Origin: Candidatus Omnitrophota bacterium
Lineage (GTDB): Bacteria; Omnitrophota; Gorgyraeia; Duberdicusellales; 4484-171
Direction of reading: 5' to 3'
Assembly: GCA_021735655.1 (NCBI GenBank)
Contig: JAIPGM010000002.1
Coordinates: 1 to 64,000 of the forward strand
Length of the DNA: 64,000 bases
In this document: piece by piece, positions 1 to 64,000 of the stretch
Layout of the letters: every line of letters starts with the position of its first letter
Position numbering within the stretch: the first letter of the stretch is position 1
Notes under the pieces: generated by a model
The model's input: the letters and a program-made list of their open reading frames with translations, nothing else
Told to the model about the DNA's origin: nothing
Database searches by the model: none
Translations under genes and position numbers: made by a program

Positions 1-8
1 GGCGAGTA

Positions 9-2180
9 GTGGCAGATATAACAAATAACATGAGTTTGCGTAAGACCGGCATAAAGGTGGTTGGAGATATGCCCTGGGGATCGCATCTATGCCAGTTTTA
101 CCATACTAAAAGAGATTTGCTTGAAATACTCTTACCTTATTTTAAGGCCGGATTAAAGAATAACGAATTTTGTATGTGGGTGACTTCCGAGCCTCTAGGC
201 ACTAAAGAGGCAAAAGGCGCACTTAAGAAAGAGGTAAAAAACCTGGATAGGCTGATTAAAAAGGGGCAGATAGAGATACTGGATTATAGCCAGTGGTACA
301 CAAAGGGCGGCAGGTTCAATGCCGATAGAGTATTAGCCGGCTGGGTAGAGAAAGAGCAGCAAGCCTTAAAAAAAGGGTTCTCTGGCCTGCGTCTTACCGG
401 AAATACCTTCTGGCTGGAAAAGGCAGACTGGGAGAATTTTACCGAGTATGAAGCTAAGGTCAACAATACTATTGGCGGCCGCCGGATGCTGGCTATCTGT
501 ACTTATTCTCTGGATAGATGCAGCGCATCCCAGGTCATAGACGTTGTCAATAATCATCAGTTTGCCCTGATAAAACGCAAGGGCAGGTGGACTTCCGTTG
601 AAAGCTCATCGTACAGAACGGCAATAAATAATTTAGAAGAGATGAACCGTAGATATCAATTGCTTATTGACAATATACGTTTACATATCGCCGTGATAGA
701 CAAAACTGGGAAATTTACCGTGTGGAACAAATATTCGGAAGATTTATTCGGATATACAAAAAGTGAGGCCATTGGGAAGCTTAAGCCAGGGGACATACAT
801 ATTTCCCGTACGGATGCCGCAAGGGTTATCCGCGGCGCGAAAGAAAAAGGTATTTTTGATGATGAAGTTAAGTTAAGGCGCAAAAATGGCTCGCTTGTAG
901 ATGTGCATTTGGTTGTGGTGCCTAATAAAGATCACAAGGGTAATGTAATAAACTACCATGGATTTGGCGAGAACATCACCGAACGTAAGCATGCTGAAAG
1001 ATTTCTACGTCAATCACACCACGGGCTTGAAAAACGCGTTCAAGAGCGCACTCGAGAGCTAAAACAGCTAAACAAGGCTTTGGAAGCGGCAAAGGATAAT
1101 CTTAATAGAGCCCAACAAGTGGCACATATTGGAAGCTGGTATCTCGATATAGCGGATAATGCCTTAGCCTGGTCTGATGAAACCTATCACATATTTGGGT
1201 TAAATATAGGGTCACCGCTTGATTACGCGAAGTTTCTTGAGATCGTTCATCCGGAAGACAGGGAGTATGTTAATATAAGTTGGCAGAACGCCCTACGTCA
1301 AGGGTTCTATGATATAGAGCATCGTATAGTGGTGGCAGGGAGAATAAAATGGGTCAGAGAAAGCGCCCAAGTAGAATTTGATAAGAGAGGTAAGGCTATT
1401 AGGGGCATAGGCACGGTACAGGACATTACTGAACAGAAAGAGCATGAAAAGAATACCCGTAAGCTCCAGCAGGAATTAACTCACGTCTCACGGGTTACGA
1501 CGATGGGAGAACTTACCGCGGCCTTAGCACACGAACTTAACCAACCCCTCATGGCCATTATGAGCAACGCTCAGGCAGCACAGAGATTCCTGGCTAAGAG
1601 CAATCCGGATATAAATGAAATCAAAGAAATACTTTCTGATATTGTCAAAGACGATAAGCGGGCAAGTGATGTTATCAATAAGCTCAGAGCATTAATAAGA
1701 AAATCCGATATCGAGTTTACAATATTAAATATTAATGATGTTGTCAATGAAGTAGTCTCTCTTGTACACAGTGATATAGTTATAAGGAGTATAACCTTAA
1801 ATACAGAACTCAGTGACAAAAATCTTTTTGTGAACGGGGACCGGATACAGTTGCAGCAGGTTATTTTAAATCTTATTCTCAACAGTTTTGAGGCAACGAA
1901 AGATGTTGATTCCAAGAGGGTTCGTATTCGCACGGCAAAAGAGAATGATGAGTCGATTGTCGTTAGTTTTGAGGATGCGGGAACCGGAATTGATGAAGAA
2001 AACCTGAGTCGTATCTTTGAACCATTTTTCACGACTAAGAAAGAAGGCATGGGAATGGGGCTGGCGATTAATAAAGTGATTATTGAATCTCATGGCGGCA
2101 CCTTGTGGGCAGAGAATAATCCCGATAAAGGAGCGACGTTTTATTTTACTTTGCCCATAAGTAAGGAGTGTTCTAAATGA
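9..2180 (+). CDS. Sensor histidine kinase. N-terminal ~200 aa are a non-membrane sensory domain, possibly MEDS-like (GSHLCQFYH). It is followed by two PAS domains, HisKA and HATPase. The 5' end may lie upstream of the window.
   Basis: PAS-like stretches (FTVWNKYSEDLFGYTKSEAIG; IGSWYLDIADNALAWSDETYHIFGL). H-box TTMGELTAALAHELNQPL. ATPase G-boxes DAGTGIDEENLSRIFEPFFTTK and GMGMGLAI. The ORF opens with GTG at 9 with no in-frame stop upstream. Confidence 0.85.
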   Translation: MADITNNMSLRKTGIKVVGDMPWGSHLCQFYHTKRDLLEILLPYFKAGLKNNEFCMWVTSEPLGTKEAKGALKKEVKNLDRLIKKGQIEILDYSQWYTKGGRFNADRVLAGWVEKEQQALKKGFSGLRLTGNTFWLEKADWENFTEYEAKVNNTIGGRRMLAICTYSLDRCSASQVIDVVNNHQFALIKRKGRWTSVESSSYRTAINNLEEMNRRYQLLIDNIRLHIAVIDKTGKFTVWNKYSEDLFGYTKSEAIGKLKPGDIHISRTDAARVIRGAKEKGIFDDEVKLRRKNGSLVDVHLVVVPNKDHKGNVINYHGFGENITERKHAERFLRQSHHGLEKRVQERTRELKQLNKALEAAKDNLNRAQQVAHIGSWYLDIADNALAWSDETYHIFGLNIGSPLDYAKFLEIVHPEDREYVNISWQNALRQGFYDIEHRIVVAGRIKWVRESAQVEFDKRGKAIRGIGTVQDITEQKEHEKNTRKLQQELTHVSRVTTMGELTAALAHELNQPLMAIMSNAQAAQRFLAKSNPDINEIKEILSDIVKDDKRASDVINKLRALIRKSDIEFTILNINDVVNEVVSLVHSDIVIRSITLNTELSDKNLFVNGDRIQLQQVILNLILNSFEATKDVDSKRVRIRTAKENDESIVVSFEDAGTGIDEENLSRIFEPFFTTKKEGMGMGLAINKVIIESHGGTLWAENNPDKGATFYFTLPISKECSK

Positions 2181-2806
2181 GGCGGCCGCTTCCAATTGTA
2201 TTCATCGCCGACGATGATCCATCGGTGCGTAAAAGCTTGGAGAGGTTAATCAAGTCGGCGGGATTTAAAGTGGAGGCCTTTGCTTCGTCGGAAGAGTTCC
2301 TTCAACGGAAAATCCATAAAGGAGCCCCAGCTTGCTTAGTACTCGATGTGCGCATGCCGGGATTAAGCGGCATCGATCTTCAAGGAGAACTTGTTCGAAA
2401 GGGTATTTTGCTGCCGATCATATTTATTACCGGCCACGGTAGCATTCCTATGAGTGTTAAGGCGATGAAAAACGGCGCCGTAGATTTTTTACCAAAACCC
2501 TTTGGTGAAGAAGAACTGCTTTCAGCAATAGACCGGGCAATAGAAAAGTGCGGACAGATGCAAAAAAATGACGCGGAAAAGGCAAAAATCCAGCGCCGGG
2601 TCAAGACCCTTACCCCAAGAGAATACGAGTGTTTACGCTGGGTAATTACGGGAATGCTGAATAAACAGATTGCTCCTAGATTAGGTGTTACAGAGAAGAC
2701 GATTAAAGTTCATCGTGGTCGCCTGATGCATAAAATGCAAGCTGTATCGGTTGCCGACCTTGTCCGCCTTACCCAAAAGTGCGGAATAACCCCAGCCAAA
2801 AAGTAA
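2177..2806 (+). CDS. Response regulator, NarL/FixJ family (REC + LuxR-type HTH)
   Basis: REC motifs (IADDDPS, LVLDVRMPG, KPF). C-terminal LuxR HTH LTPREYECLRWVITGMLNKQIAPRLGVTEKTIKVHRGRLMHKM. Start overlaps the kinase stop by 4 nt. Confidence 0.9.
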   Translation: MRRPLPIVFIADDDPSVRKSLERLIKSAGFKVEAFASSEEFLQRKIHKGAPACLVLDVRMPGLSGIDLQGELVRKGILLPIIFITGHGSIPMSVKAMKNGAVDFLPKPFGEEELLSAIDRAIEKCGQMQKNDAEKAKIQRRVKTLTPREYECLRWVITGMLNKQIAPRLGVTEKTIKVHRGRLMHKMQAVSVADLVRLTQKCGITPAKK

Positions 2807-2817
2807 CTCGCCCCCTA

Positions 2818-2862
2818 TTGGACTAAGGTCCAATTTACAGCATTTCTTCACTCTGATATCAT
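2818..2862 (+). promoter_or_regulatory. Perfect 16-bp palindrome TTGGACTAAGGTCCAA abutting a sigma70-like promoter (TTTACA-17-TATCAT). A second copy lies at 13712-13756.
   Basis: Read directly: ttggactaaggtccaa tttaca gcatttcttcactctga tatcat. Nearly identical composite at 13712-13756 (ttggaccaaggtccaa tttaca N17 taatat). Confidence 0.55.
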
Positions 2863-2870
2863 CACTACTG

Positions 2871-3254
2871 ATGATCAAGATTAAACCAAAAATCTACATA
2901 GTTGACGATGATGAGTCCATTCGGCGAGCCCTGAGCCGTCTCATGAAATCTACCGGCTATGAGGCGGAAACGTTTGATTCGGCCCAGCTATTTTTGGACT
3001 CTGTTCCTCCCGATACTCAAGGTATCTTGATTTTGGATATTCGCATGCCGGATATAGACGGTTTTGAACTTCAAAGAAGATTAAACGTTTCGCGTTCTAA
3101 GTTGAGGATTATTTTTATTACCGCACACGCTCAGGCAGGAGACCGTGAACGTGCGATGAAAGCTGGCGCGAAAGGTTTTTTGCAGAAACCATTTAACGAA
3201 ACCTCGCTCTTAGATTTGATAAATTCTATATCCATTGAGAAGGATAAAAGATAG
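2871..3254 (+). CDS. Single-domain response regulator (CheY-like receiver)
   Basis: KIYIVDDDESIRRAL, ILILDIRMPDIDGFEL, IIFITAH, KPF. No output domain. Confidence 0.85.
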   Translation: MIKIKPKIYIVDDDESIRRALSRLMKSTGYEAETFDSAQLFLDSVPPDTQGILILDIRMPDIDGFELQRRLNVSRSKLRIIFITAHAQAGDRERAMKAGAKGFLQKPFNETSLLDLINSISIEKDKR

Positions 3255-3262
3255 GAGGGGGC

Positions 3263-3679
3263 ATGGAATCTAAAATACTGATTATGGATGAAGATGAAGA
3301 ATTTTTAAAATGGGTTGAAAAAATATTAGCTTTAGCGGGTTATAACACTTTTGCATCTAGCAAAGAAGCCTTTGTAAACGGTAATTTTTTTGGAATAAAA
3401 TTTGATACTGTGCTGGTGAAGTTCGATGAATTTGAAAATAAGGAATATCATTTGGTTGATAAATTACGCCAGATGTCGAACAGAATTATCCCGATCATAG
3501 AAAAAAAATTGTTTTCCAGAAATGCGATTTTAAAACTATTTGAAACACTGGGGATTAAAAAATATCTTTTAAAGCCTTTTAATCCCTTGGATGTAATTGC
3601 CGCAATTGAGATGATTCCAGAAGTAGAATATCCGGAAAATGCAGTAGAAACCATAGCTGTAGAAAAGGGAGGTGGTTAA
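3263..3679 (+). CDS. Atypical receiver-domain-like protein
   Basis: ILIMDEDEEF, VLVKFDEF and LLKPFNPLDV resemble REC topology with a divergent acidic pocket. Confidence 0.45.
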   Translation: MESKILIMDEDEEFLKWVEKILALAGYNTFASSKEAFVNGNFFGIKFDTVLVKFDEFENKEYHLVDKLRQMSNRIIPIIEKKLFSRNAILKLFETLGIKKYLLKPFNPLDVIAAIEMIPEVEYPENAVETIAVEKGGG

Positions 3680-3680
3680 A

Positions 3681-3821
3681 ATGGGGTGCAATAGCTGCGA
3701 GCCAAAAAAGGATAATAAAGCAATATATGTATGTACAGCATGTGGCAAAGAGGAGATAAGGGAAGTTAAAGATGGCGAAGTGGTAAAGAGCTGCTGCGGA
3801 CAGCCGATGAAGAAAAAATAA
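3681..3821 (+). CDS. Desulforedoxin-like small iron protein (CxxC...CC), 46 aa
   Basis: Not in the ORF track because it is under 60 aa. Translation MGCNSCEPKKDNKAIYVCTACGKEEIREVKDGEVVKSCCGQPMKKK carries the desulforedoxin C-x2-C / C-C motif. A GGAGG RBS is 6 nt upstream. It sits directly 5' of the SOR gene. Confidence 0.55.
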   Translation: MGCNSCEPKKDNKAIYVCTACGKEEIREVKDGEVVKSCCGQPMKKK

Positions 3822-3855
3822 TAGTGAAAAGCTATATTACAGGAGGTGGTAAGCG

Positions 3856-4239
3856 ATGGAAAAGACATGGACATGCCAGGAGGATATTTTGTGCGGGGTT
3901 AATGAGCCAAAGGATAAAGCTAATCCTACAGACCTTGAGAAGAAACATATTCCTATAATAGAAGCACCGGACAAGGTTAAAAAGGATGAACTTTTTGAGA
4001 TTAAAATTGAGATCGGAAAGTTATTAGCCCACCCTAACGAACCGGCTCATTTTATAGAGTGGATCGAACTTTATTGTGGGCACACATTCTTAGGGAGAGC
4101 GTCTTTAAGCGGCGGTGCAAGCTATCCAACAGTGACTTTTCAGGTGAAACTAAGTCATGCTCACGGGCCGCTGAAAGCCTGGGGAAAATGTAATATACAT
4201 GGTTTGTGGGAAGGCCTGAAAACAATAACTGTAGAATAG
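3856..4239 (+). CDS. sor: Superoxide reductase (neelaredoxin-type, single-domain)
   Basis: Conserved SOR motifs EKKHIP, HPNEPAHFIEWIEL and CNIHGLWEG (His4-Cys iron site). Confidence 0.85.
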   Translation: MEKTWTCQEDILCGVNEPKDKANPTDLEKKHIPIIEAPDKVKKDELFEIKIEIGKLLAHPNEPAHFIEWIELYCGHTFLGRASLSGGASYPTVTFQVKLSHAHGPLKAWGKCNIHGLWEGLKTITVE

Positions 4240-4250
4240 GAGGTATCATA

Positions 4251-4439
4251 ATGAAAGCGATCGTAAATCAGGAAACATGTACAGGTTGTACTTTATGCGC
4301 TCAAGCCTGTCCGGATATCTTTGAAATGGATGGTGAAAAGGCAAAAGTTCTTGTTGACGTTGTAGCGAAAGATAAAGAAGAATGCAGTAAGAAGGCAGCC
4401 GATGAATGTCCGGTTACGGCCATATCTATAGAAGAATAA
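4251..4439 (+). CDS. Small single-cluster ferredoxin
   Basis: CTGCTLCAQACP ... CP cluster motif, 62 aa. GGAGG RBS before the ATG at 4251. The track ORF 4206 is an N-terminal over-extension. Confidence 0.75.
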   Translation: MKAIVNQETCTGCTLCAQACPDIFEMDGEKAKVLVDVVAKDKEECSKKAADECPVTAISIEE

Positions 4440-4455
4440 TGAAAGGAGGCGAGAG

Positions 4456-4881
4456 ATGGCGAAAATAACGAAAGAGAAACTGATTGAGCTTCTTAATAAG
4501 GACTTGGGTTTAGAGTATACCGCGTGTGTGCAGTATACCCAGCATCAAGGGGTCCTAAAAGGCGCGATGTATCAGAACATGCAGAAAGAGCTGGTTATCC
4601 ACGCCCAAGAAGAGCTCGCGCACGCGACAACGATTGCGGCTCAAATAGACTATTTGGGAGGCTTTCCGACCGTTGATATGCCGCTGCCTAAAACCTCTAA
4701 AGAAAACGAAACCATGCTGAAACAGGATCTAGAAGGGGAAAACGACGCTATTGCAAGGTATATAGTGAGGATAAAACAGGCTGAAGAACTGAATCTTTAT
4801 CACTTAGCCCAGCAGTTAAGAAATATCCTGGCTGTTGAGCAGGAACACGCTATGGATTTAGAGCAGGCCCTGGGTAAATAA
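4456..4881 (+). CDS. Ferritin-like diiron protein (Dps/rubrerythrin superfamily)
   Basis: Two E-x-x-H motifs (EELAH; EQEH) about 90 aa apart in a 141-aa helical protein. Confidence 0.55.
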   Translation: MAKITKEKLIELLNKDLGLEYTACVQYTQHQGVLKGAMYQNMQKELVIHAQEELAHATTIAAQIDYLGGFPTVDMPLPKTSKENETMLKQDLEGENDAIARYIVRIKQAEELNLYHLAQQLRNILAVEQEHAMDLEQALGK

Positions 4882-4883
4882 AA

Positions 4884-5096
4884 ATGGTTGTTTTGAAAAA
4901 AAAGAGAGCTAGACAAAAGGTGTTTCTTTATGGCCAGAACCTCAAGCCGGAAGATATTCTTATTTATCTACCAACTGCCTTTAGGCAGAAATTGACCAAA
5001 AGGCAAGCTAACTATCTTAAGCAGGCTTTTTTTAAAACGGTTCTAGCCTACCAAAAGAAAGAAGAGCAGGATTATTTAAATAAAATGCTGGTTTAG
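4884..5096 (+). CDS. Hypothetical small basic protein
   Basis: 70-aa ORF filling the gap between the ferritin-like gene and korA. No recognisable motif. Confidence 0.25.
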   Translation: MVVLKKKRARQKVFLYGQNLKPEDILIYLPTAFRQKLTKRQANYLKQAFFKTVLAYQKKEEQDYLNKMLV

Positions 5097-5104
5097 GTGA
5101 GAAG

Positions 5105-6769
5105 ATGCAAGAGTTATCTATATTGATCGGTGGCAAGGCCGGTTTTGGCATAGACCGTTCGGGTATGGTTTTAGGCCGGCTTTTAAACAGGCTGGGGTAT
5201 CGCATTTATATATACCGCGATTATCCTTCACTTATCCGTGGAGGGCACACCTTTTCTGTGATACGTGCCTCAAAAAACAGGATAGCTGCTTACGCTGACA
5301 AGGTGGATTTTGTTTTAGCTTTAAATAAGGAGACACTCGATTTACATAAAGATAGGCTAAAAAAAGATTGCATGTGTATTTATGATTCTGAACAAACAGA
5401 TGCAATGTCCGGTCTTTGTTGCCTGGGGCTACCATTGAGTAAGTTCCTTAAAATAGAAAAAGCGCCCGAGTTGATGCGTAATACTTGTATGCTTGGCGCA
5501 CTGACAAAAGCTATCGGCCTAGACTTTGAAATTTTAGAAGATGTCCTGAAAAAAGAGTTTTCTCAGAATGCCGATCTCAATATAAAAGTTGCCAGAAGGG
5601 GCTTTGAAGAAGCTAAAGAACTTATTAAGATAGATCCTTTGAATAGGGAAAGTTTGCCGTTACTTACTGGGAATCAGGCCATTGCCTTGGGATTGGTCAA
5701 AGGAGGCCTAAGGGCCTATGTTTCTTATCCGATGACTCCCAGTTCTCCGATATTACATTATCTGGCGAATGTGGCGGATGATTTTAACTTGGATGTGGTT
5801 CATCCGGAAAGCGAAATAAGCGTTATACTTATGGCGTTAGGTTACGCGTATGCCGGTAAGAAAGCGGCAGTAGGAACATCGGGCGGCGGTTTCTGCCTTA
5901 TGACCGAAGGCTTAAGTCTGAGCGGTATGGCTGAATTACCCGTTGTAATAGTCCTTGGCCAGCGGCCGGGCCCGTCAACGGGTCTGCCTACCTACTCCTC
6001 GCAGGGAGATTTACATTTTGCCTTGAGCGCCGGCCATGGTGAATTTACGCGTTTTGTTGTCGCGCCCGGTGACGCCGAAGAATCATATTACTGGTCGGCG
6101 ATGTCCATGAATATCAGTTGGAAATATCAGATCCCGGCTATAATTCTTACTGACAAAGAGTTAGGGGAAAGTACATCAAATTTCGATATATCGTTAATCG
6201 GAAATGTATCTGAAGAAGAAATAGCTATGCGGGATGGAAAATTGCCTTATAAAAGATATGCACTTACAGATAACGGCATTTCACCTTTAGCCTTCCCCCC
6301 GGTTAAGAATGAAATGATCAAAGTAAACAGCTATGAGCATGACGAATTTGGTATAACCACAGAAGTACCGGAAGAGACCATAAAGATGCAGGAAAAACGA
6401 TTGCGTAAAGAAAAATTTTTAGCAGAGGAACTTGAGGGGGTCAAGGCGGTAAATGTATATAATGGCAAGAGAGATGACATCGCACTTCTTTGTTGGGGTT
6501 CTAACAAGGGCGTCGGTGTTGAAATTGGAGAAAAGTTAGGAATAAAAGTCATTCAGCCGGTTGTGCTTAATCCTTTTCCAATAAAACAATTTCAGCAGGC
6601 TCTATCAGGAGTAAAAAAGCTTATTTCAGTAGAAAGCAACGCAACCGGCCAGCTTGCGAGACTCCTTAATAATTATGGTATTAGCGTTGATGAGAAAATT
6701 CTGAAATATGACGGCAGGCCATTTGGCATTGAAAGATTAGAAGAGAAGGTAAAAGAGGTGATAGCATGA
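5105..6769 (+). CDS. korA: 2-oxoacid:ferredoxin oxidoreductase, fused gamma-alpha subunit
   Basis: N-terminal gamma-like domain (GGKAGFGIDRSGMVLGRLL ... SLIRGGHTFSVIRAS) followed by an alpha domain (NQAIALGLVKGG ... YPMTPSS). Confidence 0.8.
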   Translation: MQELSILIGGKAGFGIDRSGMVLGRLLNRLGYRIYIYRDYPSLIRGGHTFSVIRASKNRIAAYADKVDFVLALNKETLDLHKDRLKKDCMCIYDSEQTDAMSGLCCLGLPLSKFLKIEKAPELMRNTCMLGALTKAIGLDFEILEDVLKKEFSQNADLNIKVARRGFEEAKELIKIDPLNRESLPLLTGNQAIALGLVKGGLRAYVSYPMTPSSPILHYLANVADDFNLDVVHPESEISVILMALGYAYAGKKAAVGTSGGGFCLMTEGLSLSGMAELPVVIVLGQRPGPSTGLPTYSSQGDLHFALSAGHGEFTRFVVAPGDAEESYYWSAMSMNISWKYQIPAIILTDKELGESTSNFDISLIGNVSEEEIAMRDGKLPYKRYALTDNGISPLAFPPVKNEMIKVNSYEHDEFGITTEVPEETIKMQEKRLRKEKFLAEELEGVKAVNVYNGKRDDIALLCWGSNKGVGVEIGEKLGIKVIQPVVLNPFPIKQFQQALSGVKKLISVESNATGQLARLLNNYGISVDEKILKYDGRPFGIERLEEKVKEVIA

Positions 6770-7617
6770 CTTCCCAGAACTTAGAAACTAACGCTAAAAA
6801 CACATGGTGCCCGGGCTGCGGTAATTTCGCTATTTTAAATTCCATAAAAGCGGTCTTAAAAAGTATCCGTGAAGAAGGAACGTCTTTAGAGAATGTGGTA
6901 TTGGTCTCCGGGATCGGTTGTCATGCTAAAATAGTTGACTATATAAACGCGAACAGTTTCTATTCTATTCACGGAAGAGCCACACCAGCAGCCGAAGGAA
7001 TTAAACTCGCGAATCCAAATCTTAAAGTTATAGGTTTTGCCGGTGACGGTGACGCTTATGGCGAAGGATTGGAACATCTGATATTCGCCGCTAAGCGGAA
7101 TATCGATATTACTATGATAATACATGATAATCGTGTATACGGGCTTACAACTGGCCAGTATACCCCTACATCTCCGCTTGGTTTTAAAGGCCGTTCGACT
7201 CCCGGGGGAAGTAAGGAACGCCCGATTAACCCTCTTGAACTTATGCTGGCCAGCGGCGCGACTTTTCTTGCCAGAGGTTTTTCACATGGAATAGAACAGC
7301 TCAAGAAAATATTTAAGGAAGCGATAAACCATAAGGGCTTTGCTTTGGTAGATGTACTTCAAGTTTGCGTTACCTTCTATAACATGTATGAGTACTACGA
7401 TAAACGAGTGTATGAACTAAAAGATCATGATGCAGGAGATTATGCCGAGGCGCTTAATAAAATAAAGGAATGGAATTATCACGATGATTCGAAGATAGCG
7501 CTTGGTGTATTATATAAAAAAGAAAGTCCGACTTTTGAAGAGGGGCTTTCATCATCCGGAAAAAGCGAAATAGACGTTGATTCAAACATAAAAAGCATAC
7601 TGGCTAAAACTATTTAA
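6766..7617 (+). CDS. korB: 2-oxoacid:ferredoxin oxidoreductase beta subunit (TPP-binding)
   Basis: WCPGCGNF plus GIGCH ... [12 protein letters not shown]-binding motif. Translationally coupled to korA (4-nt overlap). Confidence 0.85.
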
Positions 7618-7633
7618 TTGTGAAGGAGGGGAT

Positions 7634-8059
7634 ATGAGAGATCATGTTTATAAAGTTGTTGAGCTTGTCGGGTCTTCAAAAGCCACCATAGAAGATGCGG
7701 TTAAAAACGCTCTTTCCAAGTCGTCGGAATCTATCAGAAATTCACGATGGTTTGAGGTTAATCAAATAAGGGGGGAAATAGAAGACGGCGAAGTATCGTA
7801 TTGGCAGGTTGGGTTAAAGCTGGGGTTTACAGTCGAAGGGAGCAGCCGGAAAGAAGAGGTACCTGTCGAAACAAGTAAAAAAGCGGCAAAAACAGGGAAA
7901 TACCAATGCAAGGTTTGCAGCTATATCTATGATCCCGAAAAAGGTGACCCGGATAACGGCATAAAAGCGGGGACCTCTTTTAAAGATTTACCCGATGACT
8001 GGAAATGCCCGGAATGCGGTGTAAACAAGGATCAATTTGAAGAAATGAAGGGAGAGTAA
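7634..8059 (+). CDS. Dodecin - rubredoxin fusion protein
   Basis: N-terminal ~70 aa match the dodecin fold sequence ([12 protein letters not shown] ... [11 protein letters not shown] ... [13 protein letters not shown]). C-terminal ~50 aa are a rubredoxin ([14 protein letters not shown] ... WKCPECG). Confidence 0.75.
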
Positions 8060-8060
8060 T

Positions 8061-8915
8061 ATGGATAGAAGAATTACCTTGAAGTCAAAAACACTGTTTT
8101 TGGCAGGCAGGAGAGTCAAAGAAGGAGACTCGGCGTCACAATTTTATGCAGTTGATAGCGAGCTTAAGGAAGTTAAACTAACTGACTACAAAGATTCTAT
8201 AAAAATCATCACCTCTTTTCTTTCTCTGGATACACCTACTTGTAATTTGCAAGTTAAGGAATTTAACAAAAGGGCTAGCAAGTTGGCAGAAGATATTGTT
8301 GTTATCGGCATCAGCCAGGATTTACCTTTCGCCCAAAAGCGCTTTTGTGAGGCGAATAAAATCGAGAAGGTAATAACTCTTTCTGATTACAAAACCAACT
8401 CTTTTGGCATTAATTACGGCCTTTTGATTAAAGAACTGCGCCTTCTGGCCCGTGCGGTTATTATTGTAGATAAAAACAATGTCATTCGTTATGTTTCGAT
8501 TGTTCAAGAGGCAAGTGATGAGCCGGATTACCAGTCAGCGCTAAAGGCACTAAAAGATGTGATCGAAAAACCATTTCTTAAGGGATCCCAAGAGAGGCCT
8601 TCTCATTGTCTTCCCTGTGAAGCCGGTACCCCACCGCTTAAAGAGGGCCGCATAGAGCAGTTAATGGCTACTGTTGAGGGCTGGGAACTTATCGAAGGCA
8701 AGAAAATAAAAAAGACTTTTAAATTCAAAGATTTTATTGAGGCCAAATATTTTTTGGATATTATTAGCGTCATTGCCGAAGAGCAGGGCCATCATCCTAA
8801 CATCACGATTATTTATAATAAAGTAACGATTACGCTTACCACTCACGCTATCGGCGGGCTTAGCGATAATGATTTTATTATGGCTCAGATCATAGATGAA
8901 ATAGGGGGGGCCTGA
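8061..8915 (+). CDS. Thiol peroxidase (Tpx-like peroxiredoxin) fused to pterin-4a-carbinolamine dehydratase
   Basis: Tpx-like region with peroxidatic Cys context (SLDTPTCNLQ) and resolving Cys (KRFCEA). C-terminal PCD/DCoH motif EEQGHHPNITIIYNKVTITLTTH. Confidence 0.7.
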   Translation: MDRRITLKSKTLFLAGRRVKEGDSASQFYAVDSELKEVKLTDYKDSIKIITSFLSLDTPTCNLQVKEFNKRASKLAEDIVVIGISQDLPFAQKRFCEANKIEKVITLSDYKTNSFGINYGLLIKELRLLARAVIIVDKNNVIRYVSIVQEASDEPDYQSALKALKDVIEKPFLKGSQERPSHCLPCEAGTPPLKEGRIEQLMATVEGWELIEGKKIKKTFKFKDFIEAKYFLDIISVIAEEQGHHPNITIIYNKVTITLTTHAIGGLSDNDFIMAQIIDEIGGA

Positions 8916-10201
8916 TGAAAAGAGTCATAGCGATATATCGTTGGGGACTCATATTGATAACCGGATTTGTTTTATTATTTTTGCCGAAACTTGCCCAAGC
9001 CGAGATACACGCTGAAACTATAGAGTATAAAGACGGCGAGGTTATTTTGGAAGGGTATCTTGCTTATGATGACTCAATAAAAGAAAAACGTCCCGGGGTT
9101 TTAGTCGTGCATGAGTGGACAGGCATAAACGATTATATAAAACAACGTGTTAATCAATTGGCAGAAGAAGGTTATATAGCTTTTGCGGCTGATATTTATG
9201 GTAAAAGCATCAGACCGCAAAATAAGGAAGAAGCGGCTAAGCAGGCGGGCATTTACCGTGCCGACCGTAAACTCATGCGCAGAAGGGTACAGGCGGGTTT
9301 GGCCTGCCTTAAAAAAAATCCGATCACCGACCCTTCGCGTATTGCCGCGATAGGTTATTGTTTCGGCGGTGGCGTGGTCTTGGAGCTTGCCCGAAGCGGA
9401 GCTGATGTCGAGGGAGTGGTAAGCTTTCATGGCAACCTGGATACTCCTAACCCGGAAGACGCCGGAATGATAAAAGCGAAAGTGCTGGTTCTTCATGGTG
9501 CCGATGATCCCCATGTTCCAATGAGACAGGTAAAAGATTTTGAGAGGGAAATGGACCGGGCAAATGTGGATTGGCGCATGGTAAGTTACAAAGGCGCTGT
9601 CCATAGTTTTACGAATCCGGCGTCCGGAAACGATCCTTCCACGGGCGCGGCTTACAACAAAGAAGCGGATATGAATTCATGGAAAGAAATGATTGCCTTC
9701 TTTAATAAAATATTTCACGATTATAATTGGCCTTTAGAGGCTATGGCAAATATTACCGATACTAGTGGTAAAGAAGTAGGGAAGGTGCTGTTTAGGGAAA
9801 ACGAAGGCCGCGGAGTAACCATAGATTTAAAGCTACATTCATTTTTACCGGGCAGGCACGCTTTTCATATACATGAATTTCCTGTTTGTGATGCGCCGGA
9901 CTTTAAATCAGCAGGAGGGCATTTTAATCCTTATGGAAAACAGCATGGGTTTCTGAACGAAAAAGGCCACCATGCCGGGGATTTGCCAAATATCATTGTA
10001 GAGGAAAATGGTAATTGCCAGATGTCTTTCACTACGACACAGATAACTTTAAGAAAAGATAAGGAAAATTCTATATTAAGAAAGTTTGGGACATCTCTGG
10101 TGATTCATGAGCTGCCGGATGATTATTTCACCGATCCGGCCGGAGGCGGCGGCAAGAGGCTTGCCTGCGGAACAATAAAAGAAGTGGAGGTAAAAAGGTG
10201 A
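8915..10201 (+). CDS. Secreted dienelactone hydrolase - Cu/Zn superoxide dismutase fusion
   Basis: Signal peptide. DLH-family core (VLVVHEWTGIN ... GYCFGGG ... LVLHGADD). C-terminal SodC motifs (HAFHIHEFPVCD ... GGHFNPYGKQHG ... HAGDLPNI ... LVIHELPDD ... RLACGTI). Confidence 0.75.
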   Translation: MKRVIAIYRWGLILITGFVLLFLPKLAQAEIHAETIEYKDGEVILEGYLAYDDSIKEKRPGVLVVHEWTGINDYIKQRVNQLAEEGYIAFAADIYGKSIRPQNKEEAAKQAGIYRADRKLMRRRVQAGLACLKKNPITDPSRIAAIGYCFGGGVVLELARSGADVEGVVSFHGNLDTPNPEDAGMIKAKVLVLHGADDPHVPMRQVKDFEREMDRANVDWRMVSYKGAVHSFTNPASGNDPSTGAAYNKEADMNSWKEMIAFFNKIFHDYNWPLEAMANITDTSGKEVGKVLFRENEGRGVTIDLKLHSFLPGRHAFHIHEFPVCDAPDFKSAGGHFNPYGKQHGFLNEKGHHAGDLPNIIVEENGNCQMSFTTTQITLRKDKENSILRKFGTSLVIHELPDDYFTDPAGGGGKRLACGTIKEVEVKR

Positions 10202-10713
10202 AGATAGCAGTATTAGTAGAGGATCATTATCAGGTTTTGGAGGTTTGGTATCCATATTTACGCCTTAAGGAAGAAGGTATAGAAACGGTTTTCGTCGGAC
10301 CGGGACGGAAAAAAGAATACGGTAGCAAGGAAGGCTATCCTGCCCCCGAAGAGACATCGGTAGAAACAGCTAGTGTGGATGATTTTGACGGGGTGATTGT
10401 ACCCGGCGGTTACGCTCCTGACTTGTTGCGAAGGTCAAAGAAGATAGTCGATTTTGTGAAAAATATAAATAAACAAAAGAAACTTGTTGCCGCCATATGC
10501 CATGCCGGTTGGGTCTTGGTTTCCGCCGGCATATTGAAGGGAAAGAAGGCGACCTGTTTTTCCGCCATAAAAGACGACGTCGTCAATGCCGGCGCGGAAT
10601 TTATCGACAAGGCGGTCGTTGTTGATGGCAATATAGTAACATCCCGCACTCCGTATGATCTTGGGCCGTTTTGCCGAGAGATCATAAAATTTCTAAAGAG
10701 TAAGGGACGTTAA
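10198..10713 (+). CDS. DJ-1/PfpI family protein
   Basis: AAICHAGWVL nucleophile-elbow motif. 171 aa. Confidence 0.8.
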   Translation: MKIAVLVEDHYQVLEVWYPYLRLKEEGIETVFVGPGRKKEYGSKEGYPAPEETSVETASVDDFDGVIVPGGYAPDLLRRSKKIVDFVKNINKQKKLVAAICHAGWVLVSAGILKGKKATCFSAIKDDVVNAGAEFIDKAVVVDGNIVTSRTPYDLGPFCREIIKFLKSKGR

Positions 10714-10747
10714 AAACAAATTTGTAGTTTAGCGGAGGAGGTAGATC

Positions 10748-11497
10748 ATGGATAAAGCCGATAGATTAGCCGGCCTTTTAAAGCGGCTCAATACCGGGGA
10801 AAATCCGGAAAGCGTGAAGAAGGAGGCCAAAGAATTCTTGGCGGCCCTTGACCCGAAAGACCTTTCATTGGCAGAGCAGAAGTTGATTGAGGCCGGGCTT
10901 TCGTATGAAGACTTACGTAACCTCTGTTGTGTCCACATGGAGGTACTTAAGGGCCAGCTGGAGAATATGAAGATAAAATTAAGCCCGGGGCATGTGATCC
11001 ATACAATGGTTGCCGAGCACGATATGATTTTGGGGTTTTTAGACCAACTTGAGAAGGTGAATAACAACATTCAGAAAATGGACCGATTCAACAGTGACAG
11101 GGAAGAATTTAAAGAATTAAAGCATATTGCCGAGCATCTTGTCGGTTCCGAACCGCATCACAAGCGTGAAGAGGATGTCGTATTCCCTGAGATGGAAAAG
11201 AAAGGGGTCTCGGCGCCGCAGAAGATAATGAGGATGGAGCATGAAGTACTGCGCGCCCGCAAGAAAGACCTTCTTGGTTTGGTGTCGAAGGCGCAGGTGA
11301 TGGATTTTAACGAATTCAAAAGTGAACTCGCGGCAACAGCGGGTTATATAATGTTTACTCTGCGTGAGCATATTTTCAAGGAAAACAATATTCTTTACCC
11401 CACGGCCATTGAAATCATTGATGAACAAGAAAGCTGGGATAGAATGAAGAAAGAGTGCGATACGATAGGGTACTGCTGCTTTACTCCGGAGCGGTGA
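10748..11497 (+). CDS. Hemerythrin-like (HHE cation-binding) / DUF438 domain protein
   Basis: His/Glu-rich helices (HTMVAEHDMI, HIAEHL, EHEVL, REHIFKEN) typical of a hemerythrin-like four-helix bundle. Confidence 0.55.
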   Translation: MDKADRLAGLLKRLNTGENPESVKKEAKEFLAALDPKDLSLAEQKLIEAGLSYEDLRNLCCVHMEVLKGQLENMKIKLSPGHVIHTMVAEHDMILGFLDQLEKVNNNIQKMDRFNSDREEFKELKHIAEHLVGSEPHHKREEDVVFPEMEKKGVSAPQKIMRMEHEVLRARKKDLLGLVSKAQVMDFNEFKSELAATAGYIMFTLREHIFKENNILYPTAIEIIDEQESWDRMKKECDTIGYCCFTPER

Positions 11498-11690
11498 AGG
11501 CGGCCGGCGTCCGATTCCATCCCTGCCCGCGTGCTAGCCTGAAAATGCGCTCATCATTAAAGGGGCGGATGAAAAAGATTCAGAACACCCCATAAAAGAA
11601 ATGGTACGTTTCGGGGTAGAGGGAATAACTTTTGCCGAGGCTGTCAAAGATTCCTAAGTTGTTGATATCTTAAGGGGGGGGTGAGACGAT

Positions 11691-12629
11691 ATGGCTGATG
11701 ATTACGACGTGATTATCATCGGTGGCGGCCCTGCGGGATTAACCGCAGGTATCTACGCCGCCCGGACCGGATTATATACGCTGGTCATCGACAAGAATAT
11801 TCTTGCCGGTGCATTAGGCTCTACGTCAAGAATAGAAAATTACCCCGGCATTCTTAAACCGTGTTCCGGCCGGACGCTGATCGGTAAACTCCGGCGGCAG
11901 GCTCAAAAGTTTGGGGCTGAGCTTGTGCGAGAGCGCGTGTTACACACCGAACTGGAGGGTCCCGTCAAAAAGGTCGTTTCCGAAGCCCGGGAATACCGCT
12001 CTCGTAGCCTGATTGTCGCCAGCGGGGCCATGGGGAGGAAGGCTTCGGTGGACGGCGAAAAGGAGTTCCTGGGCAAAGGGGTGAGTTACTGCGCGGTATG
12101 TGATGCGCCTTTCTTTCGCGGCAAGAAGGTTGCCCTGGTGGGAGGTATCGAGGAAATAAGTCAGGAGATCGGGGTTATCGCCAAATTCGCCAGTGCGATA
12201 TATATTGTAAGTCTTCAGGCGATAGATAGTCCAGGGAAGAAGACGATCGACTTCGCTGATAACCTTACCGTTTTCACTAACCACCGGTTGAGCAAGATCT
12301 ATGGGGCAAGGGCCGTTGAGGGTGTTGAAATAATCTCGGCCGGGGGCCAGCGAAAACAGATCGCGGTCGATGGGGTATTTATGTATCTGCACGGCAATCG
12401 GCCGCTGGTCGATTTCCTTGGTGATCATTTGAAAACTGGAAGCGATCGCTGTTTGATTGTAAATAGAGAGGATATGTCTACTTCCCTCGAAGGGGTGTTC
12501 GCTGCCGGCGATGTTATATGTACCAGGATCCGCCAGGCTGTGGTCGCGGCTTCAGAGGGGTGCATTGCCGCTCTTTCGGCGGAGAAATATATTATGCAGA
12601 GGCGGTCGCCTCGTGCGCAATGGCACTGA
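11691..12629 (+). CDS. Thioredoxin reductase-like FAD/NAD(P) disulfide oxidoreductase (GC-rich copy)
   Basis: DVIIIGGGPAGLTAGIYAAR, redox CAVCDA, second Rossmann GKKVALVGGIE. Local GC is well above the flanking sequence. Confidence 0.75.
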   Translation: MADDYDVIIIGGGPAGLTAGIYAARTGLYTLVIDKNILAGALGSTSRIENYPGILKPCSGRTLIGKLRRQAQKFGAELVRERVLHTELEGPVKKVVSEAREYRSRSLIVASGAMGRKASVDGEKEFLGKGVSYCAVCDAPFFRGKKVALVGGIEEISQEIGVIAKFASAIYIVSLQAIDSPGKKTIDFADNLTVFTNHRLSKIYGARAVEGVEIISAGGQRKQIAVDGVFMYLHGNRPLVDFLGDHLKTGSDRCLIVNREDMSTSLEGVFAAGDVICTRIRQAVVAASEGCIAALSAEKYIMQRRSPRAQWH

Positions 12630-12901
12630 GCTTGCCGATGAGCATCTGGTCGCGCAAAAGCTGCGGCAGAGGATCGAGGAGGCCGTGGAGCGCTTGCCGC
12701 TCAAATAGCGGGTGACTATCATTCTGCACGGTCCGGAGGGTTTTCTGTTGTCGATGCCGGGGTATCCTTCCTGAACGGCAGGATAAAATTGAACAATTTC
12801 TCTTCAAAAAAACATAAATTTATTGTACCCTTTCGCTTTTTTCGGCATCAAAATATACATAGGGAAGGTGAGTAAAATAGTGGGGCCTAAAAGAATATTA
12901 T

Positions 12902-13402
12902 ATGAAAAATATGAAGGTATTGGGGAATATGGTAAAAGCTGGAGATTTATTAGCGGGGGCGCTTTGCGCGGAAGAAGCCCGGGCTCGCTTGAGTGACTAT
13001 CTTGCCGGAATGATCGGAAACGGAAGAGTTCGAGCGAACTTTAGAGCTTTTTCTAAAGAGGCAATCTCCGCGCAGCAGGAGTTGATCGATTCCCATAAGG
13101 GGTTGTTTCCATGTCCGCGAGAAGGAAACGATTTTTGTAAAGCGTGCCGGGCGAATCCGGAAAGCTTCTCACTCGCCGGAGCCCTGCAGTATGGTGTCGA
13201 ATTAAGCCGGGAGGGGATAGCCTGCTATAAGAGGCTTTCGCGGGGAGCACGCCACACAGACACTAAAAAACGCCTCGGACGGCTTCTCGCGCAGCAGAAG
13301 CGCTACCAAAAGTTTCTAACGAGAGAGCAGCGGTTTGACCGCAGCGAGAATGAAATTTTTAGCTTAGGTTTCTCTACTAAAGAGAGCATACTTGATTCCT
13401 GA
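12902..13402 (+). CDS. Hypothetical protein (Cys-containing, GC-rich)
   Basis: 166-aa ORF in the GC-rich segment. No motif recognised. Confidence 0.35.
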   Translation: MKNMKVLGNMVKAGDLLAGALCAEEARARLSDYLAGMIGNGRVRANFRAFSKEAISAQQELIDSHKGLFPCPREGNDFCKACRANPESFSLAGALQYGVELSREGIACYKRLSRGARHTDTKKRLGRLLAQQKRYQKFLTREQRFDRSENEIFSLGFSTKESILDS

Positions 13403-13711
13403 ACAGCGGCCCTTAAAGAGGCATTCGGGATAAAAAAAGGGGGGGGTGATTACGATGGCCAGACTGAAAAATATCAAGGAAAAGGCTAAGCGGGTAATCG
13501 AAAAAGCAAAAAGTAAAATGAAATGTAAATGTTGAAAGGCCTTGCTGTTAAAGGGAGTGCATTACAAATGAGATGAAAAACAAAAAGGTCAGAAGTGACT
13601 CATCTGCGCAAGATTGCCATTGAATAGCCAGCTAGCATCGTAGCAAGAAAGACTCAAGATCCTCTGCCGACGCTTTAAAAAAAGGGGGTCTTGAGTTTAT
13701 TTTTTCCCTTA

Positions 13712-13756
13712 TTGGACCAAGGTCCAATTTACATCATTTTTTCATTTTGATAATAT
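13712..13756 (+). promoter_or_regulatory. Second copy of the TTGGAC-N4-GTCCAA palindrome + TTTACA-17-TAATAT promoter, upstream of the nrnA ... arsSM operon
   Basis: ttggaccaaggtccaa tttaca tcattttttcattttga taatat. Compare 2818-2862. Confidence 0.55.
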
Positions 13757-13862
13757 CTATGTGTCAATTTAGGGCGGAGCATTCTCCGACAGAAGTTAAC
13801 TTAAAAATAGCCTAAAAATTAGGCAAAAGAGTATGCCGGGTTGCTGGGAAATTAGCTGAAAA

Positions 13863-14816
13863 ATGAGTAATTTAAGGACAATCAAAGAACGAATATTCAA
13901 AGCGAAGGATTTCGTCATCGCCTGCCACCGGAATCCCGATGGCGATTGCATTGGTTCTCTTTTAGCCTTAGGTTTGGGCTTGAAAACTTTAAAAAAAAGA
14001 GTGATTATGGTTTCTCAAGACGGGGTGCCTTTAAGCTATAGAGGGCTACCGGGGGCCAATAAGATAACTAGAAGATTAGGGAAAGTGCCGGATATGGCCA
14101 TAACCGTGGATTGCAACTCAAAAGAAATGGTTGGCAGGCCGTTTAAGACTATACGGAAAGCAAAGTATTTATTAGAAATAGACCACCATGAATTTAGGGA
14201 ACCATATGGCAACATGTTTCTCATAGACACAAAAGCGGCGTCTGTAGGCGAAATGGTTTATAAGTTATTGTATTATTTAAGAATAGGCATAACCAAAGAA
14301 ATAGCCGAAAATATATTAACTTCTATAATTGTTGAGACTAATTCATTCCGGCTTCCTACAGTAAAGCCGGCTACTTTTAACATTTGTTACAAACTCCAGA
14401 AAACCGGAGTGGACTTTCATAAAATTTCCGAAACAGTTTATTGGTCGAAAACTAAACAAGCAGTAATACTTTCCGGCATCTGTATGTCCAAACTCGAATT
14501 TTCGCGAAACGGTCAAATAGCCTGGTCAATAGTATCAAAAAAAGATTTTTCCAGCGTGAAGGGCAGGGACGAAGACGTAGACCCCGTGGCTAACGATATA
14601 CTTGCGATAAAGGCGATCAAGATAGCAGTTTTATTCCGGGAAAAGAGCCAAAATATTTTAAGGGTAAGTTTAAGAGCAAAAGGAGGCATAAATGTTGCCT
14701 CGCTTGCTTATAAATACGGCGGCGGCGGCCATTTTGATTCTGCCGGGTGCCAGATCACTAATACTAAAAAAGAGATCAGAGGTTTTATCGAAGCGGCCAA
14801 GCGGTTATTGAGATGA
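13863..14816 (+). CDS. nrnA: DHH/DHHA1 phosphoesterase (NrnA-like oligoribonuclease / pAp phosphatase)
   Basis: CHRNPDGDCIGS (DHH motifs), IDHHEF, C-terminal GGGGH DHHA1 motif. Confidence 0.8.
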   Translation: MSNLRTIKERIFKAKDFVIACHRNPDGDCIGSLLALGLGLKTLKKRVIMVSQDGVPLSYRGLPGANKITRRLGKVPDMAITVDCNSKEMVGRPFKTIRKAKYLLEIDHHEFREPYGNMFLIDTKAASVGEMVYKLLYYLRIGITKEIAENILTSIIVETNSFRLPTVKPATFNICYKLQKTGVDFHKISETVYWSKTKQAVILSGICMSKLEFSRNGQIAWSIVSKKDFSSVKGRDEDVDPVANDILAIKAIKIAVLFREKSQNILRVSLRAKGGINVASLAYKYGGGGHFDSAGCQITNTKKEIRGFIEAAKRLLR

Positions 14817-15427
14817 AACGTATACTTATTGTTTTTGCCAAAGAGCCTCAGGAAGGCAGGGTAAAAACCCGGCTGTTGGACTGTTTATCCGCTAGAGAAT
14901 GCCTTAAGCTTTATAAGAAGTTGTTAAAAAATACGGTCAGCTTAGCCAGAAAAGTAAAATGTAGCGGAAGAATTATGGCTTATGATTCTTATAATCAAAG
15001 GGCGCCTTTTCTCGAAAGAATAGCTTCGGATTTTACATTTTATAAACAGGCTGGAAGAGGCCTCGGAGCAAGAATGTTTGATGTTTTTAAAGCGATTCTT
15101 AAAAGTAATACTAAAGCGGTGATTATCGGCTCGGATTCACCGAATCTACCGATAAATTATATAGACCGAGCTTTTGAGAAACTTAGTAAAAACGATCTTG
15201 TCTTAGGCCCCGCCGATGACGGCGGCTATTATCTCATTGGCCTTAAACAGCCATGTAAAAAATTATTCGAAAATATAAAATGGAGCTCTGGTACGGTGTT
15301 CGATAGAACGGTCAAGAAGGCAAAAAAACTAAAGAAGAAGACCACTGTTTTGGATTATTGGTATGACATAGATGAGCCAAAAGATTTAAAATATATTAGA
15401 AAAAAGCCTGAAAGTGTTGATCGATGA
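14813..15427 (+). CDS. DUF2064 (TIGR04282-type) glycosyltransferase-partner protein
   Basis: RILIVFAKEPQEGRVKTRL ... GPADDGGYYLIG. Confidence 0.65.
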   Translation: MKRILIVFAKEPQEGRVKTRLLDCLSARECLKLYKKLLKNTVSLARKVKCSGRIMAYDSYNQRAPFLERIASDFTFYKQAGRGLGARMFDVFKAILKSNTKAVIIGSDSPNLPINYIDRAFEKLSKNDLVLGPADDGGYYLIGLKQPCKKLFENIKWSSGTVFDRTVKKAKKLKKKTTVLDYWYDIDEPKDLKYIRKKPESVDR

Positions 15428-16098
15428 AAGTATCAATAATTATACCAACCTATAATGAAGAAAATAGTATCGAGAGTACTTTAGGGCCCTTGATCGGTGA
15501 AAATGGTTGTGAAGTCATTGTTGTGGATGGATATAGCAAGGATAGGACAAAGGAGATCGTCCGTAGCTACCCGGTTATTTTTAAGCAGGCTGGTAAAAAT
15601 AGAGCTAATCAGCTCAATGCGGGCGCCGGCATTGCCGGCGGGGATGTTTTAGTGTTTCTTCACGCTGATTGTATTTTGGAAAAAGGTGGCTTGCCGGCAA
15701 TTATAAATAGTGTTAAAAAGGGGTTTATCGGCGGATGTTCCTCGCAAAGAATAAATTCCTCGGCTTTAATTTATAGGTTCATTGAGGCGTCAGGAAATAT
15801 CCGGGCAAAGCTCTCTCATATCTTTTACGGCGATCAAGCCATTTTTGTCAGAAGAGACATATTCCAAAAAATTGGCGGCTTTGACGATGTCGCCCTGTTT
15901 GAGGATATTATATTTTCCCGAAAACTTAAAAAATACGGCAAGACCTGTACTTTAAAGAATAAGATATTTACATCTGCGCGGCGCTGGGAAAAACAGGGAA
16001 TCATCAAGACGACCTTGATTAACTGGCTGGTCAGTATTGGATTTTTTTTTGGTATCGCCCCGCATATTTTAAAGAAAATATATTCTGAGGTACGGTGA
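15424..16098 (+). CDS. Family 2 glycosyltransferase (TIGR04283-like)
   Basis: VSIIIPTYNEE ... VVDGYSKDRT ... FLHADC. Translationally coupled to the DUF2064 gene. Confidence 0.75.
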   Translation: MKVSIIIPTYNEENSIESTLGPLIGENGCEVIVVDGYSKDRTKEIVRSYPVIFKQAGKNRANQLNAGAGIAGGDVLVFLHADCILEKGGLPAIINSVKKGFIGGCSSQRINSSALIYRFIEASGNIRAKLSHIFYGDQAIFVRRDIFQKIGGFDDVALFEDIIFSRKLKKYGKTCTLKNKIFTSARRWEKQGIIKTTLINWLVSIGFFFGIAPHILKKIYSEVR

Positions 16099-16101
16099 GT
16101 T

Positions 16102-17532
16102 ATGAAATATGATTACGATTTGATTATTCTAGGCGGAGGAGCTGCCGGATTGTTTGCTGCCAGTGTGGCTAATACTTTGGGAGCAAAGGTAGCGATAGTT
16201 GAAAAGCATAGATTAGGCGGGGATTGTACCTGGTACGGATGCATACCGTCTAAAGCGCTCATTAGATCAGCACAGGTTGCTCATAATCTATGCTGCCCGG
16301 AGAAGTTTGGTTTATCTTTAAAGAGGGCCTGCGGCATCGAAGCCGGTTCGGTGATGGCGCATGTCCGGGATGTAACTATTGAAATCGCCGCTCATCATAA
16401 GCCCGAGGATCTAAGAAAGAGAGGGATCGAGATCATCTTCGGTAGCCCTCATTTTATAGATGAAGCAACCGTTAAGGTCAGCGATAAGATATATAAAGCG
16501 AAAAAGTATATCATTTGTACAGGTTCTCATCCGTTTATTCCAACCATAGAGGGCTTAAGGGAAATAGATTATTTGACTAACGAAACCATATTTGATTTAA
16601 AAGAGCTGCCAGGAAGCTTAATTGTTTTAGGCGGCGGGCCGATCGGCATAGAGCTGGCCCAGAGCCTTAAAAGATTGGGTGTTGAAGTCTCGGTAGTGGA
16701 GATGTTAGATAGAATTGTTCCTAAAGAAGACAGAGAAGTAGCAGAAGTTTTGGAGCAAAAGCTAAAAGCCGAAGGCATCAGGCTTATGACATCTCATAAG
16801 GCGGTTAATTTCGTCAAAAATACTGATAAAATAACAGTAACCCTGGAAGATAAGGGAAAAAATAAATCAGAAATCAGCGCCGATAAAGTTTTGGTCGCGG
16901 TGGGAAGGGCTGCGAATATAGCGGGGCTTGATTTAGAACGCTGCGGTGTAAATCACGATAAAAAATCAATTGAAGTAAACAAATTTTTGCAGACAACCAA
17001 CAAGAATATTTTTGCAGCCGGAGATGCGGTCGGCCCTTATATGTTCAGCCATGTAGCAGCTTATCAAGCTTCGATCTGCGTAAGAAATGCGATGTTTAAA
17101 AGATTAGCCTGGCAGAAAGCGAGTTATGAAAATATTGCCTGGGCTACTTTTACCGAACCGGAAGTCGCCCATTTGGGATTGACCGAAGAAGAAGCGAGAA
17201 AAAAATACAAGAAAATAAAAATTTACAAGTCGGATTATATTAAGTCAGACCGGGCGGTTACTGATTTAGAAAAGGACGGTTTAGTCAAAGTTATCTGCGA
17301 GCGAAACGGCAATATAATAGGGGCGCATATTGTTGGAGCCGCTGCCGGAGAAATTATCCAGGGCCTTTCAATAGCTAAATCCCAGAAAATACCTTTAAGT
17401 AAAATTGCCCAAACAATTTTTGTTTACCCTACTTTATCAGAGCTGATCAAGAAAACTGCGGCCTTGAATTTAGTCGAAAAGATGCAAAACCGGCTTATAA
17501 AGTTAGCTCTTAAAATAATGAGGCAAAATTGA
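16102..17532 (+). CDS. Class I pyridine nucleotide-disulfide oxidoreductase (mercuric reductase / dihydrolipoyl dehydrogenase-like)
   Basis: DLIILGGGAAG, redox-active GGDCTWYGCIPSK, second Rossmann LIVLGGGPIGIE, dimerisation-domain HP motif. Confidence 0.75.
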   Translation: MKYDYDLIILGGGAAGLFAASVANTLGAKVAIVEKHRLGGDCTWYGCIPSKALIRSAQVAHNLCCPEKFGLSLKRACGIEAGSVMAHVRDVTIEIAAHHKPEDLRKRGIEIIFGSPHFIDEATVKVSDKIYKAKKYIICTGSHPFIPTIEGLREIDYLTNETIFDLKELPGSLIVLGGGPIGIELAQSLKRLGVEVSVVEMLDRIVPKEDREVAEVLEQKLKAEGIRLMTSHKAVNFVKNTDKITVTLEDKGKNKSEISADKVLVAVGRAANIAGLDLERCGVNHDKKSIEVNKFLQTTNKNIFAAGDAVGPYMFSHVAAYQASICVRNAMFKRLAWQKASYENIAWATFTEPEVAHLGLTEEEARKKYKKIKIYKSDYIKSDRAVTDLEKDGLVKVICERNGNIIGAHIVGAAAGEIIQGLSIAKSQKIPLSKIAQTIFVYPTLSELIKKTAALNLVEKMQNRLIKLALKIMRQN

Positions 17533-17533
17533 T

Positions 17534-18205
17534 ATGGAAAAAAAGCGATTCGTCAAATCGCCATGGTTTAAAACTATATTTATAGTCGCTGCGCTTGTTG
17601 TGGTAATCATAGTCTTAAGGGCTGTTAATGTTGATTTTTCTAATATTAGCGAGGAGAAGTTCAAAAACTGGATTGAGTCTCTCGGTATCTGGGGGCCTCT
17701 AGCCTATATTGTGTTATATATTTTGCGGCCGCTTATTTTATTTCCGGCTGCTGTTTTTTCGGCTGTGGCTGGTATTATCTGGGGAACCGGCCTGGGATTT
17801 CTTATTCTTTTGATCGCCGCTAATTTATCAGCAACAGTGGAATTTATCTTCGCTCGGTATGCTGCACGTCAGATCATAGAAAGACATCTCGGCCAAAGAG
17901 CAGCCACACTTGACAAAAAAATTCAAAAACACGGGTTCGTTACCGTGCTATTGATACGTTTGATACCCAATCTGGCCTGGGACATCCAGAATTTGACTCT
18001 TGGTTTAACCAGCCTGAAGCTCCGGGATTACTTTTTGGCCACACTTATCGGGATCATCCCCGGGTCTTTTGCTTTGGTATTTTTTGGCGCATCCTTTATA
18101 AAGGTTATTTATAACCCCAAGAATGTTTGGATTTTGGGAGTAGCCATTTTAATTTTCGCCGGTATTTATTATTCCAAGAAATATATTGCCAAGAAACACG
18201 GATAG
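17534..18205 (+). CDS. TVP38/TMEM64 (DedA/SNARE-associated) membrane protein
   Basis: Multiple TM helices and a DedA-family core. Commonly paired with the preceding oxidoreductase. Confidence 0.7.
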   Translation: MEKKRFVKSPWFKTIFIVAALVVVIIVLRAVNVDFSNISEEKFKNWIESLGIWGPLAYIVLYILRPLILFPAAVFSAVAGIIWGTGLGFLILLIAANLSATVEFIFARYAARQIIERHLGQRAATLDKKIQKHGFVTVLLIRLIPNLAWDIQNLTLGLTSLKLRDYFLATLIGIIPGSFALVFFGASFIKVIYNPKNVWILGVAILIFAGIYYSKKYIAKKHG

Positions 18206-18214
18206 AGGTTTTTC

Positions 18215-20224
18215 ATGAACCCTTTTTTGAATGTTTTAGAATCACAAAATATACCGAAAGAATCCTGTTTAAAAAGAGCAGAGTTGACCACCCTGCAGGT
18301 TAATATGGGCGACCTTTGCAATCAAAGCTGTTCGCATTGTCATGTGGGCTCCTCGCCCCAGGGAAAGAAGATCATGCCGCTGGAAGTGGTTGACCGAATT
18401 TTAGAGTTTCTTTCAAAAAACAGAGGGCTGATATTGGATATAACCGGCGGCGCGCCGGAACTCAATCCCAATTTCGATTATTTCCTTGAGAAAGCAAGGC
18501 CGCTGGCCAGGGAGATTGTCATAAGGTCGAATCTGACCGTGTTTTTTGAACCCGGTAAAGAATACTTGCCCGAATTTTTTAAAAGGAATAACATACATCT
18601 TATATGTTCACTTCCCTGTTATGAGGAAAAAAATGTAGACGCCCAAAGAGGCCTGGGTGTATTTGAAAAGAGTATAAAAGCGCTTCAGCTGCTAAATAGC
18701 TGTGGATACTCTCAAGATAAAGAACTGGTCTTAGACCTTGCATATAATCCTAAAGGTATAAATCTGCCTCCTCAACAGGATATCCTTGAAAGAGAGTACA
18801 GAGAAAACCTTAAAAAAAGTTACGGAGTGGAATTTAACAGACTCGTTGCTATGACCAACGTTCCGATAAAAAGATTCAAGGAATATTTGGAAGCCAACGG
18901 CGAATATAGTAATTATGTCCGGCTCCTGGAAGATAATTTCAATCCTGATACGGTTACCGGTATTATGTGTCGGCGGTATCTCAGTGTAGGCTACGACGGA
19001 AAATTATACGACTGCGATTTTAACCAATCACTTAACTGGGCTTTAAAGGACGAGAAGGCTAAGCCTCTTAGTATAGATAAAGTAGATATAAAAGATATTG
19101 AAAACAGAGATGTTATGGTGGGGGAGCACTGTTTTTCATGTACCGCAGGCTTCGGTTCAAGCTGCCAGGGAGCGCTTGACATTAAGGAAACCGTAAAAGC
19201 GTATTACGGCAAAGTCCTTAAAACCACAAAAGACCTAAAGACGACCGCCTGTTGTTCAGTAGATGCTATGCCTAAAAAGCAAAGAGAATACTTGGCTAAA
19301 ATCCACCCCGAAATTTGTGATAAATTTTATGGCTGCGGCTCTCCTATCCCACCGCTTTTAAAGGACCTAAAAGTTTTGGATTTAGGTTGTGGCACAGGCA
19401 GGGATACTTATCTGGTTTCACAGATGGTAGGGAGCAGGGGTTTTGTTATCGGCGTCGACATGACCGATGAACAACTCGATATAGCGAGGAAGCACATTGA
19501 TTACCAGACAGAAAAATCCGGTTTTAAAAAGCCTAATGTTGATTTTAGGAAGGGTTATATAGAAAACCTAAAAAGTGTCGGTATAAAGGATAACTCTATA
19601 GACTTGGTTATATCAAACTGCGTTATTAATCTTTCACCGGATAAGATAGGGGTGTTCTCGGAAGTTTTCCGTGTCTTAAAACCGGGAGGTGAATTTTATT
19701 TCGCCGATGTATTCTGCGGCCGCCGGATGCCGGAACACCTCAAGCATGACTCGGTACTTTACGGTGAATGCCTGGGAGGGGCGCTTTACATAGAGGATTT
19801 TCGCCGTAGTTTAAGAAAAATCGGCTGTTTGGATTATAGAGTAGTAACTTCCCGAAGAATAGCGCTTAACAATAAAGAAGTTGAAGAGAAAGTCGGCGGG
19901 ATTGATTTTTACTCTATGACTATACGGGCTTTTAAGCTGGATGATTTGGAAGACATCTGCGAAGATTATGGCCAGACTGCTGTTTATCTTGGCACGATAT
20001 CCGGATGCGCGCACCAATTCAAACTTGACGATCATCATCTGTTTTTTACCGGCAAACCGATGCTTGTGTGTGGGAATACCGCTTCAATGCTTTCAAATAC
20101 ACGGTACGGTAAACATTTTAAAATAGTTGGAGATAAAAGCCGTCATTTTGGGCCGTTTCCCTGTGGGCCAACTCCCGCGGCATCAAAGACCGATGTAGTC
20201 AAAACCGGCGGCAGTTGTTGTTAA
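18215..20224 (+). CDS. arsSM: Fusion of arsenosugar-type radical SAM protein (ArsS-like) and arsenite S-adenosylmethionine methyltransferase (ArsM-like)
   Basis: N-term has the radical SAM cluster motif CNQSCSHC plus LSVGYDGKLYDCDFNQSL and a Cys-rich CFSCTAGFGSSC region. C-term has ArsM Cys pairs (TACCS, YGCGSP), the SAM motif VLDLGCGTGRD and VLKPGGEFYFADV. One continuous 669-aa ORF. Confidence 0.7.
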   Translation: MNPFLNVLESQNIPKESCLKRAELTTLQVNMGDLCNQSCSHCHVGSSPQGKKIMPLEVVDRILEFLSKNRGLILDITGGAPELNPNFDYFLEKARPLAREIVIRSNLTVFFEPGKEYLPEFFKRNNIHLICSLPCYEEKNVDAQRGLGVFEKSIKALQLLNSCGYSQDKELVLDLAYNPKGINLPPQQDILEREYRENLKKSYGVEFNRLVAMTNVPIKRFKEYLEANGEYSNYVRLLEDNFNPDTVTGIMCRRYLSVGYDGKLYDCDFNQSLNWALKDEKAKPLSIDKVDIKDIENRDVMVGEHCFSCTAGFGSSCQGALDIKETVKAYYGKVLKTTKDLKTTACCSVDAMPKKQREYLAKIHPEICDKFYGCGSPIPPLLKDLKVLDLGCGTGRDTYLVSQMVGSRGFVIGVDMTDEQLDIARKHIDYQTEKSGFKKPNVDFRKGYIENLKSVGIKDNSIDLVISNCVINLSPDKIGVFSEVFRVLKPGGEFYFADVFCGRRMPEHLKHDSVLYGECLGGALYIEDFRRSLRKIGCLDYRVVTSRRIALNNKEVEEKVGGIDFYSMTIRAFKLDDLEDICEDYGQTAVYLGTISGCAHQFKLDDHHLFFTGKPMLVCGNTASMLSNTRYGKHFKIVGDKSRHFGPFPCGPTPAASKTDVVKTGGSCC

Positions 20225-20237
20225 TAAGATATAACCA

Positions 20238-20256
20238 TTCCGCCGCGTCGGCGGAA
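20238..20256 (+). terminator. GC-rich hairpin ttccgccg-cgt-cggcggaa followed by an A/T run. Likely the arsSM terminator.
   Basis: 8-bp perfect stem with a 3-nt loop read directly. Its reverse-complement twin lies at 20310-20328. Confidence 0.45.
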
Positions 20257-20566
20257 AAATTTGCTATCTGAAACACCTTTGTTCTATTAGCTTATTTTAA
20301 TACGGTCAATTCCGCCGACGCGGCGGAATTGGTTTGACAATACGGTAGATTAAACAAGGAAGTAAATAATGAACTCTACACCCGAAGAAATCAGAGATAT
20401 GGAACATATGCACAGGAAAATGAGCTATAACCAGATTACGGAGTATATTTACGCGGGAAACAACCTGTGTTGTCAGACACATTTTGAGATGGAGTTATTA
20501 GCAAAAGGAATTTCCGCTAAATACAGTGCAAAAAGCCTTTTTAGTTAATTATACCGGGAGGTCCTG

Positions 20567-21583
20567 ATGTCAAAAAAACAATGGTTTATAATATTATTTT
20601 TAATAAGCGGGGTATTTATGAGGGATAATTCATTAGCTGAGGAAAATTTGAAGAAGGCTACATTTGCCGGAGGATGTTTTTGGTGCATGGAGGCGGATTT
20701 TGAGAAAGTCAAAGGTGTCGAGAAGGTGATTTCCGGATATACCGGCGGGGCCGGTGAAAACCCGGTTTATGAAGATTACAGTCAAAAGGGGCATATTGAA
20801 GCCGTGGAAATTTATTACGATCCTTACCGAATAAGTTATCGGAAATTACTGGATATTTTTTGGACCAAGATAGACCCGATTGATGCCGGCGGCCAGTTTT
20901 GCGATCGGGGCCAGGCTTACACCACAGCGATTTTTTACCATAACCGGGAACAAAAGCAGTTGGCTGATGAATCAAAACAGCGGTTGGAGGAGTCAGGCAG
21001 ATTAAAACAGCCCATTGTTACTAAAATCATCAAGGCCGGCAAATTTTATCCGGCTGAAGACTATCATCAGGATTATTATAAAAAGAACCGGTTAAGATAT
21101 AAATTTTACCGGTTTAACTGCGGCCGCGATCAGCGTCTCAAAGAGATCTGGGGCCGGGTTAGCAAGGATGAGTTAAGAAATAGGTTAACTCCGATGCAGT
21201 ATAAAGTTACTCAAGAAGACGGCACAGAACCGGCGTTTAAAAACCAATACTGGGATAATAAAAGAGAGGGTATCTATGTTGATATTGTTTCCGGCGAGCC
21301 GCTGTTTAGCTCTTTGGATAAATTCGAATCCGGCACTGGCTGGCCAAGTTTTACCAAGCCGCTTGAGCCAGACAATATTGTCGTAAGGGAAGACAGGAGC
21401 TGGTTTTCGCTGAGGACGGAAGCAAGAAGCAAACAGGCCGATTCGCACCTTGGCCATGTATTTGATGACGGCCCAAAACCCACGGGGTTACGCTACTGCA
21501 TAAATTCAGCGGCTTTAAGGTTTATTCCTAAGGAAGATTTAGAGAAGGAAGGGTACCCAGAATATAAAAAACTTTTTGAATAG
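20567..21583 (+). CDS. msrAB: Bifunctional peptide methionine sulfoxide reductase MsrA-MsrB, secreted
   Basis: Signal peptide. MsrA GCFWCME motif. C-terminal MsrB motif RYCINSAAL with upstream [10 protein letters not shown]. Confidence 0.85.
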
Positions 21584-21593
21584 GGGTATAAAA

Positions 21594-22235
21594 ATGAAAG
21601 CCGTAGATTCAATTATTTTTGATCTTGACGGAACGCTGGTTGACTCAAAAGAAGATATAGTAAATGCCGTCAATTTCACTTTAAAAAAACTGGGCCTTAG
21701 CCAGAAACAAGCTGATGAGATCGCCTCCTATATCGGTACGGGCGCCGAAGACCTAATCAGAAAGGCAATCGGTGATAAAAACAGAGATCTGTTTGATAAG
21801 GGGATTTCTATATTCGAGGATGATTACAAAAAGCACTCGGCAACAAAGAGTAAACTTTATCCGCACGTGGAAGAGGTTTTAGAGTATTTTAAAAATAAAA
21901 ATCTTTTTATTGTCACTAACCGAAAAAAAAATATGGCACAGATCACTTTAAACAGTTTAGGGATTAATAAATATTTTAAAGATGTCGTAGGCGGGGATGA
22001 TGAAACCTGCCTGAAACCCTCCGCATGTTCATTGGAGAAGGCTTTAGGAAACGTCCAAGACAGAAAAAGAATCATTATAGTCGGGGATATGGATTTGGAT
22101 GTGCTAACCGGTAAAGAAGCCGGCATATTGACCTGTGCTGTCACTTATGGAATAGGGAAGAGGGATGATATAGTCAAGGTAAAACCGGATTATCTAGTCG
22201 ATGATTTGTTGCAACTTAAGGAGATAATTAGATGA
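21594..22235 (+). CDS. HAD-superfamily hydrolase (phosphoglycolate phosphatase-like)
   Basis: IIFDLDGTLVDS (motif I), VTNRKK, GDMDLDV (motif IV). ATG at 21594 preferred over the track start. Confidence 0.7.
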   Translation: MKAVDSIIFDLDGTLVDSKEDIVNAVNFTLKKLGLSQKQADEIASYIGTGAEDLIRKAIGDKNRDLFDKGISIFEDDYKKHSATKSKLYPHVEEVLEYFKNKNLFIVTNRKKNMAQITLNSLGINKYFKDVVGGDDETCLKPSACSLEKALGNVQDRKRIIIVGDMDLDVLTGKEAGILTCAVTYGIGKRDDIVKVKPDYLVDDLLQLKEIIR

Positions 22236-22279
22236 TCTATGGCAAAAATCTATGAGAATATGGATATAAGGGAGAAGAT

Positions 22280-23329
22280 ATGGACAACAATAAAAAAATA
22301 TTTCTTTATGATTCGAAGCCTTATGATCAAGAAGCTTTTGATCAGGCCAATAAAAAGCATGGTTTTGATATCCAGTATTTCAATGGGCATCTAAACCATA
22401 ATACAGCTTGTTTGTCTAAGGGCAGTGATGCGGTTTGTGCTTTTGTTAACGATACAATAGATAAGCCGGTAGTGGAAGTTCTTAAAGAGTGTAATATCGG
22501 CTTAATTGCCTTACGCAGTGCCGGATATAACAATGTTGATTTAAAGGCAGCTTACGGCACTATCCATGTGGCCCGGGTGCCGGGGTATTCTCCTTATGCG
22601 GTGGCCGAACACGCCAGCGCTCTTTTATTGAGCCTGAACCGGAAAACTCATAAAGCTTATCACCGGACACGCGAGGGAAATTTTTCAATCAACGGCTTGA
22701 TCGGCTTTGACCTTCACGCTAAAACCGCTGGGGTTATCGGAACCGGAAAGATCGGGCGTTGTTTGATATCGATTCTGAAAGGCTTTGGGATGAAGGTCCT
22801 GGCCTATGATGTTTATCCCGATGAAGAATATGCAGAGGCTAGCGGCATTAGCTATACGGACTTGCCCGAGCTGTATGCTAAATCGGACATTATTTCTCTG
22901 CATTGCCCGTTAAACAAAGATACCTACCATTTGATCGACAACCAAAGTATAAACCAGATGAAGCCGGGTGTTTTTTTAATAAATACCGGCCGGGGAGGCC
23001 TGGTAAAAACTCAAGACCTCATTGAAGGGTTAAAGAGCGGTAAAATAGGCGCTGCCGGCCTGGATGTGTACGAAGAAGAAAGCGAGTATTTTTTTGAAGA
23101 TTTTTCAGCTTCGATGATCAGCGATGATATCCTGGCCCGGCTTTTGACCTTTCCCAATGTACTTATCACATCACATCAGGGATTTTTCACAAAAGAAGCG
23201 TTGAGCAATATTGCCGAAACTACTTTAGCTAATATTAAAGAGTATTTTGAAGGAGGTTTTTTAAAGAATGAAATCTGTTACCGCTGCGATAAACAATGCT
23301 GCAAGAAACAAAAACAGCGCTGCTTTTAA
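22280..23329 (+). CDS. ldhA: D-isomer-specific 2-hydroxyacid dehydrogenase (D-lactate dehydrogenase-like)
   Basis: GVIGTGKIGR NAD-binding motif and catalytic R/E/H region. The last ~20 aa (Cys-rich) arise from overlap with the sigma-factor gene and may not be real. Confidence 0.75.
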   Translation: MDNNKKIFLYDSKPYDQEAFDQANKKHGFDIQYFNGHLNHNTACLSKGSDAVCAFVNDTIDKPVVEVLKECNIGLIALRSAGYNNVDLKAAYGTIHVARVPGYSPYAVAEHASALLLSLNRKTHKAYHRTREGNFSINGLIGFDLHAKTAGVIGTGKIGRCLISILKGFGMKVLAYDVYPDEEYAEASGISYTDLPELYAKSDIISLHCPLNKDTYHLIDNQSINQMKPGVFLINTGRGGLVKTQDLIEGLKSGKIGAAGLDVYEEESEYFFEDFSASMISDDILARLLTFPNVLITSHQGFFTKEALSNIAETTLANIKEYFEGGFLKNEICYRCDKQCCKKQKQRCF

Positions 23330-24095
23330 GCAGAAACTAAAGAGTATTTTTATCGCTTACCAGGATAAAATTTATGGCCTGGCTTTGAGTATCTGCCGCA
23401 ATCCTAAAGACGCCGAAGATATCACTCAAAATACATTCAGTAAGATTATTCTTAATTTGGATAAATTCCGCGGCCAATCCAATATTGCTACCTGGATTTA
23501 CCGGATTAGCTATAACGAAGCTTTGATGTTTTTACGGAAAAAGCGCCGCGATTTGAGGTTACAGGACAATATCGATTATCATATCTTAAAAGACAGATCC
23601 GCGGTATTGGCGGATTGGCCGTTGCTTCCTGATGATTTATTGGTGAATAAAGAATTACACCGGAAAATCAATTCGTCCATACAAAGGCTGGATCTTAAGT
23701 ATCGCTTACCCTTGTTGTTGCATCATGTCCATGGCTTAGCGATAAAAGAGGCAGCTAAAGTTTTAGATATAAAGGCCAATTCCTTTAAAACCAGGCTCCA
23801 TCGGGCCTATCTAATGCTGCGGGGCGAGCTAACCGCCTATTTCGCCGATGCTCGGGAGGAAAAAATCGGTTTTAAAACATTGGTTTGCGATCGTTCGCTT
23901 AAATTCATTTATGATTATTCTTGCAATAAGCTCGGCAGCCGGCAGCGTTTAAGATTCGACCAGCATATTAAAGATTGCCGTCCCTGCCGTAGTTTTCTAA
24001 ACGATTATCAGCAGGCAATAAAAATAACTCAGTCTTTACAGTGTCGTGATTTACCAGAAGCGCTTCGGGAAAAACTAAAAACTCTTTTTACTTAA
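23268..24095 (+). CDS. ECF-type sigma-70 family factor with a C-terminal ZAS-like (H-x3-C-x2-C) zinc-finger extension
   Basis: Region 2 (DITQNTFSKIILNLDKFRG ... WIYRISYNEAL) and region 4 (LAIKEAAKVLDIKANSFKTRLHRA). An extra ~80-aa tail carries CDRS ... C ... HIKDCRPCRSF. Confidence 0.7.
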   Translation: MKSVTAAINNAARNKNSAAFKQKLKSIFIAYQDKIYGLALSICRNPKDAEDITQNTFSKIILNLDKFRGQSNIATWIYRISYNEALMFLRKKRRDLRLQDNIDYHILKDRSAVLADWPLLPDDLLVNKELHRKINSSIQRLDLKYRLPLLLHHVHGLAIKEAAKVLDIKANSFKTRLHRAYLMLRGELTAYFADAREEKIGFKTLVCDRSLKFIYDYSCNKLGSRQRLRFDQHIKDCRPCRSFLNDYQQAIKITQSLQCRDLPEALREKLKTLFT

Positions 24096-24106
24096 ATAAT
24101 AGATAT

Positions 24107-24162
24107 TTGAAACTTTTTTTATTTTTTAACATCTAAATCAGAATAAGGAGGTGAGGGTTATG
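24107..24162 (+). promoter_or_regulatory. ECF (sigmaE-type) promoter GAAACTT-N16-TCTAAAT plus conserved leader/RBS. Copy 1 of a duplicated ~56-58-bp element.
   Basis: ttgaaactttttttattttttaacatctaaatcagaataaggaggtgagggttatg. A near-identical copy is at 30909-30964. Confidence 0.6.
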
Positions 24163-24546
24163 TTAAGAAAGATATGTTCGTTGGGCCTTGGTTTGGTAAT
24201 GTTGTTTAGCCTGTCTGGATGCGCCTTGCTTTTAGCCGGGGCTGCCGGCGGCGCCGGAACAGCATTTTGGCTGGGCGGTAAGTTGGAAAGCGAAGTAGCG
24301 GCTAGTTACCAAAGGACTATCGATGCTAGCAAGCGAGCCTTGAGTTCGCTGGGTATGGAGATAGTTAAAGAAGCAAAATCAGATGAGGTTACTCAGATTC
24401 GCAGTGAGTACACTGATGGTAGAAAAGTCTGGTTAGATATCCGTAAGTTTAGCGAAAAAACTTCAAAGTTGGAAATTCGCGTTGGTGCCAAGGGTGATCA
24501 GGCAGCATCAACTAAGCTGTTGGAGCGGATCAAGAAATACCTTTGA
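24160..24546 (+). CDS. Lipoprotein (DUF3568-like)
   Basis: Lipobox LSGC after a hydrophobic signal, Gly-rich region. ATG at 24160 preferred over the GTG at 24151. Confidence 0.55.
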   Translation: MLRKICSLGLGLVMLFSLSGCALLLAGAAGGAGTAFWLGGKLESEVAASYQRTIDASKRALSSLGMEIVKEAKSDEVTQIRSEYTDGRKVWLDIRKFSEKTSKLEIRVGAKGDQAASTKLLERIKKYL

Positions 24547-24548
24547 TT

Positions 24549-26684
24549 TTAAGCTTCACAGGTTTTCCGGGTAAAGACATTGCAGATGAACCAAGGCATA
24601 AGGTAAAGGGCAATTAAGGCGGCCATCAAAGAACCGGCGATTATAATACCGCCAAAGCGTTGAGTAGGCGGAAATTGCGAAAAAAGAAATACCCCAAAAC
24701 CGAGGCCGATGATCAACAGAGTGTTAAATACCGGGTTCCAGAGATAAGTTCTTACTTTTTCCCAGCGCCGCCGGGTAGTTTTTTCTTCGGCTTTGATCCG
24801 GCGCCAGTATTTGACCATGTGGATCATCGTATCAATGCCGATAGCAATAGCCACATTCAACGAAGGAGCAGCCACTATATCCAGAGGCATGCCGATTAAG
24901 CCAATAGCGCCCAAGCTAATTAGGGGGATTATTAAAATTCCTAAAGTCATCGATAAACTTACTGGCAGCGAACGGGAAACCAGCCAGCTGATCAGGAAAA
25001 AAATAAACAACAATCGGAACAAGCCGAAGACCAGGCTTGAGCTTACTAGTTTTGCCAGGCGCCCCTGCAAGGCGTAGACCCCGCCGGTGATTTCCGGGAC
25101 AAAGCCGTTTTCGCGTACCAGTTCTTTTAATTCAGCAATGATTTCTAAACGGGTTTTTGTCCGTCCGGTTTCTTTCATCCGCAGTAGAAAAAGCCCGTTT
25201 TTTCGGTCAGGGCTGATAAAGATTTTTCCGATTTCGTTATGGCTGGGTTTTTCCATAATATTCAGAAGCCAATCCCAGCCTAAAAAGAAAGAAAAGGGAT
25301 GTTGTCTGGCCTGAGCCATTAAAACCGGCAGCGAGATCACACTGCCGACAGCTTGGTGTTTTTCTAAGGCAGTCTGGAGCTGCCATAATTGATTATAGCT
25401 TTTGGTGTTATTCAATTTATTTCCGCTTTCAGTCTTTACCACGATAATCAAAGGGTTACTGCCGCCGCTTTGATCAATATAGCGTAAGCCTTCAGTGATC
25501 GGGTCACTCTTTTTAAAATAACTGAATATTGAAGGGTCATTTTTCAACCAGGCTAAGCCCGGCAAAAGTAAGATGCTTAAGCCGATTAAGATTAAGCGAA
25601 AAGCTTTTTTTCGCACTTTTACTTTCTGATAAATAAACTGTTCGCTTTCTTCAAAATAATCATTTTTTACCTGGGAATTTTGAACCCGGCTCAAAAATAA
25701 AGGATAGATTAGATAGGCGCAAGCCATGGCGATAATTGCGCCCAGAGCGCCGGATATCCCTAGTTCACGCAGCGGCTTTGCTGGCACGGTAATTAAGCTT
25801 AAAAAGCCCAGTAAAGTTGTAAACATACTCCAAAATGATGGGCTTAAGGTGTATTGAATTGATTTCTTTATCCGTTGTTGATCGCCAGAAGTATAAGCCA
25901 GATGTTTCCAGTTATAGGTAAGAAAGATTATATGCGATAGAGTAAGTACAAAAGTAATCGTAGTTAAGTTTGCCGTAAGCAAGCCGATCTTAATATTAAA
26001 TACTTTAGCTGCGATTATAGTCAGCATGGCGGCGTTAAGGCAAGCTAAGAGTGTCCCGAGCAAAATAGACCAGGAACGGAAAATAAATAACATTAATCCG
26101 GCGAAAACCAAAAAAGTCAGCAAGGTAAACAGCCGGAAATCTCTAACTAAATTTTTTTGGATTAGTTTTGTGATGTAGGGGGCTCCGGAAATTCGCAGCC
26201 GGAAATTATCGCCGCTAGCTTTGTTTACTAGTTTTTCGATTGCCGTAAGGTTTTCTTCCAGGCCTTGGCCGGGCAGCACAGCAATGATGTTAGTGGATTT
26301 TTGATCATCGGCGATTAAAAGGCGCCGCCAGAGAGGGCTTTTTAAGCCGGTAGCAAAATCTCCCGGGCCGGTAGCCAGGCTGATCACACTGATTATTTGC
26401 GGTAGAGCATTGATTTTGGCACTTAGATCTTCAACTTTTTTAAGATAAAGCGGTGAGTCGATTTTTCCTTCAGCGCTGATGATCAGCTGATCATCCTGCC
26501 GCTTGAATATTTTTGAAATTCGGCCTTCAGCTTGAGCCTGAGGATCGTGGCTGGAAAAAAAGAAGTTTTGGTCTACTTGGGGGGTTAAATCGATATATTT
26601 AGCGATAACAAAGATATTGGCGGCGGTTAAAAGAATAATTAAAATAAATTTTAATTTTAAGGCCGCAGTTATTGCTTTAAGCAT
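24549..26684 (-). CDS. MMPL/RND-superfamily membrane transporter
   Basis: 711 aa with two 6-TM bundles each followed by a large soluble loop (RND/SSD architecture). Only gene on the minus strand. Confidence 0.6.
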   Translation of the reverse strand: MLKAITAALKLKFILIILLTAANIFVIAKYIDLTPQVDQNFFFSSHDPQAQAEGRISKIFKRQDDQLIISAEGKIDSPLYLKKVEDLSAKINALPQIISVISLATGPGDFATGLKSPLWRRLLIADDQKSTNIIAVLPGQGLEENLTAIEKLVNKASGDNFRLRISGAPYITKLIQKNLVRDFRLFTLLTFLVFAGLMLFIFRSWSILLGTLLACLNAAMLTIIAAKVFNIKIGLLTANLTTITFVLTLSHIIFLTYNWKHLAYTSGDQQRIKKSIQYTLSPSFWSMFTTLLGFLSLITVPAKPLRELGISGALGAIIAMACAYLIYPLFLSRVQNSQVKNDYFEESEQFIYQKVKVRKKAFRLILIGLSILLLPGLAWLKNDPSIFSYFKKSDPITEGLRYIDQSGGSNPLIIVVKTESGNKLNNTKSYNQLWQLQTALEKHQAVGSVISLPVLMAQARQHPFSFFLGWDWLLNIMEKPSHNEIGKIFISPDRKNGLFLLRMKETGRTKTRLEIIAELKELVRENGFVPEITGGVYALQGRLAKLVSSSLVFGLFRLLFIFFLISWLVSRSLPVSLSMTLGILIIPLISLGAIGLIGMPLDIVAAPSLNVAIAIGIDTMIHMVKYWRRIKAEEKTTRRRWEKVRTYLWNPVFNTLLIIGLGFGVFLFSQFPPTQRFGGIIIAGSLMAALIALYLMPWFICNVFTRKTCEA

Positions 26685-26796
26685 AGTTCTAGTTTAAATT
26701 ATATTTTTACTTAGTCAACCGCTAAATCAGCCAGATTTTCGTATTGGAAGCGCCGATATATGCTATAATAAGAGCAAAAATAATCAAGGGGCGATT

Positions 26797-28194
26797 ATGC
26801 AGTTAGCACGCAAAATTCTTTTTTATTTTTTTGTTTTGGCCTATTTAGTCCTCTGTCCTTTGCTTATTTTCTATTCTTTAGGCTATATTTATCAACCAAA
26901 AAAGAAAGATATTTCGCAAACCGGCCTGATCCACCTTGTCAGTATTCCGGCCGGAGCCCAGGTTTATCTGGATGGCCGGCGTTTCAAAGATAAAACTCCG
27001 GCTACGATCAGCGAACTTAATCCGGGAAGCTATCGGGTAAAGTTAAGGCTAAAGAACCGCCGGCCTTGGGTTCATGAGGTAACGGTTAAAGCGGGAAAAT
27101 CAGCGGCTTTTAAAAATATTCTCCTTTTGCCGCACAGTTTCGATAAAACAACTATCGGCCCCAAACGGGTTTATACCAATTTATATTCGCTAAAAAATTC
27201 CGACTATCTGATTGTTCAGCAAGGCCCCCGGCTTAAGGAATTTTATGTTTATGACTTAGCCGAAAAAAGTCTCAAAACCATTATTGATAAGGATTCTCAA
27301 TATGCCGAATTAGCGGTGGAGCGTTTATTCAGCGCTGCCGGCAGCACTTATCTGATTATCTACGGCGGTTCTTTATGGGACCGGCAGTATTTGCTTATTG
27401 ATTTTAAGGAAAAAAAGCCCGGTTTAAAAGAAATAAGCCGGCTTTTTTCTCGGCATCCCGATTGGCTGGTTTGGTCGGAAGATTTACCTGAGGATATTTT
27501 TTCTATTTATGGCGTCGGCCTCGACCGCTTGGACATTAAAAATTTATCGCTCTATCCGCAGTATTTTGAGAACATTAAGGGCTTTGGCTTGATGGATAAA
27601 CAGTTTTATGTCCTGGGCAAGGATAACTTGATCAGAAAATTAAGCCTGGATAAGCAGGAGGAGGCTATTCTATTTGAGGATGAACATTTGGGCCGGGAGT
27701 TGTTCGCCAAATCAGGGTTTTATCGCATAGAGCCGCTTAATAAGGATAAGCTTATTTTTTGGGGCCGGCGCGGTGACCTGGTGATGACTGTGCCGCCTTA
27801 TGCCATTTTTGATCAGGGGGTTTTGGGCATGGAATATGAGCGGTTTAACAGCCGGCTTCTGTTCTGGACCAAGCATGATATCTGGCTGGCCGAGTTTAAC
27901 GGCCAGGCCCAAGACGATGTTTTATTCAGGCAGCGCCTGCGCCTTAATAAGATATATGAAGGGGGCTTTAATTTAAGCCAATGCTTTTGGGTTTATAGCG
28001 CAAGCAATTTGCTGCTTAAAGACAAAACCGAGATTTATCTTTTGGGCTTAACTCCGGACGGCCGGCACCATAGAGAACATATTGTCAGCGCTAAACAAAA
28101 TACTGAAGTATTTTACTATGAGCCTGAAGGTTGTTTGTACTATTTAGATAAAAAGGGGGCCTTGGTGAAGCTTAAGCTTTTAGCGGCTGATTAG
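26797..28194 (+). CDS. PEGA-domain membrane-anchored protein
   Basis: N-terminal TM helix then a PEGA-like beta domain (SIPAGAQVYLDGRRFKDKTPATISELNPGSYRVKLRL). Confidence 0.5.
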   Translation: MQLARKILFYFFVLAYLVLCPLLIFYSLGYIYQPKKKDISQTGLIHLVSIPAGAQVYLDGRRFKDKTPATISELNPGSYRVKLRLKNRRPWVHEVTVKAGKSAAFKNILLLPHSFDKTTIGPKRVYTNLYSLKNSDYLIVQQGPRLKEFYVYDLAEKSLKTIIDKDSQYAELAVERLFSAAGSTYLIIYGGSLWDRQYLLIDFKEKKPGLKEISRLFSRHPDWLVWSEDLPEDIFSIYGVGLDRLDIKNLSLYPQYFENIKGFGLMDKQFYVLGKDNLIRKLSLDKQEEAILFEDEHLGRELFAKSGFYRIEPLNKDKLIFWGRRGDLVMTVPPYAIFDQGVLGMEYERFNSRLLFWTKHDIWLAEFNGQAQDDVLFRQRLRLNKIYEGGFNLSQCFWVYSASNLLLKDKTEIYLLGLTPDGRHHREHIVSAKQNTEVFYYEPEGCLYYLDKKGALVKLKLLAAD

Positions 28195-28207
28195 TAATAG
28201 AGATATT

Positions 28208-29854
28208 ATGGATTTTCAATATTCACGCCAGGGGGTTAAAGGTAGAGAAAAGAGTTGGCAGCGGTTTCTGGAGGTTCTGCCCGGGTTCCTGAGCTGGACA
28301 GTGATTATCGGAATAGTGGTGCTATCGGTGTTACAGCCTTTAACGGCGGCGGTGGTCATGATCGCTTTTCTGCTTTATTGGCTGCTGCGGCTTATCTACA
28401 TGAACATTTTTCTTTTGCTTTCGTATACCCGTCTGGAGATCGAAAAAACTACTGATTGGCAGGAGTGTATTGCCTCTGTGGACCGCTTGAAAGTCCAGAC
28501 GCCGGTTTTCTGCGGCCCGGCTAAACAGCGCAGCCTAAAAGAAACAATTGCCGCCCGTATCCATTACCGGCAATTGAGGAAGCTTAAAACAAGCAAGAAC
28601 CTGCCGCCTTCCTCGGAAAATATTTACCACTTGCTTATTTTGCCGGTTATCCGCGAAGCCCGGCAAGTGGTTGAGCCGGCTATTGAAGCGGTTAAGCAGG
28701 GGAGTTTTCCGGCCGAAAGATTTCTGGTAATCATTGCTCTTGAGGATTCAGCTTCCCAGAAAGTCAAGCAGCAGACGGATGAACTGCGGGAAAAATATAA
28801 AAACGTTTTTTTAGATTTTTTAGTCATTTTACATCCGGAAAACCAACCCGGGGAAGCTAAAGTTAAGGGGGCCAATGTAAGCTTTGCCGCCCGCCGGGCT
28901 CAAAGTTTTTTCAGCGCCAAAGGCATTAAGCCGGAAAATATCCTGGTATCCTGTTTTGACGCCGATACAGTGGCCAATCCCGATTATTTCAGCTGTCTTA
29001 CTTATCATTATCTGATAAATCCTCTTCGCCTGCAGTCAAGCTATCAGCCGATCCCGGTTTATCACAATAACATTTGGGAGGTTGCCGGTTTTGCCAGGAT
29101 CCTTGATATCGGCACTTCTTTCTTCCAGCTGATCGAAGCAACTAATCCCGGTAAATTGGTTACTTTTTCCAGCCATAGTATGAGTTTTAAGGCCTTGCAG
29201 GATGTCGGCTACTGGCCGGTGGATATGATTTCTGATGACTCGGCTATTTTCTGGAAGGCATTTATCCATTATCAGGGCAATTATCGGGTTAGGCCCATTT
29301 ATACAACAGTTTCTATGGATATTGCTGCCGGGCCAGGCCTAAAGGAGACTTTTACCGCAATTTATAAACAGAAGCGGCGCTGGGCCTGGGGAATAGAAAA
29401 TTTTCCGATTGTGGTAAGAGGATTTTTTCAGGTAAAAAAAATCAGTTTCAGCCGCAAGCTAAGTTACGGTTATAAATTGCTGGATGGTTTTGTCTCCTGG
29501 GCTACCTGGTCGTTTTTGTTATTACTCGGCAGCTGGCTACCGGCATTTTTTGCTTCTCGGGAATTTTCTTCCAGCACGGCCTATTACCTTGCCCCGCGCA
29601 TCCGCGGGATTATGTTTAGCCTGGCTTCAATCGGAATTATTATTTGTACGGTAATAAGTTTATTACTGCTTCCCCGAAGAGAAGGTAAACACGGAATCCT
29701 AATCGGGGTCAAACATATACTTGAATGGTTGTTTATCCCGGTGGCGCTTTTATTCTTGAGTGCCATACCGGCGCTTGATGCCCAAACCCGCCTTATGTTC
29801 GGAAAATATATGGAGTTCTCGGTAACCGGAAAATACCGTAAATCAAAATCCTAA
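28208..29854 (+). CDS. Processive family-2 glycosyltransferase (polysaccharide synthase, cellulose/chitin-synthase-like)
   Basis: N- and C-terminal TM helices flank a GT-A domain with motifs ALED, KVKGANVS, FDADTV (DxD), ISDDSA and Q-K-R-R-W (QxxRW). Confidence 0.7.
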   Translation: MDFQYSRQGVKGREKSWQRFLEVLPGFLSWTVIIGIVVLSVLQPLTAAVVMIAFLLYWLLRLIYMNIFLLLSYTRLEIEKTTDWQECIASVDRLKVQTPVFCGPAKQRSLKETIAARIHYRQLRKLKTSKNLPPSSENIYHLLILPVIREARQVVEPAIEAVKQGSFPAERFLVIIALEDSASQKVKQQTDELREKYKNVFLDFLVILHPENQPGEAKVKGANVSFAARRAQSFFSAKGIKPENILVSCFDADTVANPDYFSCLTYHYLINPLRLQSSYQPIPVYHNNIWEVAGFARILDIGTSFFQLIEATNPGKLVTFSSHSMSFKALQDVGYWPVDMISDDSAIFWKAFIHYQGNYRVRPIYTTVSMDIAAGPGLKETFTAIYKQKRRWAWGIENFPIVVRGFFQVKKISFSRKLSYGYKLLDGFVSWATWSFLLLLGSWLPAFFASREFSSSTAYYLAPRIRGIMFSLASIGIIICTVISLLLLPRREGKHGILIGVKHILEWLFIPVALLFLSAIPALDAQTRLMFGKYMEFSVTGKYRKSKS

Positions 29855-29856
29855 AC

Positions 29857-30900
29857 GTGAAAAGAGCTGTCAAATTTGCTTTATTTATTTTTCTCTTGAT
29901 AATCCCGCAAAAGACTTACGCTGAAGAAGTAAAGGTGGGGGTTACTTTCAGCCAGGTGCAGTGTGAGTATTTAGATTTGAATTGGCGAAAGATTTATAAA
30001 AAAACCATGGCTTTGGATTTAGATGTCATCCGTTTAGGGGCTTATTGGAGCCGGATTGAGAAAAGCCGCGATAAATTTGATTTTAGCGAACTTGATTGGC
30101 AGATTCAGCAGGCAAAAGAAAATAATATCCCGGTATTGCTTACTGTGGGAATGAAAGCGCCGCGCTGGCCGGAATATTTTATCCCGGCCTGGCTGATGAA
30201 GGATTTATCTTTTCGTTTTGGCTCAGCAGTTTCCGATCGAAAAATTATTAAGGAGCGTAGTCTGCTCTTTATCCGGCGGGTAGTTGAGCGCTACAAAAAG
30301 GAAGCTATCATTGTTGCCTGGCAGGTAGAAAATGAACCATTGAACAGAGCCGGCCCCAAGGATTGGCGGATACGGAACGATTTTTTGCAAGAAGAGATTG
30401 ATCTGGTAGAGAAACTGGATACGAGAAGCCGTCCTATCGTTATAAATGCGATGACTTATCTTAACCGAATATTAAGATTTTTTAACCGGCTTATTTACAC
30501 CAAGAATCCGGTCTATCAGATAATCGATATTGCTGATATTCCTGCTTTTAATATTTACTCGACTATCGGCCATAAACTCATTGGCCAGAAAATCTGTTTT
30601 TTGACTGTTCCTCAAAAACGTTTAAAATACCTTAAACGCTTTGTTGATTATGCGAAAGCTCAGGATAAAACGGTCTGGGTTACTGAGCTTCAGGCCGAAC
30701 CCTGGGAGCCAGGGGAATTGGTGCATATCCGTAAGGAAGCAGCGATTACCTGCAGAGCCGAAGATTTCCCGGTTAGTTTTGGGGAGCTGGAGTATTTAGG
30801 GGTGGATACGGTTTTTTTCTGGGGAGTTGAATACTGGTTTTACCGGATGCAGTATTATAAAGATAAAAGCTGGCTGGATGCTTTTGAGCAGATACCTTAA
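29857..30900 (+). CDS. Secreted glycoside hydrolase, clan GH-A (GH5-like TIM barrel)
   Basis: Signal peptide. Acid/base NEP motif (VAWQVENEPLN) and a later nucleophile Glu region (VWVTELQAEPWE). Confidence 0.55.
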   Translation: MKRAVKFALFIFLLIIPQKTYAEEVKVGVTFSQVQCEYLDLNWRKIYKKTMALDLDVIRLGAYWSRIEKSRDKFDFSELDWQIQQAKENNIPVLLTVGMKAPRWPEYFIPAWLMKDLSFRFGSAVSDRKIIKERSLLFIRRVVERYKKEAIIVAWQVENEPLNRAGPKDWRIRNDFLQEEIDLVEKLDTRSRPIVINAMTYLNRILRFFNRLIYTKNPVYQIIDIADIPAFNIYSTIGHKLIGQKICFLTVPQKRLKYLKRFVDYAKAQDKTVWVTELQAEPWEPGELVHIRKEAAITCRAEDFPVSFGELEYLGVDTVFFWGVEYWFYRMQYYKDKSWLDAFEQIP

Positions 30901-30908
30901 TCTAATTT

Positions 30909-30964
30909 TTGAAACTTTTCTTATTTTTTAGCATCTAAATTAAGATAAGGGGGTGAGGGTTATG
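30909..30964 (+). promoter_or_regulatory. Copy 2 of the ECF promoter/leader element (GAAACTT-N16-TCTAAAT ... GGGGGTGAGGGTTATG)
   Basis: ttgaaacttttcttattttttagcatctaaattaagataagggggtgagggttatg. About 90% identical to 24107-24162, including the start codon context. Confidence 0.6.
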
Positions 30965-31330
30965 CTAAAAGAAATAAGCCGGGAAGAATTAAGCGATTTG
31001 ATCGAATCAGGAGAAGATTTTAAATTAGTGGATGTTTTGAGCCGGGAAAGCTTTGCTAAAGGGCACATTAAAGGGGCGGTTTCAATTCCCTTAGCAGAAA
31101 TCGGCCGCAAATCCGCTAAGTTACTTAAAAAGAGGGATAAAATTGTAACTTATTGTGCTAGTTTTGAGTGTTCAGCCAGCACTACGGCTGCCAGGAAATT
31201 GATAGCTTTAGGTTATAAAAATGTTTTTGACTACAAAGGCGGGCTAAAGGATTACCAAGAAGGCGGCTTAAGCCTTGAAACCGGTGCAGGCCAGGCAGAC
31301 AAAAAATGCACTGTTTGTGGAGGAGCTTAA
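30962..31330 (+). CDS. Single-domain rhodanese (sulfurtransferase)
   Basis: Catalytic-loop Cys in IVTYCASFECSAS. ATG at 30962 preferred. Confidence 0.75.
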   Translation: MLKEISREELSDLIESGEDFKLVDVLSRESFAKGHIKGAVSIPLAEIGRKSAKLLKKRDKIVTYCASFECSASTTAARKLIALGYKNVFDYKGGLKDYQEGGLSLETGAGQADKKCTVCGGA

Positions 31331-31346
31331 GGAAAGGAGGCTTATC

Positions 31347-31655
31347 ATGAAACAAGAAAAAATGAAATTCCGCGTCTGTCCGTCGGTGAGTATGAACTAC
31401 AGCGATGATGGTAACAGCATTACCACTGAAATAGACTTGGCTGGAGTTAAGAAAAAAGATATCTCTTTAGAGAGTGGTAAAGCTGGTTTTTGCTTGAAGG
31501 CCGGCAAGGAAGACCTGATTTTTGACTCTTGTTATCGGTTTTGCGAAGAGGTAGATGCCGAAAAAATTAATGCTGAATTTCGCAATGGCATGTTGAGGAT
31601 AACTGCACCGGTAGAAAAGAGCTTTTTACATGCCAGAAAGATTTCGGTTCACTAA
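31347..31655 (+). CDS. Hsp20/alpha-crystallin family small heat-shock protein
   Basis: ITTEIDLAGVKKKDISLE ... FRNGMLRITAPV (IxI-like end). GGAGG RBS before the ATG at 31347. The track start at 31275 is an over-extension into the rhodanese gene. Confidence 0.75.
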   Translation: MKQEKMKFRVCPSVSMNYSDDGNSITTEIDLAGVKKKDISLESGKAGFCLKAGKEDLIFDSCYRFCEEVDAEKINAEFRNGMLRITAPVEKSFLHARKISVH

Positions 31656-31665
31656 GAAAAAAAAG

Positions 31666-31697
31666 GGGGGTAAAAATTTTTAAGCCCCCTTTTTTTA
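31666..31697 (+). terminator. Rho-independent terminator (GGGGGG ... GCCCCC + T7), symmetric with an A-run upstream
   Basis: aaaaaaaaggggggtaaaaatttttaagccccctttttttac read directly. Confidence 0.6.
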
Positions 31698-31887
31698 CTG
31701 TCCTCAAGCTAGCTATATCCTGTTATAATAGTTGCCTATGAGAATCTACATTCGTATAGCCGATGGCCGATTTATGGTAAGTCGATGATGCCGCTCGTCA
31801 CGGCGTTGGTGGAGTAGACAACACGCACCGTCATCCTGAGGAGGAGTGAAGCGACGACGAAGGATCTCAACAAAATTGGAGGGTAAA

Positions 31888-32214
31888 ATGAATGTTTTAG
31901 AAAATATCCCGTATAATGACGATAAAATGGGGAATCGCAAACTGGTCGATGAAAAGCACCTGCTTGTTATGCAAATAGCGTTAAAGCCGGGGCAAAGTGT
32001 GCCTCAGCATAACGCTAATTCAAACGTTCATCTTCTGGTTGTAAGGGGCAATGATTTAACGGTCAATCTTGACGGTGCTGATAATCAGGTTAAGAAAGGC
32101 GATCTATTGCCGGTCGCCTTTCAAGCGCCGATGATCATTAAAAACACCGGCAGTATTGACGCCACATTTTTAGTGTTTAAAACGCCCAATCCGTCAGAAA
32201 TGGGGACGGTATAG
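31888..32214 (+). CDS. Cupin-domain protein
   Basis: Small beta-barrel with a conserved His (PQHNANSNVHLLVVRG ... KKGDLL). RBS GGAGGG before the ATG at 31888. Confidence 0.55.
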   Translation: MNVLENIPYNDDKMGNRKLVDEKHLLVMQIALKPGQSVPQHNANSNVHLLVVRGNDLTVNLDGADNQVKKGDLLPVAFQAPMIIKNTGSIDATFLVFKTPNPSEMGTV

Positions 32215-32215
32215 C

Positions 32216-32584
32216 GTGAAAATCAGGGATAGTGGAATGCCGGATAAGGGGATGTGGAAAGGTTTCTTTTTCCCTGCTCAAACGTTAGAAACGCTCGAAT
32301 TCAATAGCGGTGTTCGCGATGCTGTGGAATTTGGGTGTGGCTATGGCACATTTACGATTCCGGCCGCTAGGATCATTAAAGGTGTGGAGTATCAAAGCAT
32401 AAGCACCGATAAATTCAATACTATTGAGCAGGCAGAGAAGTTTATGCAAGATGGTGGCAAAATACTTGCCTGCGGAACTTGTATTAAATCTCGCAATCAA
32501 GAAGGCACCGAAATGTGCCCGATCAACACGATGAAGGACATGTACGATATCGTTAAAGAATCTGATAAGGTAGTAACCTTTTAA
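32216..32584 (+). CDS. Hypothetical protein with a DsrE/DsrF-like C-terminal region
   Basis: GCGYG glycine-rich motif, then ILACGTCIKSR and a DVVKESDKVVTF end resembling the DsrE/TusD family. Start codon uncertain (GTG 32216 or ATG 32234). Confidence 0.35.
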   Translation: MKIRDSGMPDKGMWKGFFFPAQTLETLEFNSGVRDAVEFGCGYGTFTIPAARIIKGVEYQSISTDKFNTIEQAEKFMQDGGKILACGTCIKSRNQEGTEMCPINTMKDMYDIVKESDKVVTF

Positions 32585-32598
32585 AGGGCGGTGAACAT

Positions 32599-32958
32599 AT
32601 GATAAATATTTTACTTTATATTTTAATCGGCCTATTCGCGGGCGCGATAAGCGGTTTAATTGGAATAGGAGGGGGAATCATCATTGTTCCCGCCCTTATT
32701 TATCTCTTTAAGTTTTCTCAGCATGCAGCTCAAGGGACAACTTTGGCGATGTTAATACCGCCTATTGGCATACTGGCGGCTTTAGCGTATTATAAGCAGG
32801 GACACGTTAATTTTCCGGTGGCAGGATTTATATGTTTGGGATTTGTTATCGGCGGATTCTTAGGCGCGAAATTCGCGGTAGGATTTCCGGAAGTTGTGTT
32901 AAGAAAAATATTCGGAGCGTGTCTTTTGGGTATAGCGAGTTATATGATTATTAAATAA
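32599..32958 (+). CDS. TauE/SafE (TSUP) family 4-TM half-size membrane protein
   Basis: GAISGLIGIGGGIIIVPALIY motif typical of DUF81/TSUP. Confidence 0.65.
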   Translation: MINILLYILIGLFAGAISGLIGIGGGIIIVPALIYLFKFSQHAAQGTTLAMLIPPIGILAALAYYKQGHVNFPVAGFICLGFVIGGFLGAKFAVGFPEVVLRKIFGACLLGIASYMIIK

Positions 32959-33012
32959 TCGATAGGCGATGGGGTTCGCCGTTAACCGCCTCAACAGGCT
33001 GATAACTCCTAC
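32958..33012 (+). promoter_or_regulatory. Fluoride riboswitch (crcB RNA motif)
   Basis: ataGGCGATGGggTTCGCCgttAACCGCCtcaacaggCTGATAACTCCTAC matches the crcB-motif consensus, directly upstream of the crcB RBS. Confidence 0.85.
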
Positions 33013-33036
33013 TTAAATGAAAGGAGGGATTTGTCT

Positions 33037-33423
33037 ATGTTGAGGCTTTTTTATATTGCTTTTGGTGGCGCCGCTGGCGCTTTATTGCGCTATTGGGCTT
33101 CAGGGCTGGCACATAGAATCGGAGGCAGTAGTTTCCCGTGGGGGACATTGAGCGTTAATCTCATAGGATCTTTTCTTATAGGTTTTTTATGGGGAATGTT
33201 TGAATCCGTTATCGTTTCCCAGAATACGCGAATTCTGATTTTTATTGGATTGCTTGGTTCTTTTACGACATTCTCCACGTTTTCGCTGGAGAGCTTTCAC
33301 CTGATCCGGGACGGTGAATACGGTCTTTTCATAGCAAATATATTATCGAGTTTTGCATTAGGTATATTACTAGTTTTTGCCGGATATTTTTTAAGCCGTT
33401 TTTTATTTAACATAGCGCGCTAA
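33037..33423 (+). CDS. crcB: Fluoride ion channel CrcB/Fluc
   Basis: FGGAAGALLRY ... TLSVNLIGSFLIGF ... LGSFTTFSTFSLE. Confidence 0.85.
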   Translation: MLRLFYIAFGGAAGALLRYWASGLAHRIGGSSFPWGTLSVNLIGSFLIGFLWGMFESVIVSQNTRILIFIGLLGSFTTFSTFSLESFHLIRDGEYGLFIANILSSFALGILLVFAGYFLSRFLFNIAR

Positions 33424-33437
33424 AGGAGGGACTAATC

Positions 33438-33770
33438 ATGAAACTGCCTGAAGAAGGAACATTGTTAAGGATATTCATAGGGGAATCCGACAAGTATAAG
33501 GGCAAGCCGTTATATGAGCAGATCGTTCTTAAAGCCAGAGAACTAAACTTGGCAGGAGCCACAGTTTTACGGGGGCTTATGGGTTTTGGGGCGGACAGCC
33601 ACATGCATTCGGCTAAAATCTTGAGGCTTTCCGAGGATTTGCCGGTGATTATTGAGCTTGTGGATACTGAAGAGAATTTAAACAAGCTCCTGCCTTTTTT
33701 AGATGAAACCGTGCAAGAAGGGCTGATTACGCTTGAAAAGGTTAGAGTCATAAAATACCGTCATAAGTAG
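33438..33770 (+). CDS. DUF190 protein (PII-like, crcB-associated)
   Basis: LLRIFIGESDKYKGKPLYEQIV ... ATVLRGLMGFG. Classic member of the fluoride-riboswitch regulon. Confidence 0.75.
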   Translation: MKLPEEGTLLRIFIGESDKYKGKPLYEQIVLKARELNLAGATVLRGLMGFGADSHMHSAKILRLSEDLPVIIELVDTEENLNKLLPFLDETVQEGLITLEKVRVIKYRHK

Positions 33771-33786
33771 GGAGATAAATTTTAAA

Positions 33787-34269
33787 ATGAAAAAATCTAT
33801 TACAATTAAACCCATAGGCATCATAAATACGCCGTATAAAGAATCCAAGGGTATGCCTATTCAGGGTAAGTTTAAAAGGGGAGTTTTTGGCACTGCCAAA
33901 ATATTTCCTGAATATAAAGCGGGCCTAAAGGATATCAAAGGTTTTTCGCATGTTATCTTGATCTATCATTTTAACCGCTCGAAAGAGGAACGTCTAACAG
34001 GCAAACCGTTTCTAGAAGATACCGAACATGGAATATTTGCAATACGCAGCCCGCACCGGCCAAATCATATAGGTTTCTCGATCGTGAAATTAAAGAGCGT
34101 AAAAGGGAATACCATTACTTTTATGGAAGTCGATATTTTAGACGACACCCCGCTTCTGGACATCAAGCCTTACGTCAAACATTTCGACAGCCGGGATAAA
34201 GTCAAGAACGGTTGGATCGATAAACACTTCAAAACCGGCAAAATCCCAAAGCGCACAAGACTGGAATAA
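33787..34269 (+). CDS. trmO: tRNA m6t6A37 methyltransferase TrmO (TsaA/YaeB family)
   Basis: IKPIGIINTPYKESKGMPIQG ... FSHVILIYHF ... RSPHRPNHIGFSIVKL. Confidence 0.75.
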   Translation: MKKSITIKPIGIINTPYKESKGMPIQGKFKRGVFGTAKIFPEYKAGLKDIKGFSHVILIYHFNRSKEERLTGKPFLEDTEHGIFAIRSPHRPNHIGFSIVKLKSVKGNTITFMEVDILDDTPLLDIKPYVKHFDSRDKVKNGWIDKHFKTGKIPKRTRLE

Positions 34270-34282
34270 TGTTCACTTTTTC

Positions 34283-34310
34283 CTAATGTTCACTAATTAG
34301 TGAACATTAG
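34283..34310 (+). promoter_or_regulatory. Perfect palindrome CTAATGTTCACTAAT|TAGTGAACATTAG, with an extra direct half-site AATGTTCACT at 34268
   Basis: Read directly. Lies between trmO and abiEi. A loop-less palindrome, so more like a protein-binding site than a terminator. Confidence 0.4.
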
Positions 34311-34357
34311 ATAGTTGGTTTTTGGCTTTATAAAATTAAATAACTCGAAGAAATAGC

Positions 34358-34396
34358 TTGACATCCTGTCACAAATAATATATACTTTTTGTGACA
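34358..34396 (+). promoter_or_regulatory. sigma70 promoter (TTGACA-17-TATACT) embedded in the inverted repeat TGTCACAAA-N12-TTTGTGACA. Candidate AbiEi autoregulatory operator.
   Basis: ttgacatcctgtcacaaataatatatactttttgtgaca about 20 nt upstream of the abiEi ATG. Confidence 0.5.
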
Positions 34397-34413
34397 AAAG
34401 CGAGGTATATAAA

Positions 34414-35013
34414 ATGTCGCAAAGCATTGAGAATAAAGTAGTTAGCAGGATTTATGGTAAGAATAGGGGTTGGGTATTCACTCCAAATCACTTTCTTGAC
34501 CTTGGAAGCCGTACAGCCGTGGCTCAAGCCTTGGGGCGGTTGGCAAAAGCCGGTACTATTCGCCGATTGGCACATGGACTATATGATTATCCTGAGAAAC
34601 ACCCTACGCTGGGCGATCTTCCGCCTAACTATGAGCGGATAGCCCAAGCTTTGGCAGGAAGGGATAGTTTAAAAATTCAGCCATCGGGGGCGTATGCCGC
34701 CAATCTGCTCGGGCTTACTGAGCAGGTTCCTGCAAAGATTGTTTTTCTGACTGACGGCCCTAATCGCAAAGTACAAATAAACAAACAGCAGGTTGTCTTA
34801 AAAAGGACAACTCCTAAAAATATGGCCACTGCCATGCGGGTGAGCGGTCTGGTTATCCAGGCTCTGCGTCATTTAGGCCAAGATCATGTGGATGATAAAA
34901 TAATCGGGATGCTTAAGAAAAGATTATCCAGCGATGACAAGCGTCAGCTTATAAACGACCTTCGTTACGCTCCTGTATGGATAGGAAATATATTTCGGCA
35001 ATTACAAGGATAA
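34414..35013 (+). CDS. abiEi: AbiEi-family antitoxin/transcriptional regulator (type IV TA / abortive infection)
   Basis: N-terminal winged-helix AbiEi_4-like region (VFTPNHFLDLGSRTAVAQALGRLAKAGTIRRLAHGLYDY). Confidence 0.7.
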   Translation: MSQSIENKVVSRIYGKNRGWVFTPNHFLDLGSRTAVAQALGRLAKAGTIRRLAHGLYDYPEKHPTLGDLPPNYERIAQALAGRDSLKIQPSGAYAANLLGLTEQVPAKIVFLTDGPNRKVQINKQQVVLKRTTPKNMATAMRVSGLVIQALRHLGQDHVDDKIIGMLKKRLSSDDKRQLINDLRYAPVWIGNIFRQLQG

Positions 35014-35020
35014 GAAGCCT

Positions 35021-36046
35021 GTGGACAAATTCGTATTATTGAGTGATAAAGACAAACGCGCCTATTTCGAAGTAGCCGCGGCTGACTTGAATGTAATGCC
35101 ACAGCTTATTGAAAAGGATTTCTGGGTTTGTTGGATACTCAGGACCCTTTTTTCGTTACCGTCATCAGGCAGTCACTTGACATTTAAGGGCGGTACATCA
35201 CTTTCAAAATGCTATGACGTTATCAGGCGTTTTTCAGAAGATGTCGATATTTCGATAGAAAGGTCTTTTTTATCAAGCCAACAGGCCATTGAACCTAAAA
35301 AACAAGAAAGTAACAAAGAAAACCAGCGAAGACTTGAAAGGTTACAGTTAGCCTGTCAAGCAAAGATCAGCGGCACTCTAATCCCAGAACTGAAAAAAAG
35401 TATTGCCGCTATTCTGACCGATAGAAAAAAATGGAATCTCGAAATCGATTCTAACGACGCATTAAAGCAGACAGTTTTGTTTACTTTCCCACACGCTTTG
35501 ACAAATAGTATGGAAAGCTACGTAAAGGCCGCTGTTAAAATTGAGTTTGGTTCCAGAGCCGACCATTGGCCTGTTGAAAATATGGCTGTTACGCCATATG
35601 TTGCTAATGTTTCAGACGATGTGACTATTGAAGGTGCATCAGTGCGTGTTTTAGCCGCAGAGCGGACCTTTTGGGAGAAAGCGACCATACTTCATATGAT
35701 ATATCATTATCCTGAAGGTAAGAATGTGCCTCCGCGGATGTCGCGGCACTATTATGATTTATTCGCGATGGTAGATTCTTTTGTATACAAGAAATCTTTA
35801 GAAAAAATATCGCTATTGAAACATGTATCCGATCATAAGTCTTTATTTTTTAAAGCTAACTGGGCGCATTATGAAGAGGCTAAACCGGGCAGCTTGCGGC
35901 TGGTGCCGCGCGATGACCAAATAAGCCAGTTGAAAACTGATTACCGACAAATGCAACAAATGTTTTTTGAGGATCCCCCGTCATTTGAGAGTGTTTTAGA
36001 GAAACTAAAAATAGCGGAAGATAAGATTAGCAGGGTCAAACAATGA
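35021..36046 (+). CDS. abiEii: AbiEii/AbiGii-family nucleotidyltransferase toxin (DUF1814)
   Basis: NTase motif FKGGTSLSKCYDVIRRFSEDVDI. 341 aa. Immediately downstream of abiEi. Confidence 0.7.
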   Translation: MDKFVLLSDKDKRAYFEVAAADLNVMPQLIEKDFWVCWILRTLFSLPSSGSHLTFKGGTSLSKCYDVIRRFSEDVDISIERSFLSSQQAIEPKKQESNKENQRRLERLQLACQAKISGTLIPELKKSIAAILTDRKKWNLEIDSNDALKQTVLFTFPHALTNSMESYVKAAVKIEFGSRADHWPVENMAVTPYVANVSDDVTIEGASVRVLAAERTFWEKATILHMIYHYPEGKNVPPRMSRHYYDLFAMVDSFVYKKSLEKISLLKHVSDHKSLFFKANWAHYEEAKPGSLRLVPRDDQISQLKTDYRQMQQMFFEDPPSFESVLEKLKIAEDKISRVKQ

Positions 36047-36167
36047 ATTACTGGTGGACGGCAGATTATCACTTTTCGCACGCCAAAGCTATTATGATAG
36101 CCGATGAACGATCGGGATTTTTATGATATTTTTGCAATAGAATAACGAAAAGTAGCATTTAGTAGAC

Positions 36168-37316
36168 ATGAATAACCCAAAAAACTCAATAAAAAAGGCA
36201 GTCTACATCCGTACCTTCGGATGCCAGATGAATGATCGAGACTCTGAGGCTCTTCTAGGCCTTTTTGTTGATTTGGGGTATTCTGTAGCTAAAGAGCCTA
36301 AGGAGGCCGATGTAATATTAGTTAATACTTGTTCGGTGAGAGAGCATGCTGAAGACCGGGCCCGTTCTTTTTTAGGTAGCCTACAGAAGCTCGCTGAGCG
36401 CCGGCGTTCCCGAGGCGCTAAACATAAGATAATTGGGCTTATTGGTTGTATGGCTCAGAATACTGGAGAAGAAATATTTAAAAGAATGCCCTATGTTGAT
36501 TTAATCTGTGGACCTGGCTGTCTAGATAGAGTCGTTGCTTATATTCAAAAGATAGAGAAAGAAAAAGTTCGGATTCTTGACTTAGAGGATAAGAAACGTA
36601 AAAGTGAATTTTATCAAGGTTCCTATCGTATTGAGAGCGACCATGCCCAAGTTGTGATATCAACCGGCTGTTCTAATTATTGTTCATATTGTGTTGTTCC
36701 TTATGTACGTGGTGAGTTACGCTTGCGCAAACCCAAAGATATCATTGATGAGATAAAGCAGAATATAGCTTTAGGTATTTCGAAAATTACTTTGCTTGGT
36801 CAAAATGTTAATGATTATTTTTTTAATCAGCGGGTTAATTTTGTTGAGTTACTTAATCGAATCGAGGCAATAAATGGATTAACCGAGTTAAATTTCATTA
36901 CTTCGCAACCAAGGAATATTCCTAAAGGTTTATTCGAGCTGATGGCAAAGAGCGATAAAATATCAAAGCATTTGCATTTACCTTTTCAGTCAGGATCAAA
37001 TCGTATTTTAAAGGCGATGAAACGAGGTTATACGATTGATAAGTACTTGCAAATAGTCTCTGATTATAAGAAAATAGTAAAAGGTACCTTGAGTACCGAT
37101 GTCATTGTTGGCTTTCCGACTGAGAGCGATGAAGATTTTGCGCAAACTAAGGAAGTTTTAGAAAAGGTGCGTTTCTCGAGTGCTTATATTTTTAAATATT
37201 CACCACGGAAAAGGGCAAAAAGTGCTAAGTTAATTGATGATCTAGTTCAGAGCGAAAAAGTTAAGAGGCACAAGATATTGCTCGATCTGCAAAGGAAGAT
37301 TTCACGCGATGGTTAA
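36168..37316 (+). CDS. miaB: MiaB-family tRNA methylthiotransferase (radical SAM, lacks an obvious TRAM domain)
   Basis: MTTase N-domain (VYIRTFGCQMN), radical SAM motif CSNYCSYC. Confidence 0.75.
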   Translation: MNNPKNSIKKAVYIRTFGCQMNDRDSEALLGLFVDLGYSVAKEPKEADVILVNTCSVREHAEDRARSFLGSLQKLAERRRSRGAKHKIIGLIGCMAQNTGEEIFKRMPYVDLICGPGCLDRVVAYIQKIEKEKVRILDLEDKKRKSEFYQGSYRIESDHAQVVISTGCSNYCSYCVVPYVRGELRLRKPKDIIDEIKQNIALGISKITLLGQNVNDYFFNQRVNFVELLNRIEAINGLTELNFITSQPRNIPKGLFELMAKSDKISKHLHLPFQSGSNRILKAMKRGYTIDKYLQIVSDYKKIVKGTLSTDVIVGFPTESDEDFAQTKEVLEKVRFSSAYIFKYSPRKRAKSAKLIDDLVQSEKVKRHKILLDLQRKISRDG

Positions 37317-38046
37317 AAGAAGTAAGGTTTGGTTTTTACTTATTTTTTATTTTTGTCTTGTTGCTAATGTTTGGGCAGTTTCTTTAGAGGAGGCCCAACA
37401 AGATTATCTTTTGGGTAATTATGAGGAAGCGATAGTTAAGGCCCGCCGTTTGCATGAAAACGATGAAACCCTTTATTTTTTAGGTTTAGCTTATACTAAA
37501 ACCGCAGACTATGAACGGGCCAGAGCATATTTAGATAAATTGATTGATCGCTTCCCGGGGTCAGATTTTCGTAATCTGGCTATGATGAAATTAGCCGATA
37601 CTTATTTTTTACAAAAAGACTATGATAAGGCTAAAGAACTTTATCAAATTATCGAGAGTAAATGTTTGAAACTCGAGAATCCATCTTTGCTTTTTCTTCG
37701 CTTGGCTCAAATTGCCAGCCGCCGGGGAGAGTGGGAAGATAAAGGCAAATATTTAGAGTTGATAAAGAAAAAATATCCTAATAGTCCGGAAATGTATTTT
37801 GTTAAAACTTTGGAGGAGTATGGTGACTTTTTTACTATTCAGGTAGGAGCCTTTAGTCAGAAGAAAAATGCAGTTTTACTTAAGGATGAGGTAACTTGTG
37901 AATCTAAGGCTTACATTGTTGAAGGTAAGTCTGGGGCCTATCCGATATATAAGGTGAGGGTAGGCAAATTTAAAAAGCGATATGATGCCGACAAGGTTGC
38001 CCAAGATTTACGTAGCCAGGGATATCCTGCCAGTATTTACCCTTAA
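37309..38046 (+). CDS. TPR-repeat protein with C-terminal SPOR domain
   Basis: Signal/TM N-terminus, TPR-like helices, SPOR-like end (FTIQVGAFSQKKNAVLL ... YKVRVGKF). Confidence 0.6.
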   Translation: MVKRSKVWFLLIFYFCLVANVWAVSLEEAQQDYLLGNYEEAIVKARRLHENDETLYFLGLAYTKTADYERARAYLDKLIDRFPGSDFRNLAMMKLADTYFLQKDYDKAKELYQIIESKCLKLENPSLLFLRLAQIASRRGEWEDKGKYLELIKKKYPNSPEMYFVKTLEEYGDFFTIQVGAFSQKKNAVLLKDEVTCESKAYIVEGKSGAYPIYKVRVGKFKKRYDADKVAQDLRSQGYPASIYP

Positions 38047-38049
38047 TTT

Positions 38050-38967
38050 ATGAATCCGATTATTTGTATAGTTGGTCCGACCGCCTCCGGGAAAACTCAA
38101 ACTAGTTATCTATTGGCTCGTAAGCTTGGTGTTGAGATTATTTCTTGTGATTCGATGCTTATCTATCGGGAGCCTTCAATCATTACTTCAAAGCCATCGC
38201 ACCAGCTATTAGCCGAAGTTAACCATCATTTTATCGGAATAACTTCGGTTAGCGAAACTTATAGTGTGTTTGATTATTTTCGTTTGGCCACCGAAGCAAT
38301 TAGGGCTCTTTATTTTAAAAATCAATCTCCGGTAGTTTGTGGCGGAAGTGGCTTATATTTCAAAGCTATAATTGACGGTATTTTTCAAGGGCCGGGGAAA
38401 AATGATCAATTGCGCGAGTCTTTAATGAGAACTGCCGAGACCTACGGTAAACAATATCTTTATGAGGAGTTAAAAAAAGTAGATTCGCCGGCAGCAATGA
38501 GAATTTCTCCCAATGATTTAAGAAGAACCATCAGAGCACTTGAAGTCTATTATGAAAGCGGCATGCCGATGTCTCAAAAACAAACCTTTTCTTTTGGGTT
38601 ATGGGGAGATTTGCCGATTAAGATATTTGGTCTGCGGCTTAAGCGTAAAGAACTATATCACCGGATTGAAGAAAGGGTTGATCAGATGTTTGTTGAAGGC
38701 GCCGTAGATGAGGTTGAAGCTTTAAGACAGGGCAATTTGAGCCTTACTGCCGAGAAGATAATTGGGGTAAAAGAAATTTCTGAGTTTTTAGATGATAAGG
38801 TAACTGAGGCTCAGGCTAAGGCTAATATGAAGAAAAATACTCGCCATCTAGCTAAACGTCAAATAACTTGGTTTAAAAAAGAAAAGCGTATCGAGTGGAT
38901 AGATATTGATGAACAAACTCCTAAACAAACTGCTGAATTAATCGAGTCACGAATTAGCAATGCATGA
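38050..38967 (+). CDS. miaA: tRNA dimethylallyltransferase
   Basis: P-loop IVGPTASGKT and the MiaA core. Confidence 0.85.
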   Translation: MNPIICIVGPTASGKTQTSYLLARKLGVEIISCDSMLIYREPSIITSKPSHQLLAEVNHHFIGITSVSETYSVFDYFRLATEAIRALYFKNQSPVVCGGSGLYFKAIIDGIFQGPGKNDQLRESLMRTAETYGKQYLYEELKKVDSPAAMRISPNDLRRTIRALEVYYESGMPMSQKQTFSFGLWGDLPIKIFGLRLKRKELYHRIEERVDQMFVEGAVDEVEALRQGNLSLTAEKIIGVKEISEFLDDKVTEAQAKANMKKNTRHLAKRQITWFKKEKRIEWIDIDEQTPKQTAELIESRISNA

Positions 38968-40228
38968 AACCATAAAAAAAGAAACCGCACTCTTGGTCGT
39001 GGTTAAAGAACCTAAAGAACTTTGGCTTTTTGAGGATTTAGCCTCGGAGTTTAAAAATTTAGTTATTTCTTCGGGGATTGAAGTGACTGAAGTTGTTTTA
39101 GTGAAACTGGCTCAGCCTAACCCTTCGCTTTATATTGGAAAAGGCAAGGTAGAAGAGATTAGACTTAAAAGGGAGGAGCTAGGGGTCGACGTAGTAATTT
39201 TTAACGCTAATTTGAAATTTACTCAACAGAGGAATCTGGAAGAAATATTAAATGTTAAGACCATTGATCGTACCCAGCTGATTTTAGATATATTCGCCAA
39301 GCACGCCCATAGTCAAGAAGGAATACTTCAGGTTGAGCTAGCTCAGTCTCAGTATCTCTTGCCGCGACTTAGAGGAAAAGGTATTGCTCTTAGCCGTTTA
39401 GGTGGTGGCATCGGGACCCGGGGCCCGGGTGAAAAAAAGCTTGAGGTTGATCAGAGAAAAATTTCCGATCGGATAAGTAAAATTAAAGAAGAACTTCATG
39501 ATCTAGGACAACATCATAATCTGATGCGCAAGCGGCGCGATAAGGCTAAAGAACATATGTGTTCTTTAGTTGGCTATACTAATGCCGGAAAGACTACCTT
39601 GTTTAATCTTCTAGCTCAAAGTGAGCAGGTAGAATCAGCCGGCTTGTTTACAACTTTAGATACAGTAACTCGTCAGTTTTCCTTAGCTGTTGGCCAAAAA
39701 GTAGTACTATCAGATACAGTAGGGTTTGTTTATAATTTACCTCCGAACCTAGTTGAGTCTTTTAAAACTACTCTTGATGAGTTGCAGTATTCAGATGTTT
39801 TATTACATTTAGTTGATCTGAGTAGTAAAAATTTCTTGCAGCTTAAGGCAGCGGTTGATAGTATCTTGACGGATTTAAAACTTGATTTAAAACCGACAAT
39901 TGTTGTTTTTAACAAGATTGATAAAATTTCCTCCCGAGAGGTTGAATTTTTAAAAAAAGATTATCCTAAGGCGGTTTTTATTTCTGCTAAGAGTGGTTTG
40001 GGTATAGAGGAATTAAAACAGGTAATTTCAATCAATATTTTTAAAGATACCCTAGAGGTTATAGCCAGGGTACCATTTGATCATATGGAAATTGTTAACT
40101 ATTTGCATAAAAATTGCGAGGTTTTGGAAAGCAACTATGAAGATAAAGAGGCTGTTTTTCACTTAAGGCTAAAGCGGGACAAATTAGATTATATTAAAAA
40201 TCAGGGGATCAAGACAAAGAAAGCTTAG
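38960..40228 (+). CDS. hflX: GTPase HflX
   Basis: HflX N-domain then G-domain (GYTNAGKTTLFN ... DTVGF ... NKID). Confidence 0.85.
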   Translation: MHETIKKETALLVVVKEPKELWLFEDLASEFKNLVISSGIEVTEVVLVKLAQPNPSLYIGKGKVEEIRLKREELGVDVVIFNANLKFTQQRNLEEILNVKTIDRTQLILDIFAKHAHSQEGILQVELAQSQYLLPRLRGKGIALSRLGGGIGTRGPGEKKLEVDQRKISDRISKIKEELHDLGQHHNLMRKRRDKAKEHMCSLVGYTNAGKTTLFNLLAQSEQVESAGLFTTLDTVTRQFSLAVGQKVVLSDTVGFVYNLPPNLVESFKTTLDELQYSDVLLHLVDLSSKNFLQLKAAVDSILTDLKLDLKPTIVVFNKIDKISSREVEFLKKDYPKAVFISAKSGLGIEELKQVISINIFKDTLEVIARVPFDHMEIVNYLHKNCEVLESNYEDKEAVFHLRLKRDKLDYIKNQGIKTKKA

Positions 40229-40322
40229 ATACTGTTAAAATCAACAGTTGAATGATTGGTAAAACGCGGTAGAATTAGTTTCTTAGGTGAAGAGTTGTAA
40301 CTAAACAAAAAAGGGAGTTGTA

Positions 40323-40673
40323 ATGCGAGTTGATGTTTCTTTTAAGTATCTCAAGAAAAGCGATTTTATTAACAATGTTTTAGATAATGGTTTCAAAAAG
40401 ATTGAGCGTCGGATTAAGATGTTTCGGCGCAACGACCCAATACATATTTCAGTACACCTAGAGAAGAACCCTCATAAGGAGCAATATTTTTGTAAATCTC
40501 ACGTTTATCTGCCTTCATCAAAAGTTTTAGCTGCTAACGAAAAGGGCACCAAAGTTTCTTTGGCCATAAATAAGACCTTTTCGGCTTTGAGCAAGCAACT
40601 AGATAAAGAGAAACATAAGTGGCAAAAGCAGCTAAGAATCCGCCGTCAGAAGGACTCTTTTGACTTTGAATAA
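40323..40673 (+). CDS. hpf: Ribosome hibernation promoting factor / RaiA family
   Basis: 116 aa with a YfiA/HPF-like beta-alpha-beta pattern. Confidence 0.55.
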   Translation: MRVDVSFKYLKKSDFINNVLDNGFKKIERRIKMFRRNDPIHISVHLEKNPHKEQYFCKSHVYLPSSKVLAANEKGTKVSLAINKTFSALSKQLDKEKHKWQKQLRIRRQKDSFDFE

Positions 40674-40719
40674 AATAACAATTTTTTCTTGACGAGGCTG
40701 AAGCGGTGTGTTAGGATAC

Positions 40720-40746
40720 TTAGCACTCTAAGAGCTAGAGTGCTAA
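40720..40746 (+). promoter_or_regulatory. CIRCE operator (TTAGCACTC-N9-GAGTGCTAA), HrcA binding site
   Basis: Perfect consensus read directly. Preceded by a TTGACG-N16-TTAGGAT promoter-like sequence. Confidence 0.9.
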
Positions 40747-40758
40747 AGGAGATTGATT

Positions 40759-41499
40759 ATGGTACGAAATATTGATAGCCAAGAAAGAGAAAATGAGATT
40801 CTCGGCTTAATTATTGAAAGTTATATTGAGCAGAGTAAGCCGATCAGTTCAGCTTATTTATGTGATAATCATAAGCTTAATTGTTCACCGGCAACGATTA
40901 GGAATGTAATGCTTTCTTTAGAGAGGAAGGGGCTCATTTCTCATATTCATACTTCAAGCGGCCGCGTGCCGACTAAGCAGGGTTTTAAGCACTACGTAGA
41001 AAGTTTAAAACAGGAAGAGCTTCAAAAGCAGCAGCCATCTAATCTTGATTTTCATTCACTTCCTGAGTCCAACATTGAAGAGGCAATTAATTATTCTTTA
41101 GATAGTTTAGCCAGTCTGAGTGGTTATGCTTCGTTGATTGCTGTTTCTGGACAGGATGAGCGGTTTTCTTATCGAGGGATGCGTTTTATATTAGAGCAGC
41201 CGGAGTTTGAGGATATCTCCAAACTCCGTCATATAATCTATGCTCTTGAAGTGAGGATGATCGATTTTCAGCATCTTCTTTTTGACTATATTGATGAGAA
41301 TATAAAGATACTTATTGGTGATGAGATCGGATTCGAAGAGATTTCTGATTGTTCTTTGATAGTCTCGGGAATTCACGAAAAAGGGGTTGCTCTTTCGCTG
41401 GCTCTTTTGGGTCCGATGCGGATGAATTATTCCAAAGCCGCATCATGTCTAAACTCAGTGAGAAATCAGCTTCGTGAAGTTGTTGAGGAGTTCGTATGA
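40759..41499 (+). CDS. hrcA: Heat-inducible transcription repressor HrcA (short form)
   Basis: N-terminal wHTH (ILGLIIESYIEQSKPISSAYL ... SPATIRNVMLSLERKGLI). Operon position before grpE-dnaK-dnaJ. ATG at 40759 preferred. Confidence 0.75.
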   Translation: MVRNIDSQERENEILGLIIESYIEQSKPISSAYLCDNHKLNCSPATIRNVMLSLERKGLISHIHTSSGRVPTKQGFKHYVESLKQEELQKQQPSNLDFHSLPESNIEEAINYSLDSLASLSGYASLIAVSGQDERFSYRGMRFILEQPEFEDISKLRHIIYALEVRMIDFQHLLFDYIDENIKILIGDEIGFEEISDCSLIVSGIHEKGVALSLALLGPMRMNYSKAASCLNSVRNQLREVVEEFV

Positions 41500-42068
41500 C
41501 CAAGAAAAATAAAAAACAGACTTCAAAGGAAGAAGCGTTAGAGAAAATTCAAAAAGAGTGTGATGAGCTTCGCGATAGATACTTAAGGCTTCAGGCGGAG
41601 TTTGATAATTATCGTAAACGTTCATTGAAAGAAAGGGGTGATTTTGTTAAGTTTGCTAACGAAGGTTTAATTGTTGAGCTGTTAGGCATTCTTGATAACT
41701 TCGAGCGTGGCATAAAAGCAGCAGACCTAAAGAAGGATTTTGACCTTTTACATCAGGGTGTGGACATGATTTCAAAACAGCTGCACGGATTGCTAGAGAG
41801 CAAGGGTCTAAAGCGAATAAAAGCACTGGGTGAGAAGTTTGATCCACATCAACATGAAGCAATGCAGGTAGTTGAGACTGAAGGTGTCGAGCAGGACATG
41901 GTGATTGAGGAGATGCAACCGGGCTATTTGCTGAATGGGCGTATAGTCAGGCCAGCCAAGGTTAAAGTTGCTAAGGCAAAGGAAGAAAAAAAGGAAGACG
42001 CAGAGGAAGATATAATAGAAGATCAAACAGAAGAAGTGATAGAGGAAGATTTTAACAAGGGAGGTTAA
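41496..42068 (+). CDS. grpE: Nucleotide exchange factor GrpE
   Basis: Coiled-coil N-terminus and GrpE core ([12 protein letters not shown] ... FDPHQHEAM). Confidence 0.9.
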
Positions 42069-42070
42069 TT

Positions 42071-43978
42071 ATGGCAAAAGTAATTGGAATTGATTTAGGG
42101 ACATCTAACTCATCAGCTGCAGTAATGGAGGGTGGCAGGCCAACAATAATTCCATCAGCTGAAGGAGCTGGCGTTGCAAGTGGAAAGGCTTTCCCTTCGG
42201 TAGTTGCCTTTACTAAAGATGGCCAGCGATTGGTTGGTGAACCAGCCAGGAGGCAGGCTTCAGTTAATCCCGAAGGAACAGTCTTGGCGGCCAAAAGAAA
42301 AATTGGAACAAACTTTAAATTCAGCGTTTATGGTAATGAATATACACCGCAGCAGATTTCAGCCTTTATTTTGCAAAAGATAAAGCAAGATGCTGAGAGT
42401 TATCTTGGTGATACGGTAACCGAGGCAGTGGTGACTGTACCAGCCTACTTTAATGATAATCAACGCCAAGCTACTAAAGATGCTGGAAAAATTGCCGGTT
42501 TAGAGGTTTTGCGAATTGTCAATGAGCCTACGGCGGCTTGTCTAGCTTATGGATTGAATAAGGTTGGTAAAGAACTCAAGATCATGGTTTTTGACTTTGG
42601 CGGTGGAACTCTAGATGTAACGGTTATGGAAATGTGGGCTGAAGGGGGCTTTAAAGTTCTCTCAACCTCCGGTGATACTCATCTTGGCGGAACTGACATG
42701 GACAAGGTTTTAATCGACCATATTGCCGAAGATTTTAAGAAACAGTCGGGCATTGATTTACGTAATGACAGTATGGCTATGCAACGTTTACGTGAAGCAG
42801 CTGAAAAGGCAAAGATAGAGCTTTCCAGCACCTTGACTACTGAGATAAATTTACCTTTTATTACTGCTGATCAATCAGGCCCTAAGCATCTTACAATTTC
42901 ACTCAATCGAGCTAAAGTCGAAGAGCTAGTTACGCCAATTATTGATAAGTGTAAGGCTCCGCTTCAGCAGGCTTTAGATGATGCTAAGTTGTCAGGTGGC
43001 GATATTGACAAAATTATAATGGTCGGTGGACCGACTCGGATGCCGATTGTTCAAAAGTTTCTTGAAGATTATGTCGGTAAAAAGATTGAACGGGGTATTG
43101 ATCCGATGGAGTGCGTTTCAATGGGTGCTGCAGTCCAGGCATCAATCATCAAGGGTGATACTAAAGATGTTTTGCTTTTGGATGTTACACCGCTTTCTTT
43201 AGGTATTGAAACTCTAGGCGGAGTATCAACTAAATTAATCGAAAGAAACACAACGATTCCGACTAAGAAGAGCCAGGTTTTTTCAACCGCTGAAAGCAAT
43301 CAGCCGGCAGTTACAATAAGGGTTCTGCAAGGGGAGCGGCCAATGGCTAGTGATAATATTGAGCTTGGTCGGTTTGACTTAGTGGGAATCCCACCGGCAC
43401 CACGCGGAGTGCCCCAGATAGAAGTTACTTTTGATATTGACGCTAACGGAATAGTTCATGTTACCGCCAAAGACAAAGGTACCGGAAAAGAGCAGTCAGT
43501 TCGGATAACTGCCCCGGATAAGTTATCTGAGGCTGATGTTGAAAAAATGGTTAAAGAGGCTGATAAGTATGCCGATGAAGATAAACAACGAAAAGAAGCA
43601 GCCGAGTTAAAGAATAAGGCTGATACTTTAGTTTATTCGACTGAGAAGTCGCTTAAGGACTACGGCGATAAGATTTCTGAAGGTGACAAAACTGATATTC
43701 AGAATAAACTTGATGCTTTAAGGGAGACTTTAAAGTTAAAAGAAGCAACTAAAGAGCAGATTGAAAAAGGCCTTGATGAATTAACTAAGGCTTCTCATAA
43801 GCTAGCTGAACAGGTTTATAAGGCTCAGAGTGCTCAGCAACAAGGGGCTCAAGATGCCGGAGCCGCTGGCCAAGGTCAGGCTGGCCCAGAAGCTAGTCAG
43901 CAACAAGATCCACAAACTGGCTCAAAAGATGATAATGTTGTTGATGCTGAATATAAGGAAGAAGATAACAAGCAGTAA
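42071..43978 (+). CDS. dnaK: Chaperone DnaK (Hsp70)
   Basis: [10 protein letters not shown] ... DFGGGTLDV. 635 aa. Confidence 0.95.
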
Positions 43979-43983
43979 TCATA

Positions 43984-45081
43984 ATGAGTACTGCTAAAGA
44001 TTATTATGAAGTTATTGGGTTGAGCAAGGGTGCGACCGTTGATGAGGTTAAGAAGGCTTATCGGCAGTTGGTAATGAAGCATCATCCTGATCGAGTGCCT
44101 GAAAATCAGAAAAAAGTCGCTGAAGAAAAGTTTAAAGAAATCTCTGAAGCATATGCGGTTTTAAGCGATCCTCAGAAAAAGCAGCTTTATGATCAATATG
44201 GTCATGCTGGAATAGACTCTCGTTATTCAACTGAAGATATTTTCCGCGGCGCAGACTTTTCAAGTATATTCGGCAATGCCGGCGGAGGCCTTGGTGGAAT
44301 TTTTGAGAGCTTATTTTCTAACTCTGGAGTGTTTGGTGGATCGGGATTTTCTGGATCTGGCCGGACGCGTTCCGGCGAGGATCTTCAGATTCAAGTTACG
44401 ATAAGTCTCGATGAGGCCTACCGAGGCGTAGAAAAGGATATTTCCTTTGGCCGGAATGATAATTGTTCCCATTGTTCAGGAAGTGGTGCTGAACCTGGAT
44501 CAAGGAAGCAAACTTGTTCTACTTGTCGGGGAAGAGGCCAGGTTAGCGCAGGGTTGGGAGGTTTTATTAATTTTGCTCAAACCTGCCCTAATTGCCAAGG
44601 TCAGGGCGAGATTATTAAAAATCGCTGCAAGAAGTGTTCAGGAGCCGGCAGGATAAAGGTTAAGAAAAATCTTAAAGTTACTATTCCGAAAGGGGTTGAT
44701 AGCGGATCGGTTTTACGCCTAAGGGCTGAAGGAAGTTGGGCATCTGGAGCTAGAGGTGATTTATATATTTACATCAATGTTAGAACCCATCCGCAGTTTA
44801 AACGCCAGGGTGATACGATACTTTGTGCGGTAAAGTTAAATGTTATCCAGGCAATACTGGGAGCTGAAATTGAAGTTCCTACTTTGTCTGGCAAAGTTAT
44901 GATGAAGATTCCGCCAGGTACCCAGCCCAATACGGTATTTAGGTTAAAAGGAAAAGGAATAATTGATTTACATTCAAAACGTCCGGGAGATGAGCTTATC
45001 GAAGTAGAAATAGAGATACCTAAGAAGCTATCTTCTCGAGAAAAAAAGCTCATTGAGCAATGGGCAAAATTAATAGGATGA
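43984..45081 (+). CDS. dnaJ: Chaperone DnaJ
   Basis: J-domain HPD (KHHPDR), G/F region, four CxxCxGxG zinc repeats. Confidence 0.95.
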   Translation: MSTAKDYYEVIGLSKGATVDEVKKAYRQLVMKHHPDRVPENQKKVAEEKFKEISEAYAVLSDPQKKQLYDQYGHAGIDSRYSTEDIFRGADFSSIFGNAGGGLGGIFESLFSNSGVFGGSGFSGSGRTRSGEDLQIQVTISLDEAYRGVEKDISFGRNDNCSHCSGSGAEPGSRKQTCSTCRGRGQVSAGLGGFINFAQTCPNCQGQGEIIKNRCKKCSGAGRIKVKKNLKVTIPKGVDSGSVLRLRAEGSWASGARGDLYIYINVRTHPQFKRQGDTILCAVKLNVIQAILGAEIEVPTLSGKVMMKIPPGTQPNTVFRLKGKGIIDLHSKRPGDELIEVEIEIPKKLSSREKKLIEQWAKLIG

Positions 45082-45093
45082 GGGAGTGATAAT

Positions 45094-45372
45094 ATGCCAA
45101 CTTACGATTACCAATGTTTAGATTGCGGAGATCATTTTGAACTTTTCCAGAATATGAGCGATAAAGTGCTCAAGGCTTGCCCGAAATGTAAGGGTAAAGT
45201 TAAAAGGTTAATTGGCTCAGGGAGTGGTTTGATTTTTAAGGGAAGTGGATTTTACGCAACAGACTACAAAAAACAGAATAAAAGTTCCAATAGCAAAAAG
45301 GTATCTTCGCCAGATTGTTCTGGATGCAAGGATGCTCCTAAGTGCCCGCAAGGCAAGATAAACAAAGAATAA
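45094..45372 (+). CDS. FmdB-family zinc-ribbon protein
   Basis: MPTYDYQCLDCGDHFE ... CPKCKG. Confidence 0.7.
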   Translation: MPTYDYQCLDCGDHFELFQNMSDKVLKACPKCKGKVKRLIGSGSGLIFKGSGFYATDYKKQNKSSNSKKVSSPDCSGCKDAPKCPQGKINKE

Positions 45373-45381
45373 GGAGGTTTT

Positions 45382-46578
45382 ATGCCTAAAACAGTAAAAC
45401 CGTTAAAGGCTACTTATTATAATCCGGCTATCTTTAAGGACTATTCTAGATTGGTTTCTCCACCTTATGATGTAATTAATAAAGACAAATTAAAAAGTTT
45501 ACGTAAAAAGTCTCCCTATAATTATTCCCGAGTTCTTTTGGCTGATCGAGGTGACTATAAGCAAGTAGCCGTCCGGCTTAAGAAATGGCTGGATTCACAA
45601 ATACTAGTTGACGATCAGAGCGAGAGTTTTTATATTTATGAGCAGACTTTTAAGGTTGAAGGGAAAACTTTTCGACGTTTTGGTGTTTTTTCTCTTTTAC
45701 GGATGGATAAAAAAGGTATTTTTCCTCACGAACATACCTTAAGTGCTCCGAAAAAAGATCGTAAAGCAATAATTGAATCAACTAAGGCTAACTTAGGTCC
45801 GATATTCGTTATCGCTACTAAAGAGCTGAATAAATTAAAGAAAGTCTATAATAACTGTCGTCAGCAAAAGCCTCTCTTTAAGTGTCAAGATAGCTTCACC
45901 GGTTTGAATAAGGTTTGGAAGATTTCCGATAAGCGGCAGGTTGCCAGTATTTGTCAGGATATTTCTAATTCAAAAATAGTTATCGCTGACGGACATCATC
46001 GTTTTGAAACTTCTTTTAATTATTTTAAAAATAATAAAGATAAATTTAAAGATTTAAATTATGTTTTGGCTTATATTACTCCGCCGCAAGAGGGATTAGT
46101 AATTCTGCCTACTCATCGGGTTTTAGCTGCTAATAAATCAACAGCATTGATTCCTGATAAATTAAAGAAATATTTTCGTATTGAGAAAATTTCAAAATCA
46201 GGGTTGGATAAAAAGTTGAAGTCCCGAGGGCCTTTTTGCCTGGGCCTATATCATCAGGATAAATTTTTATTTTTAGAGTTGAAAGATGAGCGACTTTTAG
46301 ATAGAATACCCAATAAACTTTTTCGGCAGTTAGATACTTATATTTTTCATAAATTGATATTGCCGATGTTTAAGTTAGACGGCGCAATTGAATATACCCA
46401 TAGTCTTGCTGAGGCTAAAAAAATGGCCGGTAAAACAAAAATCGGTTTTCTTTTACGGGCAGTACCTTTAGAAACTGTGTTAAAAATATCACGAAAAGGT
46501 TTTAAGTTTCCCCAAAAATCAACATATTTCTATCCGAAAATTTTATCGGGTTTGCTGATAAGGAGGTTTGGAGTTTGA
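45382..46578 (+). CDS. DUF1015 domain protein
   Basis: SPPYDVI motif near the N-terminus. About 400 aa. Confidence 0.55.
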   Translation: MPKTVKPLKATYYNPAIFKDYSRLVSPPYDVINKDKLKSLRKKSPYNYSRVLLADRGDYKQVAVRLKKWLDSQILVDDQSESFYIYEQTFKVEGKTFRRFGVFSLLRMDKKGIFPHEHTLSAPKKDRKAIIESTKANLGPIFVIATKELNKLKKVYNNCRQQKPLFKCQDSFTGLNKVWKISDKRQVASICQDISNSKIVIADGHHRFETSFNYFKNNKDKFKDLNYVLAYITPPQEGLVILPTHRVLAANKSTALIPDKLKKYFRIEKISKSGLDKKLKSRGPFCLGLYHQDKFLFLELKDERLLDRIPNKLFRQLDTYIFHKLILPMFKLDGAIEYTHSLAEAKKMAGKTKIGFLLRAVPLETVLKISRKGFKFPQKSTYFYPKILSGLLIRRFGV

Positions 46579-47411
46579 GAATATTTAAGAAGACTTTTGG
46601 TGGCCCGAAGAAACAGAAGAAAAACATTCCTGACGGCTTGTGGAGCAAATGTCCGAGCTGTTCGCATCTTGTTTTCAATAAACTATTAGAGGAAAATTCA
46701 AAGGTTTGTCCAAAATGCAGCCATCATTTTTTGCTTACTTGCTGGGAACGAATAGCCTTGATGACCGATAAGGATAGTTTTAATGAGATATCAGCTGGGT
46801 TAACCTCACGTGATCCGCTTGAATTCGCCGGCCCTAAGACTTATCGTACTAAACTAGAGGAAGCAACTAAAGCAACTGGATTAAAGGAAGCGGCTGTAGT
46901 CGGTGAGGCTAAAATAGAGGATAAACCAATTGCTTTGGGTGTCACTGATTCTCGTTTCATTATGGGCTCAATGGGTTCGGTGGTTGGTGAAAAAATAACC
47001 CGGATAGCCGAACTTGCTTTAGCTAAACATATTCCTTTAATAATTGTTTCTGGTTCTGGTGGCGGAGCAAGGATGTATGAGGGCATGCTTAGCCTTATGC
47101 AGATGGCAAAAACTAGCGGTGCCTTGGCGAGGCTTAAAGAGGAAAATATTCCCTTTATTTCAATTCTTACTAATCCGACTATGGCCGGAGTTATGGCTTC
47201 TTTTGCCGGTTTAGGCGATGTAACTATTGCTGAGCCCGGTGCTTTAATCGGGTTTACTGGTCCGCGAGTAATTAAACAAACGATAAAACAGGATTTACCT
47301 AAGGGGTTTCAGACTTCAGAGTTCAACTTAAAGCACGGAATGATCGATATGGTCGTGCCAAGGAAAGAGCTGAAAGCAATTTTAGCTAAATTGCTTTATT
47401 ATTTATCTTGA
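46575..47411 (+). CDS. accD: Acetyl-CoA carboxylase carboxyltransferase beta subunit
   Basis: Zinc finger CPSC ... CPKC and the carboxyltransferase GSMGSVVGEK region. Confidence 0.8.
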   Translation: MRIFKKTFGGPKKQKKNIPDGLWSKCPSCSHLVFNKLLEENSKVCPKCSHHFLLTCWERIALMTDKDSFNEISAGLTSRDPLEFAGPKTYRTKLEEATKATGLKEAAVVGEAKIEDKPIALGVTDSRFIMGSMGSVVGEKITRIAELALAKHIPLIIVSGSGGGARMYEGMLSLMQMAKTSGALARLKEENIPFISILTNPTMAGVMASFAGLGDVTIAEPGALIGFTGPRVIKQTIKQDLPKGFQTSEFNLKHGMIDMVVPRKELKAILAKLLYYLS

Positions 47412-47444
47412 CATAAATCCCTTTAAAACTTACAATTTTAACTT

Positions 47445-48548
47445 ATGGCTGAAGTAGTTTTAAAAAATATCACTAAATCTTACGCTAGCGGAGCTGACGC
47501 GGTTAAAGATATAAACCTTAAAGTAGAGGATAAGGAGTTTGTAGTTTTAGTTGGTCCCTCTGGTTGCGGTAAATCGACTACTTTGAGGATGATTGCCGGC
47601 CTTGAGCAGCCAACCAAAGGCGAAATTTATGTCGCTGATAAATTAGTAAATGAAGTTCCGGCAAAGGATAGGGATATTGCCATGGTTTTTCAAAACTATG
47701 CTCTTTATCCTCATATGAACGTTTACAATAATATGGCTTTTGCTCTGAAGTTACGTAACTATTCTCGTGAAGATATAGATACTCGGGTTAAAGATGCTGC
47801 TGAGATTTTGGGAATAAGTGCCTTAGTTGATAGAAGACCGCGACAAATTTCCGGTGGTGAACGCCAGAGAGTTGCCGTCGGAAGAGCAATCGTCCGGAAA
47901 CCTCAAGTATTCCTTTTTGATGAACCCTTGAGTAATCTTGATGCTAAGATGCGGGTTCAGATGCGAACTGAGATTCATAAGCTTCATTTAAAAATTCAGA
48001 CCACAATGATTTATGTAACTCACGATCAAACTGAGGCTATGACTTTAGGAGATCGAATTGCAGTAATGAAGGATGGTGAGATTTTACAATTTGATACACC
48101 GCTGAATGTTTATGATAATCCAGTCAGTAAGTTTGTTGCCGGATTTATTGGTTCACCGCCAATGAACTTTATGAATGGTAAAATGGTTAAAGATGATTCT
48201 GGTCTTTATTTTGACGAAGGAAGTTTTCGGGTCAGAGCTTTAGATGAGATGTATGAAAAGCTAAATGCTTATGCCGGAAAAGACATTATTTTTGGAATAC
48301 GTCCAGAAAATATTTACGATAAACTTTTTGCTTCTTATGCAACTGCCGATAATACCCTAAGTGTCCTTTGTGAGGTTATGGAAACTATGGGTTCGCAAAA
48401 CCATCTTCATTTCTCTACCGGAAAACACACCCTGATAGCTGTAGTTGAAGCCTCTAATAAACCTTCTATCGGAAGTATGGTTGAAGTAGTTTTCGATATG
48501 AGGAAAGTCCATTTTTTTGATCCTTCAAACGAACGTATCATTGTATAA
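47445..48548 (+). CDS. ABC transporter ATP-binding protein (MalK/UgpC-like with C-terminal TOBE-type domain)
   Basis: Walker A GPSGCGKST, signature LSGGERQRV, Walker B LFDEPLSNLD. Confidence 0.8.
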   Translation: MAEVVLKNITKSYASGADAVKDINLKVEDKEFVVLVGPSGCGKSTTLRMIAGLEQPTKGEIYVADKLVNEVPAKDRDIAMVFQNYALYPHMNVYNNMAFALKLRNYSREDIDTRVKDAAEILGISALVDRRPRQISGGERQRVAVGRAIVRKPQVFLFDEPLSNLDAKMRVQMRTEIHKLHLKIQTTMIYVTHDQTEAMTLGDRIAVMKDGEILQFDTPLNVYDNPVSKFVAGFIGSPPMNFMNGKMVKDDSGLYFDEGSFRVRALDEMYEKLNAYAGKDIIFGIRPENIYDKLFASYATADNTLSVLCEVMETMGSQNHLHFSTGKHTLIAVVEASNKPSIGSMVEVVFDMRKVHFFDPSNERIIV

Positions 48549-49800
48549 GCGTAATATTCTTATAAGCTTACCGTTTCTATTAATAACTTCAGTCATTTTA
48601 TCTCTCCATCCCAAAGGGGGACCTCTCTTTTTAATTCCAGCCGCAGTCAGCATTGTGATATTTATAGTTGTCTGCAAGATCCGAACTTTTATTATTTCTC
48701 AGCATCAAGGTGAATTTGAGAATTTTGATGAAAAAATAAATATTTTAAATAAAAGCATCGAAGAGAAAAATAAGATTTTGAACTCGTTTCCTAAAAAAAG
48801 TGAGCGAGCTTCCTTCCTTTTTGATATTTCTAAGAGTTTAATTGAACTAATTGAACTGGAAGAAATTTTTAATTCATTAATTAAAATCCTGGAAAAACTT
48901 TTTCCCGAAGCCGACAGTATTTTGATTTTCAGTTTTGACAAGGAAGGCGGGGCCTTAGAGCTTAAGCACTCTCTGAAACGTAAATTTAATACGATAAAAG
49001 AGAAAAAAGGCAGTAGCTTGGATAACTGGGTATTACATCAAAATCGTTCGCTGTTGATTGAAGATATTACTAAAGATTTTCGTTTCGATGCATCTAAGCT
49101 TACGGCTTATTATGAGCGTCGAGCACATTCATTCGTTTTAAGTCCTTTGTCGGTTGGCCGCAGGTCATTGGGGTTGGTGCGGATTGAAAGCCAAAGGCCA
49201 GGGGAGTTTTCTTTAGACGATTCAAGGCTCCTGCGGAATGTTTGTGATTTGGGCGTAGTGGTTCTGGAGCGTTCAGTTCTTTTTAAAAAAATTAAGGAGT
49301 TAGCCACCAAGGATGCTTTAACCGGACTATTTGTGCGTAGTTATTTTTCAGAGTATTTTTCGAGAGAATTAAAACTTATTCAGCGCCAAAACGGTAGGCT
49401 AGGCCTGATTATGCTTGATATTGATGATTTCAAAAAAATAAACGATACTCATGGTCATGTAGTGGGTGATTTGGTTATAGTGAAATTAGCTGACATTTTG
49501 CAAAAGAGTCTCACTAAAAGATCCGGTATAGTTTCTCGGTTTGGTGGAGAAGAGTTTACATTGCTTTTGCTTGAAATCAGCCTTAAAGAGCTTGTTGCTT
49601 GCGCTGAGGAAATTCGTTATGCAGTCGCGGCAGCCAATTTAGCATTTCGCAGAAAGAAAATTCAGTTTACAGTTTCTTTAGGGGCGGCTCTTTATCCGGA
49701 CAATGCTACAACGCCTACTGGATTAATTGAGGAGGCCGATCGAGCACTCTATAAGGCTAAACGGGAGGGTAAGAACAAGACGTGTTATTCTGGACAGTAA
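48517..49800 (+). CDS. Membrane-anchored GAF-GGDEF diguanylate cyclase
   Basis: TM helices, GAF-like middle, GGDEF core (RFGGEEF, DIDDFKKIND). Confidence 0.7.
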   Translation: MILQTNVSLYKRNILISLPFLLITSVILSLHPKGGPLFLIPAAVSIVIFIVVCKIRTFIISQHQGEFENFDEKINILNKSIEEKNKILNSFPKKSERASFLFDISKSLIELIELEEIFNSLIKILEKLFPEADSILIFSFDKEGGALELKHSLKRKFNTIKEKKGSSLDNWVLHQNRSLLIEDITKDFRFDASKLTAYYERRAHSFVLSPLSVGRRSLGLVRIESQRPGEFSLDDSRLLRNVCDLGVVVLERSVLFKKIKELATKDALTGLFVRSYFSEYFSRELKLIQRQNGRLGLIMLDIDDFKKINDTHGHVVGDLVIVKLADILQKSLTKRSGIVSRFGGEEFTLLLLEISLKELVACAEEIRYAVAAANLAFRRKKIQFTVSLGAALYPDNATTPTGLIEEADRALYKAKREGKNKTCYSGQ

Positions 49801-50750
49801 TAGCTATTGGGGAAGTAATTTTTTTAATCGAGGCTATTGTTTTTTTAGTTTGGTTCCGTAGTCAGGCTAACAAGAAGCGAGAAAATCTGTCTAAACAGGT
49901 TGCAAGTTTAGAAGCATCCGAATTCCAAATAAGAACAAAACTTGATAACTTGGAATCTATTCTTGCTGAGCGTTTTCTTTTTTATGATATGACCCGCCGG
50001 CTCGCTCCTTTACTTGATAAAAAAGAGCTTTTTGCTAATTTTTTGCAAGAGTTAAGCTATCTTGGTCCGATTGAGACAATGGAATTGTCGACAGAAATAA
50101 TGCCCGAGGAGTACTTGAGGTTTGAACTAGGCAAGGGGGTTAGGGAGGTATTGTATTTAAAGACAAGCTCAAAGAAGGTTGCTGAATATGCTTCTTACTT
50201 TGTAAAGATATTGCGTTTATGTCTTGAGCGTATTCGTCTTTATGATCGATTACAGCAGCTGTCTATTTACGATTCTTTAACTAAGATTTATAATCGTCGC
50301 CATTTCATGCAAAGATTTCAAGAGGAATTTGAACGGGCTAAAAAGTTTAAGCATAATTTGGCATTCCTAATGATTGATATTGATCATTTTAAAAAAGTTA
50401 ATGATACCTATGGTCATTTAGTCGGTGACGTAATCTTAAGAGAGGTTGCTCGTTTGATTAAAAAGAGTACAAGAGGAATAGACTTAGTAGCTCGTTTTGG
50501 CGGAGAGGAGTTCTCGGTAGTTTTGCCGGAGACCGACAAAGGCGGCGCAATTATGCTGGCCGAGCGTATTAATCAACATATTAATCGAGCACCAATTAGT
50601 GCTTTTGACGAAAAAATTATAACAAAGGTAAGCGTTGGGGTTGCCTCTTACCCTGAGAATGCGGTTAATTCTGATATTCTTCTTGAAGTTGCTGATAAGG
50701 CTCTTTATAAGGCTAAAATTTCCGGTCGCAATCGGGTTTCTTGGTTTTAG
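49782..50750 (+). CDS. GGDEF-domain diguanylate cyclase (tandem paralog)
   Basis: RFGGEEF, IDIDHFKKVND. Confidence 0.75.
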   Translation: MLFWTVIAIGEVIFLIEAIVFLVWFRSQANKKRENLSKQVASLEASEFQIRTKLDNLESILAERFLFYDMTRRLAPLLDKKELFANFLQELSYLGPIETMELSTEIMPEEYLRFELGKGVREVLYLKTSSKKVAEYASYFVKILRLCLERIRLYDRLQQLSIYDSLTKIYNRRHFMQRFQEEFERAKKFKHNLAFLMIDIDHFKKVNDTYGHLVGDVILREVARLIKKSTRGIDLVARFGGEEFSVVLPETDKGGAIMLAERINQHINRAPISAFDEKIITKVSVGVASYPENAVNSDILLEVADKALYKAKISGRNRVSWF

Positions 50751-50848
50751 ATTAAAAACATCTCAGTTTATACTATTTAATATTATAAATAATTAAGATT
50801 GATATTTTCAGTAATTTGTAGATAATAAGATACTTAAGGAGTTAATTA

Positions 50849-52285
50849 ATGAGCAAAGACTTAGAAAAATATTTGTTGGCGGCTATAGGTAAAGAAAAAG
50901 ATAGCCTACCCAGCGACAATCCTTATCGGGATGTTGGCTTTGACGGGGAGAAACGACGCCTGGGTTGGATACTTCCGGCATCCTTCATAGAGATAGAGAA
51001 GTCCTTAAGGGCATTGGCGCCTATTCTAGAAAACAAAGAAACTTTTATTTTTGTTGGCATGGGTGGCTCAATAAATGGAATAAAACCCCTACTTTCTTTG
51101 TTTAAAAATAAACAGTTTTATACTTTCGACAATTTAGACCCTAAAGCAGCTTCAGAACTTATTTCAAAGGTAGCTGATTTTAACAAAACTTTAGTTGTTT
51201 CGATATCTAAATCAGGCACAACTAAGGAAACTCAGCTTTTAGCTAAAACCTTACAGGAGTTATTTTCTAAAAAATTAGGATCGGACCAATGGCAGAAGAA
51301 CTTTCTTTGGTTGAGCGATAAGCCTTCTTTTGACAAGCTCAATGATTTAGGTTGGCAGGGTGTTGCCAAAACTCCTATTCAGTTTGATTCAGAAACTGAT
51401 ATTGGCGGCAGATTCTCTTCACCGCATACCTGTATTTTTTTCTTACCGCTATTTTTACTTTTAGGTCAAGATTTAGATAAACTGAAAAATGTCTATGATG
51501 ATTTTGTTTCTTTGCAGGAAGCAACTAGGGCGGAGGCCTGTCGCAAGGTTGAACAATATCGAGATACCAAGGAAGCTTACTTTTCTCCTTTAATTGATGA
51601 GATTCTAGGTAAATCTTTTTCTTCTTGGATAGTTCAGCTTTTCCAGGAATCTTTAGGTTCAAAAAGCACCCAACTCGCAGTCAAGACTATAACTAACTTA
51701 AAAGATACAGATCAGTTTTGTTCTTTAAGCTTAGATTTAGAGATTAGCGATAAGGTAGTTGAGCTTATGGAGCAAATGTATTTTTTCCAAGTGTTTATTG
51801 CTTATTATTCAGCTTTAAAAGGAATAAACTTTGTTACTCAGGAATTTGTTGAAAAGTATAAACAAGAGATGGGTCGTTTAGAAGGAGCCAGTGGCGAAAA
51901 CCAGTCGCCGCAAGTAGTAAATTTAGAAGATATTATTAAAGATTTACGGTCGAAGATAACCGAAAGGCAATGCTTTATTGAGGTGGTGCTTTATTTTTAT
52001 CCTGATTCTGAGTTCATTGAGGCGACTAAGTCTAGATTGGAAAAAGAATTCCCGGACAAACAAGTTTTAGTTTTTGTTGGTAGCGATTGGAACCATCAAT
52101 CCTATCAGGCTGCTTTCGGCGCTAAAGATACTTTTTATGTTTTACTTACCTTAGATCAATATGCTCAAAGGGCGTCAGTGGTGAGCGAGGCAACAAACGA
52201 TCGTAACATAGGAGCCTTAAAGCTTATTGCTCAAGCGACCTACCTTACTTTGAAAGACAAGTCAATTTTTTCTGTTTTTAAATAG
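50849..52285 (+). CDS. pgi: Glucose-6-phosphate isomerase-like SIS-domain protein
   Basis: FVGMGGSINGIK and ISKSGTTKET SIS motifs. Confidence 0.55.
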   Translation: MSKDLEKYLLAAIGKEKDSLPSDNPYRDVGFDGEKRRLGWILPASFIEIEKSLRALAPILENKETFIFVGMGGSINGIKPLLSLFKNKQFYTFDNLDPKAASELISKVADFNKTLVVSISKSGTTKETQLLAKTLQELFSKKLGSDQWQKNFLWLSDKPSFDKLNDLGWQGVAKTPIQFDSETDIGGRFSSPHTCIFFLPLFLLLGQDLDKLKNVYDDFVSLQEATRAEACRKVEQYRDTKEAYFSPLIDEILGKSFSSWIVQLFQESLGSKSTQLAVKTITNLKDTDQFCSLSLDLEISDKVVELMEQMYFFQVFIAYYSALKGINFVTQEFVEKYKQEMGRLEGASGENQSPQVVNLEDIIKDLRSKITERQCFIEVVLYFYPDSEFIEATKSRLEKEFPDKQVLVFVGSDWNHQSYQAAFGAKDTFYVLLTLDQYAQRASVVSEATNDRNIGALKLIAQATYLTLKDKSIFSVFK

Positions 52286-52301
52286 TTATTAAGGAGGATT
52301 T

Positions 52302-53258
52302 ATGGATGAAATTATCAAGAAACTATGGGGTCGGGCAAAAAGTGATCCTAAGGTAATAGTTTTTCCGGAAAGCCAGGATGAACGAGTTATTGAGGCGGTT
52401 AAGCGCATTGAACAGGAAAAAATAGCCAAACCTTTACTACTTACTCCGGATAATCTTAAGCCAGAACATCAGGAAGAGTTTGCTAGTATTTTTTTTGAAC
52501 GCAAGAAGGCAAAAGGGGTTACTTTTGAAGAGGCCCGAGAGCTCATGAATAATCCTTTATACTATGGGGCGATGATGACTCGCTATGGCAGCGCCGATGG
52601 TCTTGTTGCCGGAGCCGCATACACCACTTCCTCGGTTTTAAGAGCAGTCCTTGGCTGTTTGGAGATTGATAAGAGTGCGGGGGTGCTTTCTAGTGCTTTT
52701 ATCATGATTGTTCCTAATTGTTCTTATGGTGAGAATGGTGTTTTTGTTTTTGCTGACTGTAGTGTGATACCTCAGCCGAGCAGCGGGCAGCTTGCAAATA
52801 TTGCTATTTCCAGCGCTAGATTTACAAGTAAAGTACTTGGGGTTACACCTCGGGTTGCATTTTTAAGTTTTTCAACCAAAGGAAGCGCTAAGAATAAGTC
52901 AATTCAAAAGGTGAAAGAGGCGGTCGAAATTGCCAAATCTAAGAATAGTGGATTTTCAATTGATGGAGAGCTTCAGGCTGACAGTGCTTTAGTACCTGAA
53001 ATTGCCGCCAGAAAGCTTAGTGAAAGTGAAGTTGCCGGAAGAGCTAATGTTTTAATTTTCCCCGATTTAGATTCCGGAAATATTTGCTATAAGCTGACCC
53101 AGCGTTTAGCCAATGCTAGAGCGATTGGCCCGATTATTTTAGGAACCGTGCAACCTTGTAGTGATTTATCGCGCGGCTGTGACGTTAATGATATCGTTGA
53201 CTGTGCTGCAGTTACCGTAATAAGAGCTCAGGAAAAAAGCAAAACAGCTAAGAGATAA
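52302..53258 (+). CDS. pta: Phosphate acetyltransferase (short, Pta-domain only)
   Basis: Pta/Ptb fold motifs (GRANVLIFPDLDSGNICYKL). Adjacent to the kinase gene. Confidence 0.7.
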   Translation: MDEIIKKLWGRAKSDPKVIVFPESQDERVIEAVKRIEQEKIAKPLLLTPDNLKPEHQEEFASIFFERKKAKGVTFEEARELMNNPLYYGAMMTRYGSADGLVAGAAYTTSSVLRAVLGCLEIDKSAGVLSSAFIMIVPNCSYGENGVFVFADCSVIPQPSSGQLANIAISSARFTSKVLGVTPRVAFLSFSTKGSAKNKSIQKVKEAVEIAKSKNSGFSIDGELQADSALVPEIAARKLSESEVAGRANVLIFPDLDSGNICYKLTQRLANARAIGPIILGTVQPCSDLSRGCDVNDIVDCAAVTVIRAQEKSKTAKR

Positions 53259-53268
53259 GAGAGTCGGT

Positions 53269-54375
53269 ATGAAAATATTGGTCATAAATTGTGGTAGCTC
53301 ATCAATAAAGTATAAGCTTTACACTAAAGGCAGCGATCGGCCGTTAGCTAAAGGTCTTATTGAAAAAATAGGTGAAAAAGGTTCAAGCGTAAAAAATCAT
53401 AGCCAGGGGATTAAGAATCTTGTTTCGGATATTCTTGAGAGCAAAATTATTAGCAGTCTAGACGAGATTAAGGTAATTGGCCATAGGGTTGTTCACGGGG
53501 CAGAGACTTTTAGGCAGCCTCATTTGATTGATTCAAGAGTAATTAAAAAAATTAAGCAGTGCTCATCCTTGGCGCCGCTTCATAATCCGGCTAATCTAGC
53601 TGGAATTTTTGGCTGTCGGAAGTTATTTCCTCAGATACCACAGGTAGCAGTTTTTGATACTGCTTTTCATCAGAGTATATCCAAAATTGCCTATACGTAT
53701 GCTATAAACAATAGTTATTATAAGAAACATAAGGTAAGAAAATATGGATTCCATGGAAGCTCGCACCAGTTTGTCGCTAATCAAGCAGCTAAGCTTCTTA
53801 AACGCCGATTATCCAAGTTAAAGTTAATTACTTGTCACTTAGGGAACGGTTGCAGTATAGCTGCTATTGATAAAGGTAAATGCGTAGATACTTCGATGGG
53901 TTTTACTCCCCTAGAGGGCTTAGTGATGGGAACTCGTTCCGGCGATATAGATGTAGCTGCTGTTTTTTATATTATGAAGAAGGAAAAGCTATCGGTCTCA
54001 GAAATGGATCGGATTTTAAATAAAGAAAGTGGGCTTCTAGGTGTTTCAGGGATAAGTAATGATTTTCGTTTGATTCAAAAGGCAATGGTTCGAGGTTCAA
54101 AGAGTGCTAAATTAGCTTATCAGGTTTTTGTTCATAGAATCAAAAAATATATCGGAGCTTATCTTTTTATTTTAGGCGGAGCCGACGCGATCTGTCTTAC
54201 CGGAGGCATTGGTGAGAACTCTCAAAGAGTGATCGATGGTTTAAGAAGGGATGTTTCAAAGTTTTTAAGAAAGAAAACAGAAGTTTTAGTTATCCCTACT
54301 GATGAAGAGCTAATGATAGCGCACTTGGCTTTAGAAACCGTAAAGCCAAAATTAAAAAAGAGGAAGAAAAAATGA
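53269..54375 (+). CDS. ackA: Acetate (or butyrate) kinase
   Basis: MKILVINCGSSSIKYKLY ... GFHGSSH. Confidence 0.8.
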   Translation: MKILVINCGSSSIKYKLYTKGSDRPLAKGLIEKIGEKGSSVKNHSQGIKNLVSDILESKIISSLDEIKVIGHRVVHGAETFRQPHLIDSRVIKKIKQCSSLAPLHNPANLAGIFGCRKLFPQIPQVAVFDTAFHQSISKIAYTYAINNSYYKKHKVRKYGFHGSSHQFVANQAAKLLKRRLSKLKLITCHLGNGCSIAAIDKGKCVDTSMGFTPLEGLVMGTRSGDIDVAAVFYIMKKEKLSVSEMDRILNKESGLLGVSGISNDFRLIQKAMVRGSKSAKLAYQVFVHRIKKYIGAYLFILGGADAICLTGGIGENSQRVIDGLRRDVSKFLRKKTEVLVIPTDEELMIAHLALETVKPKLKKRKKK

Positions 54376-54734
54376 TGAGGACAATGCTTAAATCAAAAGT
54401 TAGCTATGCAGTTTTAACTGATTTGCAGCTTTATTACAAAGGGAGTATAACTGTTGATCAGGCGATAATGGAAGCTGCCAATTTAAAGGAAGGCGAGCAG
54501 GTCGATGTCTTAAATGTGAACACCGGCGGACGTCTGCAGACTTATGTAATTAAGGGTGAAAAAAACAGCGGTACGATTTGTTTGAATGGGCCGGCGGCAC
54601 GTTTGGGATTTAAAGGCGACAAAATTATAATTATTTCGTATGCGGCCTATTCTGAAGAAGAGTTAAAAGGCTTTAAATCACAGTACGTGGAGTTAGATGA
54701 GCAAAACAAAATTAAGAATACATACCTGGCCTGA
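54372..54734 (+). CDS. panD: Aspartate 1-decarboxylase (pyruvoyl-dependent)
   Basis: MLKSKVSYAVLTDLQLYYKGSITVD with the Gly-Ser self-cleavage site. Confidence 0.8.
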   Translation: MMRTMLKSKVSYAVLTDLQLYYKGSITVDQAIMEAANLKEGEQVDVLNVNTGGRLQTYVIKGEKNSGTICLNGPAARLGFKGDKIIIISYAAYSEEELKGFKSQYVELDEQNKIKNTYLA

Positions 54735-55227
54735 GAAGATTTTACGCAAGAAGTGCAAAAAAATTAAGGTGGTTGACGATTCGATACGTTCCCAGCTTTC
54801 GGAGATGTTGACCTTAATGCGGGTGACTGATGGCTTTGGTTTAGCCGGAAATCAGGCGGGCTTAGACGCTTCTTTAATCGTGGTTGGGATTGAGGATAGC
54901 GTATTTAAGCTGGTTAATCCTAAAATTATAAAGCGGGAAGGGTCGATATCTTTCCCTGAGGGATGCTTAAGTTTTCCTGGCTTAGAGATGGAGGTTAAGA
55001 GGGATAATAAAATTTTGATTTCTGCCTTGAATGAGAACGGCAAGAAAGTCGAGATTGAAGTCGAAGGGGTGCTTTCAGTTATTTTTCAGCATGAAATTGA
55101 CCATATCGAGGGAAAAGTTTTTATTGATCGAGTTTCTTTTTTGAAAAGATTGCAGATTGCTCCCAAGCTAGCAGCGATTACCAGGAGGACAAGAAATGTC
55201 TTGCGAAAACAAGAAAAAAAACACTGA
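54697..55227 (+). CDS. def: Peptide deformylase
   Basis: GLAGNQ, EGCLSFPG, QHEIDHIEG. Confidence 0.9.
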   Translation: MSKTKLRIHTWPEKILRKKCKKIKVVDDSIRSQLSEMLTLMRVTDGFGLAGNQAGLDASLIVVGIEDSVFKLVNPKIIKREGSISFPEGCLSFPGLEMEVKRDNKILISALNENGKKVEIEVEGVLSVIFQHEIDHIEGKVFIDRVSFLKRLQIAPKLAAITRRTRNVLRKQEKKH

Positions 55228-55396
55228 TTTTTGTAGTTGCAGTTATCCTGGTTGTCCGCGAAAAGGGGTTTGTTGTGAGTGTCTGCAGTATCATTTAGCT
55301 AATAATGAAATTCCCGGATGTCTTTTCCCGCCTGAGGCTGAAAAAACCTACAATCGTTCGAGAGACTATTTTATTTCTATTTGTAAGGATAAATAA
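55196..55396 (+). CDS. Small Cys-rich protein (9 Cys in 66 aa)
   Basis: CSCSYPGCPRKGVCCECLQYH. No known motif assigned. Confidence 0.4.
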   Translation: MSCENKKKNTDFCSCSYPGCPRKGVCCECLQYHLANNEIPGCLFPPEAEKTYNRSRDYFISICKDK

Positions 55397-55401
55397 TAAC
55401 A

Positions 55402-56334
55402 ATGAACGATCCAAAAGATTTAATTATTGTGGGAGCCGGTATAGCCGGAGTAAGTGCAGCTATTTATGCTAAACGGTCTGGGCTCGATTTTTTAATTTTC
55501 GAGCCTCAAGCTGTTGGCGGACAACTTTTGCTTATGCAGGATATCGATAACTATGTCGGTATTGGCTTAGGTTTGAAAGGTGTCCAGATGGCTCAGACTT
55601 TAGTTAAGACTTTGGATGATTTAGAGATCGAGGTCATCAATGAACGAATAAGTAAAGCTGAATTCGAAAAGGATCAGGTTATTTTTCAATCAGAAGATGC
55701 TACTTATATTGCAAAAACAGCTATTATTGCAACTGGGGCTAGTTTTAAAAAATTAGGTTTGGCCAAAGAGGCTAAATTTACTGGCAAAGGTATATCTTAT
55801 TGTGCGGTTTGTGATGGTTTCTTTTTTAAGGGAAAAGACGTAGCCGTGGTCGGCGGTGGTAATACAGCAGTTGAAGAGGCTTTGTATCTTTCGGACATTG
55901 CCAATAAAGTTACCCTTATTCATCGTCGCGATAAGTTAAGATCACTTGATTATTTACAGAAGCAGCTTTTGGCTAAAGATAATGTAGAGATTGCTTACAA
56001 TAGTGTAGTGGTTGAGCCCAAGGGTAAGGAGCTATTAGAGGAAATCATTATTGAAGATAACCTAACTAAAGATAAGCGTACCATAGCTTTACAGGGGTTA
56101 TTTGTTGCAATCGGCATTAATCCAGCAACTGAAATTTTTAAAGAGTTGGTAGCAAGAGACGATAAAGGTTTTATAATCACCGATCAGGAAATGAAGAGTT
56201 CTTGCGATTTAGTTTGGGCTTGTGGCGATTGCCGCAAGCGTCCCCTAAAGCAGCTGATAACGGCAGCCTCAGAAGGTGCTACAGCTGCCCTCAGCGCCTA
56301 TAAGCACATTAAAGGTCATTATATAAGTTCCTAA
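55402..56334 (+). CDS. trxB: Thioredoxin reductase
   Basis: IIVGAGIAGVSAAIYAKR, redox CAVCDGFFF, GKDVAVVGGGNTAVEEAL. Confidence 0.85.
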   Translation: MNDPKDLIIVGAGIAGVSAAIYAKRSGLDFLIFEPQAVGGQLLLMQDIDNYVGIGLGLKGVQMAQTLVKTLDDLEIEVINERISKAEFEKDQVIFQSEDATYIAKTAIIATGASFKKLGLAKEAKFTGKGISYCAVCDGFFFKGKDVAVVGGGNTAVEEALYLSDIANKVTLIHRRDKLRSLDYLQKQLLAKDNVEIAYNSVVVEPKGKELLEEIIIEDNLTKDKRTIALQGLFVAIGINPATEIFKELVARDDKGFIITDQEMKSSCDLVWACGDCRKRPLKQLITAASEGATAALSAYKHIKGHYISS

Positions 56335-57305
56335 TGTCTAAGAAGAAGAATTTCTTTCTAATTTTTAAAGTTGTTGTAACTATAGCAATTCTCTTTGCTC
56401 TTTTTAAGCTAGTACCCTATCAGAAAATAATCGAAGTTTTCAAAGATTCAAATAAAATATATCTTTTTTATGCTGCACTTATTTTCTTTAGTTGTTATTT
56501 TATTGCTGCCTGTCGTTGGCGCTTTCTTCTTTCTTCTCTAGGCGTTGACATGTCTTTTAAAGAAGTTTTCTATGCTTTTTTCTCAGGTCTGTTTTTTAAT
56601 TTATTTTTTCCGTCTTTTGTTGCCGGTGATGTATTTAGAAGCATGAGTATTTCCTATCGCCACGGCTCAGCAAAAAAAGTTGCCTCGTCGGTGCTGATGG
56701 ATAGATTCAGTGGTGCGATAGCTTTGGTTTCAGTTTCGGCGATAGCCTATTTTTTCGGCAGAGATATTTTGAATGACCCTCAGATAATTGTAGCCATAGC
56801 TATTCTTTGTTTGATAATTGTGTTTTCGTCTTTAGTAATATTTAATCGGAAAGTCTTTTTATTTTTAACTAAGATTTTTAGAAAAAATGATGCGATTGAA
56901 GAGAAAATTATTTCTTTTCATGATCAGCTTTATTTTTTCAAAAATAACCCCAAGGTGCTTTTAAAAAGTTTGTATTTTTCGGTGCCGATGCAGATGCTAA
57001 CTGCCATCAGTTTTTTTATTGCTTCTCGAGCATTTGGAGTAGAGGTGAGTATTGTTAATTTTTTAATTTTAGTTCCGATAATTATGGCAATAGCGATGAT
57101 TCCAATTACGATTGCCGGAGCCGGCACCCGAGAGGCCTCAGCAGTTTACTTTTTTTCTCTAATCGGAATAGAAAAAAGCATTGGATTGGGAATATCTTTA
57201 CTTAACCTCATTCTTATGATAGTTGTTGGAATCTTAGGGGGTATTTTTTATGTTAGTGTATATCATCGATGGCTACAATCTCACTCACCGAGTAAAAAGT
57301 CTTAA
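56334..57305 (+). CDS. Lysylphosphatidylglycerol-synthase-TM-like (flippase-like, UPF0104) membrane protein
   Basis: 8 TM helices, conserved R-x-x-R near TM2 (CRWRFL). Confidence 0.55.
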   Translation: MSKKKNFFLIFKVVVTIAILFALFKLVPYQKIIEVFKDSNKIYLFYAALIFFSCYFIAACRWRFLLSSLGVDMSFKEVFYAFFSGLFFNLFFPSFVAGDVFRSMSISYRHGSAKKVASSVLMDRFSGAIALVSVSAIAYFFGRDILNDPQIIVAIAILCLIIVFSSLVIFNRKVFLFLTKIFRKNDAIEEKIISFHDQLYFFKNNPKVLLKSLYFSVPMQMLTAISFFIASRAFGVEVSIVNFLILVPIIMAIAMIPITIAGAGTREASAVYFFSLIGIEKSIGLGISLLNLILMIVVGILGGIFYVSVYHRWLQSHSPSKKS

Positions 57306-57705
57306 GAGTTCCAGTACTCCTCAGAAGGATCTCGTTCATTATATTGAAAAAAATCGTCTTACCGGAAGCAAAAACAACAAAGTAATAATTGTCTTTGATG
57401 GTGGCTTAGAAATAGATGTCAGACAACAATCAGGTTCTTTTAATGTTTTTGGTAGTGGTGAAGTTAGCGCTGACGATGTAATAAGAAGAAAGGTTTCGAC
57501 AATAAGGACTAAAGGCGAAGTGGTGGTAGTAACTGATGATAGAGCTTTGAGGGATTCGGTTCGGGGGCCTAAAGTAAAACTCTGCCGAATAGCCGATTTT
57601 ATTAAACTTAAGTCAAAAGATGTTCCAGAAGCTGATAAGGATATAAATTATACCTTGCAACATGAAATCACTGAGGAAATGAGAAAGATTTGGCTTGATG
57701 AATAA
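57250..57705 (+). CDS. NYN-domain (YacP-like) RNase
   Basis: YIIDGYNL ... VIIVFDGG ... VVVTDDRAL. Confidence 0.65.
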   Translation: MLVYIIDGYNLTHRVKSLKSSSTPQKDLVHYIEKNRLTGSKNNKVIIVFDGGLEIDVRQQSGSFNVFGSGEVSADDVIRRKVSTIRTKGEVVVVTDDRALRDSVRGPKVKLCRIADFIKLKSKDVPEADKDINYTLQHEITEEMRKIWLDE

Positions 57706-57753
57706 TTTTTAAAGGCCATTTGACTAGTTGGTTAATTTACTATATAATTTCTA

Positions 57754-59061
57754 TTGATGGATAAAAGAGCTCAAATAAAAAGTTTAGGTTTATTATCATT
57801 TTTTTTGTTTTTAAGTTTTAATTTATGCGCTCAAGATTTCCTTGATGAGCCGATATTTTCTCCGGTTGCCGATAAGGTCTCCCAATACCCCGCTTCTTCA
57901 ATTCTTTATAAACAGTACTTAGAAAATGGTAATCATTATCTAGATCAAGGTCTCTATCGTGAAGCAAAAGAACTATTCTGGAAGGCGATACATCTGTATC
58001 CTCAAAATCCCGATGCTTATATAAATTTAGGAACTGCTCATATGCGTCAAGAGGATCTCGACAGCGCTTTGAGAATTTTAAAAGATGCAGAAGGGCTTGT
58101 TAGTCAGGATTATCAGCAGATCGAAATTCTTTTTTATAATTTAGGAAAGTGTAATTTTTTAAAAGAGGATTACCATCAGGCAATCTTTTACCTTGAGAAA
58201 GCTTTGGCTGAGTTTTCTGACTTTGCCCAAGCTAGATATTATTTAGGAGTTAGCTATTATCGATTGGGCCAGAATGAAAAGGCTTTCGTGAATATATTTA
58301 TGGCTGCTGAGATGTTTGATAAAAATGGTGATCAGGCTACGAGCTTAGAGGTAAGACAATTTTTAAGAAATATTCAGGGTACTCAAAATATTGATCGAGT
58401 TTCTTTAGCCAAGAGTCTTTTTGGTGATGCTCAGGTAGCTTTAGCTAATCAAGAACTAAGTCGGGCCATTGTTTTAATGAAGGAGAGTATATTTTTAAAT
58501 CCCAATGATGCTAATGTCTACTATGAGCTGGCACTTATTTACTCGCGAGAAAATGCCTTCCATAATGCAATTATTTATTTGAATAAGGCAATTGAAGTTG
58601 ATCCTGGTTTTACTAAGGCTTACTTGGGCCTTAATCAAGCTTATCGCAAGGTAGAAAAATATGATTCAGCAGTTGAAATTCTCAAAGCAGCCGCAGACCT
58701 TGATAAGGAAAATCCTTTAATTTATTATAATATGGCTCTTGCTTCCATTGAGGGTCATGACTTTAATACCGCAAGAAGATATCTAACTGAAGCGGAATTG
58801 GGCGCTTTAGCTAACAAAGATGATCTTTTGCTTGAGAAGATAAACGTTGCCTATGGTTTGATTGAGCAATATAAGCAGGCAAAAACTAAGCCACCCTTCT
58901 TTCCTAAGAAAATCACGCGTAAACCGAGCGAGACTCTTTATCCTTATCATTCGCTACCAGGCAATTCTGGTAACTTTAGTGGTGGCTATTTTGTTGTCCA
59001 GCGTTCTACTGAGGATGAGCAAAAGAAGTCAAAAAGTCATCGGACAACCCTTGAATATTAA
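57754..59061 (+). CDS. Secreted TPR-repeat protein
   Basis: Signal peptide and more than 8 TPR-like repeats. Confidence 0.7.
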   Translation: MMDKRAQIKSLGLLSFFLFLSFNLCAQDFLDEPIFSPVADKVSQYPASSILYKQYLENGNHYLDQGLYREAKELFWKAIHLYPQNPDAYINLGTAHMRQEDLDSALRILKDAEGLVSQDYQQIEILFYNLGKCNFLKEDYHQAIFYLEKALAEFSDFAQARYYLGVSYYRLGQNEKAFVNIFMAAEMFDKNGDQATSLEVRQFLRNIQGTQNIDRVSLAKSLFGDAQVALANQELSRAIVLMKESIFLNPNDANVYYELALIYSRENAFHNAIIYLNKAIEVDPGFTKAYLGLNQAYRKVEKYDSAVEILKAAADLDKENPLIYYNMALASIEGHDFNTARRYLTEAELGALANKDDLLLEKINVAYGLIEQYKQAKTKPPFFPKKITRKPSETLYPYHSLPGNSGNFSGGYFVVQRSTEDEQKKSKSHRTTLEY

Positions 59062-59088
59062 AATCTCGCCAGTTTCTTATTAAAATAT

Positions 59089-59120
59089 TGAGTTGACAGA
59101 TATGATTTTGTAGATAGAAT
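59089..59120 (+). promoter_or_regulatory. sigma70-like promoter TTGACA-16-TAGAAT for tRNA-Glu
   Basis: ttgacagatatgattttgtagatagaat about 15 nt before the tRNA 5' end. Confidence 0.45.
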
Positions 59121-59135
59121 TATTATAATTTATTT

Positions 59136-59210
59136 GGCCCCATCGTCTAGTCCGGCCTAGGACACATGGTTCTCAGCCATGAGACACCGGTTCGAATCCG
59201 GTTGGGGCTA
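59136..59210 (+). tRNA. tRNA-Glu (anticodon CTC)
   Basis: Manual cloverleaf fold: acceptor GGCCCCA/TGGGGCT, D-arm GTCT-AGTCCGGCCTA-GGAC, anticodon arm CATGG-TTCTCAG-CCATG, T-arm ACCGG-TTCGAAT-CCGGT. Followed by a T-run. Confidence 0.8.
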
Positions 59211-59262
59211 CTGTTTTTATTTCTCCCTATTGAATCCCCCCCTGTAGTGGTATAATTTAACT

Positions 59263-59925
59263 ATGAGAAAAGGATTTACCCTAATCGAACTAATAGTGGT
59301 CATTGCAATTATTGCAATTTTAGCTGCCATTATTGCTCCTAATGCTTTTAAAGCTATTGAGAAGGCAAAGATTGCAAAAACTATAGCCGAATTAAGGGTT
59401 TTCAAAACTGCTGCACATTCTTTGTATTCTGATACTGGTCGATGGCCAGGCTCTGGCGGAATTGGACCTATTGCTCAGTGGGTTTATCTTGATAATGGAT
59501 TAATTTGGCCGAGAACCCCTGCTGGTTTAAATAGCAGCTTGTTTGATAATGATGATGGAGTAGGAAATACAATTTCTGGTTGGGACGGACCGTATCTTGA
59601 TCGCCGATCATCTAAATCCGCTTGGGGTGGAACTTATGCTATGTATAAACGTTACAATGGTTTTCCTCAAACTGGATCTAGTGCCGGCGATCTTACTCTT
59701 GTTATTACTAGCATTTGTTATGGGTCACTTAATTCAGTGCTATCTAACAGGAATTGCCCTTTGAGTGAAGAATTAGCGGAGATAATTAATGGTAAAATTG
59801 AAGGCGACAATGATTTACGTTTTGACCAATCAACCGCCGGAAATTTTAGAAAGTTCCTTTGGGCTAACTCGGGTGATACTTGGGAAGGTTTTTATCATTT
59901 CATGATTGGAGAAGACGTTTTATAG
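59263..59925 (+). CDS. Type IV pilin-like protein (prepilin N-terminal cleavage/methylation domain)
   Basis: MRKG|FTLIELIVVIAIIAILAAIIAPNAF with Glu+5. Confidence 0.8.
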   Translation: MRKGFTLIELIVVIAIIAILAAIIAPNAFKAIEKAKIAKTIAELRVFKTAAHSLYSDTGRWPGSGGIGPIAQWVYLDNGLIWPRTPAGLNSSLFDNDDGVGNTISGWDGPYLDRRSSKSAWGGTYAMYKRYNGFPQTGSSAGDLTLVITSICYGSLNSVLSNRNCPLSEELAEIINGKIEGDNDLRFDQSTAGNFRKFLWANSGDTWEGFYHFMIGEDVL

Positions 59926-59938
59926 GGGGAGGCATCCC

Positions 59939-60496
59939 ATGAAAAAATCATTCACTCTAATCGAACTTATAGTAGTCATCGCTATTATAGCTATCCTTGC
60001 CGCAATTATTGCCCCGAATGCTTTTCGGGCTATTGAGAAGGCGAAGGTGGCTCAGGTGGTATCAGATTTAAAGACATTTAAAACAGCTGCTGTAGGTTAT
60101 TATGGGGATACTGGGCAGTGGCCACCAGATGGGGTTAGTTGGTTTACTGATGAAGAGCTGCAGTTTTTCATTACTGGAGTAGGGCAACCAGCAGGCTGGG
60201 ATGGACCCTATTTAGAAAGTTGGCCAAATCCACCTTGGCATTGTGAATTTGTCTATGGTGCTGATACGGTTCATGAAAATTATGATTGGGACCACTGGGT
60301 GGGGTGGTCTTATTGGGGTGTAGTGCCTGCGAATACTGATACTTGCGGTGCAAGTATTTCATGCGTTCCTCAAAAGTCAGCGACAAAGATAGATGTTAGT
60401 TTAGATGACGGTAACCCTTCTTCGGGCAGGGTTCGTTGGGTCAGCTCATATGCCGGTGGTTTCATGAATGCAATTATCATCGAAGGAGGACAGTAA
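59939..60496 (+). CDS. Type IV pilin-like protein, paralog 2
   Basis: MKKS|FTLIELIVVIAIIAILAAIIAPNAFRAIEKAK. GGGGGAGG RBS before the ATG at 59939. Confidence 0.8.
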   Translation: MKKSFTLIELIVVIAIIAILAAIIAPNAFRAIEKAKVAQVVSDLKTFKTAAVGYYGDTGQWPPDGVSWFTDEELQFFITGVGQPAGWDGPYLESWPNPPWHCEFVYGADTVHENYDWDHWVGWSYWGVVPANTDTCGASISCVPQKSATKIDVSLDDGNPSSGRVRWVSSYAGGFMNAIIIEGGQ

Positions 60497-60531
60497 AGGC
60501 CTGATTTGCATTGATAAGAGAAATAACTACT

Positions 60532-61134
60532 ATGAAAAAATCATTTACTCTCATTGAACTAATTGTAGTCATAGCTATCATTGCTATCCTTGCTGCAATC
60601 ATTGCTCCCAATGCCTTTCGTGCCATTGAGAAAGCTAAAATTACAAAAACCATTGCTGATCTAAAAGCCATAAAAACTGCCATTGGGGCTATGTATGCTG
60701 ATACTGGAAAATTTCCCAGCGGCTGTATTGCCTTTACCGTCAATGACCCTGAAGTTAATTTAGATACGGCACAGGCAGGGTTGGTATCCGAACCTCCGGT
60801 TGGAATTTTTACTGGCGCTACCGGCGGCACTTGTGAGTGGACCCAAGCTAATGTCAATTCTTGGGATGGTCCTTACCTTGAAAGCGGGCAAGTAAAGGAT
60901 GTTTGGCATTCAGCATATCATTATGACCCTGATTATTATTATTGCATAAATGGATATTTAAGCCCAGCTGGAGACGGGCCAATAACTAATTGCGGTGACG
61001 CTCCGGTAGCTCAAACTTGTCTAGAGGTATGCGGCGGCGCCTTTAACTGTGGCTTTCCAGTAATACAATCATTTGGCCCTGACAAAAGCGGTTATGGTTG
61101 TGATGATATTATAGTAAAAATGACACTCAATTAG
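60532..61134 (+). CDS. Type IV pilin-like protein, paralog 3
   Basis: Same N-terminal 35 aa as paralog 2, Cys-containing variable C-terminus. ATG at 60532. Confidence 0.8.
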   Translation: MKKSFTLIELIVVIAIIAILAAIIAPNAFRAIEKAKITKTIADLKAIKTAIGAMYADTGKFPSGCIAFTVNDPEVNLDTAQAGLVSEPPVGIFTGATGGTCEWTQANVNSWDGPYLESGQVKDVWHSAYHYDPDYYYCINGYLSPAGDGPITNCGDAPVAQTCLEVCGGAFNCGFPVIQSFGPDKSGYGCDDIIVKMTLN

Positions 61135-61280
61135 TGAAAAATAAATAGATAATTAACCACTTTTCCAATCCCAATCAACCCAAAACCGACTATTTCCTTT
61201 CCGTTTGACCACTTTTTACCAAGATGGTTGACAGTTTGGTTGACATCTTACGCTTAACTACTTGAGCCATAATAGTTTTA

Positions 61281-61324
61281 ATAGGACGCATGGTTCTTAG
61301 TCATGAGACACCGGTTCGAACTCG
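61281..61324 (+). other. Degenerate partial copy of the tRNA-Glu gene (D-stem 3' half through T-loop, about 39/44 identical)
   Basis: ataggacgcatggttcttagtcatgagacaccggttcgaactcg versus taggacacatggttctcagccatgagacaccggttcgaatccg at 59158-59201. The matching 3' acceptor end ggttggggcta reappears at 61453-61463 after a 128-bp GC-rich insert. Confidence 0.5.
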
Positions 61325-61619
61325 CAATTATTTAGGTTTTTACCTCTCGAGTCCATGAGTACGCCGAAGGCGTACGAATGAATCCTTCCGCCTGCGGACT
61401 AAAGTCCTCGGCGGAATCCCGCCGAATCCGCCAAAGGCAGATGCAGGCGGGAGGTTGGGGCTATTTGTTTTCATTTTTTCTTCAGAATTTTAGTAAATCC
61501 CATACGAATTAGTTTTCTATCTTTAAGGATGAGGCCAGGCTATATTTTGAGGTGGCATAAGAGTCAGCTGATGATATAATATGCTTAGTTCTAGAAGCAG
61601 TACATAAAGGGAGTAAAAG

Positions 61620-62543
61620 ATGAAAAAAGTAATCGTTGCGACAACAATACAAAACCCTACAGAAGCTATTGAAAAATTTGATAGTTTGAAGGAATGGACG
61701 CTTATTGTAGTAGGAGACTTAAAAACTCCAGAAAGTTATAAATTAGAAAATGGTATGTATTTCTCTCCCCAGGAGCAAGAAAAATATGATCAAGAGCTTT
61801 CTGATTTAATTGGCTGGAATACCCACGCGAGGAGAAATTTCGGCCATCTATTAGCAAAAGACATGGGTGCGGATGTTATTGCATGTGTGGATGATGACAA
61901 TATTCCGTATAATACATGGGGAAAAGACATTTTTATAGGAAAAGTTGTAGAGGCTAATTACTATGAATCTGACCTCGAGGCTTTTGACCCTGTAGGCGCT
62001 ACTAATCACCCTTACTTATGGCATAGAGGTTTTCCTATTCAGCTAATAAATAAAAGGGATTATAGTAAAAAAATAAAAAAGAAAATAAAAGTAGATATCC
62101 AAGCAGATTTTTGGAACGGTGATCCGGATATAGATGCTATATGCCGAATGATTTATAAATCGGAGGTTAGCTTCGAAGAACAGTATTTTCCTATAGCGTC
62201 TAACAAGCCGTCTCCTTTTAATTCGCAAAATACATTTATTGCGAAAGATGTCCTTCCATATTGTTTTTTTCTTCCACATATTACGCCACTTGGAAGACAG
62301 AGTGATATAGGGATCTCTTATCACTTAGCATCGCTGGGATATAATGTTATATATTGCAAGCCGTCTGTTTATCAGGCTAGAAACACACACAACTTAACTA
62401 TAGATATGGAGGATGAGTTTAAGGGATATATGAGCAATATAGATATCGTAAGAGCTATAGGCAATGGAACGTATAAGAAAGAAGACTTCTGGCCTGAACA
62501 GACATGCGCAGCATATGAGGTTTATCAGAGGAGATTTAAGTGA
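61620..62543 (+). CDS. Putative GT75/STELLO-like (DUF288-like) glycosyltransferase
   Basis: VIVATTIQNPTEAIEKF ... WTLIVVGDLKTP and a DDD motif (ACVDDDNIPY). AT-rich gene. Confidence 0.4.
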   Translation: MKKVIVATTIQNPTEAIEKFDSLKEWTLIVVGDLKTPESYKLENGMYFSPQEQEKYDQELSDLIGWNTHARRNFGHLLAKDMGADVIACVDDDNIPYNTWGKDIFIGKVVEANYYESDLEAFDPVGATNHPYLWHRGFPIQLINKRDYSKKIKKKIKVDIQADFWNGDPDIDAICRMIYKSEVSFEEQYFPIASNKPSPFNSQNTFIAKDVLPYCFFLPHITPLGRQSDIGISYHLASLGYNVIYCKPSVYQARNTHNLTIDMEDEFKGYMSNIDIVRAIGNGTYKKEDFWPEQTCAAYEVYQRRFK

Positions 62544-63460
62544 AGAATAGCAACGATACAAAAATCAATAATTCACTTTCCGGCATACTTTGTTGTATAA
62601 ATTTCAACGAAGTGCACTACGACAATATAGAATTTTTAAAAGATTTGTATAGCAATTTTGTTGATGTAGTTTTTTACGGGCCAGAGCGGAAGCAGGGGTT
62701 CGAAGTAAATCAATTATGCCACCATCGTGGCTATTTTAGTTATGCAGTGATATTAGACGCAATTAAAAAATTTCCAGATTACAATGGATATATATTTGTT
62801 AATGATGATTGTATCATGAATATATGGCAATTCATAAATAAAGACAAGACTAAAGTATGGTTGCAGCCGTTTCATTCTAAAGTTAATCGCCATGATTATA
62901 AAGAAAGCACATGGTTTTGGCTGAATGAGCCATGCGGTATCTCTGCTTATGGTAAAGCTTTCTTGCAAATCCCGCGTAGATACCGTGAAAGGCTTAAATC
63001 GTCATTTGGGTCTGAAGATGCTGTGATTTGTGGACCTGCTGATTGTTTTTATTTGCCCAAAAGACGGATAAATGATTTTGCTTCCTTGTTTGATATATAT
63101 TTTTCCAACAGGGTGTTTACTGAAATAGCGGTGCCTACTGGCCTATACGCAATCGAAGATAAGGCACAAATTACAGTTTTCAAGGGTCATGACAGAGTGA
63201 CATTTCCTTTGTCATTTATTCCTTATGACCTAAAAGCAAAAATATTCTACAGAGGAGAGTTGGACTTATACCATCCTTTAAAATTGTCTAATTCTAAAAT
63301 GAGATCTATGGTTAAAAATATGTTTAATGTATATCTTTTTCAAAGAAATAAATTTTTTTCAAAAATTTTAAGATTATGCGATTTGCTACGTCCTTTTATT
63401 TGGTTTTGGGCATATATGTATATGATTCAGGGGAGATTTTTGAGAAAGATTCGTTATTGA
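62540..63460 (+). CDS. Hypothetical GT-A-like protein (possible DUF5672-like)
   Basis: YIFVNDDC motif. Translationally coupled to the previous gene. AT-rich. Confidence 0.3.
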   Translation: MKNSNDTKINNSLSGILCCINFNEVHYDNIEFLKDLYSNFVDVVFYGPERKQGFEVNQLCHHRGYFSYAVILDAIKKFPDYNGYIFVNDDCIMNIWQFINKDKTKVWLQPFHSKVNRHDYKESTWFWLNEPCGISAYGKAFLQIPRRYRERLKSSFGSEDAVICGPADCFYLPKRRINDFASLFDIYFSNRVFTEIAVPTGLYAIEDKAQITVFKGHDRVTFPLSFIPYDLKAKIFYRGELDLYHPLKLSNSKMRSMVKNMFNVYLFQRNKFFSKILRLCDLLRPFIWFWAYMYMIQGRFLRKIRY

Positions 63461-63536
63461 AAAGTTATATGAGAAAGTAGAAGCAAACTGTTAACTTATA
63501 GTTTCGTGATATAATTTTAAGCAGAGGAGGTACCCT

Positions 63537-63674
63537 ATGAAAAAATCATTCACCCTCATCGAACCAATAGTAGTCATTGCTATTATTGCAGCAATCATCG
63601 CCCCTAATGCGTTTAAAGCTATTGAAAAAGCAGAGGAAGTAAAATGTCCACTTGGTGGCAAGATAAGAATCTAG
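63537..63674 (+). pseudogene. Truncated pilin N-terminal remnant (45 codons)
   Basis: MKKSFTLIEPIVVIAIIAAIIAPNAFKAIEKAEE. It matches the pilin 5' repeat but with an L-to-P change and a 4-codon deletion, then an early stop. Confidence 0.55.
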
Positions 63675-63845
63675 GAGGTAGGTGGTATTGGAAATTAATA
63701 TTAATGGTGCTATTTGTTGGTATTGCTGTACGAATCATTATTAGCATATCAATAAGATAACAGGTGATTTAATTTTATAGTATTTTTTTATTATGAAGTT
63801 GTTGATAACGGCTGGTCTATTTTTAATCGGATTCACAACTAGTCA

Positions 63846-63876
63846 TAAAAAATCCCGCCCTTTTACAGGCGGGATC
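63846..63876 (-). terminator. Rho-independent terminator for a minus-strand gene beyond the window end
   Basis: aaaaaa ATCCCGCC cttttacag GGCGGGAT. On the minus strand the hairpin is followed by a T-run. Confidence 0.5.
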
Positions 63877-64000
63877 TATAGAGTAGAAAGTTATTTCTTA
63901 GTTATTCTTTCAAAAGATAAAATCGGATATGATCCAGAATCTGTTTTTTTGAATCCTGGCTGATCTTTCGAAATTTCATGCCTATCAAATAAGGATAGTT

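Follow-up and report, generated by a model that had tools for sequence, protein, structure and literature searches.

An inverted repeat fused to a sigma-70-type promoter as the probable operator of a FixJ-like response regulator in Omnitrophota and other phyla

Two operons in the 64,000 nucleotides of Omnitrophota DNA analysed here (contig JAIPGM010000002.1; the whole stretch is called the window) were preceded by the same compound element, an inverted repeat (the box) that runs directly into the -35 hexamer of a promoter. Judged from its sequence and from its company in other genomes, the box with its promoter is very probably the operator-promoter of the FixJ-like response regulator encoded next to the first copy. 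With somewhat less confidence, this regulator is likely to activate transcription rather than to repress it. The features concerned were as follows.

9..2180, + strand: sensor histidine kinase with MEDS, two PAS and a FixL-like HisKA/HATPase core (Pfam); the ORF possibly starts before the window
2177..2806, + strand: response regulator with REC and GerE/LuxR HTH, FixJ/StyR subfamily, recognition helix EKTIKVHR; proposed binder of the box
2817..2834, + strand: box copy 1, A-TTGGACT-AA-GGTCCAA-T, beginning 11 nt past the regulator stop codon
2834..2862, + strand: promoter 1, with -35 TTTACA (2834-2839), a 17-nt spacer and extended -10 TGaTATCAT (2854-2862)
2871..3254, + strand: gene for a canonical single-domain receiver (CheY-like), the first gene of a packed run
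13650..13706, + strand: strong terminator-like hairpin with T-run (-23.4 kcal/mol, z = -3.6), placed immediately ahead of box copy 2 and ending the transcription unit upstream; the tail of the hairpin is kept in locus L110
13711..13728, + strand: box copy 2, A-TTGGACC-AA-GGTCCAA-T, a perfect 7-2-7 repeat, with orthologous copies in L110/L111 and L112/L113
13728..13756, + strand: promoter 2, with TTTACA (13728-13733), a 17-nt spacer and extended -10 TGaTAATAT (13748-13756); a leader of about 100 nt lies ahead of nrnA
13863..20224, + strand: operon behind promoter 2, encoding an nrnA-like DHH/DHHA1 phosphoesterase, DUF2064, GT2, a pyridine-nucleotide disulfide oxidoreductase, DedA/VTT and an ArsS-ArsM fusion

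The box of copy 1, TTGGACTAAGGTCCAA (2818-2833), was followed by TTTACA, the 17-nt spacer and TATCAT (2857-2862), and that of copy 2, TTGGACCAAGGTCCAA (13712-13727), by TTTACA, a spacer of the same length and TAATAT (13751-13756). The TG of an extended -10 element (TGn) was present in both copies (2854-2855 and 13748-13749), and the whole module read A-TTGGACYAAGGTCCAA-T abutting TTTACA-N17-TGnTAnnAT at either site (2817-2862 and 13711-13756). The earlier sequence-only reading had reported a palindrome joined to TTTACA-N17-TAnnAT in two places, and the sequence was as described at both. Its gene surroundings were also as stated, save that the gene called arsSM is more precisely a fusion of an ArsS radical-SAM protein and an ArsM methyltransferase. 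The perfect 16-bp palindrome of that reading stood as an inverted repeat next to the -35 and was revised in its details: the layout was 7-2-7, with complete symmetry in copy 2 only (TTGGACC AA GGTCCAA) and one T/G mismatch in copy 1, the central AA was non-symmetric, and with the flanking A and T the repeat measured 18 bp. Two half-sites of about 7 bp suit a dimer, whether read as 7-2-7 or as 6-4-6, and this was supported by the column counts of the unbiased sites described below.

By chance, the exact 15-base pattern would be met about 1e-4 times in the 128 kb of the two strands. When the 64-kb window was scored with a weight matrix derived from related sites, just two copies were found, each in front of an operon; as no third copy was seen, a larger local regulon cannot be claimed. 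Within the window, the picture was different from that of a generic dispersed repeat (REP/MITE-like). In a simple promoter scan, both promoters were among the better matches of the first 20 kb, promoter 1 with 10/12 hexamer matches plus TG, and both were near consensus (-35 5/6, 17 nt spacing, -10 5/6 plus TG). No RNA family was detected by the Rfam scan at either box site. The two copies were identical at 44 of 52 bases (2812-2863 against 13706-13757), the promoter spacer included, and copy 2 is therefore probably a duplicate of the promoter of copy 1.

The association of the box with the regulator was evaluated in other genomes. The motif TTGGAC-N4-GTCCAATTTACA was scanned in one genome per species (185,579 species genomes), and 26 loci were obtained, with about 17 expected by chance, from Bacillota, Omnitrophota, Planctomycetia/Brocadiia (Planctomycetota), Thermodesulfobacteriota/Desulfobacterota, Binatia, Acidobacteriota and others. 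The YAAR centre, which had been left free in the scan, was present in 20 of the 26 (p=1.6e-31). Five chance-like hits (L004, L008, L010, L019 and L024), all without promoter-like context and four with non-YAAR centres, were excluded as support. In at least 13 loci, from Bacillota, Omnitrophota, Planctomycetia, Desulfopila and others, the box stood directly after an orthologue of the regulator (49-81% identity), which was itself preceded by a PAS kinase, and a receiver-only gene followed directly 3' of the box in most of these loci, L011 being an exception. One MAG (L022/L025) carried a second box elsewhere, heading receiver, ECF sigma and SOR (superoxide reductase) genes. Both window copies were kept at orthologous positions in other genomes.

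Because the 26 loci had been chosen by the motif, a separate set was built without motif selection. Starting from the regulator alignment, 80 metagenome loci were collected with protein homology as the sole criterion, and 77 of them were scorable. A box with at most 2 mismatches was located within 200 nt past the regulator stop codon in 21 of the 77, compared to 0.58 expected by chance, and the distance from stop codon to box was 5-13 nt in many loci. The presence of the box depended on the recognition helix: it followed 20 of 44 regulators with the helix EKT[IV]KVHR and, of the 33 whose helix was different, a single one (Fisher p=1.9e-5). The other 24 of the 44 EKT-type regulators had no box within 200 nt downstream, so adjacency is frequent, not universal. 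Regulators with ERT or xQT helices were paired with TTGTAC..GTACAA or TTATAC..GTATAA boxes in four loci (L071, L070, L043 and L079), one of them the single box-positive locus outside the EKT type, and this co-variation of helix and box, at four loci, hints at a direct read-out of the box by the regulator. In 18 of the 25 metagenome loci with a box, the next gene downstream of it was a receiver-only gene. Tandem boxes, two or three per locus with a 22-bp period, were present in L042 and L071, as would be expected for cooperative binding along one face of the helix. The NarL/FixJ-type regulator encoded next to copy 1, earlier named as the candidate reader, was thus strengthened as the predicted binder by the tie between the box and its orthologues across phyla, and its nearest solved relatives were StyR and FixJ.

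Boxes were also clustered in some genomes. Five occurred in L011 (at 416, 1215, 3175, 4143 and 5474) and three perfect ones in the Binatia locus L020 (at 2071, 3216 and 7634), in each case within 8 kb and in motif-oriented coordinates; these headed, among others, zwf-cydAB, sortase, formylglycine-generating-enzyme-like and MarC-family genes. Peroxiredoxin, TusA and zwf-cydAB were among the box-driven genes of other phyla, which were mostly oxygen- or redox-related; TusA may fit this theme as well. The box-driven peroxiredoxin gene of L015 (Thermodesulfobacteriota), about 110-750 nt past the box, showed an in-frame TGA at the position of the peroxidatic cysteine (FTFV*PTE), and its product is probably a selenocysteine peroxiredoxin.

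The position of the box relative to the promoter was constant. In the window, the end of the box and the -10 were 23 nt apart, and 13 of the 21 unbiased sites, whose loci were chosen without any promoter sequence, had TAnnnT downstream of the box at a distance of 23-24 nt (p=4e-15). The hexamer adjoining the box was variable in these sites, the -35 often being poor. When ten orthologous intergenic regions (Omnitrophota-like, Planctomycetia and Bacillota) were aligned, three islands of conservation stood out besides the box: the TG, the -10, and an ATG at a distance of 7-8 nt from the latter. With a predicted start near 2869-2871 for promoter 1, the box would cover about -51 to -36, with its centre at about -43.5 to -45.5, which, measured against predicted promoter elements, corresponds to a class II site (next to the -35, with a centre about 41-45 bp before the start). 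The class II-like joining of palindrome and -35 proposed earlier was supported by the fixed 23-24 nt from box to -10 in unselected loci; activation would follow from this position. Read in the direction of the downstream gene, the two central bases (2825-2826 and 13719-13720 in the window) were AA at 19 of the 20 unbiased sites and TT at one (p=4e-5), an orientation bias that goes beyond simple symmetric binding of a dimer.

The proteins encoded around copy 1 were consistent with a FixL/FixJ-like pathway. The regulator gene overlapped the end of the kinase gene (2177-2806 against 9-2180), and the kinase gene also preceded the regulator in related loci; the kinase is the presumed partner of the regulator. 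The kinase core was closest in PDB to FixL chimeras, and against the NCBIfam FixL model the kinase scored 278 bits, under the cut-off of 850. For the regulator, the nearest solved structures were StyR (1yio, 5e-53, full length) and FixJ (5xso, 5e-43), with NarL and DevR far behind (DevR structure 3c3w, 7e-10). The FixJ model was the best NCBIfam match for both the regulator (209.5 bits, cut-off 255) and the receiver-only protein.

The receiver gene started with an ATG 8 nt past the -10, which leaves no space for a Shine-Dalgarno sequence, and its mRNA is therefore probably leaderless. A receiver-only gene starting 7-8 nt after the -10 without a Shine-Dalgarno sequence was also observed in L002, L003, L006, L007, L013, L014, L016, L023 and L026. 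This leaderless-type arrangement was conserved across Omnitrophota, Planctomycetia and Bacillota loci, a leaderless mRNA being the prediction from sequence. The run headed by the receiver gene was tightly packed to 11497 and followed, after a gap of 193 nt, by TrxR (11691-12629). Its products were SOR, ferredoxin, a ferritin-like protein, a 2-oxoacid:ferredoxin oxidoreductase, dodecin-rubredoxin, Prx-PCD, DLH-SodC, DJ-1 and hemerythrin.

Several of these products were unusual domain fusions, namely dodecin-rubredoxin (7634-8059), peroxiredoxin-pterin-4a-carbinolamine dehydratase (8061-8915) and dienelactone hydrolase-Cu/Zn superoxide dismutase (8915-10201), and the first two fusions were kept in related Omnitrophota contigs. 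The 138-aa ORF after the receiver (3263-3679) had no Pfam hit, a faint receiver-like match and a homologue in L026, and it may be a degenerate pseudo-receiver.

At copy 2, homologues of the NrnA-like protein were looked up and their contigs were read. The window protein was 100% identical to an NCBI protein recorded under Candidatus Omnitrophica. The operon at 13863..20224 was compact, with gene overlaps or gaps of at most 9 nt. In another Omnitrophota genome (L110/L111), the intergenic site was about 95% identical to 13690-13775 of the window (about 85 nt), against just 67% identity for NrnA itself, and the match spanned the upstream terminator tail, the box and the promoter to about 20 nt beyond the -10. 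The promoter there headed an FMN reductase gene, an RnfD-like gene, an unknown gene, nrnA, msrAB, ldh and HAD, and in a third genome (L112/L113) the box and promoter were placed ahead of doxX-zip-nrnA. In three relatives (L108, L110 and L114), nrnA was directly followed by msrAB, while in the window the block from DUF2064 to ArsS/ArsM (14813-20224) stood between nrnA and msrAB (20567). Since copy 2 is conserved before nrnA operons and the arsenic block separates nrnA from msrAB here alone, the conserved member of the regulon is nrnA, and, as read from these gene orders, the arsenosugar-type genes joined the nrnA operon by an insertion specific to this lineage. The sequence-only reading had placed both operons of the window in one regulon; for copy 2 this agreed with its retention before nrnA-containing operons in other Omnitrophota, and for the arsenic genes it applies to this lineage only.

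The block itself (14813-20224) was an arsenosugar-type cluster, its ArsS/ArsM fusion giving 408 bits with TIGR04167, above the cut-off. Right after the arsS/M stop codon and ahead of a small ORF, a 19-nt G+C-rich hairpin sequence, TTCCGCCGCGTCGGCGGAA (20238-20256), and its exact reverse complement (20310-20328) enclosed 53 A+T-rich bases; no such pair was expected by chance. The arrangement may represent a small inverted-repeat element or two terminators serving both directions. Past the -10 of copy 2-type promoters (5640-5660 in L112, 13757-13775 in the window), the sequence still resembled the first part of the receiver gene (TTGATGATTTAA in L112); this remnant suggests that these secondary promoters are descended from a duplicated receiver promoter.

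The element was compared with characterised systems. Promoters of the LuxR/TraR class II type carry a lux or tra box near -42, where a dimer occupies an inverted repeat just upstream of or overlapping the -35. The window regulator shares the GerE/LuxR HTH fold with these proteins, but they are activated by ligand instead of phosphorylation, and their boxes of 18-20 bp are unrelated in sequence. The STY and Tod boxes of StyS/StyR and TodS/TodT are 16-bp repeats of the form ATAAAC-N4-GTTTAT. The box of the window has the same 6-4-6 layout and the same AC..GT inner bases, whereas its outer half-site is TTGGAC instead of ATAAAC and the helix that would read it is EKT instead of EVT. Among solved structures, that of StyR, from the Pseudomonas styrene operon, came closest to the regulator. 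Phosphorylation makes StyR dimerise, and it activates the styrene promoter from STY2, an inverted repeat of high affinity located about 40 bp ahead of the start (PMC2442086). The two systems differ in kinase and signal and in their targets, antioxidant genes in anaerobes here and aromatic catabolism there, and neither an IHF site nor upstream or downstream auxiliary boxes were seen in the window.

In Caulobacter, the FixL-FixJ pathway controls the single-domain receiver FixT, which inhibits the kinase (PMC7078487). The likeness lies in the best match of regulator and receiver to the FixJ model, in the FixL-like kinase core and in a receiver under control of the pathway, and by analogy the window receiver, as a direct first target, may give FixT-like negative feedback. 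Differently from FixL/FixJ, the window proteins fell below the equivalog cut-offs (209.5 against 255 and 278 against 850), the sensor part consisted of MEDS and PAS, the targets suggest induction by oxygen stress instead of hypoxia, and the receiver gene would be a direct target, in contrast to the control of FixT through FixK. A FixT-like Fe-S receiver was rejected, as the window receiver contains no cysteine and the 4-Cys Fe-S cluster of FixT is therefore impossible.

The DosR/DevR system of Mycobacterium tuberculosis was also considered. The DosR consensus is TTSGGGACTWWAGTCCCSAA, with core GGACTWWAGTCC (PMC2275270), and the inner 12 bp of the window box, GGACYAARGTCC, fit this core. Both systems have a redox or oxygen theme, a start-proximal site overlapping or abutting the -35 and sites packed for cooperative binding, of which the start-proximal site overlapping the -35 and the close packing of sites are described as common features for DevR (PMC3029386). 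The window regulator is distant from DevR, however, and the box measures 18 bp against 20 bp, has other outer bases and occurs singly at each window promoter. Assignment as a DosR/DevR regulon box was rejected, given a DevR match of 7e-10 against 5e-53 for StyR and a consensus fit limited to the inner 12 bp.

From the sequence features, the fixed geometry and the cross-phylum linkage, we infer the following mechanism. Each copy would be a compound operator-promoter, in which the 18-bp repeat serves as the site of a regulator dimer and abuts the -35 of a sigma-70-type promoter. The FixL-like kinase (9-2180) would answer a signal, probably oxygen or redox stress in view of the regulon content, and phosphorylate the regulator. 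The phosphorylated regulator would dimerise, occupy the box centred near -43.5 and help RNA polymerase to start transcription; the box geometry and the protein family together point to a phosphorylation-dependent activator that docks beside sigma region 4. Promoter 1 would drive the leaderless receiver gene and then the antioxidant genes, and the product of the receiver gene probably exerts feedback on the kinase, either by drawing off phosphate as a sink or by inhibiting it. Promoter 2 would drive nrnA, together with the arsenosugar-type genes that follow it by insertion in this lineage.

The sign of regulation is the part of this mechanism with the strongest competitor. The same regulator could bind the same box as a repressor that blocks RNA polymerase at an intrinsically strong promoter until the signal releases it, a reading we consider unlikely and still the best placed of the alternatives. 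The near-consensus window promoters are unusual for activator dependence, so they may be active without an activator, and in this respect repression fits as well as activation; their extended -10 elements likewise make an activator seem dispensable, and binding at a site in contact with the -35 can shut sigma region 4 out. On the other hand, a box at about -51 to -36 leaves the -35, the spacer and the -10 free, and the unbiased loci combine poor -35 conservation with a fixed distance from box to -10, as is typical of activator-dependent promoters. The characterised relatives with the same geometry, StyR at STY2 and DevR, are moreover activators (PMC2442086, PMC3029386).

There is only a small chance that the repeat is read by another, unlinked factor, such as a CRP/FNR-type dimer on TTGGA-N6-TCCAA, with the neighbourhood of the regulator being coincidental. 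The size and symmetry of the box and its position near -42 also suit CRP/FNR class II sites, which are similar in all three. No CRP/FNR-type gene was found, however, among the ORFs annotated between 1 and 41.5 kb, and none recurred by the box in other genomes, for which reason the CRP/FNR reading was rejected. The FixJ-like regulator was the only gene consistently adjoining the box across phyla, and the dependence of the box on its recognition helix also speaks against an unlinked reader.

The ECF sigma factor encoded at 23268-24095 was dropped as a reader of the box, the site being of a symmetric dimer type with a sigma-70-like -10 and TG, and the sigma gene being absent from many box-positive loci. 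This ECF-type protein has a C-terminal extension, and its gene lies downstream of msrAB-HAD-2-hydroxyacid dehydrogenase, with homologues in L022, L025, L028 and L110. In other genomes, homologues were placed directly behind the box or the receiver gene, a position that suggests a second regulatory tier.

A function mainly as RNA, in which a 3' stem-loop terminates or stabilises the kinase-regulator transcript and the nearness of a promoter is secondary, is slightly less probable again than an unlinked reader. It would explain why copy 1 starts 11 nt after the regulator stop and why the box lies 5-13 nt after the stop in many loci, and the copy has a folding energy of -8.7 to -10.7 kcal/mol (z = -2.8 to -3.6). 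However, the terminator scan made no call, the stem has 3-4 G-C pairs and is followed by three U in a tail (UUUACA) that is not conserved in other loci, so that the picture is not that of an intrinsic (Rho-independent) terminator. No regulator gene stands ahead of copy 2, nor of several copies in other genomes, and copy 2 is immediately preceded by a separate strong terminator. The sequence is conserved, not the pairing alone: CAAA centres break the would-be closing pair, and the loop bases and the flanking promoter spacing are kept. The terminator reading of the box was rejected on the terminator scan, the folding and the pattern of conservation.

The 44/52 identity of the copies, non-functional-looking spacer included, would be accounted for if they had no regulatory role and were a generic dispersed repeat or the product of a recent local duplication. 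This reading has next to no probability given just two copies in 64 kb, both before operons, their conserved orthologous positions and their cross-phylum recurrence in fixed promoter phase.

The preferred reading, an operator-promoter of the FixJ-like regulator, describes an element that is ordinary in kind, namely the operator of a response regulator fused to the promoter of its target. What exceeds the usual is the near-identical conservation over distant phyla, combined with the cassette of kinase, regulator and receiver, and the regulon appears to be undescribed and unusually widespread: searches of the literature for the box strings and for a MEDS kinase/FixJ/superoxide reductase system found no description of the box or the system. 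A larger proposal is tentative, with rather less than even chances in our judgement. It holds that the box and promoter, the FixL-like kinase, the EKT-helix regulator and the leaderless receiver form one horizontally mobile "three-component" oxygen-stress cassette, cis-element included, that has spread through at least six phyla of mostly uncultivated anaerobes. The result would be an undescribed pan-phylum regulon, which has here captured arsenosugar biosynthesis, and the oriented AA would reflect an operator read asymmetrically together with RNA polymerase.

The box ATTGGACYAARGTCCAAT, the fixed promoter geometry and the named regulator subfamily would make up a code for how uncultivable lineages, among them Omnitrophota, Binatia and digester Bacillota, regulate their oxygen and redox defence, and with this code members of the regulon could be predicted from MAGs. 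The box already links SOR, peroxiredoxins, Cu/Zn SOD, MsrAB, cytochrome bd, G6PDH, the NrnA-like phosphoesterase and, in one lineage, the arsenosugar genes. The helix and box variants also form a natural series for how helices of the FixJ/NarL type read DNA.

Two further features of the window, apart from the box, were recorded. A fluoride riboswitch (32956-33018; 62.7 bits, gathering score 34) was detected directly upstream of the crcB fluoride channel gene (33031-33423), and the genes for DUF6088 and an AbiEii nucleotidyltransferase (34414-36046) constituted a type IV toxin-antitoxin or abortive-infection pair.

Follow-up and report, generated by a model that had tools for sequence, protein, structure and literature searches.

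Does the 46-codon gene found directly upstream of a superoxide reductase (SOR) gene in a Candidatus Omnitrophota bacterium encode one half of a desulfoferrodoxin (Dfx) that has been separated into two genes, or a free-standing desulforedoxin (Dx) that hands electrons to its neighbour? Both possibilities had been raised by a first-pass annotation of the window, that is, the whole stretch of 64,000 nucleotides analysed here. The answer depends on what the small protein is, to which SOR class its neighbour belongs, and how constantly the two genes travel together.

Results

A genuine and conserved small gene

The small gene lies in the following surroundings, in the order of the sequence.

2871..3254, + strand: single-domain response-regulator receiver (PF00072, E = 1.8e-29), which probably opens the transcription unit
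3263..3679, + strand: degenerate receiver-like protein of 138 aa (PF00072, E = 0.0057, below cutoff)
3668..3672, + strand: GGAGG Shine-Dalgarno sequence of the small gene, read directly from the DNA, 8 nt before the ATG at 3681
3681..3821, + strand: 46-aa six-cysteine Dx-like protein (C3, C6; C18, C21, C38, C39)
3856..4239, + strand: class II (1Fe) superoxide reductase of 127 aa (ligands H31, H59, H65, C112, H115)
4251..4439, + strand: 62-aa single-cluster [4Fe-4S]-type ferredoxin (PF13459 and PF13370, E ~1e-13)
4456..4881, + strand: 141-aa ferritin-like (bacterioferritin/Dps-type) protein (PF00210, E = 1.4e-19; PDB matches to bacterioferritins and 2qqy)
5105..6769 (alpha) and 6766..7617 (beta), + strand: 2-oxoacid:ferredoxin oxidoreductase (POR, POR_N, TPP_enzyme_C, PFO_beta_C)
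7634..8059, + strand: dodecin-rubredoxin fusion (PF07311, E = 2.4e-24; PF00301, E = 2.2e-25)

The small gene extends from the ATG at 3681 to the TAA at 3819-3821, and its product reads MGCNSCEPKKDNKAIYVCTACGKEEIREVKDGEVVKSCCGQPMKKK (46 aa). Only 1 nt separates this ATG from the stop codon of the upstream gene (3677-3679), and the GGAGG/GGTG context found here recurs at two other loci (L003 and L005). An alternative GTG start at 3672, which would yield a 49-aa product, was rejected: it falls within the Shine-Dalgarno sequence, and all homologues begin with MGC or MxC. The position and content that the first-pass annotation had given for this ORF, with 46 residues and a CxxC...CC motif, are correct; the cysteines of this motif are C18, C21, C38 and C39. 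Its reservation that the ORF might lack conservation or a ribosome-binding site can be set aside, since the site is strong and the homologues (44–46 aa, 58–100% identity, mostly from Omnitrophota) form 52 clusters. The four cysteines of the motif are invariant across 30 aligned homologues, and G40 is likewise invariant. Judging from its substitution pattern, the gene is under strong purifying selection, with a dN/dS of 0.05–0.13 (pN of 0.05–0.14; pS of 0.5–0.98, synonymous sites being near saturation).

A length of only 46 aa and the bare NCBI label 'hypothetical protein' might suggest a chance ORF or an untranslated spacer. This reading is virtually out of the question, since on sequence grounds it is already refuted by the conservation pattern described above, invariant cysteines and saturated synonymous sites included, to which the strong ribosome-binding site adds. 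The small gene is a genuine gene. A profile search with its family among 1.84 billion representatives returned 23 matches at E <= 0.001, including about 12 true members when clusters are counted at 50% identity, and did not reach canonical Dx at that database size. So few matches mark the family as small, with Omnitrophota at its centre, but are no guide to its nature.

A divergent member of the desulforedoxin family

The invariant core of the small protein, C18-x2-C21-x16-C38-C39-G-x-x-M, is a divergent Dx motif. The canonical cysteine pattern of Dx is CX2CX15CC (PMC3116461); the two cysteine pairs are thus spaced by x16 in the small protein and by x9 in a related short variant, versus x15 in the canonical form. 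The CCG-x-x-M signature is common to the small protein and to canonical Dx and Dfx from related loci. Aligned by hhalign to canonical Dx and the N-terminal domain of Dfx, the small-protein family reached a probability of 96.4% (E = 1.1e-9, 38 columns) with all four cysteines in register, and a canonical-Dx HMM run on the six-frame translation of the 64-kb window picked out the small ORF alone (E = 6.6e-7). The profile search that the first-pass annotation had proposed for the peptide gave a less clear-cut answer: PF06397, its sole Pfam match, reached 20.2 bits (E = 4.7e-4), under the gathering cutoff of 23, and the Rubredoxin family (PF00301) did not match, the second cysteine pair being an adjacent CC. 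A precomputed PF06397 label exists for one of the 52 clusters (P0017).

At the structural level, Dfx and Dx were the two best matches of a single-sequence PDB search, neither being significant alone. The AlphaFold2 model of the small protein has a pLDDT of 77, which falls to only 56 for residues 1-10. Compared by Foldseek with 1dxg_A, it superposes 35 of 36 residues with an rmsd of 2.3 Å (probability 0.94, TMt 0.65, E = 0.3); 1dxg ranks top by probability and second by E-value, followed by 1dfx and 2ji2. MCM zinc-binding subdomains obtained Foldseek scores similar to those of Dx, and no match was significant alone. A PDB profile search with the family alignment was led by C2H2 zinc fingers and ribosomal zinc ribbons, which share the YxCxxCGK knuckle, and listed Dfx only at E = 0.63; being dominated by that knuckle, it was unhelpful as a test of Dx membership and was discarded for this purpose.

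The small protein also differs from canonical Dx in its charge, as it is lysine-rich and basic (pI 8.6, with a KKK tail) whereas canonical Dx is acidic (pI 4.25). Its additional N-terminal cysteine pair is kept in most members with a variable spacing (CxxC, CxC or CC), and is absent or incomplete in some (P0007, P0009 and P0043). Taken together, the sequence comparisons identify the small protein as a Dx homologue that is divergent, basic and endowed with six cysteines. The first-pass assignment to Dx therefore holds as homology, supported by hhalign and the canonical-Dx HMM, but has to be qualified by its divergence and its score below the PF06397 threshold. By its motif, the protein most likely binds one iron via C18, C21, C38 and C39, with zinc as the alternative metal.

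The neighbour is a class II superoxide reductase with an N-terminal stub

The SOR gene is preceded by its own GGAGG (3842-3846) and its product has, by sequence, the make-up of a complete class II (1Fe) enzyme with all ligands. It passes the cutoffs of PF01880 (E = 4.5e-29; 101.3 bits versus 22.2) and TIGR00332 (76.1 bits versus 61.9) and fails that of TIGR00320 dfx_rbo (40.8 bits versus 146.9). In the PDB sequence search, 1Fe-SORs were found at E-values of 3e-21 to 1e-10, versus 2e-7 to 7e-5 for the class III SOR of T. pallidum and Dfx chains; in the fold search, they were found at 1e-11 to 4e-7, versus 8e-7 to 6e-6 for Dfx (pLDDT of the AlphaFold2 model, 91.9). Both lists are headed by the 1Fe-SORs of Ignicoccus hospitalis, T. 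maritima, P. horikoshii, A. fulgidus and N. equitans, with the neelaredoxin of I. hospitalis as the nearest solved structure (E = 2.8e-21 by sequence and 1.2e-11 by fold). Identity amounts to 53–87% with unfused class II relatives and to 30–39% with fused Dfx from the same scan. Each of the five ligands is retained by 119-120 of 120 homologues, and the E-K-H loop of the present SOR has its lysine (E28-K29-K30-H31). These results, together with the NCBI name 'class II SORL domain-containing protein', agree with the neelaredoxin-type SOR announced by the first-pass annotation.

The same annotation had described this SOR as lacking the N-terminal domain. It has indeed no Dx domain, but it is not a bare catalytic domain either, as it starts with a stub of 27 residues that contains two invariant cysteines. 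Conservation of C7 and C13 of this stub, and of H101 and H103, is on a par with that of the catalytic ligands; the HxH motif is also found in 222 of 231 SOR sequences with CX5C, H103 being replaced by a cysteine in two. C13-G14 falls on C30-G31 of Dfx (the CCG of centre I), and the next 17 residues fall on the Dfx linker; this alignment points to a shared ancestry of the junction region. The SOR is devoid of the first CxxC knuckle of Dfx and carries a four-residue HAHG insertion that is absent from Dfx. This subfamily was found in MAGs of Omnitrophota, Aminicenantes, Elusimicrobia and Deltaproteobacteria, and when the MCEDDIFCG-type SOR served as the seed of a homology search, the matches came from Aminicenantes and not from Methanosarcina.

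The subfamily may conceivably carry an undescribed second metal site, formed by C7/C13 of the stub and H101/H103 of the inserted loop at the place of Dfx centre I, although we consider this rather improbable. A variant in which the N-terminal CxxC of the small protein would complete the CX5C half-site of the SOR was also considered and is disfavoured, because the CX5C/HxH motif persists beside a canonical Dx without such a pair (L037 and L038) and at loci without any Dx-like neighbour.

An operon-like neighbourhood

As stated by the first-pass annotation, the small gene is directly upstream of the SOR gene and a small ferredoxin gene follows at 4251, the latter here confirmed by its Pfam matches. 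The small gene and the SOR gene share one orientation, and the 34 nt between them contain no terminator-like site. The gaps around the small gene, the SOR, the ferredoxin and the ferritin-like gene are 1, 34, 11 and 16 nt, the ferredoxin gene starting 11 nt after the SOR, and a GGAGG precedes each gene. No terminator-like site was detected by scanning the + strand from 2900 to 5100. The sequence that most resembles a promoter here (2834-2862; 10/12, extended -10) is a consensus match only; since the scan counts were no higher than in shuffled sequence, the scan served only to note the absence of an internal terminator-like site. The layout is operon-like, and the small gene is presumably co-transcribed with the SOR gene.

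The calculated pI is 8.6 for the small protein, 4.5 for the ferredoxin and 6.2 for the SOR, which is in keeping with a carrier placed between the other two. Further downstream, the 2-oxoacid:ferredoxin oxidoreductase is a likely source of reduced ferredoxin with a putative tie to the SOR, and the dodecin-rubredoxin fusion could donate electrons to the SOR instead of, or together with, the small protein.

A recurrent but facultative association

An SOR accompanies the small gene at 4 of 14 convincing genome loci (L003, L005, L015 and L010, the last with a degraded copy interrupted by in-frame stops). Three kinds of Dx-like genes are found upstream of SOR genes: the Omnitrophota-type small gene (the window, L003, L005 and L044), the shorter six-cysteine variant at a distance of 16–91 nt (L019, L020, L024 and L029), and a canonical free Dx that precedes members of the same SOR subfamily by 24–26 nt (L037 and L038). 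Viewed from the SOR side, a Dx-like gene lies upstream in only about 7 of 37 related loci (a canonical free Dx in two), and about 30 are without one.

Oxidative-stress or iron genes are present in about half of the small-gene contexts, including KatG with MsrAB, catalase, rubrerythrin with canonical Dx, a rubrerythrin-type rubredoxin-domain protein and a DtxR-like (DtxR/FeoA-type) repressor. The other half is unrelated to redox, with YchF-YajQ, a DEAD helicase, a SpoU methylase or glycosyltransferases as neighbours. At one locus (L104), the small gene adjoins a canonical Dx gene, so that the two are not simply interchangeable. Another locus (L002) displays the same operon skeleton with a rubredoxin-domain protein in place of the SOR and ferredoxin.

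The surrounding genes recur to various extents. The small gene directly follows receiver genes in at least six loci; an orthologue of the 2871..3254 receiver immediately precedes it in L002, L005, L010, L015 and L044, and orthologues of the 138-aa receiver-like protein are found in L003, L019, L020, L022 and L024. The ferredoxin gene is kept after the SOR in L003, L005, L010, L015, L025 and L027. The most constant neighbour of the SOR is the ferritin-like gene, whose product is 56–95% identical where it adjoins the SOR (L005, L019, L020, L022-L024, L029 and L032-L035). The 2-oxoacid:ferredoxin oxidoreductase is kept downstream in L002 and L015, and L002 also has an orthologue of the dodecin-rubredoxin fusion. 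The association between the small gene and the SOR is recurrent but facultative.

Discussion

With the Dx-like gene first and the SOR gene 34 nt behind it on the same strand, the pair follows the succession of domains in class I 2Fe-SOR, and a comparable unfused arrangement recurs where a canonical Dx gene directly precedes an SOR of the same subfamily (L037 and L038). The resemblance extends to the SOR stub, which aligns in register with the linker of Dfx and the final part of its Dx domain. Even so, it is very unlikely that the two genes encode the separated domains of one enzyme, whether after fission or before fusion. Sequence, fold and NCBIfam all place the SOR in class II, and the fused Dfx genes of the same scan are its distant relatives, as the identities given above indicate. 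Besides, the small protein possesses the whole four-cysteine Dx motif and the SOR retains its own junction remnant, so that they are not complementary halves. They are not one polypeptide, as a stop codon, the spacer and a separate ribosome-binding site lie between them; the small gene often occurs without any SOR, and the L002 skeleton contains a rubredoxin-domain protein instead. With a class II SOR, non-complementary fragments and a facultative pairing, the first-pass proposal of a Dfx in two genes or an evolutionary intermediate is not upheld.

Could the small protein be a structural zinc ribbon rather than a redox protein? It would then act, for example, as a nucleic-acid- or ribosome-associated factor or as a partner of the single-domain response regulators, placed beside the SOR for regulatory reasons or by coincidence. 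Its basic, lysine-rich nature with a KKK tail, the zinc fingers and ribbons that score best in the PDB profile search, the proximity of DEAD-box helicase, YchF-YajQ and SpoU methylase genes in several lineages, and the position directly behind receiver genes would all fit. However, the second knuckle of zinc ribbons is CxxC, whereas in the small protein two adjacent, invariant cysteines precede G-x-x-M, which is the signature of Dx. The hhalign score, a top-probability fold match that is Dx and no zinc ribbon, and the oxidative-stress or iron genes in half of the contexts also make this role unlikely. A function in metal handling or as a sacrificial thiol, i.e. an Fe/Zn chaperone or buffer or a switch sensing reactive oxygen species that combines the N-terminal cysteine pair with the Dx-like site, is suggested by the density of six cysteines per 46 residues and by neighbours such as ferritin-like proteins and the DtxR/FeoA-type iron repressor. 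The variable spacing of the widely kept N-terminal pair would better fit a flexible metal-binding tail than a rigid fold. Nevertheless, this pair is missing or incomplete in some members and modelled with low confidence, and the invariant part of the protein is the Dx core, so that we give such a function little credence.

The small protein and the SOR are most simply read as an electron donor and its acceptor. We estimate at about 55% the probability that the small protein is a divergent, basic Dx-type carrier in a class II SOR module, being a general-purpose part in Omnitrophota and not a dedicated SOR subunit. Under this reading, its gene would be co-transcribed with those of the SOR, the ferredoxin and the ferritin-like protein, behind two-component regulator genes, and the Fe(Cys)4 centre of the protein would be rubredoxin-like, but distorted by the adjacent cysteines as is typical of Dx. 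The 2-oxoacid:ferredoxin oxidoreductase would provide electrons to the acidic ferredoxin, which would pass them to the basic Dx-like carrier, and the latter would deliver single electrons to the SOR, whose Fe(His)4Cys site would convert superoxide into H2O2. The ferritin-like protein and peroxidases encoded nearby may then handle H2O2 and iron, the small protein contributing more generally to oxidative-stress/iron modules of Omnitrophota. SOR centre II has a potential near +200 to +250 mV. Dx-type centres lie near 0 mV (PMC7482061). The iron binding, the redox function and the direction of electron flow are those predicted from homology and gene context.

Several observations sit less easily with a carrier. 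The PF06397 score is below threshold and no single PDB or Foldseek match is significant; the cysteine spacing of x16, or x9 in the short variant, departs from x15, and the basic, lysine-rich composition is unlike that of acidic Dx. About half of the contexts are non-redox and most SORs of the subfamily are without a Dx-like neighbour. Finally, the true donor of the SOR could be the rubredoxin domain whose gene lies 3.4 kb downstream.

The precedent for pairing a Dx-type protein with a class II SOR is given by Dx and neelaredoxin of D. gigas, whose dsr and nlr genes are not known to be adjacent. This class II SOR is reportedly reduced faster by Dx than by rubredoxin, and Dx is said to have been proposed as its physiological electron donor. 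In both organisms, a Dx-type protein coexists with a 1Fe-SOR, and D. gigas Dx (PDB 1DXG/1CFW) is similarly small and free-standing with CxxC...CC-G-x-x-M. The protein described here differs from it in length (46 versus 36 aa), spacing (x16 versus 15) and pI (8.6 versus 4.25), as well as in its extra N-terminal cysteine pair, its score below the Pfam threshold and a gene directly upstream of the SOR. With class I Dfx (1DFX, 2JI1; TIGR00320), the present pair shares the module order and the catalytic ligand set, but it consists of two polypeptides with separate ribosome-binding sites and its SOR domain is of class II. Methanoferrodoxin of Methanosarcina mazei is a class IV SOR with a [4Fe-4S] cluster. 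Compared by description only, it resembles the present SOR in being of one-domain size with extra ligand-type residues for a possible second centre, here with a ferredoxin gene following, and differs from it in that the extra residues here are two cysteines and two histidines per monomer, not four cysteines. The clustering of some sor genes with genes of electron donors, e.g. rubredoxin in D. vulgaris, is known and non-universal (PMC3116461). As in the rbo-rub pair of D. vulgaris, a small carrier of Fe(Cys)4 type, here predicted, is encoded beside sor, but it is of the Dx type with an adjacent CC, whereas rubredoxin has CxxCG/CPxCG knuckles; the rubredoxin domain of the window is fused to dodecin.

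To our knowledge, desulforedoxin as a free protein was hitherto known mainly as a curiosity of Desulfovibrio. Current understanding of superoxide detoxification is not overturned by our results, which also serve as a warning that genes of this kind are missed by genome annotation. If the putative second site of the SOR were redox-active, as mononuclear iron or a Cys2His2 Fe-S cluster, the CX5C/HxH motif would matter more, since it would add a new class of two-centre enzymes to SOR classification, with the Dx-like mini-protein and the ferredoxin as upstream donors of this site.

To conclude, an unannotated and divergent Dx-like family with six cysteines, basic, below the Pfam threshold and labelled 'hypothetical', recurs in oxygen-stress gene clusters of Omnitrophota, and Dx-like genes occur in at least three forms beside one 1Fe-SOR subfamily. 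The partnership of Dx with class II SOR proposed for D. gigas thus appears in operon layouts elsewhere, and the small protein offers a concrete candidate for the electron donor of SOR in uncultivable organisms.

Gene context of the small ORF

The 46-aa ORF, which runs from ATG 3681 to TAA 3821 and encodes MGCNSCEPKKDNKAIYVCTACGKEEIREVKDGEVVKSCCGQPMKKK, and the superoxide reductase (SOR) gene behind it sit, in a Candidatus Omnitrophica MAG, within a string of genes all on the same strand. Both products are 100% identical to NCBI proteins of a 322,746-bp contig, and run SRR12088349 holds an identical 6.4-kb contig.

Gene string in the window
9-2180, +, PAS histidine kinase
2177-2806, +, LuxR-type response regulator
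2871-3254, +, single-domain receiver
3263-3679, +, degenerate receiver-like protein, 138 aa (Response_reg E 0.0057, far under cutoff)
3681-3821, +, 46-aa ORF
3856-4239, +, SOR (PF01880, TIGR00332)
4251-4439, +, ferredoxin
4456-4881, +, ferritin-like protein
5105-7617, +, 2-oxoacid:ferredoxin oxidoreductase, alpha and beta subunits
7634-8059, +, dodecin-rubredoxin fusion, 141 aa, rubredoxin domain C-terminal (orthologue in related locus L002)
8061-8915, +, thiol peroxidase (Redoxin/AhpC-TSA-type) fused to pterin-4a-carbinolamine dehydratase
8915-10201, +, dienelactone hydrolase fused to Cu/Zn SOD, N-terminal hydrophobic leader

The ORF is a real gene, since its homologues form 52 clusters (44-46 aa in nearly all, identity 58-100%) and it has invariant cysteines (C18, C21, C38 and C39, together with G40) and a low pairwise dN/dS (0.05-0.13, with synonymous sites near saturation). 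The stop of the upstream gene lies 1 nt ahead of its ATG, and a Shine-Dalgarno GGAGG (3668-3672) 8 nt 5' of it. The first-pass annotation, which had proposed a desulforedoxin-motif gene here and named conservation in relatives and a ribosome-binding site as its test, is thus borne out on both points. The gaps after the small gene are 34, 11 and 16 nt in order, with GGAGG before each gene; a consensus-match scan found no terminator-like site on the + strand at 2900-5100, and the best promoter-like match (2834-2862, by consensus only) is ahead of the receiver gene. The gene at 3263-3679 is conserved in several loci, where it separates the small gene from the true receiver gene; its product may be a receiver that has degenerated and taken on a new role.

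Oxidative-stress genes extend on to about 21.6 kb. The fusions at 8061-8915 and 8915-10201 are unusual, and only 5 kb separates the SOD and SOR genes in a presumed anaerobe. The island at 10198-21583 holds DJ-1/PfpI, DUF438-hemerythrin, a thioredoxin-reductase-like flavoprotein (CAVC motif), a class I pyridine nucleotide-disulfide oxidoreductase, MsrA-MsrB and a 669-aa radical-SAM/DUF3641-methyltransferase fusion.

A variant desulforedoxin and a class II SOR

In the profile search suggested at first pass, the sole Pfam match of the small protein is PF06397, the N-terminal or desulforedoxin (Dx) domain of desulfoferrodoxin (Dfx); at E 4.7e-4, its 20.2 bits fall short of the cutoff (23). Dx homology is upheld by profile-profile comparison of its family with an alignment, drawn from related loci, of free-standing canonical Dx and N-terminal domains of Dfx (probability 96.4%, E 1.1e-9), in which the four cysteines and G-x-x-M are all in register. 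An HMM of the same Dx alignment, run against the six-frame translation of the window, matched the 46-aa ORF alone (E 6.6e-7). A single-sequence PDB search returned Dfx first and Dx second, not significantly. For the AF2 model (pLDDT 77; 82-85 over residues 11-46), the highest-probability Foldseek match is D. gigas Dx (prob 0.94, TMt 0.65, rmsd 2.3 A over 35/36 residues) with Dfx structures next, no E-value being significant at such length.

Compared with the canonical Dx motif of SORGOdb, CX2CX15CC (PMC3116461), the small protein has 16 rather than 15 residues between the Cys pairs and carries an additional N-terminal pair, usually present and variable in spacing; it is also basic and lysine-rich (pI 8.6), unlike D. 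gigas Dx (pI 4.25). Its family is a small one: among 1.84 billion representatives, about a dozen clusters (at 50% identity) are true members. We conclude that the protein is a Dx variant so far without annotation, and thus a new form of a known kind of protein, and that its pairing with the SOR is probably a case of a known kind of partnership between a small Fe-Cys4 carrier and a SOR.

The SOR itself is a class II enzyme, since its nearest solved proteins are 1Fe-SORs (Ignicoccus, Thermotoga, Pyrococcus, Archaeoglobus and Nanoarchaeum, by sequence and fold) and it passes the cutoff of TIGR00332 and fails that of TIGR00320 (Dfx). PF01880 is likewise above its cutoff (E 4.5e-29), the sequence has all five conserved ligands (H31, H59, H65, C112 and H115) as well as the conserved E-K-K-H loop, and Dfx structures score orders of magnitude more weakly than 1Fe-SORs.

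Conservation of the pairing

Scanning genomes at species level with the small protein turned up 15 loci, nearly all in Omnitrophota; 14 are convincing. The SOR follows the small gene in L003 and L005, and in L015 a ferritin-like gene intervenes. In L010 (5001-5370) the SOR region is degraded by in-frame stops, on a low-coverage MAG contig (1.3x); this is a pseudogene or else an error of assembly. L002 keeps the operon skeleton, with a rubrerythrin-type rubredoxin-domain protein in place of SOR and ferredoxin. Elsewhere the small gene adjoins KatG and MsrAB (L007), catalase (L014), a DtxR/FeoA-type repressor (L011), pirin (L106), or YchF-YajQ, a DEAD-box helicase, SpoU methylase and glycosyltransferases. 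In L104 (2399-3391) the Omnitrophota-type small gene is in a row with genes for rubrerythrin and for a canonical Dx of 41 aa (PF06397); since the two Dx-like proteins coexist there, they are probably not redundant. In L014, the small protein downstream of catalase is fused to a coiled-coil-like C-terminal extension of about 90 residues without Pfam match (5001-5405), and a canonical Dx lies at 2339-2467.

A metagenome scan from the SOR side gave about 37 class II relatives whose contigs reach far enough upstream, and seven of these have a Dx-like gene there: in L044 it is the Omnitrophota-type small gene, in four loci a shorter variant with six Cys, MTCGHCGTKKKKAVYECGSCGRVSDRQEECCGKPMKKKK, and in two loci canonical Dx.

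Dx-like genes in related loci (positions in each locus)
L019:2306-2461, L020:2830-2985, L024:2713-2910, L029:110-244, short six-Cys variant upstream of SOR of the same subfamily, gap 16-91 nt
L037:827-958 (SOR 982-1347), L038:767-919 (SOR 945-1310), canonical free-standing Dx upstream of class II SOR, gap 24-26 nt
L002:1636-1800, L005:6213-6371, L015:7375-7602, L023:3864-4049, third Dx-like family, in sister operons, behind the ferritin-like gene

The short variant (MTCGHCG...YECGSCG-x9-CCGKPMKKKK) has 9 residues between Cys pairs instead of 15-16. The metagenome contigs L037 and L038 bear a true unfused Dx-SOR gene pair; in L037 a rubrerythrin gene lies ahead of it and a flavodoxin-like gene after it. 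The ferritin-like protein is the more constant neighbour of the SOR, and the more distant matches of the metagenome scan (30-39% identity) are ordinary fused Dfx. The third mini-protein family, MAKINLKKGSRLVCIPCGREVIVDCCGASAKTIWCCGKPM..., with CxxC, internal CC and terminal CCGKPM, is absent from the window. L065 (about 2850-3312) encodes a SOR domain whose N-terminus is joined directly to a rubredoxin-like domain (CKVCG...CPVCG), a rubredoxin-SOR fusion unlike the Dx-SOR fusion of Dfx.

A probable recruited partnership

The first-pass annotation was right to see a Dx-like gene and a neelaredoxin-type (class II) SOR, and an electron-donor pair, one of the readings it offered, is the most economical one; its reading of them as a split Dfx is not supported, since the SOR belongs to the class II clade and the small protein amounts to a complete Dx module. 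Because, in addition, the SOR retains a junction-like segment of its own and the small gene also occurs in genomes independently of the SOR, the two most likely represent a recruited partnership rather than two halves of one gene. Their association is far above chance adjacency in frequency, yet facultative, as is that of genes for SOR electron donors such as rubredoxin (SORGOdb, PMC3116461).

The most economical model casts the small protein as a one-electron carrier of the Dx type. Its electrons would come from the co-encoded ferredoxin and 2-oxoacid:ferredoxin oxidoreductase and pass one at a time to the SOR, while the ferritin-like protein and nearby peroxidases would deal with H2O2 and iron. 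Ferredoxins have potentials far below those of Dx-type centres, and SOR centre II lies well above them. With Dx-type centres near 0 mV (PMC7482061), such a path would be downhill. A basic carrier (pI 8.6) between an acidic ferredoxin (4.5) and a mildly acidic SOR (6.2) weakly suggests electrostatic docking. Auchere et al. (JBIC 2006) reportedly found D. gigas Dx a better donor than rubredoxin for the class II SOR of D. gigas.

A candidate second metal site in the SOR

The 27-residue N-terminal stub of the SOR, modelled by AF2 with fair confidence (pLDDT 88 at residues 11-20), carries W-T-C7-x-E-D-I-L-C13-G-V-N, a CX5C-G motif. In profile-profile alignment with fused Dfx, which starts by placing L12-C13-G14 on C29-C30-G31 (the CCG of centre I), the SOR also has an inserted loop, H101-A-H103-G (S-H-A-H-G), absent from Dfx. 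These four residues are as conserved as the catalytic ligands: among 120 SOR homologues, C7 is kept in 119, C13 and H101 in all, and H103 in 117, with two H-to-C replacements. The Aminicenantes branch, about 50% identical, still has both cysteines. HxH occurs in 222/231 CX5C sequences versus 0/22 Dfx, and SOR relatives without the Cys pair also lack it. This co-occurrence could reflect clade inheritance. However, a Cys2His2 pattern with ligand-conservative substitution has, at the sequence level, the appearance of a metal site, and C7, C13, H101 and H103 may form an undescribed one in this SOR subfamily. This candidate second site is the part of the finding most worth an experiment.

Follow-up and report, generated by a model that had tools for sequence, protein, structure and literature searches.

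The window, meaning the whole stretch of 64,000 nucleotides analysed, comes from a Candidatus Omnitrophota bacterium and carries at positions 8061..8915 of the + strand one unbroken reading frame, with an ATG start and 284 amino acids plus the stop, in which a thiol peroxidase (Tpx) domain is followed by a pterin-4a-carbinolamine dehydratase (PCD/DCoH) domain. This is what the original prediction had read at the locus; its coordinates and frame are exact, and both halves exceed the curated profile cut-offs of Pfam and NCBIfam, so the domain matches lie far beyond chance. The protein is identical to the NCBI MAG protein P0001, which is labelled just 'thiol peroxidase'. The ATG lies 1 nt past the stop of the preceding gene, and the stop shares bases with the ATG of the following gene in TGATG at 8913-8917. 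A Shine-Dalgarno-like GGGAGAG (8050..8056, + strand), read from the sequence and of putative function, has its GGGAG core (8050-8054) 6 nt 5' of the ATG, within the 3' end of the preceding gene. When the island was scanned for promoters and terminators, the counts were not above those of shuffled controls.

The oxygen-defence island around the fusion gene

The neighbourhood of the fusion was compared across 83 sources, with 8 kb taken on each side and 1,298 ORFs clustered without bias. In the window, the ROS-defence island is tightly packed and lies on the same strand as the fusion. Its members include a desulfoferrodoxin-type superoxide reductase (SOR; 3856..4239, + strand), found in 28 of the 83 sources, and a two-subunit 2-oxoacid:ferredoxin oxidoreductase (5105..7617, + strand; alpha 5105..6769, beta 6766..7617), whose Pfam families (POR/POR_N and TPP_enzyme_C/PFO_beta_C) were assigned on the 82% relative L002. 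The oxidoreductase is found directly upstream of the fusion on the same strand in 27/83 sources for alpha and 25/83 for beta, anammox genomes included. A dodecin-rubredoxin fusion gene recognised by profile matches (7634..8059, + strand) lies immediately upstream of Tpx-PCD with a 1-nt gap. Downstream, a secreted dienelactone-hydrolase-Cu/Zn-SOD (DLH-SodC) fusion gene identified by Pfam (8915..10201, + strand), whose start overlaps the Tpx-PCD stop, is restricted to the present genome among the sources compared, and a DJ-1/PfpI gene (10198..10713, + strand; Pfam) is the conserved downstream partner, which in 29/83 sources follows the fusion gene at a median distance of 2 nt. A thioredoxin-reductase-like (TrxR-like) flavoprotein (11691..12629, + strand) is a candidate source of electrons for the Tpx half; its family occurs in 33/83 sources, mostly beside a glutaredoxin-like (Grx-like) gene (34/83). 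A Grx-like/TrxR-like peroxiredoxin reductase of Clostridium pasteurianum was reportedly described by Reynolds, Meyer and Poole in 2002. In the 64-kb window, tblastn found no homologue of Grx-like, flavodiiron protein (FDP), rubrerythrin, PNPOx, Rrf2 or Hcp, and a 70-aa ORF at 4884..5096, considered as a Grx-like reductant, was dismissed because it contains no Cys.

Across relatives, the inventory of the Tpx-PCD neighbourhood comprises SOR, rubrerythrin, FDP, rubredoxin, Grx-like and TrxR-like genes, and the fusion gene belongs to a conserved O2/ROS-defence island of anaerobes, which strongly supports a link to oxidant defence. This inventory is shared with the oxidative-stress operons of strict anaerobes, from which the fusion neighbourhoods differ in that Tpx-PCD is added, with the two-subunit 2-oxoacid:ferredoxin oxidoreductase and DJ-1 flanking it in a fixed order. 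No pterin-biosynthetic, pterin-reducing (dihydropteridine reductase) or pterin-using gene recurs within 8 kb in the 83 sources, the recurrent families there include no folate or Moco genes either, and no pterin, folate or Moco gene was seen among the approximately 40 window ORFs scanned. An aromatic amino-acid hydroxylase was likewise found neither among the window ORFs scanned nor within 8 kb in the 83 sources; as far as these neighbourhoods go, the fusion resembles partnerless PCDs. The suggestion of a pterin-dependent step in oxidant defence is therefore upheld only in part: the conserved ROS neighbourhood bears out the link to defence, while the pterin step gains nothing from the neighbourhood, as no pterin gene recurs in the 83 sources.

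The neighbouring genes also bear on the nature of the substrate, which might be a flavin. In that case, Tpx would reduce the C4a-hydroperoxide of a flavin, and the resulting C4a-hydroxyflavin would lose water on the PCD-like domain, limiting the release of H2O2 from autoxidising reduced flavins. The chemistry at C4a is analogous in flavins and pterins, the island is rich in flavin proteins (flavodiiron protein, TrxR-like, PNPOx-like), and in the window the flavin-binding dodecin, fused to rubredoxin, is the gene directly upstream. However, dodecin-rubredoxin holds this adjacent position in just 6/83 sources, the PCD signature is canonical for pterin and common to stand-alone PCDs, and to our knowledge there is no precedent for a flavin substrate, which we regard as highly improbable.

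The island holds further two-domain fusions, namely dodecin-rubredoxin, DLH-SodC and MsrA-MsrB, which suggests that these genomes are generally prone to fusing neighbours. These fusions, together with the lack of pterin genes near Tpx-PCD, count in favour of a reading in which the two activities are independent: the fusion would have arisen incidentally as small genomes compacted their operons, and it would keep a peroxidase and a housekeeping PCD co-regulated at 1:1 although the two share no common substrate, channel or pathway. The same neighbourhoods also speak against it, as the fusion is always found in a ROS island and not with a pathway that needs a housekeeping PCD.

The two domains and their linker

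The Tpx (atypical 2-Cys thiol peroxidase) domain spans aa 1-168 (8061..8564, + strand), as delimited by NF001808, PDB 3p7x and model superposition. The NCBIfam equivalog NF001808 (thiol peroxidase) scores 177.9 bits against a cut-off of 123, with aa 4-165 covering positions 3-166 of the 167 in the model, and the Pfam families Redoxin (aa 20-161, E 4.9e-22, 78.8 bits against a cut-off of 26.6) and AhpC-TSA (aa 22-145, E 3e-18) match the same half. Among PDB sequences, S. aureus Tpx (3p7x) matches aa 4-167 with E 5.5e-41 and 46% identity, and the Tpx half of the structure predicted by AF2, in which block-mean pLDDT is 71-93 and mainly 88-93, superposes on 3p7x_B in Foldseek with a target-normalised TM of 0.95 and an rmsd of 1.4 Å. 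The peroxidatic Cys61 (codon 8241..8243, + strand) lies in S55-L-D-T58-P-T-C61, which fits the Tpx motif (P/S)xxx(T/S)xxC, and T58, C61 and the active-site R131 are each kept in 120/120 listed homologues. The catalytic role of Cys61 is established for Tpx enzymes. The resolving Cys96 (codon 8346..8348, + strand; motif DLPFAQKRFC) is also kept in 120/120 listed homologues, aligns with the Cys of S. aureus Tpx DLPFAQKRWC and has the Tpx spacing of about 34 residues from the peroxidatic Cys; it is missing from some representatives of less than 50% identity (P0126, P0127, P0131 and P0143). Homology and residue conservation show the N-terminal half to belong to the Tpx subfamily of atypical 2-Cys peroxiredoxins. 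Residues 1-168 can be aligned over their whole length with stand-alone Tpx proteins such as S. aureus 3p7x and E. coli 1qxh/3hvs, which likewise have T-x-x-C, a resolving Cys within DLPFAQxRFC and the conserved Arg; unlike them, the fusion carries a complete second enzyme C-terminally, and unlike a solitary Tpx gene, it is encoded within an anaerobe ROS island.

The PCD/DCoH domain, delimited by PF01329, NF002017 and PDB 2v6s, spans aa 181-284 (8601..8912, + strand) and includes its own N-terminal CxPC. Pfam Pterin_4a (PF01329) matches aa 192-281 over profile positions 2-91 of 91 (E 3e-29, 101.4 bits against a cut-off of 26), PDB entry 2v6s matches the PCD half with E 5.9e-16, and NCBIfam NF002017 (4a-hydroxytetrahydrobiopterin dehydratase) scores 88.7 bits against a cut-off of 80. 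Toward the remaining four PRK00823 sub-models, the PCD half stays under their own cut-offs and thus falls in no named sub-type but.1-2. The peptide EEQGHHPNITIIYNKVTITLTTH forms aa 240-262, and the signature E-x3-H-H-P-x5-Y-x9-H-x8-D occupies aa 240-271 (8778..8873, + strand), where the window protein exactly matches the motif for PCD activity that Naponelli et al. reportedly gave in 2008, which has the form [EDKH]-x3-H-[HN]-[PCS]-x5,6-[YWF]-x9-[HW]-x8,15-D. The strict motif expression is found in 106/120 listed homologues, the misses being chiefly Q or R at the first position. By residue, the counts out of these 120 are 120 for H244, 119 for H245, 120 for P246, 119 for H262, 120 for D271, 117 for Y252 (the others W or F) and 107 for E240 (Q in 12), which puts the His, Pro, aromatic and Asp positions each at 117/120 or more. 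Homology and residue conservation show the C-terminal half to be a PCD that is predicted to be catalytically competent. The full-length Pfam match and the canonical signature are shared with bacterial PCDs (PhhB/COG2154); unlike these, the PCD of the fusion sits covalently behind a peroxiredoxin, and unlike PhhB, its gene lies among oxidative-stress genes and not beside phhA or Moco genes.

The divergent members of the family bear on whether the PCD is there for its chemistry or mainly as a structural, oligomerisation or protein-binding module, as in DCoH with HNF1, with dehydratase activity secondary. A structural PCD would build Tpx dimers into larger particles or dock Tpx on a partner from the island. 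PCD/DCoH proteins are obligate dimers or tetramers. The solved structures of Tpx proteins, too, show obligate dimers or tetramers (oligomeric-state table in PMC8113037). Non-catalytic proteins of the PCD fold exist, such as acRAF (4low), which is among the PDB matches, and the PCD histidines are lost while the fusion is retained in the divergent representatives P0125, P0130, P0135, P0137, P0140 and P0141, which indicates that physical association can outlast PCD catalysis. However, the catalytic signature is gone from acRAF and other non-catalytic PCD-like proteins, whereas the core family of the fusion keeps the catalytic His, Pro, aromatic and Asp as counted above, which a pure scaffold would not need. 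The divergent P0149 has lost the peroxidatic Cys and retains a perfect PCD site, which argues that PCD chemistry itself is under selection. A mainly structural role is considered quite unlikely.

The inter-domain linker of about 12 residues (aa 169-180; 8565..8600, + strand) is the most variable segment, with an entropy of 2.15 bits among the listed homologues, whereas the domains have 0.85-1.06. Mean pLDDT in the AF2 model is 51-54 for the 10-residue blocks spanning residues 171-190, residues 175-182 fall below 50, and the whole-model pTM is 0.77, so a fixed interface or channel between the domains is unsupported. A short, variable linker that is predicted to be flexible is what two independent activities would allow, and each domain is complete and like its stand-alone relatives, the ancestral CxxC of the PCD included.

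This CxxC, a C183-L-P-C186 pair at the N-terminus of the PCD (8607..8618, + strand), could in principle serve as a built-in redox relay for Tpx, resolving or reducing the sulfenate or disulfide of Tpx, as in hybrid peroxiredoxins that contain a reductant domain, or as a switch oxidised by Tpx that turns the PCD on under stress. The pair is near-invariant (C183 in 120/120 and C186 in 119/120 listed homologues), its C-x-P-C spelling recalls the CGPC of thioredoxin, and it adjoins the flexible linker and could thereby reach the Tpx active site. It is also kept in three of the four divergent representatives that lack Cys96 (P0126, P0127 and P0143), and fusions of a peroxiredoxin with its reductant have precedents in Prx5-Grx (1NM3) and BCP-nitroreductase (4EO3) (PMC8113037). 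Nevertheless, the PCD fold differs from the thioredoxin fold, and Cys96, present in all 120 listed core members, makes an extra resolving thiol unnecessary. Stand-alone PCDs from four unrelated phyla (Methylobacterium, Acetoanaerobium, Stanieria and Vibrio) also contain K-C-x-x-C and share with the fusion the N-terminal segment K-C-x-x-C...P-L; the motif is thus ancestral to bacterial PCDs and was not gained for the fusion, which rules it out as a fusion-specific innovation and leaves a relay or switch very unlikely.

Distribution and conservation of the fusion

All 120 listed homologues, drawn from independent NCBI, JGI, ENA and Logan assemblies, are 281-289 aa long and contain both domains, with a continuous frame and a conserved linker length. 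Full-length Tpx-PCD occurs in at least 80 GTDB species, of which 59 are labelled Omnitrophota and 10 Planctomycetota including anammox bacteria, and it is also encoded on the complete chromosomes CP070684.1 and CP070807.1. Among the representatives clustered at 50% identity, about 20 cover both domains, with identity as low as 35%. The halves co-diverge (Mantel r 0.66, a value reached by 0/999 permutations), and mean pairwise identity is 72% in the PCD half against 67% in the Tpx half. A sequencing, assembly or frameshift artefact is excluded by these homologues, species and complete chromosomes and by the co-divergence of the halves; the single in-frame polypeptide that had been predicted is thus confirmed. 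Tpx-PCD is very probably a genuine, conserved protein with two active sites that belongs to an oxidative-stress island. It is widely conserved in uncultured anaerobes, namely Omnitrophota and anammox relatives, and what had been taken as a peculiarity of this organism is in fact shared across the family in Omnitrophota and related lineages.

This distribution weighs on the reading of two independent activities in one chain. The fusion is old and stable: over 80 species under several phylum labels share it, its halves co-diverge, the PCD is the more conserved half, and longer variants have gained further redox modules, with rhodanese or rubrerythrin added N-terminally. By the 'Rosetta-stone' principle, a random fusion of unrelated functions is seldom this widespread. 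Set against the flexible linker, the complete domains and the other fusions of the island, these observations make independent activities somewhat unlikely.

The architecture had been called non-textbook, and this description holds: the literature search found no published description of a Tpx-PCD fusion and nothing relevant on PCD with thiol peroxidase or on Omnitrophota thiol peroxidase, and sequence and fold searches of the PDB found no solved structure covering both domains.

A possible link between hydroperoxide reduction and pterin salvage

Of the readings considered, the favoured one, put forward tentatively, is that the bifunctional Tpx-PCD couples hydroperoxide reduction to the rescue of reduced pterins or folates that have been oxidised at C4a. 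The protein would act in the cytoplasm as a bifunctional enzyme, encoded in an operon by which a strict anaerobe defends itself against oxygen and ROS. As homology and residue conservation suggest, Cys61 would attack the hydroperoxide (ROOH -> ROH), Cys96 would resolve the Cys61 sulfenate to an intramolecular disulfide, and this disulfide would be re-reduced by a thioredoxin/glutaredoxin-like protein and the TrxR-like flavoprotein, kinds of protein that are encoded in the same island. On the same grounds, the PCD half would convert 4a-hydroxy-tetrahydropterins to quinonoid dihydropterins. Exposure to O2 or peroxide may lead to C4a oxygenation of the reduced pterins of the anaerobe, with tetrahydrofolate-type or unconjugated tetrahydropterins and possibly molybdopterin precursors as putative targets; the PCD would then quickly dehydrate the carbinolamine to the reducible quinonoid form, ahead of the formation of dead-end inhibitory 7-substituted pterins, while the Tpx half would clear the peroxide responsible for the damage. 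In the strongest version, Tpx would itself reduce a pterin 4a-hydroperoxide (ROOH -> ROH) and so make the carbinolamine, and the two domains would catalyse consecutive steps.

According to a passage of PMC9495333, Tpx enzymes give resistance to organic hydroperoxides. It has been reported that tetrahydropterins readily autoxidise and that, without PCD, the carbinolamine is converted to an inhibitory 7-substituted pterin (PMC9737128). However, a passage of the same paper, citing Kirsch 2003, describes the autoxidation of tetrahydrobiopterin as a radical chain that yields qBH2 and H2O2 and in which a free pterin hydroperoxide is disfavoured (PMC9737128), which weakens the version with consecutive steps. 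The literature search on 4a-hydroperoxy tetrahydropterin with peroxidase found nothing relevant. The lack of a recurrent pterin gene near the fusion counts against pterin damage control as well, and since Cys96 is retained, Tpx turnover requires nothing from a pterin. The low-confidence linker and the divergent representatives that stay fused after losing the PCD histidines weigh on the same side. So does the stand-alone PCD of the anaerobe Acetoanaerobium, beside which no peroxiredoxin neighbour was seen, although it is uninformative as a reverse Rosetta-stone test.

A bolder form, which we judge unlikely, places Tpx-PCD at the centre of an antioxidant cycle of anaerobes that runs on pterins and has so far gone unrecognised. 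In it, a reduced pterin or folate would either serve as co-substrate, its C4a-(hydro)peroxy adduct being reduced by Tpx, or take up the oxygen of Cys61-SOH; in both versions, the 4a-carbinolamine product would pass to the fused PCD, yield quinonoid dihydropterin and then be re-reduced. If true, this would amount to a two-step 'pterin peroxide reductase/dehydratase' and would provide a function for the 'partnerless' PCDs (COG2154) of organisms without aromatic amino-acid hydroxylases.

PCD homologues are widespread even where no pterin-dependent hydroxylase exists, in bacteria and archaea as well as in plants and fungi, and their function there has been debated since at least 2008. Naponelli is said to have noted in that year that PCDs occur and are active where aromatic-amino-acid hydroxylases are absent. 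It has been reported that PCDs are present and active in organisms without these hydroxylases, that their role is unsettled, and that an ancillary role in Moco metabolism has been proposed for partnerless PCDs (PMC3223725). A PCD with an intact site, which many species have fused to an organic-hydroperoxide reductase in an O2-defence operon, is 'Rosetta-stone' evidence; it suggests the protection or recycling of reduced pterins or folates under oxidative stress as one role of such PCDs.

Tpx-PCD would also extend the short list of hybrid peroxiredoxins by a new type. Prx5-glutaredoxin of H. influenzae (1NM3) and BCP-nitroreductase of T. maritima (4EO3) likewise join a peroxiredoxin to a second domain, which in these two is the electron donor of the peroxiredoxin, with a Grx fold or as an FMN nitroreductase (PMC8113037). 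Unlike them, the fusion carries as its partner a pterin-metabolism lyase that is not known to act as a redox donor, and its peroxiredoxin is of the Tpx subgroup rather than Prx5 or BCP. Since the partner has the PCD fold and is not a thioredoxin-fold or FMN domain, Tpx-PCD lies outside the class of hybrids with a fused reductant. The fusion bears on the oxygen tolerance of uncultured Omnitrophota and anammox bacteria. Public records name it only 'thiol peroxidase' or 'lipid hydroperoxide peroxidase', so the second enzyme is hidden in the annotation.

The Tpx-PCD gene and its homologues

Tpx-PCD, a fusion of thiol peroxidase (Tpx) and pterin-4a-carbinolamine dehydratase (PCD/DCoH), is encoded by a single ORF of 284 aa at 8061..8915 (+), with a GGGAG Shine-Dalgarno sequence 6 nt 5' of its ATG start. 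The gene starts 1 base after the stop of the preceding gene and its stop shares TGATG with the ATG of the following gene, and it is therefore translationally coupled within an operon. In Pfam, Redoxin and AhpC-TSA match aa 20–161 (E 4.9e-22 and 3e-18, respectively), and Pterin_4a matches at full length at aa 192–281 (E 3e-29); in NCBIfam, the N-terminal half is a thiol peroxidase equivalog (177.9 bits, cut-off 123), and the C-terminal half exceeds the cut-off of the 4a-hydroxytetrahydrobiopterin dehydratase model NF002017 (88.7 against 80 bits). Among solved structures, S. aureus Tpx (3p7x) aligns end to end with aa 4–167 (E 5.5e-41) and superposes on the Tpx half alone of the predicted model with a TM of 0.95 at 1.4 Å; PCD/DCoH structures, including 2v6s and 1dch, match the C-terminal part (E about 1e-14 to 1e-16). 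The structure search found no solved chain covering both domains, the best query-normalised TM being 0.55. The original prediction of both domains on one frame is confirmed by these matches, both halves passing curated models in the domain scan that it had proposed, and, taken singly, the halves are ordinary representatives of their families.

An NCBI MAG protein of 'Candidatus Omnitrophica', which bears just the name 'thiol peroxidase', has exactly the same sequence. All 120 listed homologues, with identities from 100% to 59% and originating from NCBI, JGI, ENA and Logan assemblies, carry both Pfam domains at a length of 281–289 aa. In a survey of one genome per GTDB species, query residues about 1–281 were covered by all of the best 80 loci considered; 59 are labelled Omnitrophota/Omnitrophica and 10 Planctomycetota, including the anammox genera Ca. 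Jettenia and Ca. Loosdrechtia, and the other labels are scattered (Margulisiibacteriota, Patescibacteria, Ratteibacteria, Chlamydiota, Gamma- and Deltaproteobacteria), certain of these MAG taxon labels being possibly unreliable. When 1.84 billion 50%-identity representatives were searched exhaustively with HMMER, about 20 representative clusters covered both domains, with identity down to 35%. The divergence of the Tpx and PCD halves is correlated pairwise (Mantel r 0.66, reached by 0/999 permutations), as expected if one old fusion has been inherited as a unit. The search of other genomes recommended at the outset has thus located the same fusion in at least 80 GTDB species, and a frameshift joining two genes, named there as a possible refutation, finds no support in an architecture that is constant across independent assemblies; the listed homologues, the best species loci and the co-diverging halves together put an assembly or frameshift artefact practically out of the question. 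Tpx-PCD is very probably a genuine, conserved, two-active-site protein of the ROS-defence island, the gene neighbourhood around it.

Active sites, linker and divergent members

The Tpx domain (aa 1–168) contains T58, the peroxidatic C61, the resolving C96 and R131; the PCD domain (aa 181–284) begins with C183-x-P-C186 and carries E240-x3-H244-H245-P246-x5-Y252-x9-H262-x8-D271, a pattern (aa 240–271) that fits the signature of PCD activity reported by Naponelli et al. (2008). T58, C61, C96, R131, C183, H244, P246 and D271 are each present in 120/120 close homologues, C186, H245 and H262 each in 119/120, Y252 in 117/120 (W or F in the remainder), and E240 in 107/120 (Q in 12). Conservation is slightly stronger in the PCD half, with a mean pairwise identity of 72% versus 67% in the Tpx half, and the linker (aa 169–180) is the only variable segment, with a column entropy of 2.15 bits against 0.85–1.06 in the domains. 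In the AlphaFold model (mean pLDDT 85.7, pTM 0.77), the linker is poorly modelled: 10-residue blocks over residues 171–190 average pLDDT 51–54, and residues 175–182 fall below 50. Homology and conserved residues identify the N-terminal half as an atypical 2-Cys thiol peroxidase and show that the C-terminal half has everything required of a catalytically active PCD. The CxPC stretch lies outside the region covered by the matching solved PCD structures; it is not an invention of the fusion, since stand-alone PCDs carry an equivalent K-C-x-x-C...P-L N-terminus, such as those of Methylobacterium (CTPC), Acetoanaerobium (CEAC), Stanieria (CVPC) and Vibrio (CEAC).

Deeply divergent fused representatives exhibit mosaic decay: the resolving Cys is gone in P0126, P0127, P0131 and P0143, the PCD histidines are gone in P0125, P0130, P0135, P0137, P0140 and P0141, and P0149 has lost the peroxidatic Cys but retains a perfect PCD site. 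The core family thus looks bifunctional, although the two domains can stay physically associated after either activity has gone. That the PCD domain serves for oligomerisation or docking is unlikely. Pfam scans of longer representatives revealed Rhodanese-Tpx-PCD in P0121 and P0131 and Rubrerythrin-Tpx-PCD in P0122. Among distant matches, P0246 (222 aa) combines a tRNA-binding domain with a PCD domain 58% identical to that of Tpx-PCD, P0153 (554 aa) consists of four PCD domains in tandem, and P0133 and P0145 are tandem Tpx-Tpx proteins.

Conserved neighbourhood and possible purpose of the fusion

Around Tpx-PCD, 1,298 ORFs from 83 sources (with duplicate places L001/L008 and L002/L003) were clustered without prior bias. 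Recurrent same-strand neighbours are an FNR-like NAD-binding protein (35/83), a glutaredoxin-like protein and a flavodiiron protein (34/83 each), a TrxR-like flavoprotein (33/83), DJ-1/PfpI (29/83, median 2 nt downstream), rubrerythrin and a PNPOx-like protein (29/83 each), desulfoferrodoxin (28/83), the alpha and beta subunits of POR, a two-subunit 2-oxoacid:ferredoxin oxidoreductase (27 and 25 of 83, respectively, directly upstream), an Rrf2 regulator (26/83) and hybrid-cluster protein (23/83). Genomes with different phylum labels share a stereotyped order (Rrf2, Fer4, Hcp, (SOR), POR alpha-beta, Tpx-PCD, DJ-1, NAD-binding, FDP, PNPOx, Rbr, Grx, TrxR), and true anammox genomes retain the POR alpha-beta, Tpx-PCD, DJ-1 core. 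Pterin-biosynthetic, pterin-reducing, Moco and aromatic-hydroxylase genes were found neither among the recurrent families of the 83 sources nor among about 40 window ORFs scanned.

It has been reported that in hybrid peroxiredoxins with known structures, H. influenzae Prx5-Grx (1NM3) and T. maritima BCP-nitroreductase (4EO3), the partner domain is the electron donor (PMC8113037). The Tpx-PCD combination is absent from those in that review, and its partner is instead a pterin lyase, so it lacks the defining feature of this group. PCDs of organisms without hydroxylases are already known, and comparative genomics ties them to Moco metabolism (PMC3223725); a full-text literature search found no link of PCD to peroxide defence. 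The view that the architecture is non-textbook therefore holds: the fusion can be seen in sequence databases, where its sole annotation is 'thiol peroxidase', and appears undescribed in the literature. What is new here is a hybrid peroxiredoxin type and a genomic context for PCD; the parts are ordinary, yet their fusion shows broad conservation and gives inexpensive, direct experimental access to the question of partnerless PCD function.

A pterin-dependent step in oxidant defence had also been suggested, and we tentatively prefer a related reading, in which the fusion would serve pterin/folate damage control under oxidative stress. Reduced pterins readily autoxidise, and without PCD the 4a-carbinolamine dehydrates non-enzymatically, part rearranging to 7-substituted pterins inhibitory to pterin enzymes (PMC9737128); tetrahydrobiopterin is a radical-trapping antioxidant against lipid peroxidation (PMC11253697), and Tpx enzymes confer organic hydroperoxide resistance (PMC9495333). 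Tpx chemistry reduces ROOH to ROH, and were R-OOH a pterin 4a-hydroperoxide, the product would be the exact PCD substrate and the fusion a two-step module; that the substrate is a C4a adduct of flavin, not pterin, is highly improbable. Against this two-step version, BH4 autoxidation is reported to disfavour the free pterin hydroperoxide (PMC9737128), the linker is predicted to be flexible, the fusion is unaccompanied by pterin genes, and the Tpx half retains its resolving Cys and is therefore self-sufficient. Independent activities joined for co-expression only are a possible, if doubtful, explanation; a redox relay in which CxPC serves Tpx is distinctly unlikely. Compared with these alternatives, pterin damage control remains our preferred reading.

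The island and other genes in the window

The head of the island (9..3254, +) consists of a MEDS-PAS-PAS histidine kinase (9..2180, +) and two response regulators (2177..3254, +), one LuxR-type and one a stand-alone receiver domain; relatives carry an Rrf2-family regulator instead, so the island seems to be wired to different regulators in different lineages. Superoxide reductase (3856..4239), ferredoxin (4206..4439, identified by clustering) and a ferritin-like protein (4456..4881) follow, and then POR (5105..7617, +; 554 and 283 aa), dodecin-rubredoxin (7634..8059, +), Tpx-PCD, a secreted dienelactone-hydrolase-Cu/Zn-SOD (8915..10201, +) and DJ-1/PfpI (10198..10713), the genes from 5105 to 10713 overlapping or lying at most 16 nt apart. 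DUF438-hemerythrin, another two-domain redox protein (10748..11497, +), and a TrxR-like flavoprotein (11691..12629), one of two TrxR-like genes in the window, lie downstream; the Grx-like, FDP, rubrerythrin, PNPOx, Rrf2 and Hcp genes of relatives were not found in the window. POR, which is directly 5' of Tpx-PCD in L018, L020, L027, L050 and other loci, anammox genomes included, may be the island's own electron source and, speculatively, could give rise to organic peroxides through contact of its thiamine intermediate with O2.

Fused stress-defence genes are unusually frequent in this region, including DUF438-hemerythrin and an MsrA-MsrB methionine sulfoxide reductase (20567..21583, +). Dodecin-rubredoxin (141 aa; dodecin aa 5–68, rubredoxin aa 89–135) unites a flavin-storage protein with an iron electron carrier, itself an unusual architecture, and recurs at the same place in 6/83 related sources. 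The dienelactone-hydrolase-Cu/Zn-SOD (428 aa) has an N-terminal signal-peptide-like segment, dienelactone hydrolase at aa 46–266 and Cu/Zn superoxide dismutase at aa 289–421, with no counterpart among the other 82 sources compared. A further cluster (14813..20224, +) contains DUF2064/CofC-like, GT2 glycosyltransferase, Pyr_redox_2+dimerisation flavoprotein and VTT/DedA membrane protein genes and ends with a 669-aa ORF of radical SAM, DUF3641 and SAM methyltransferase; it resembles the 'rSAM/selenodomain-associated' or arsenosugar (ArsS-type) gene set, the methyltransferase being fused here. An AbiEii-type nucleotidyltransferase toxin (type IV toxin-antitoxin/abortive infection) is encoded at 35021..36046 (+), and the 199-aa ORF 5' of it (34414..35013) may be its partner.
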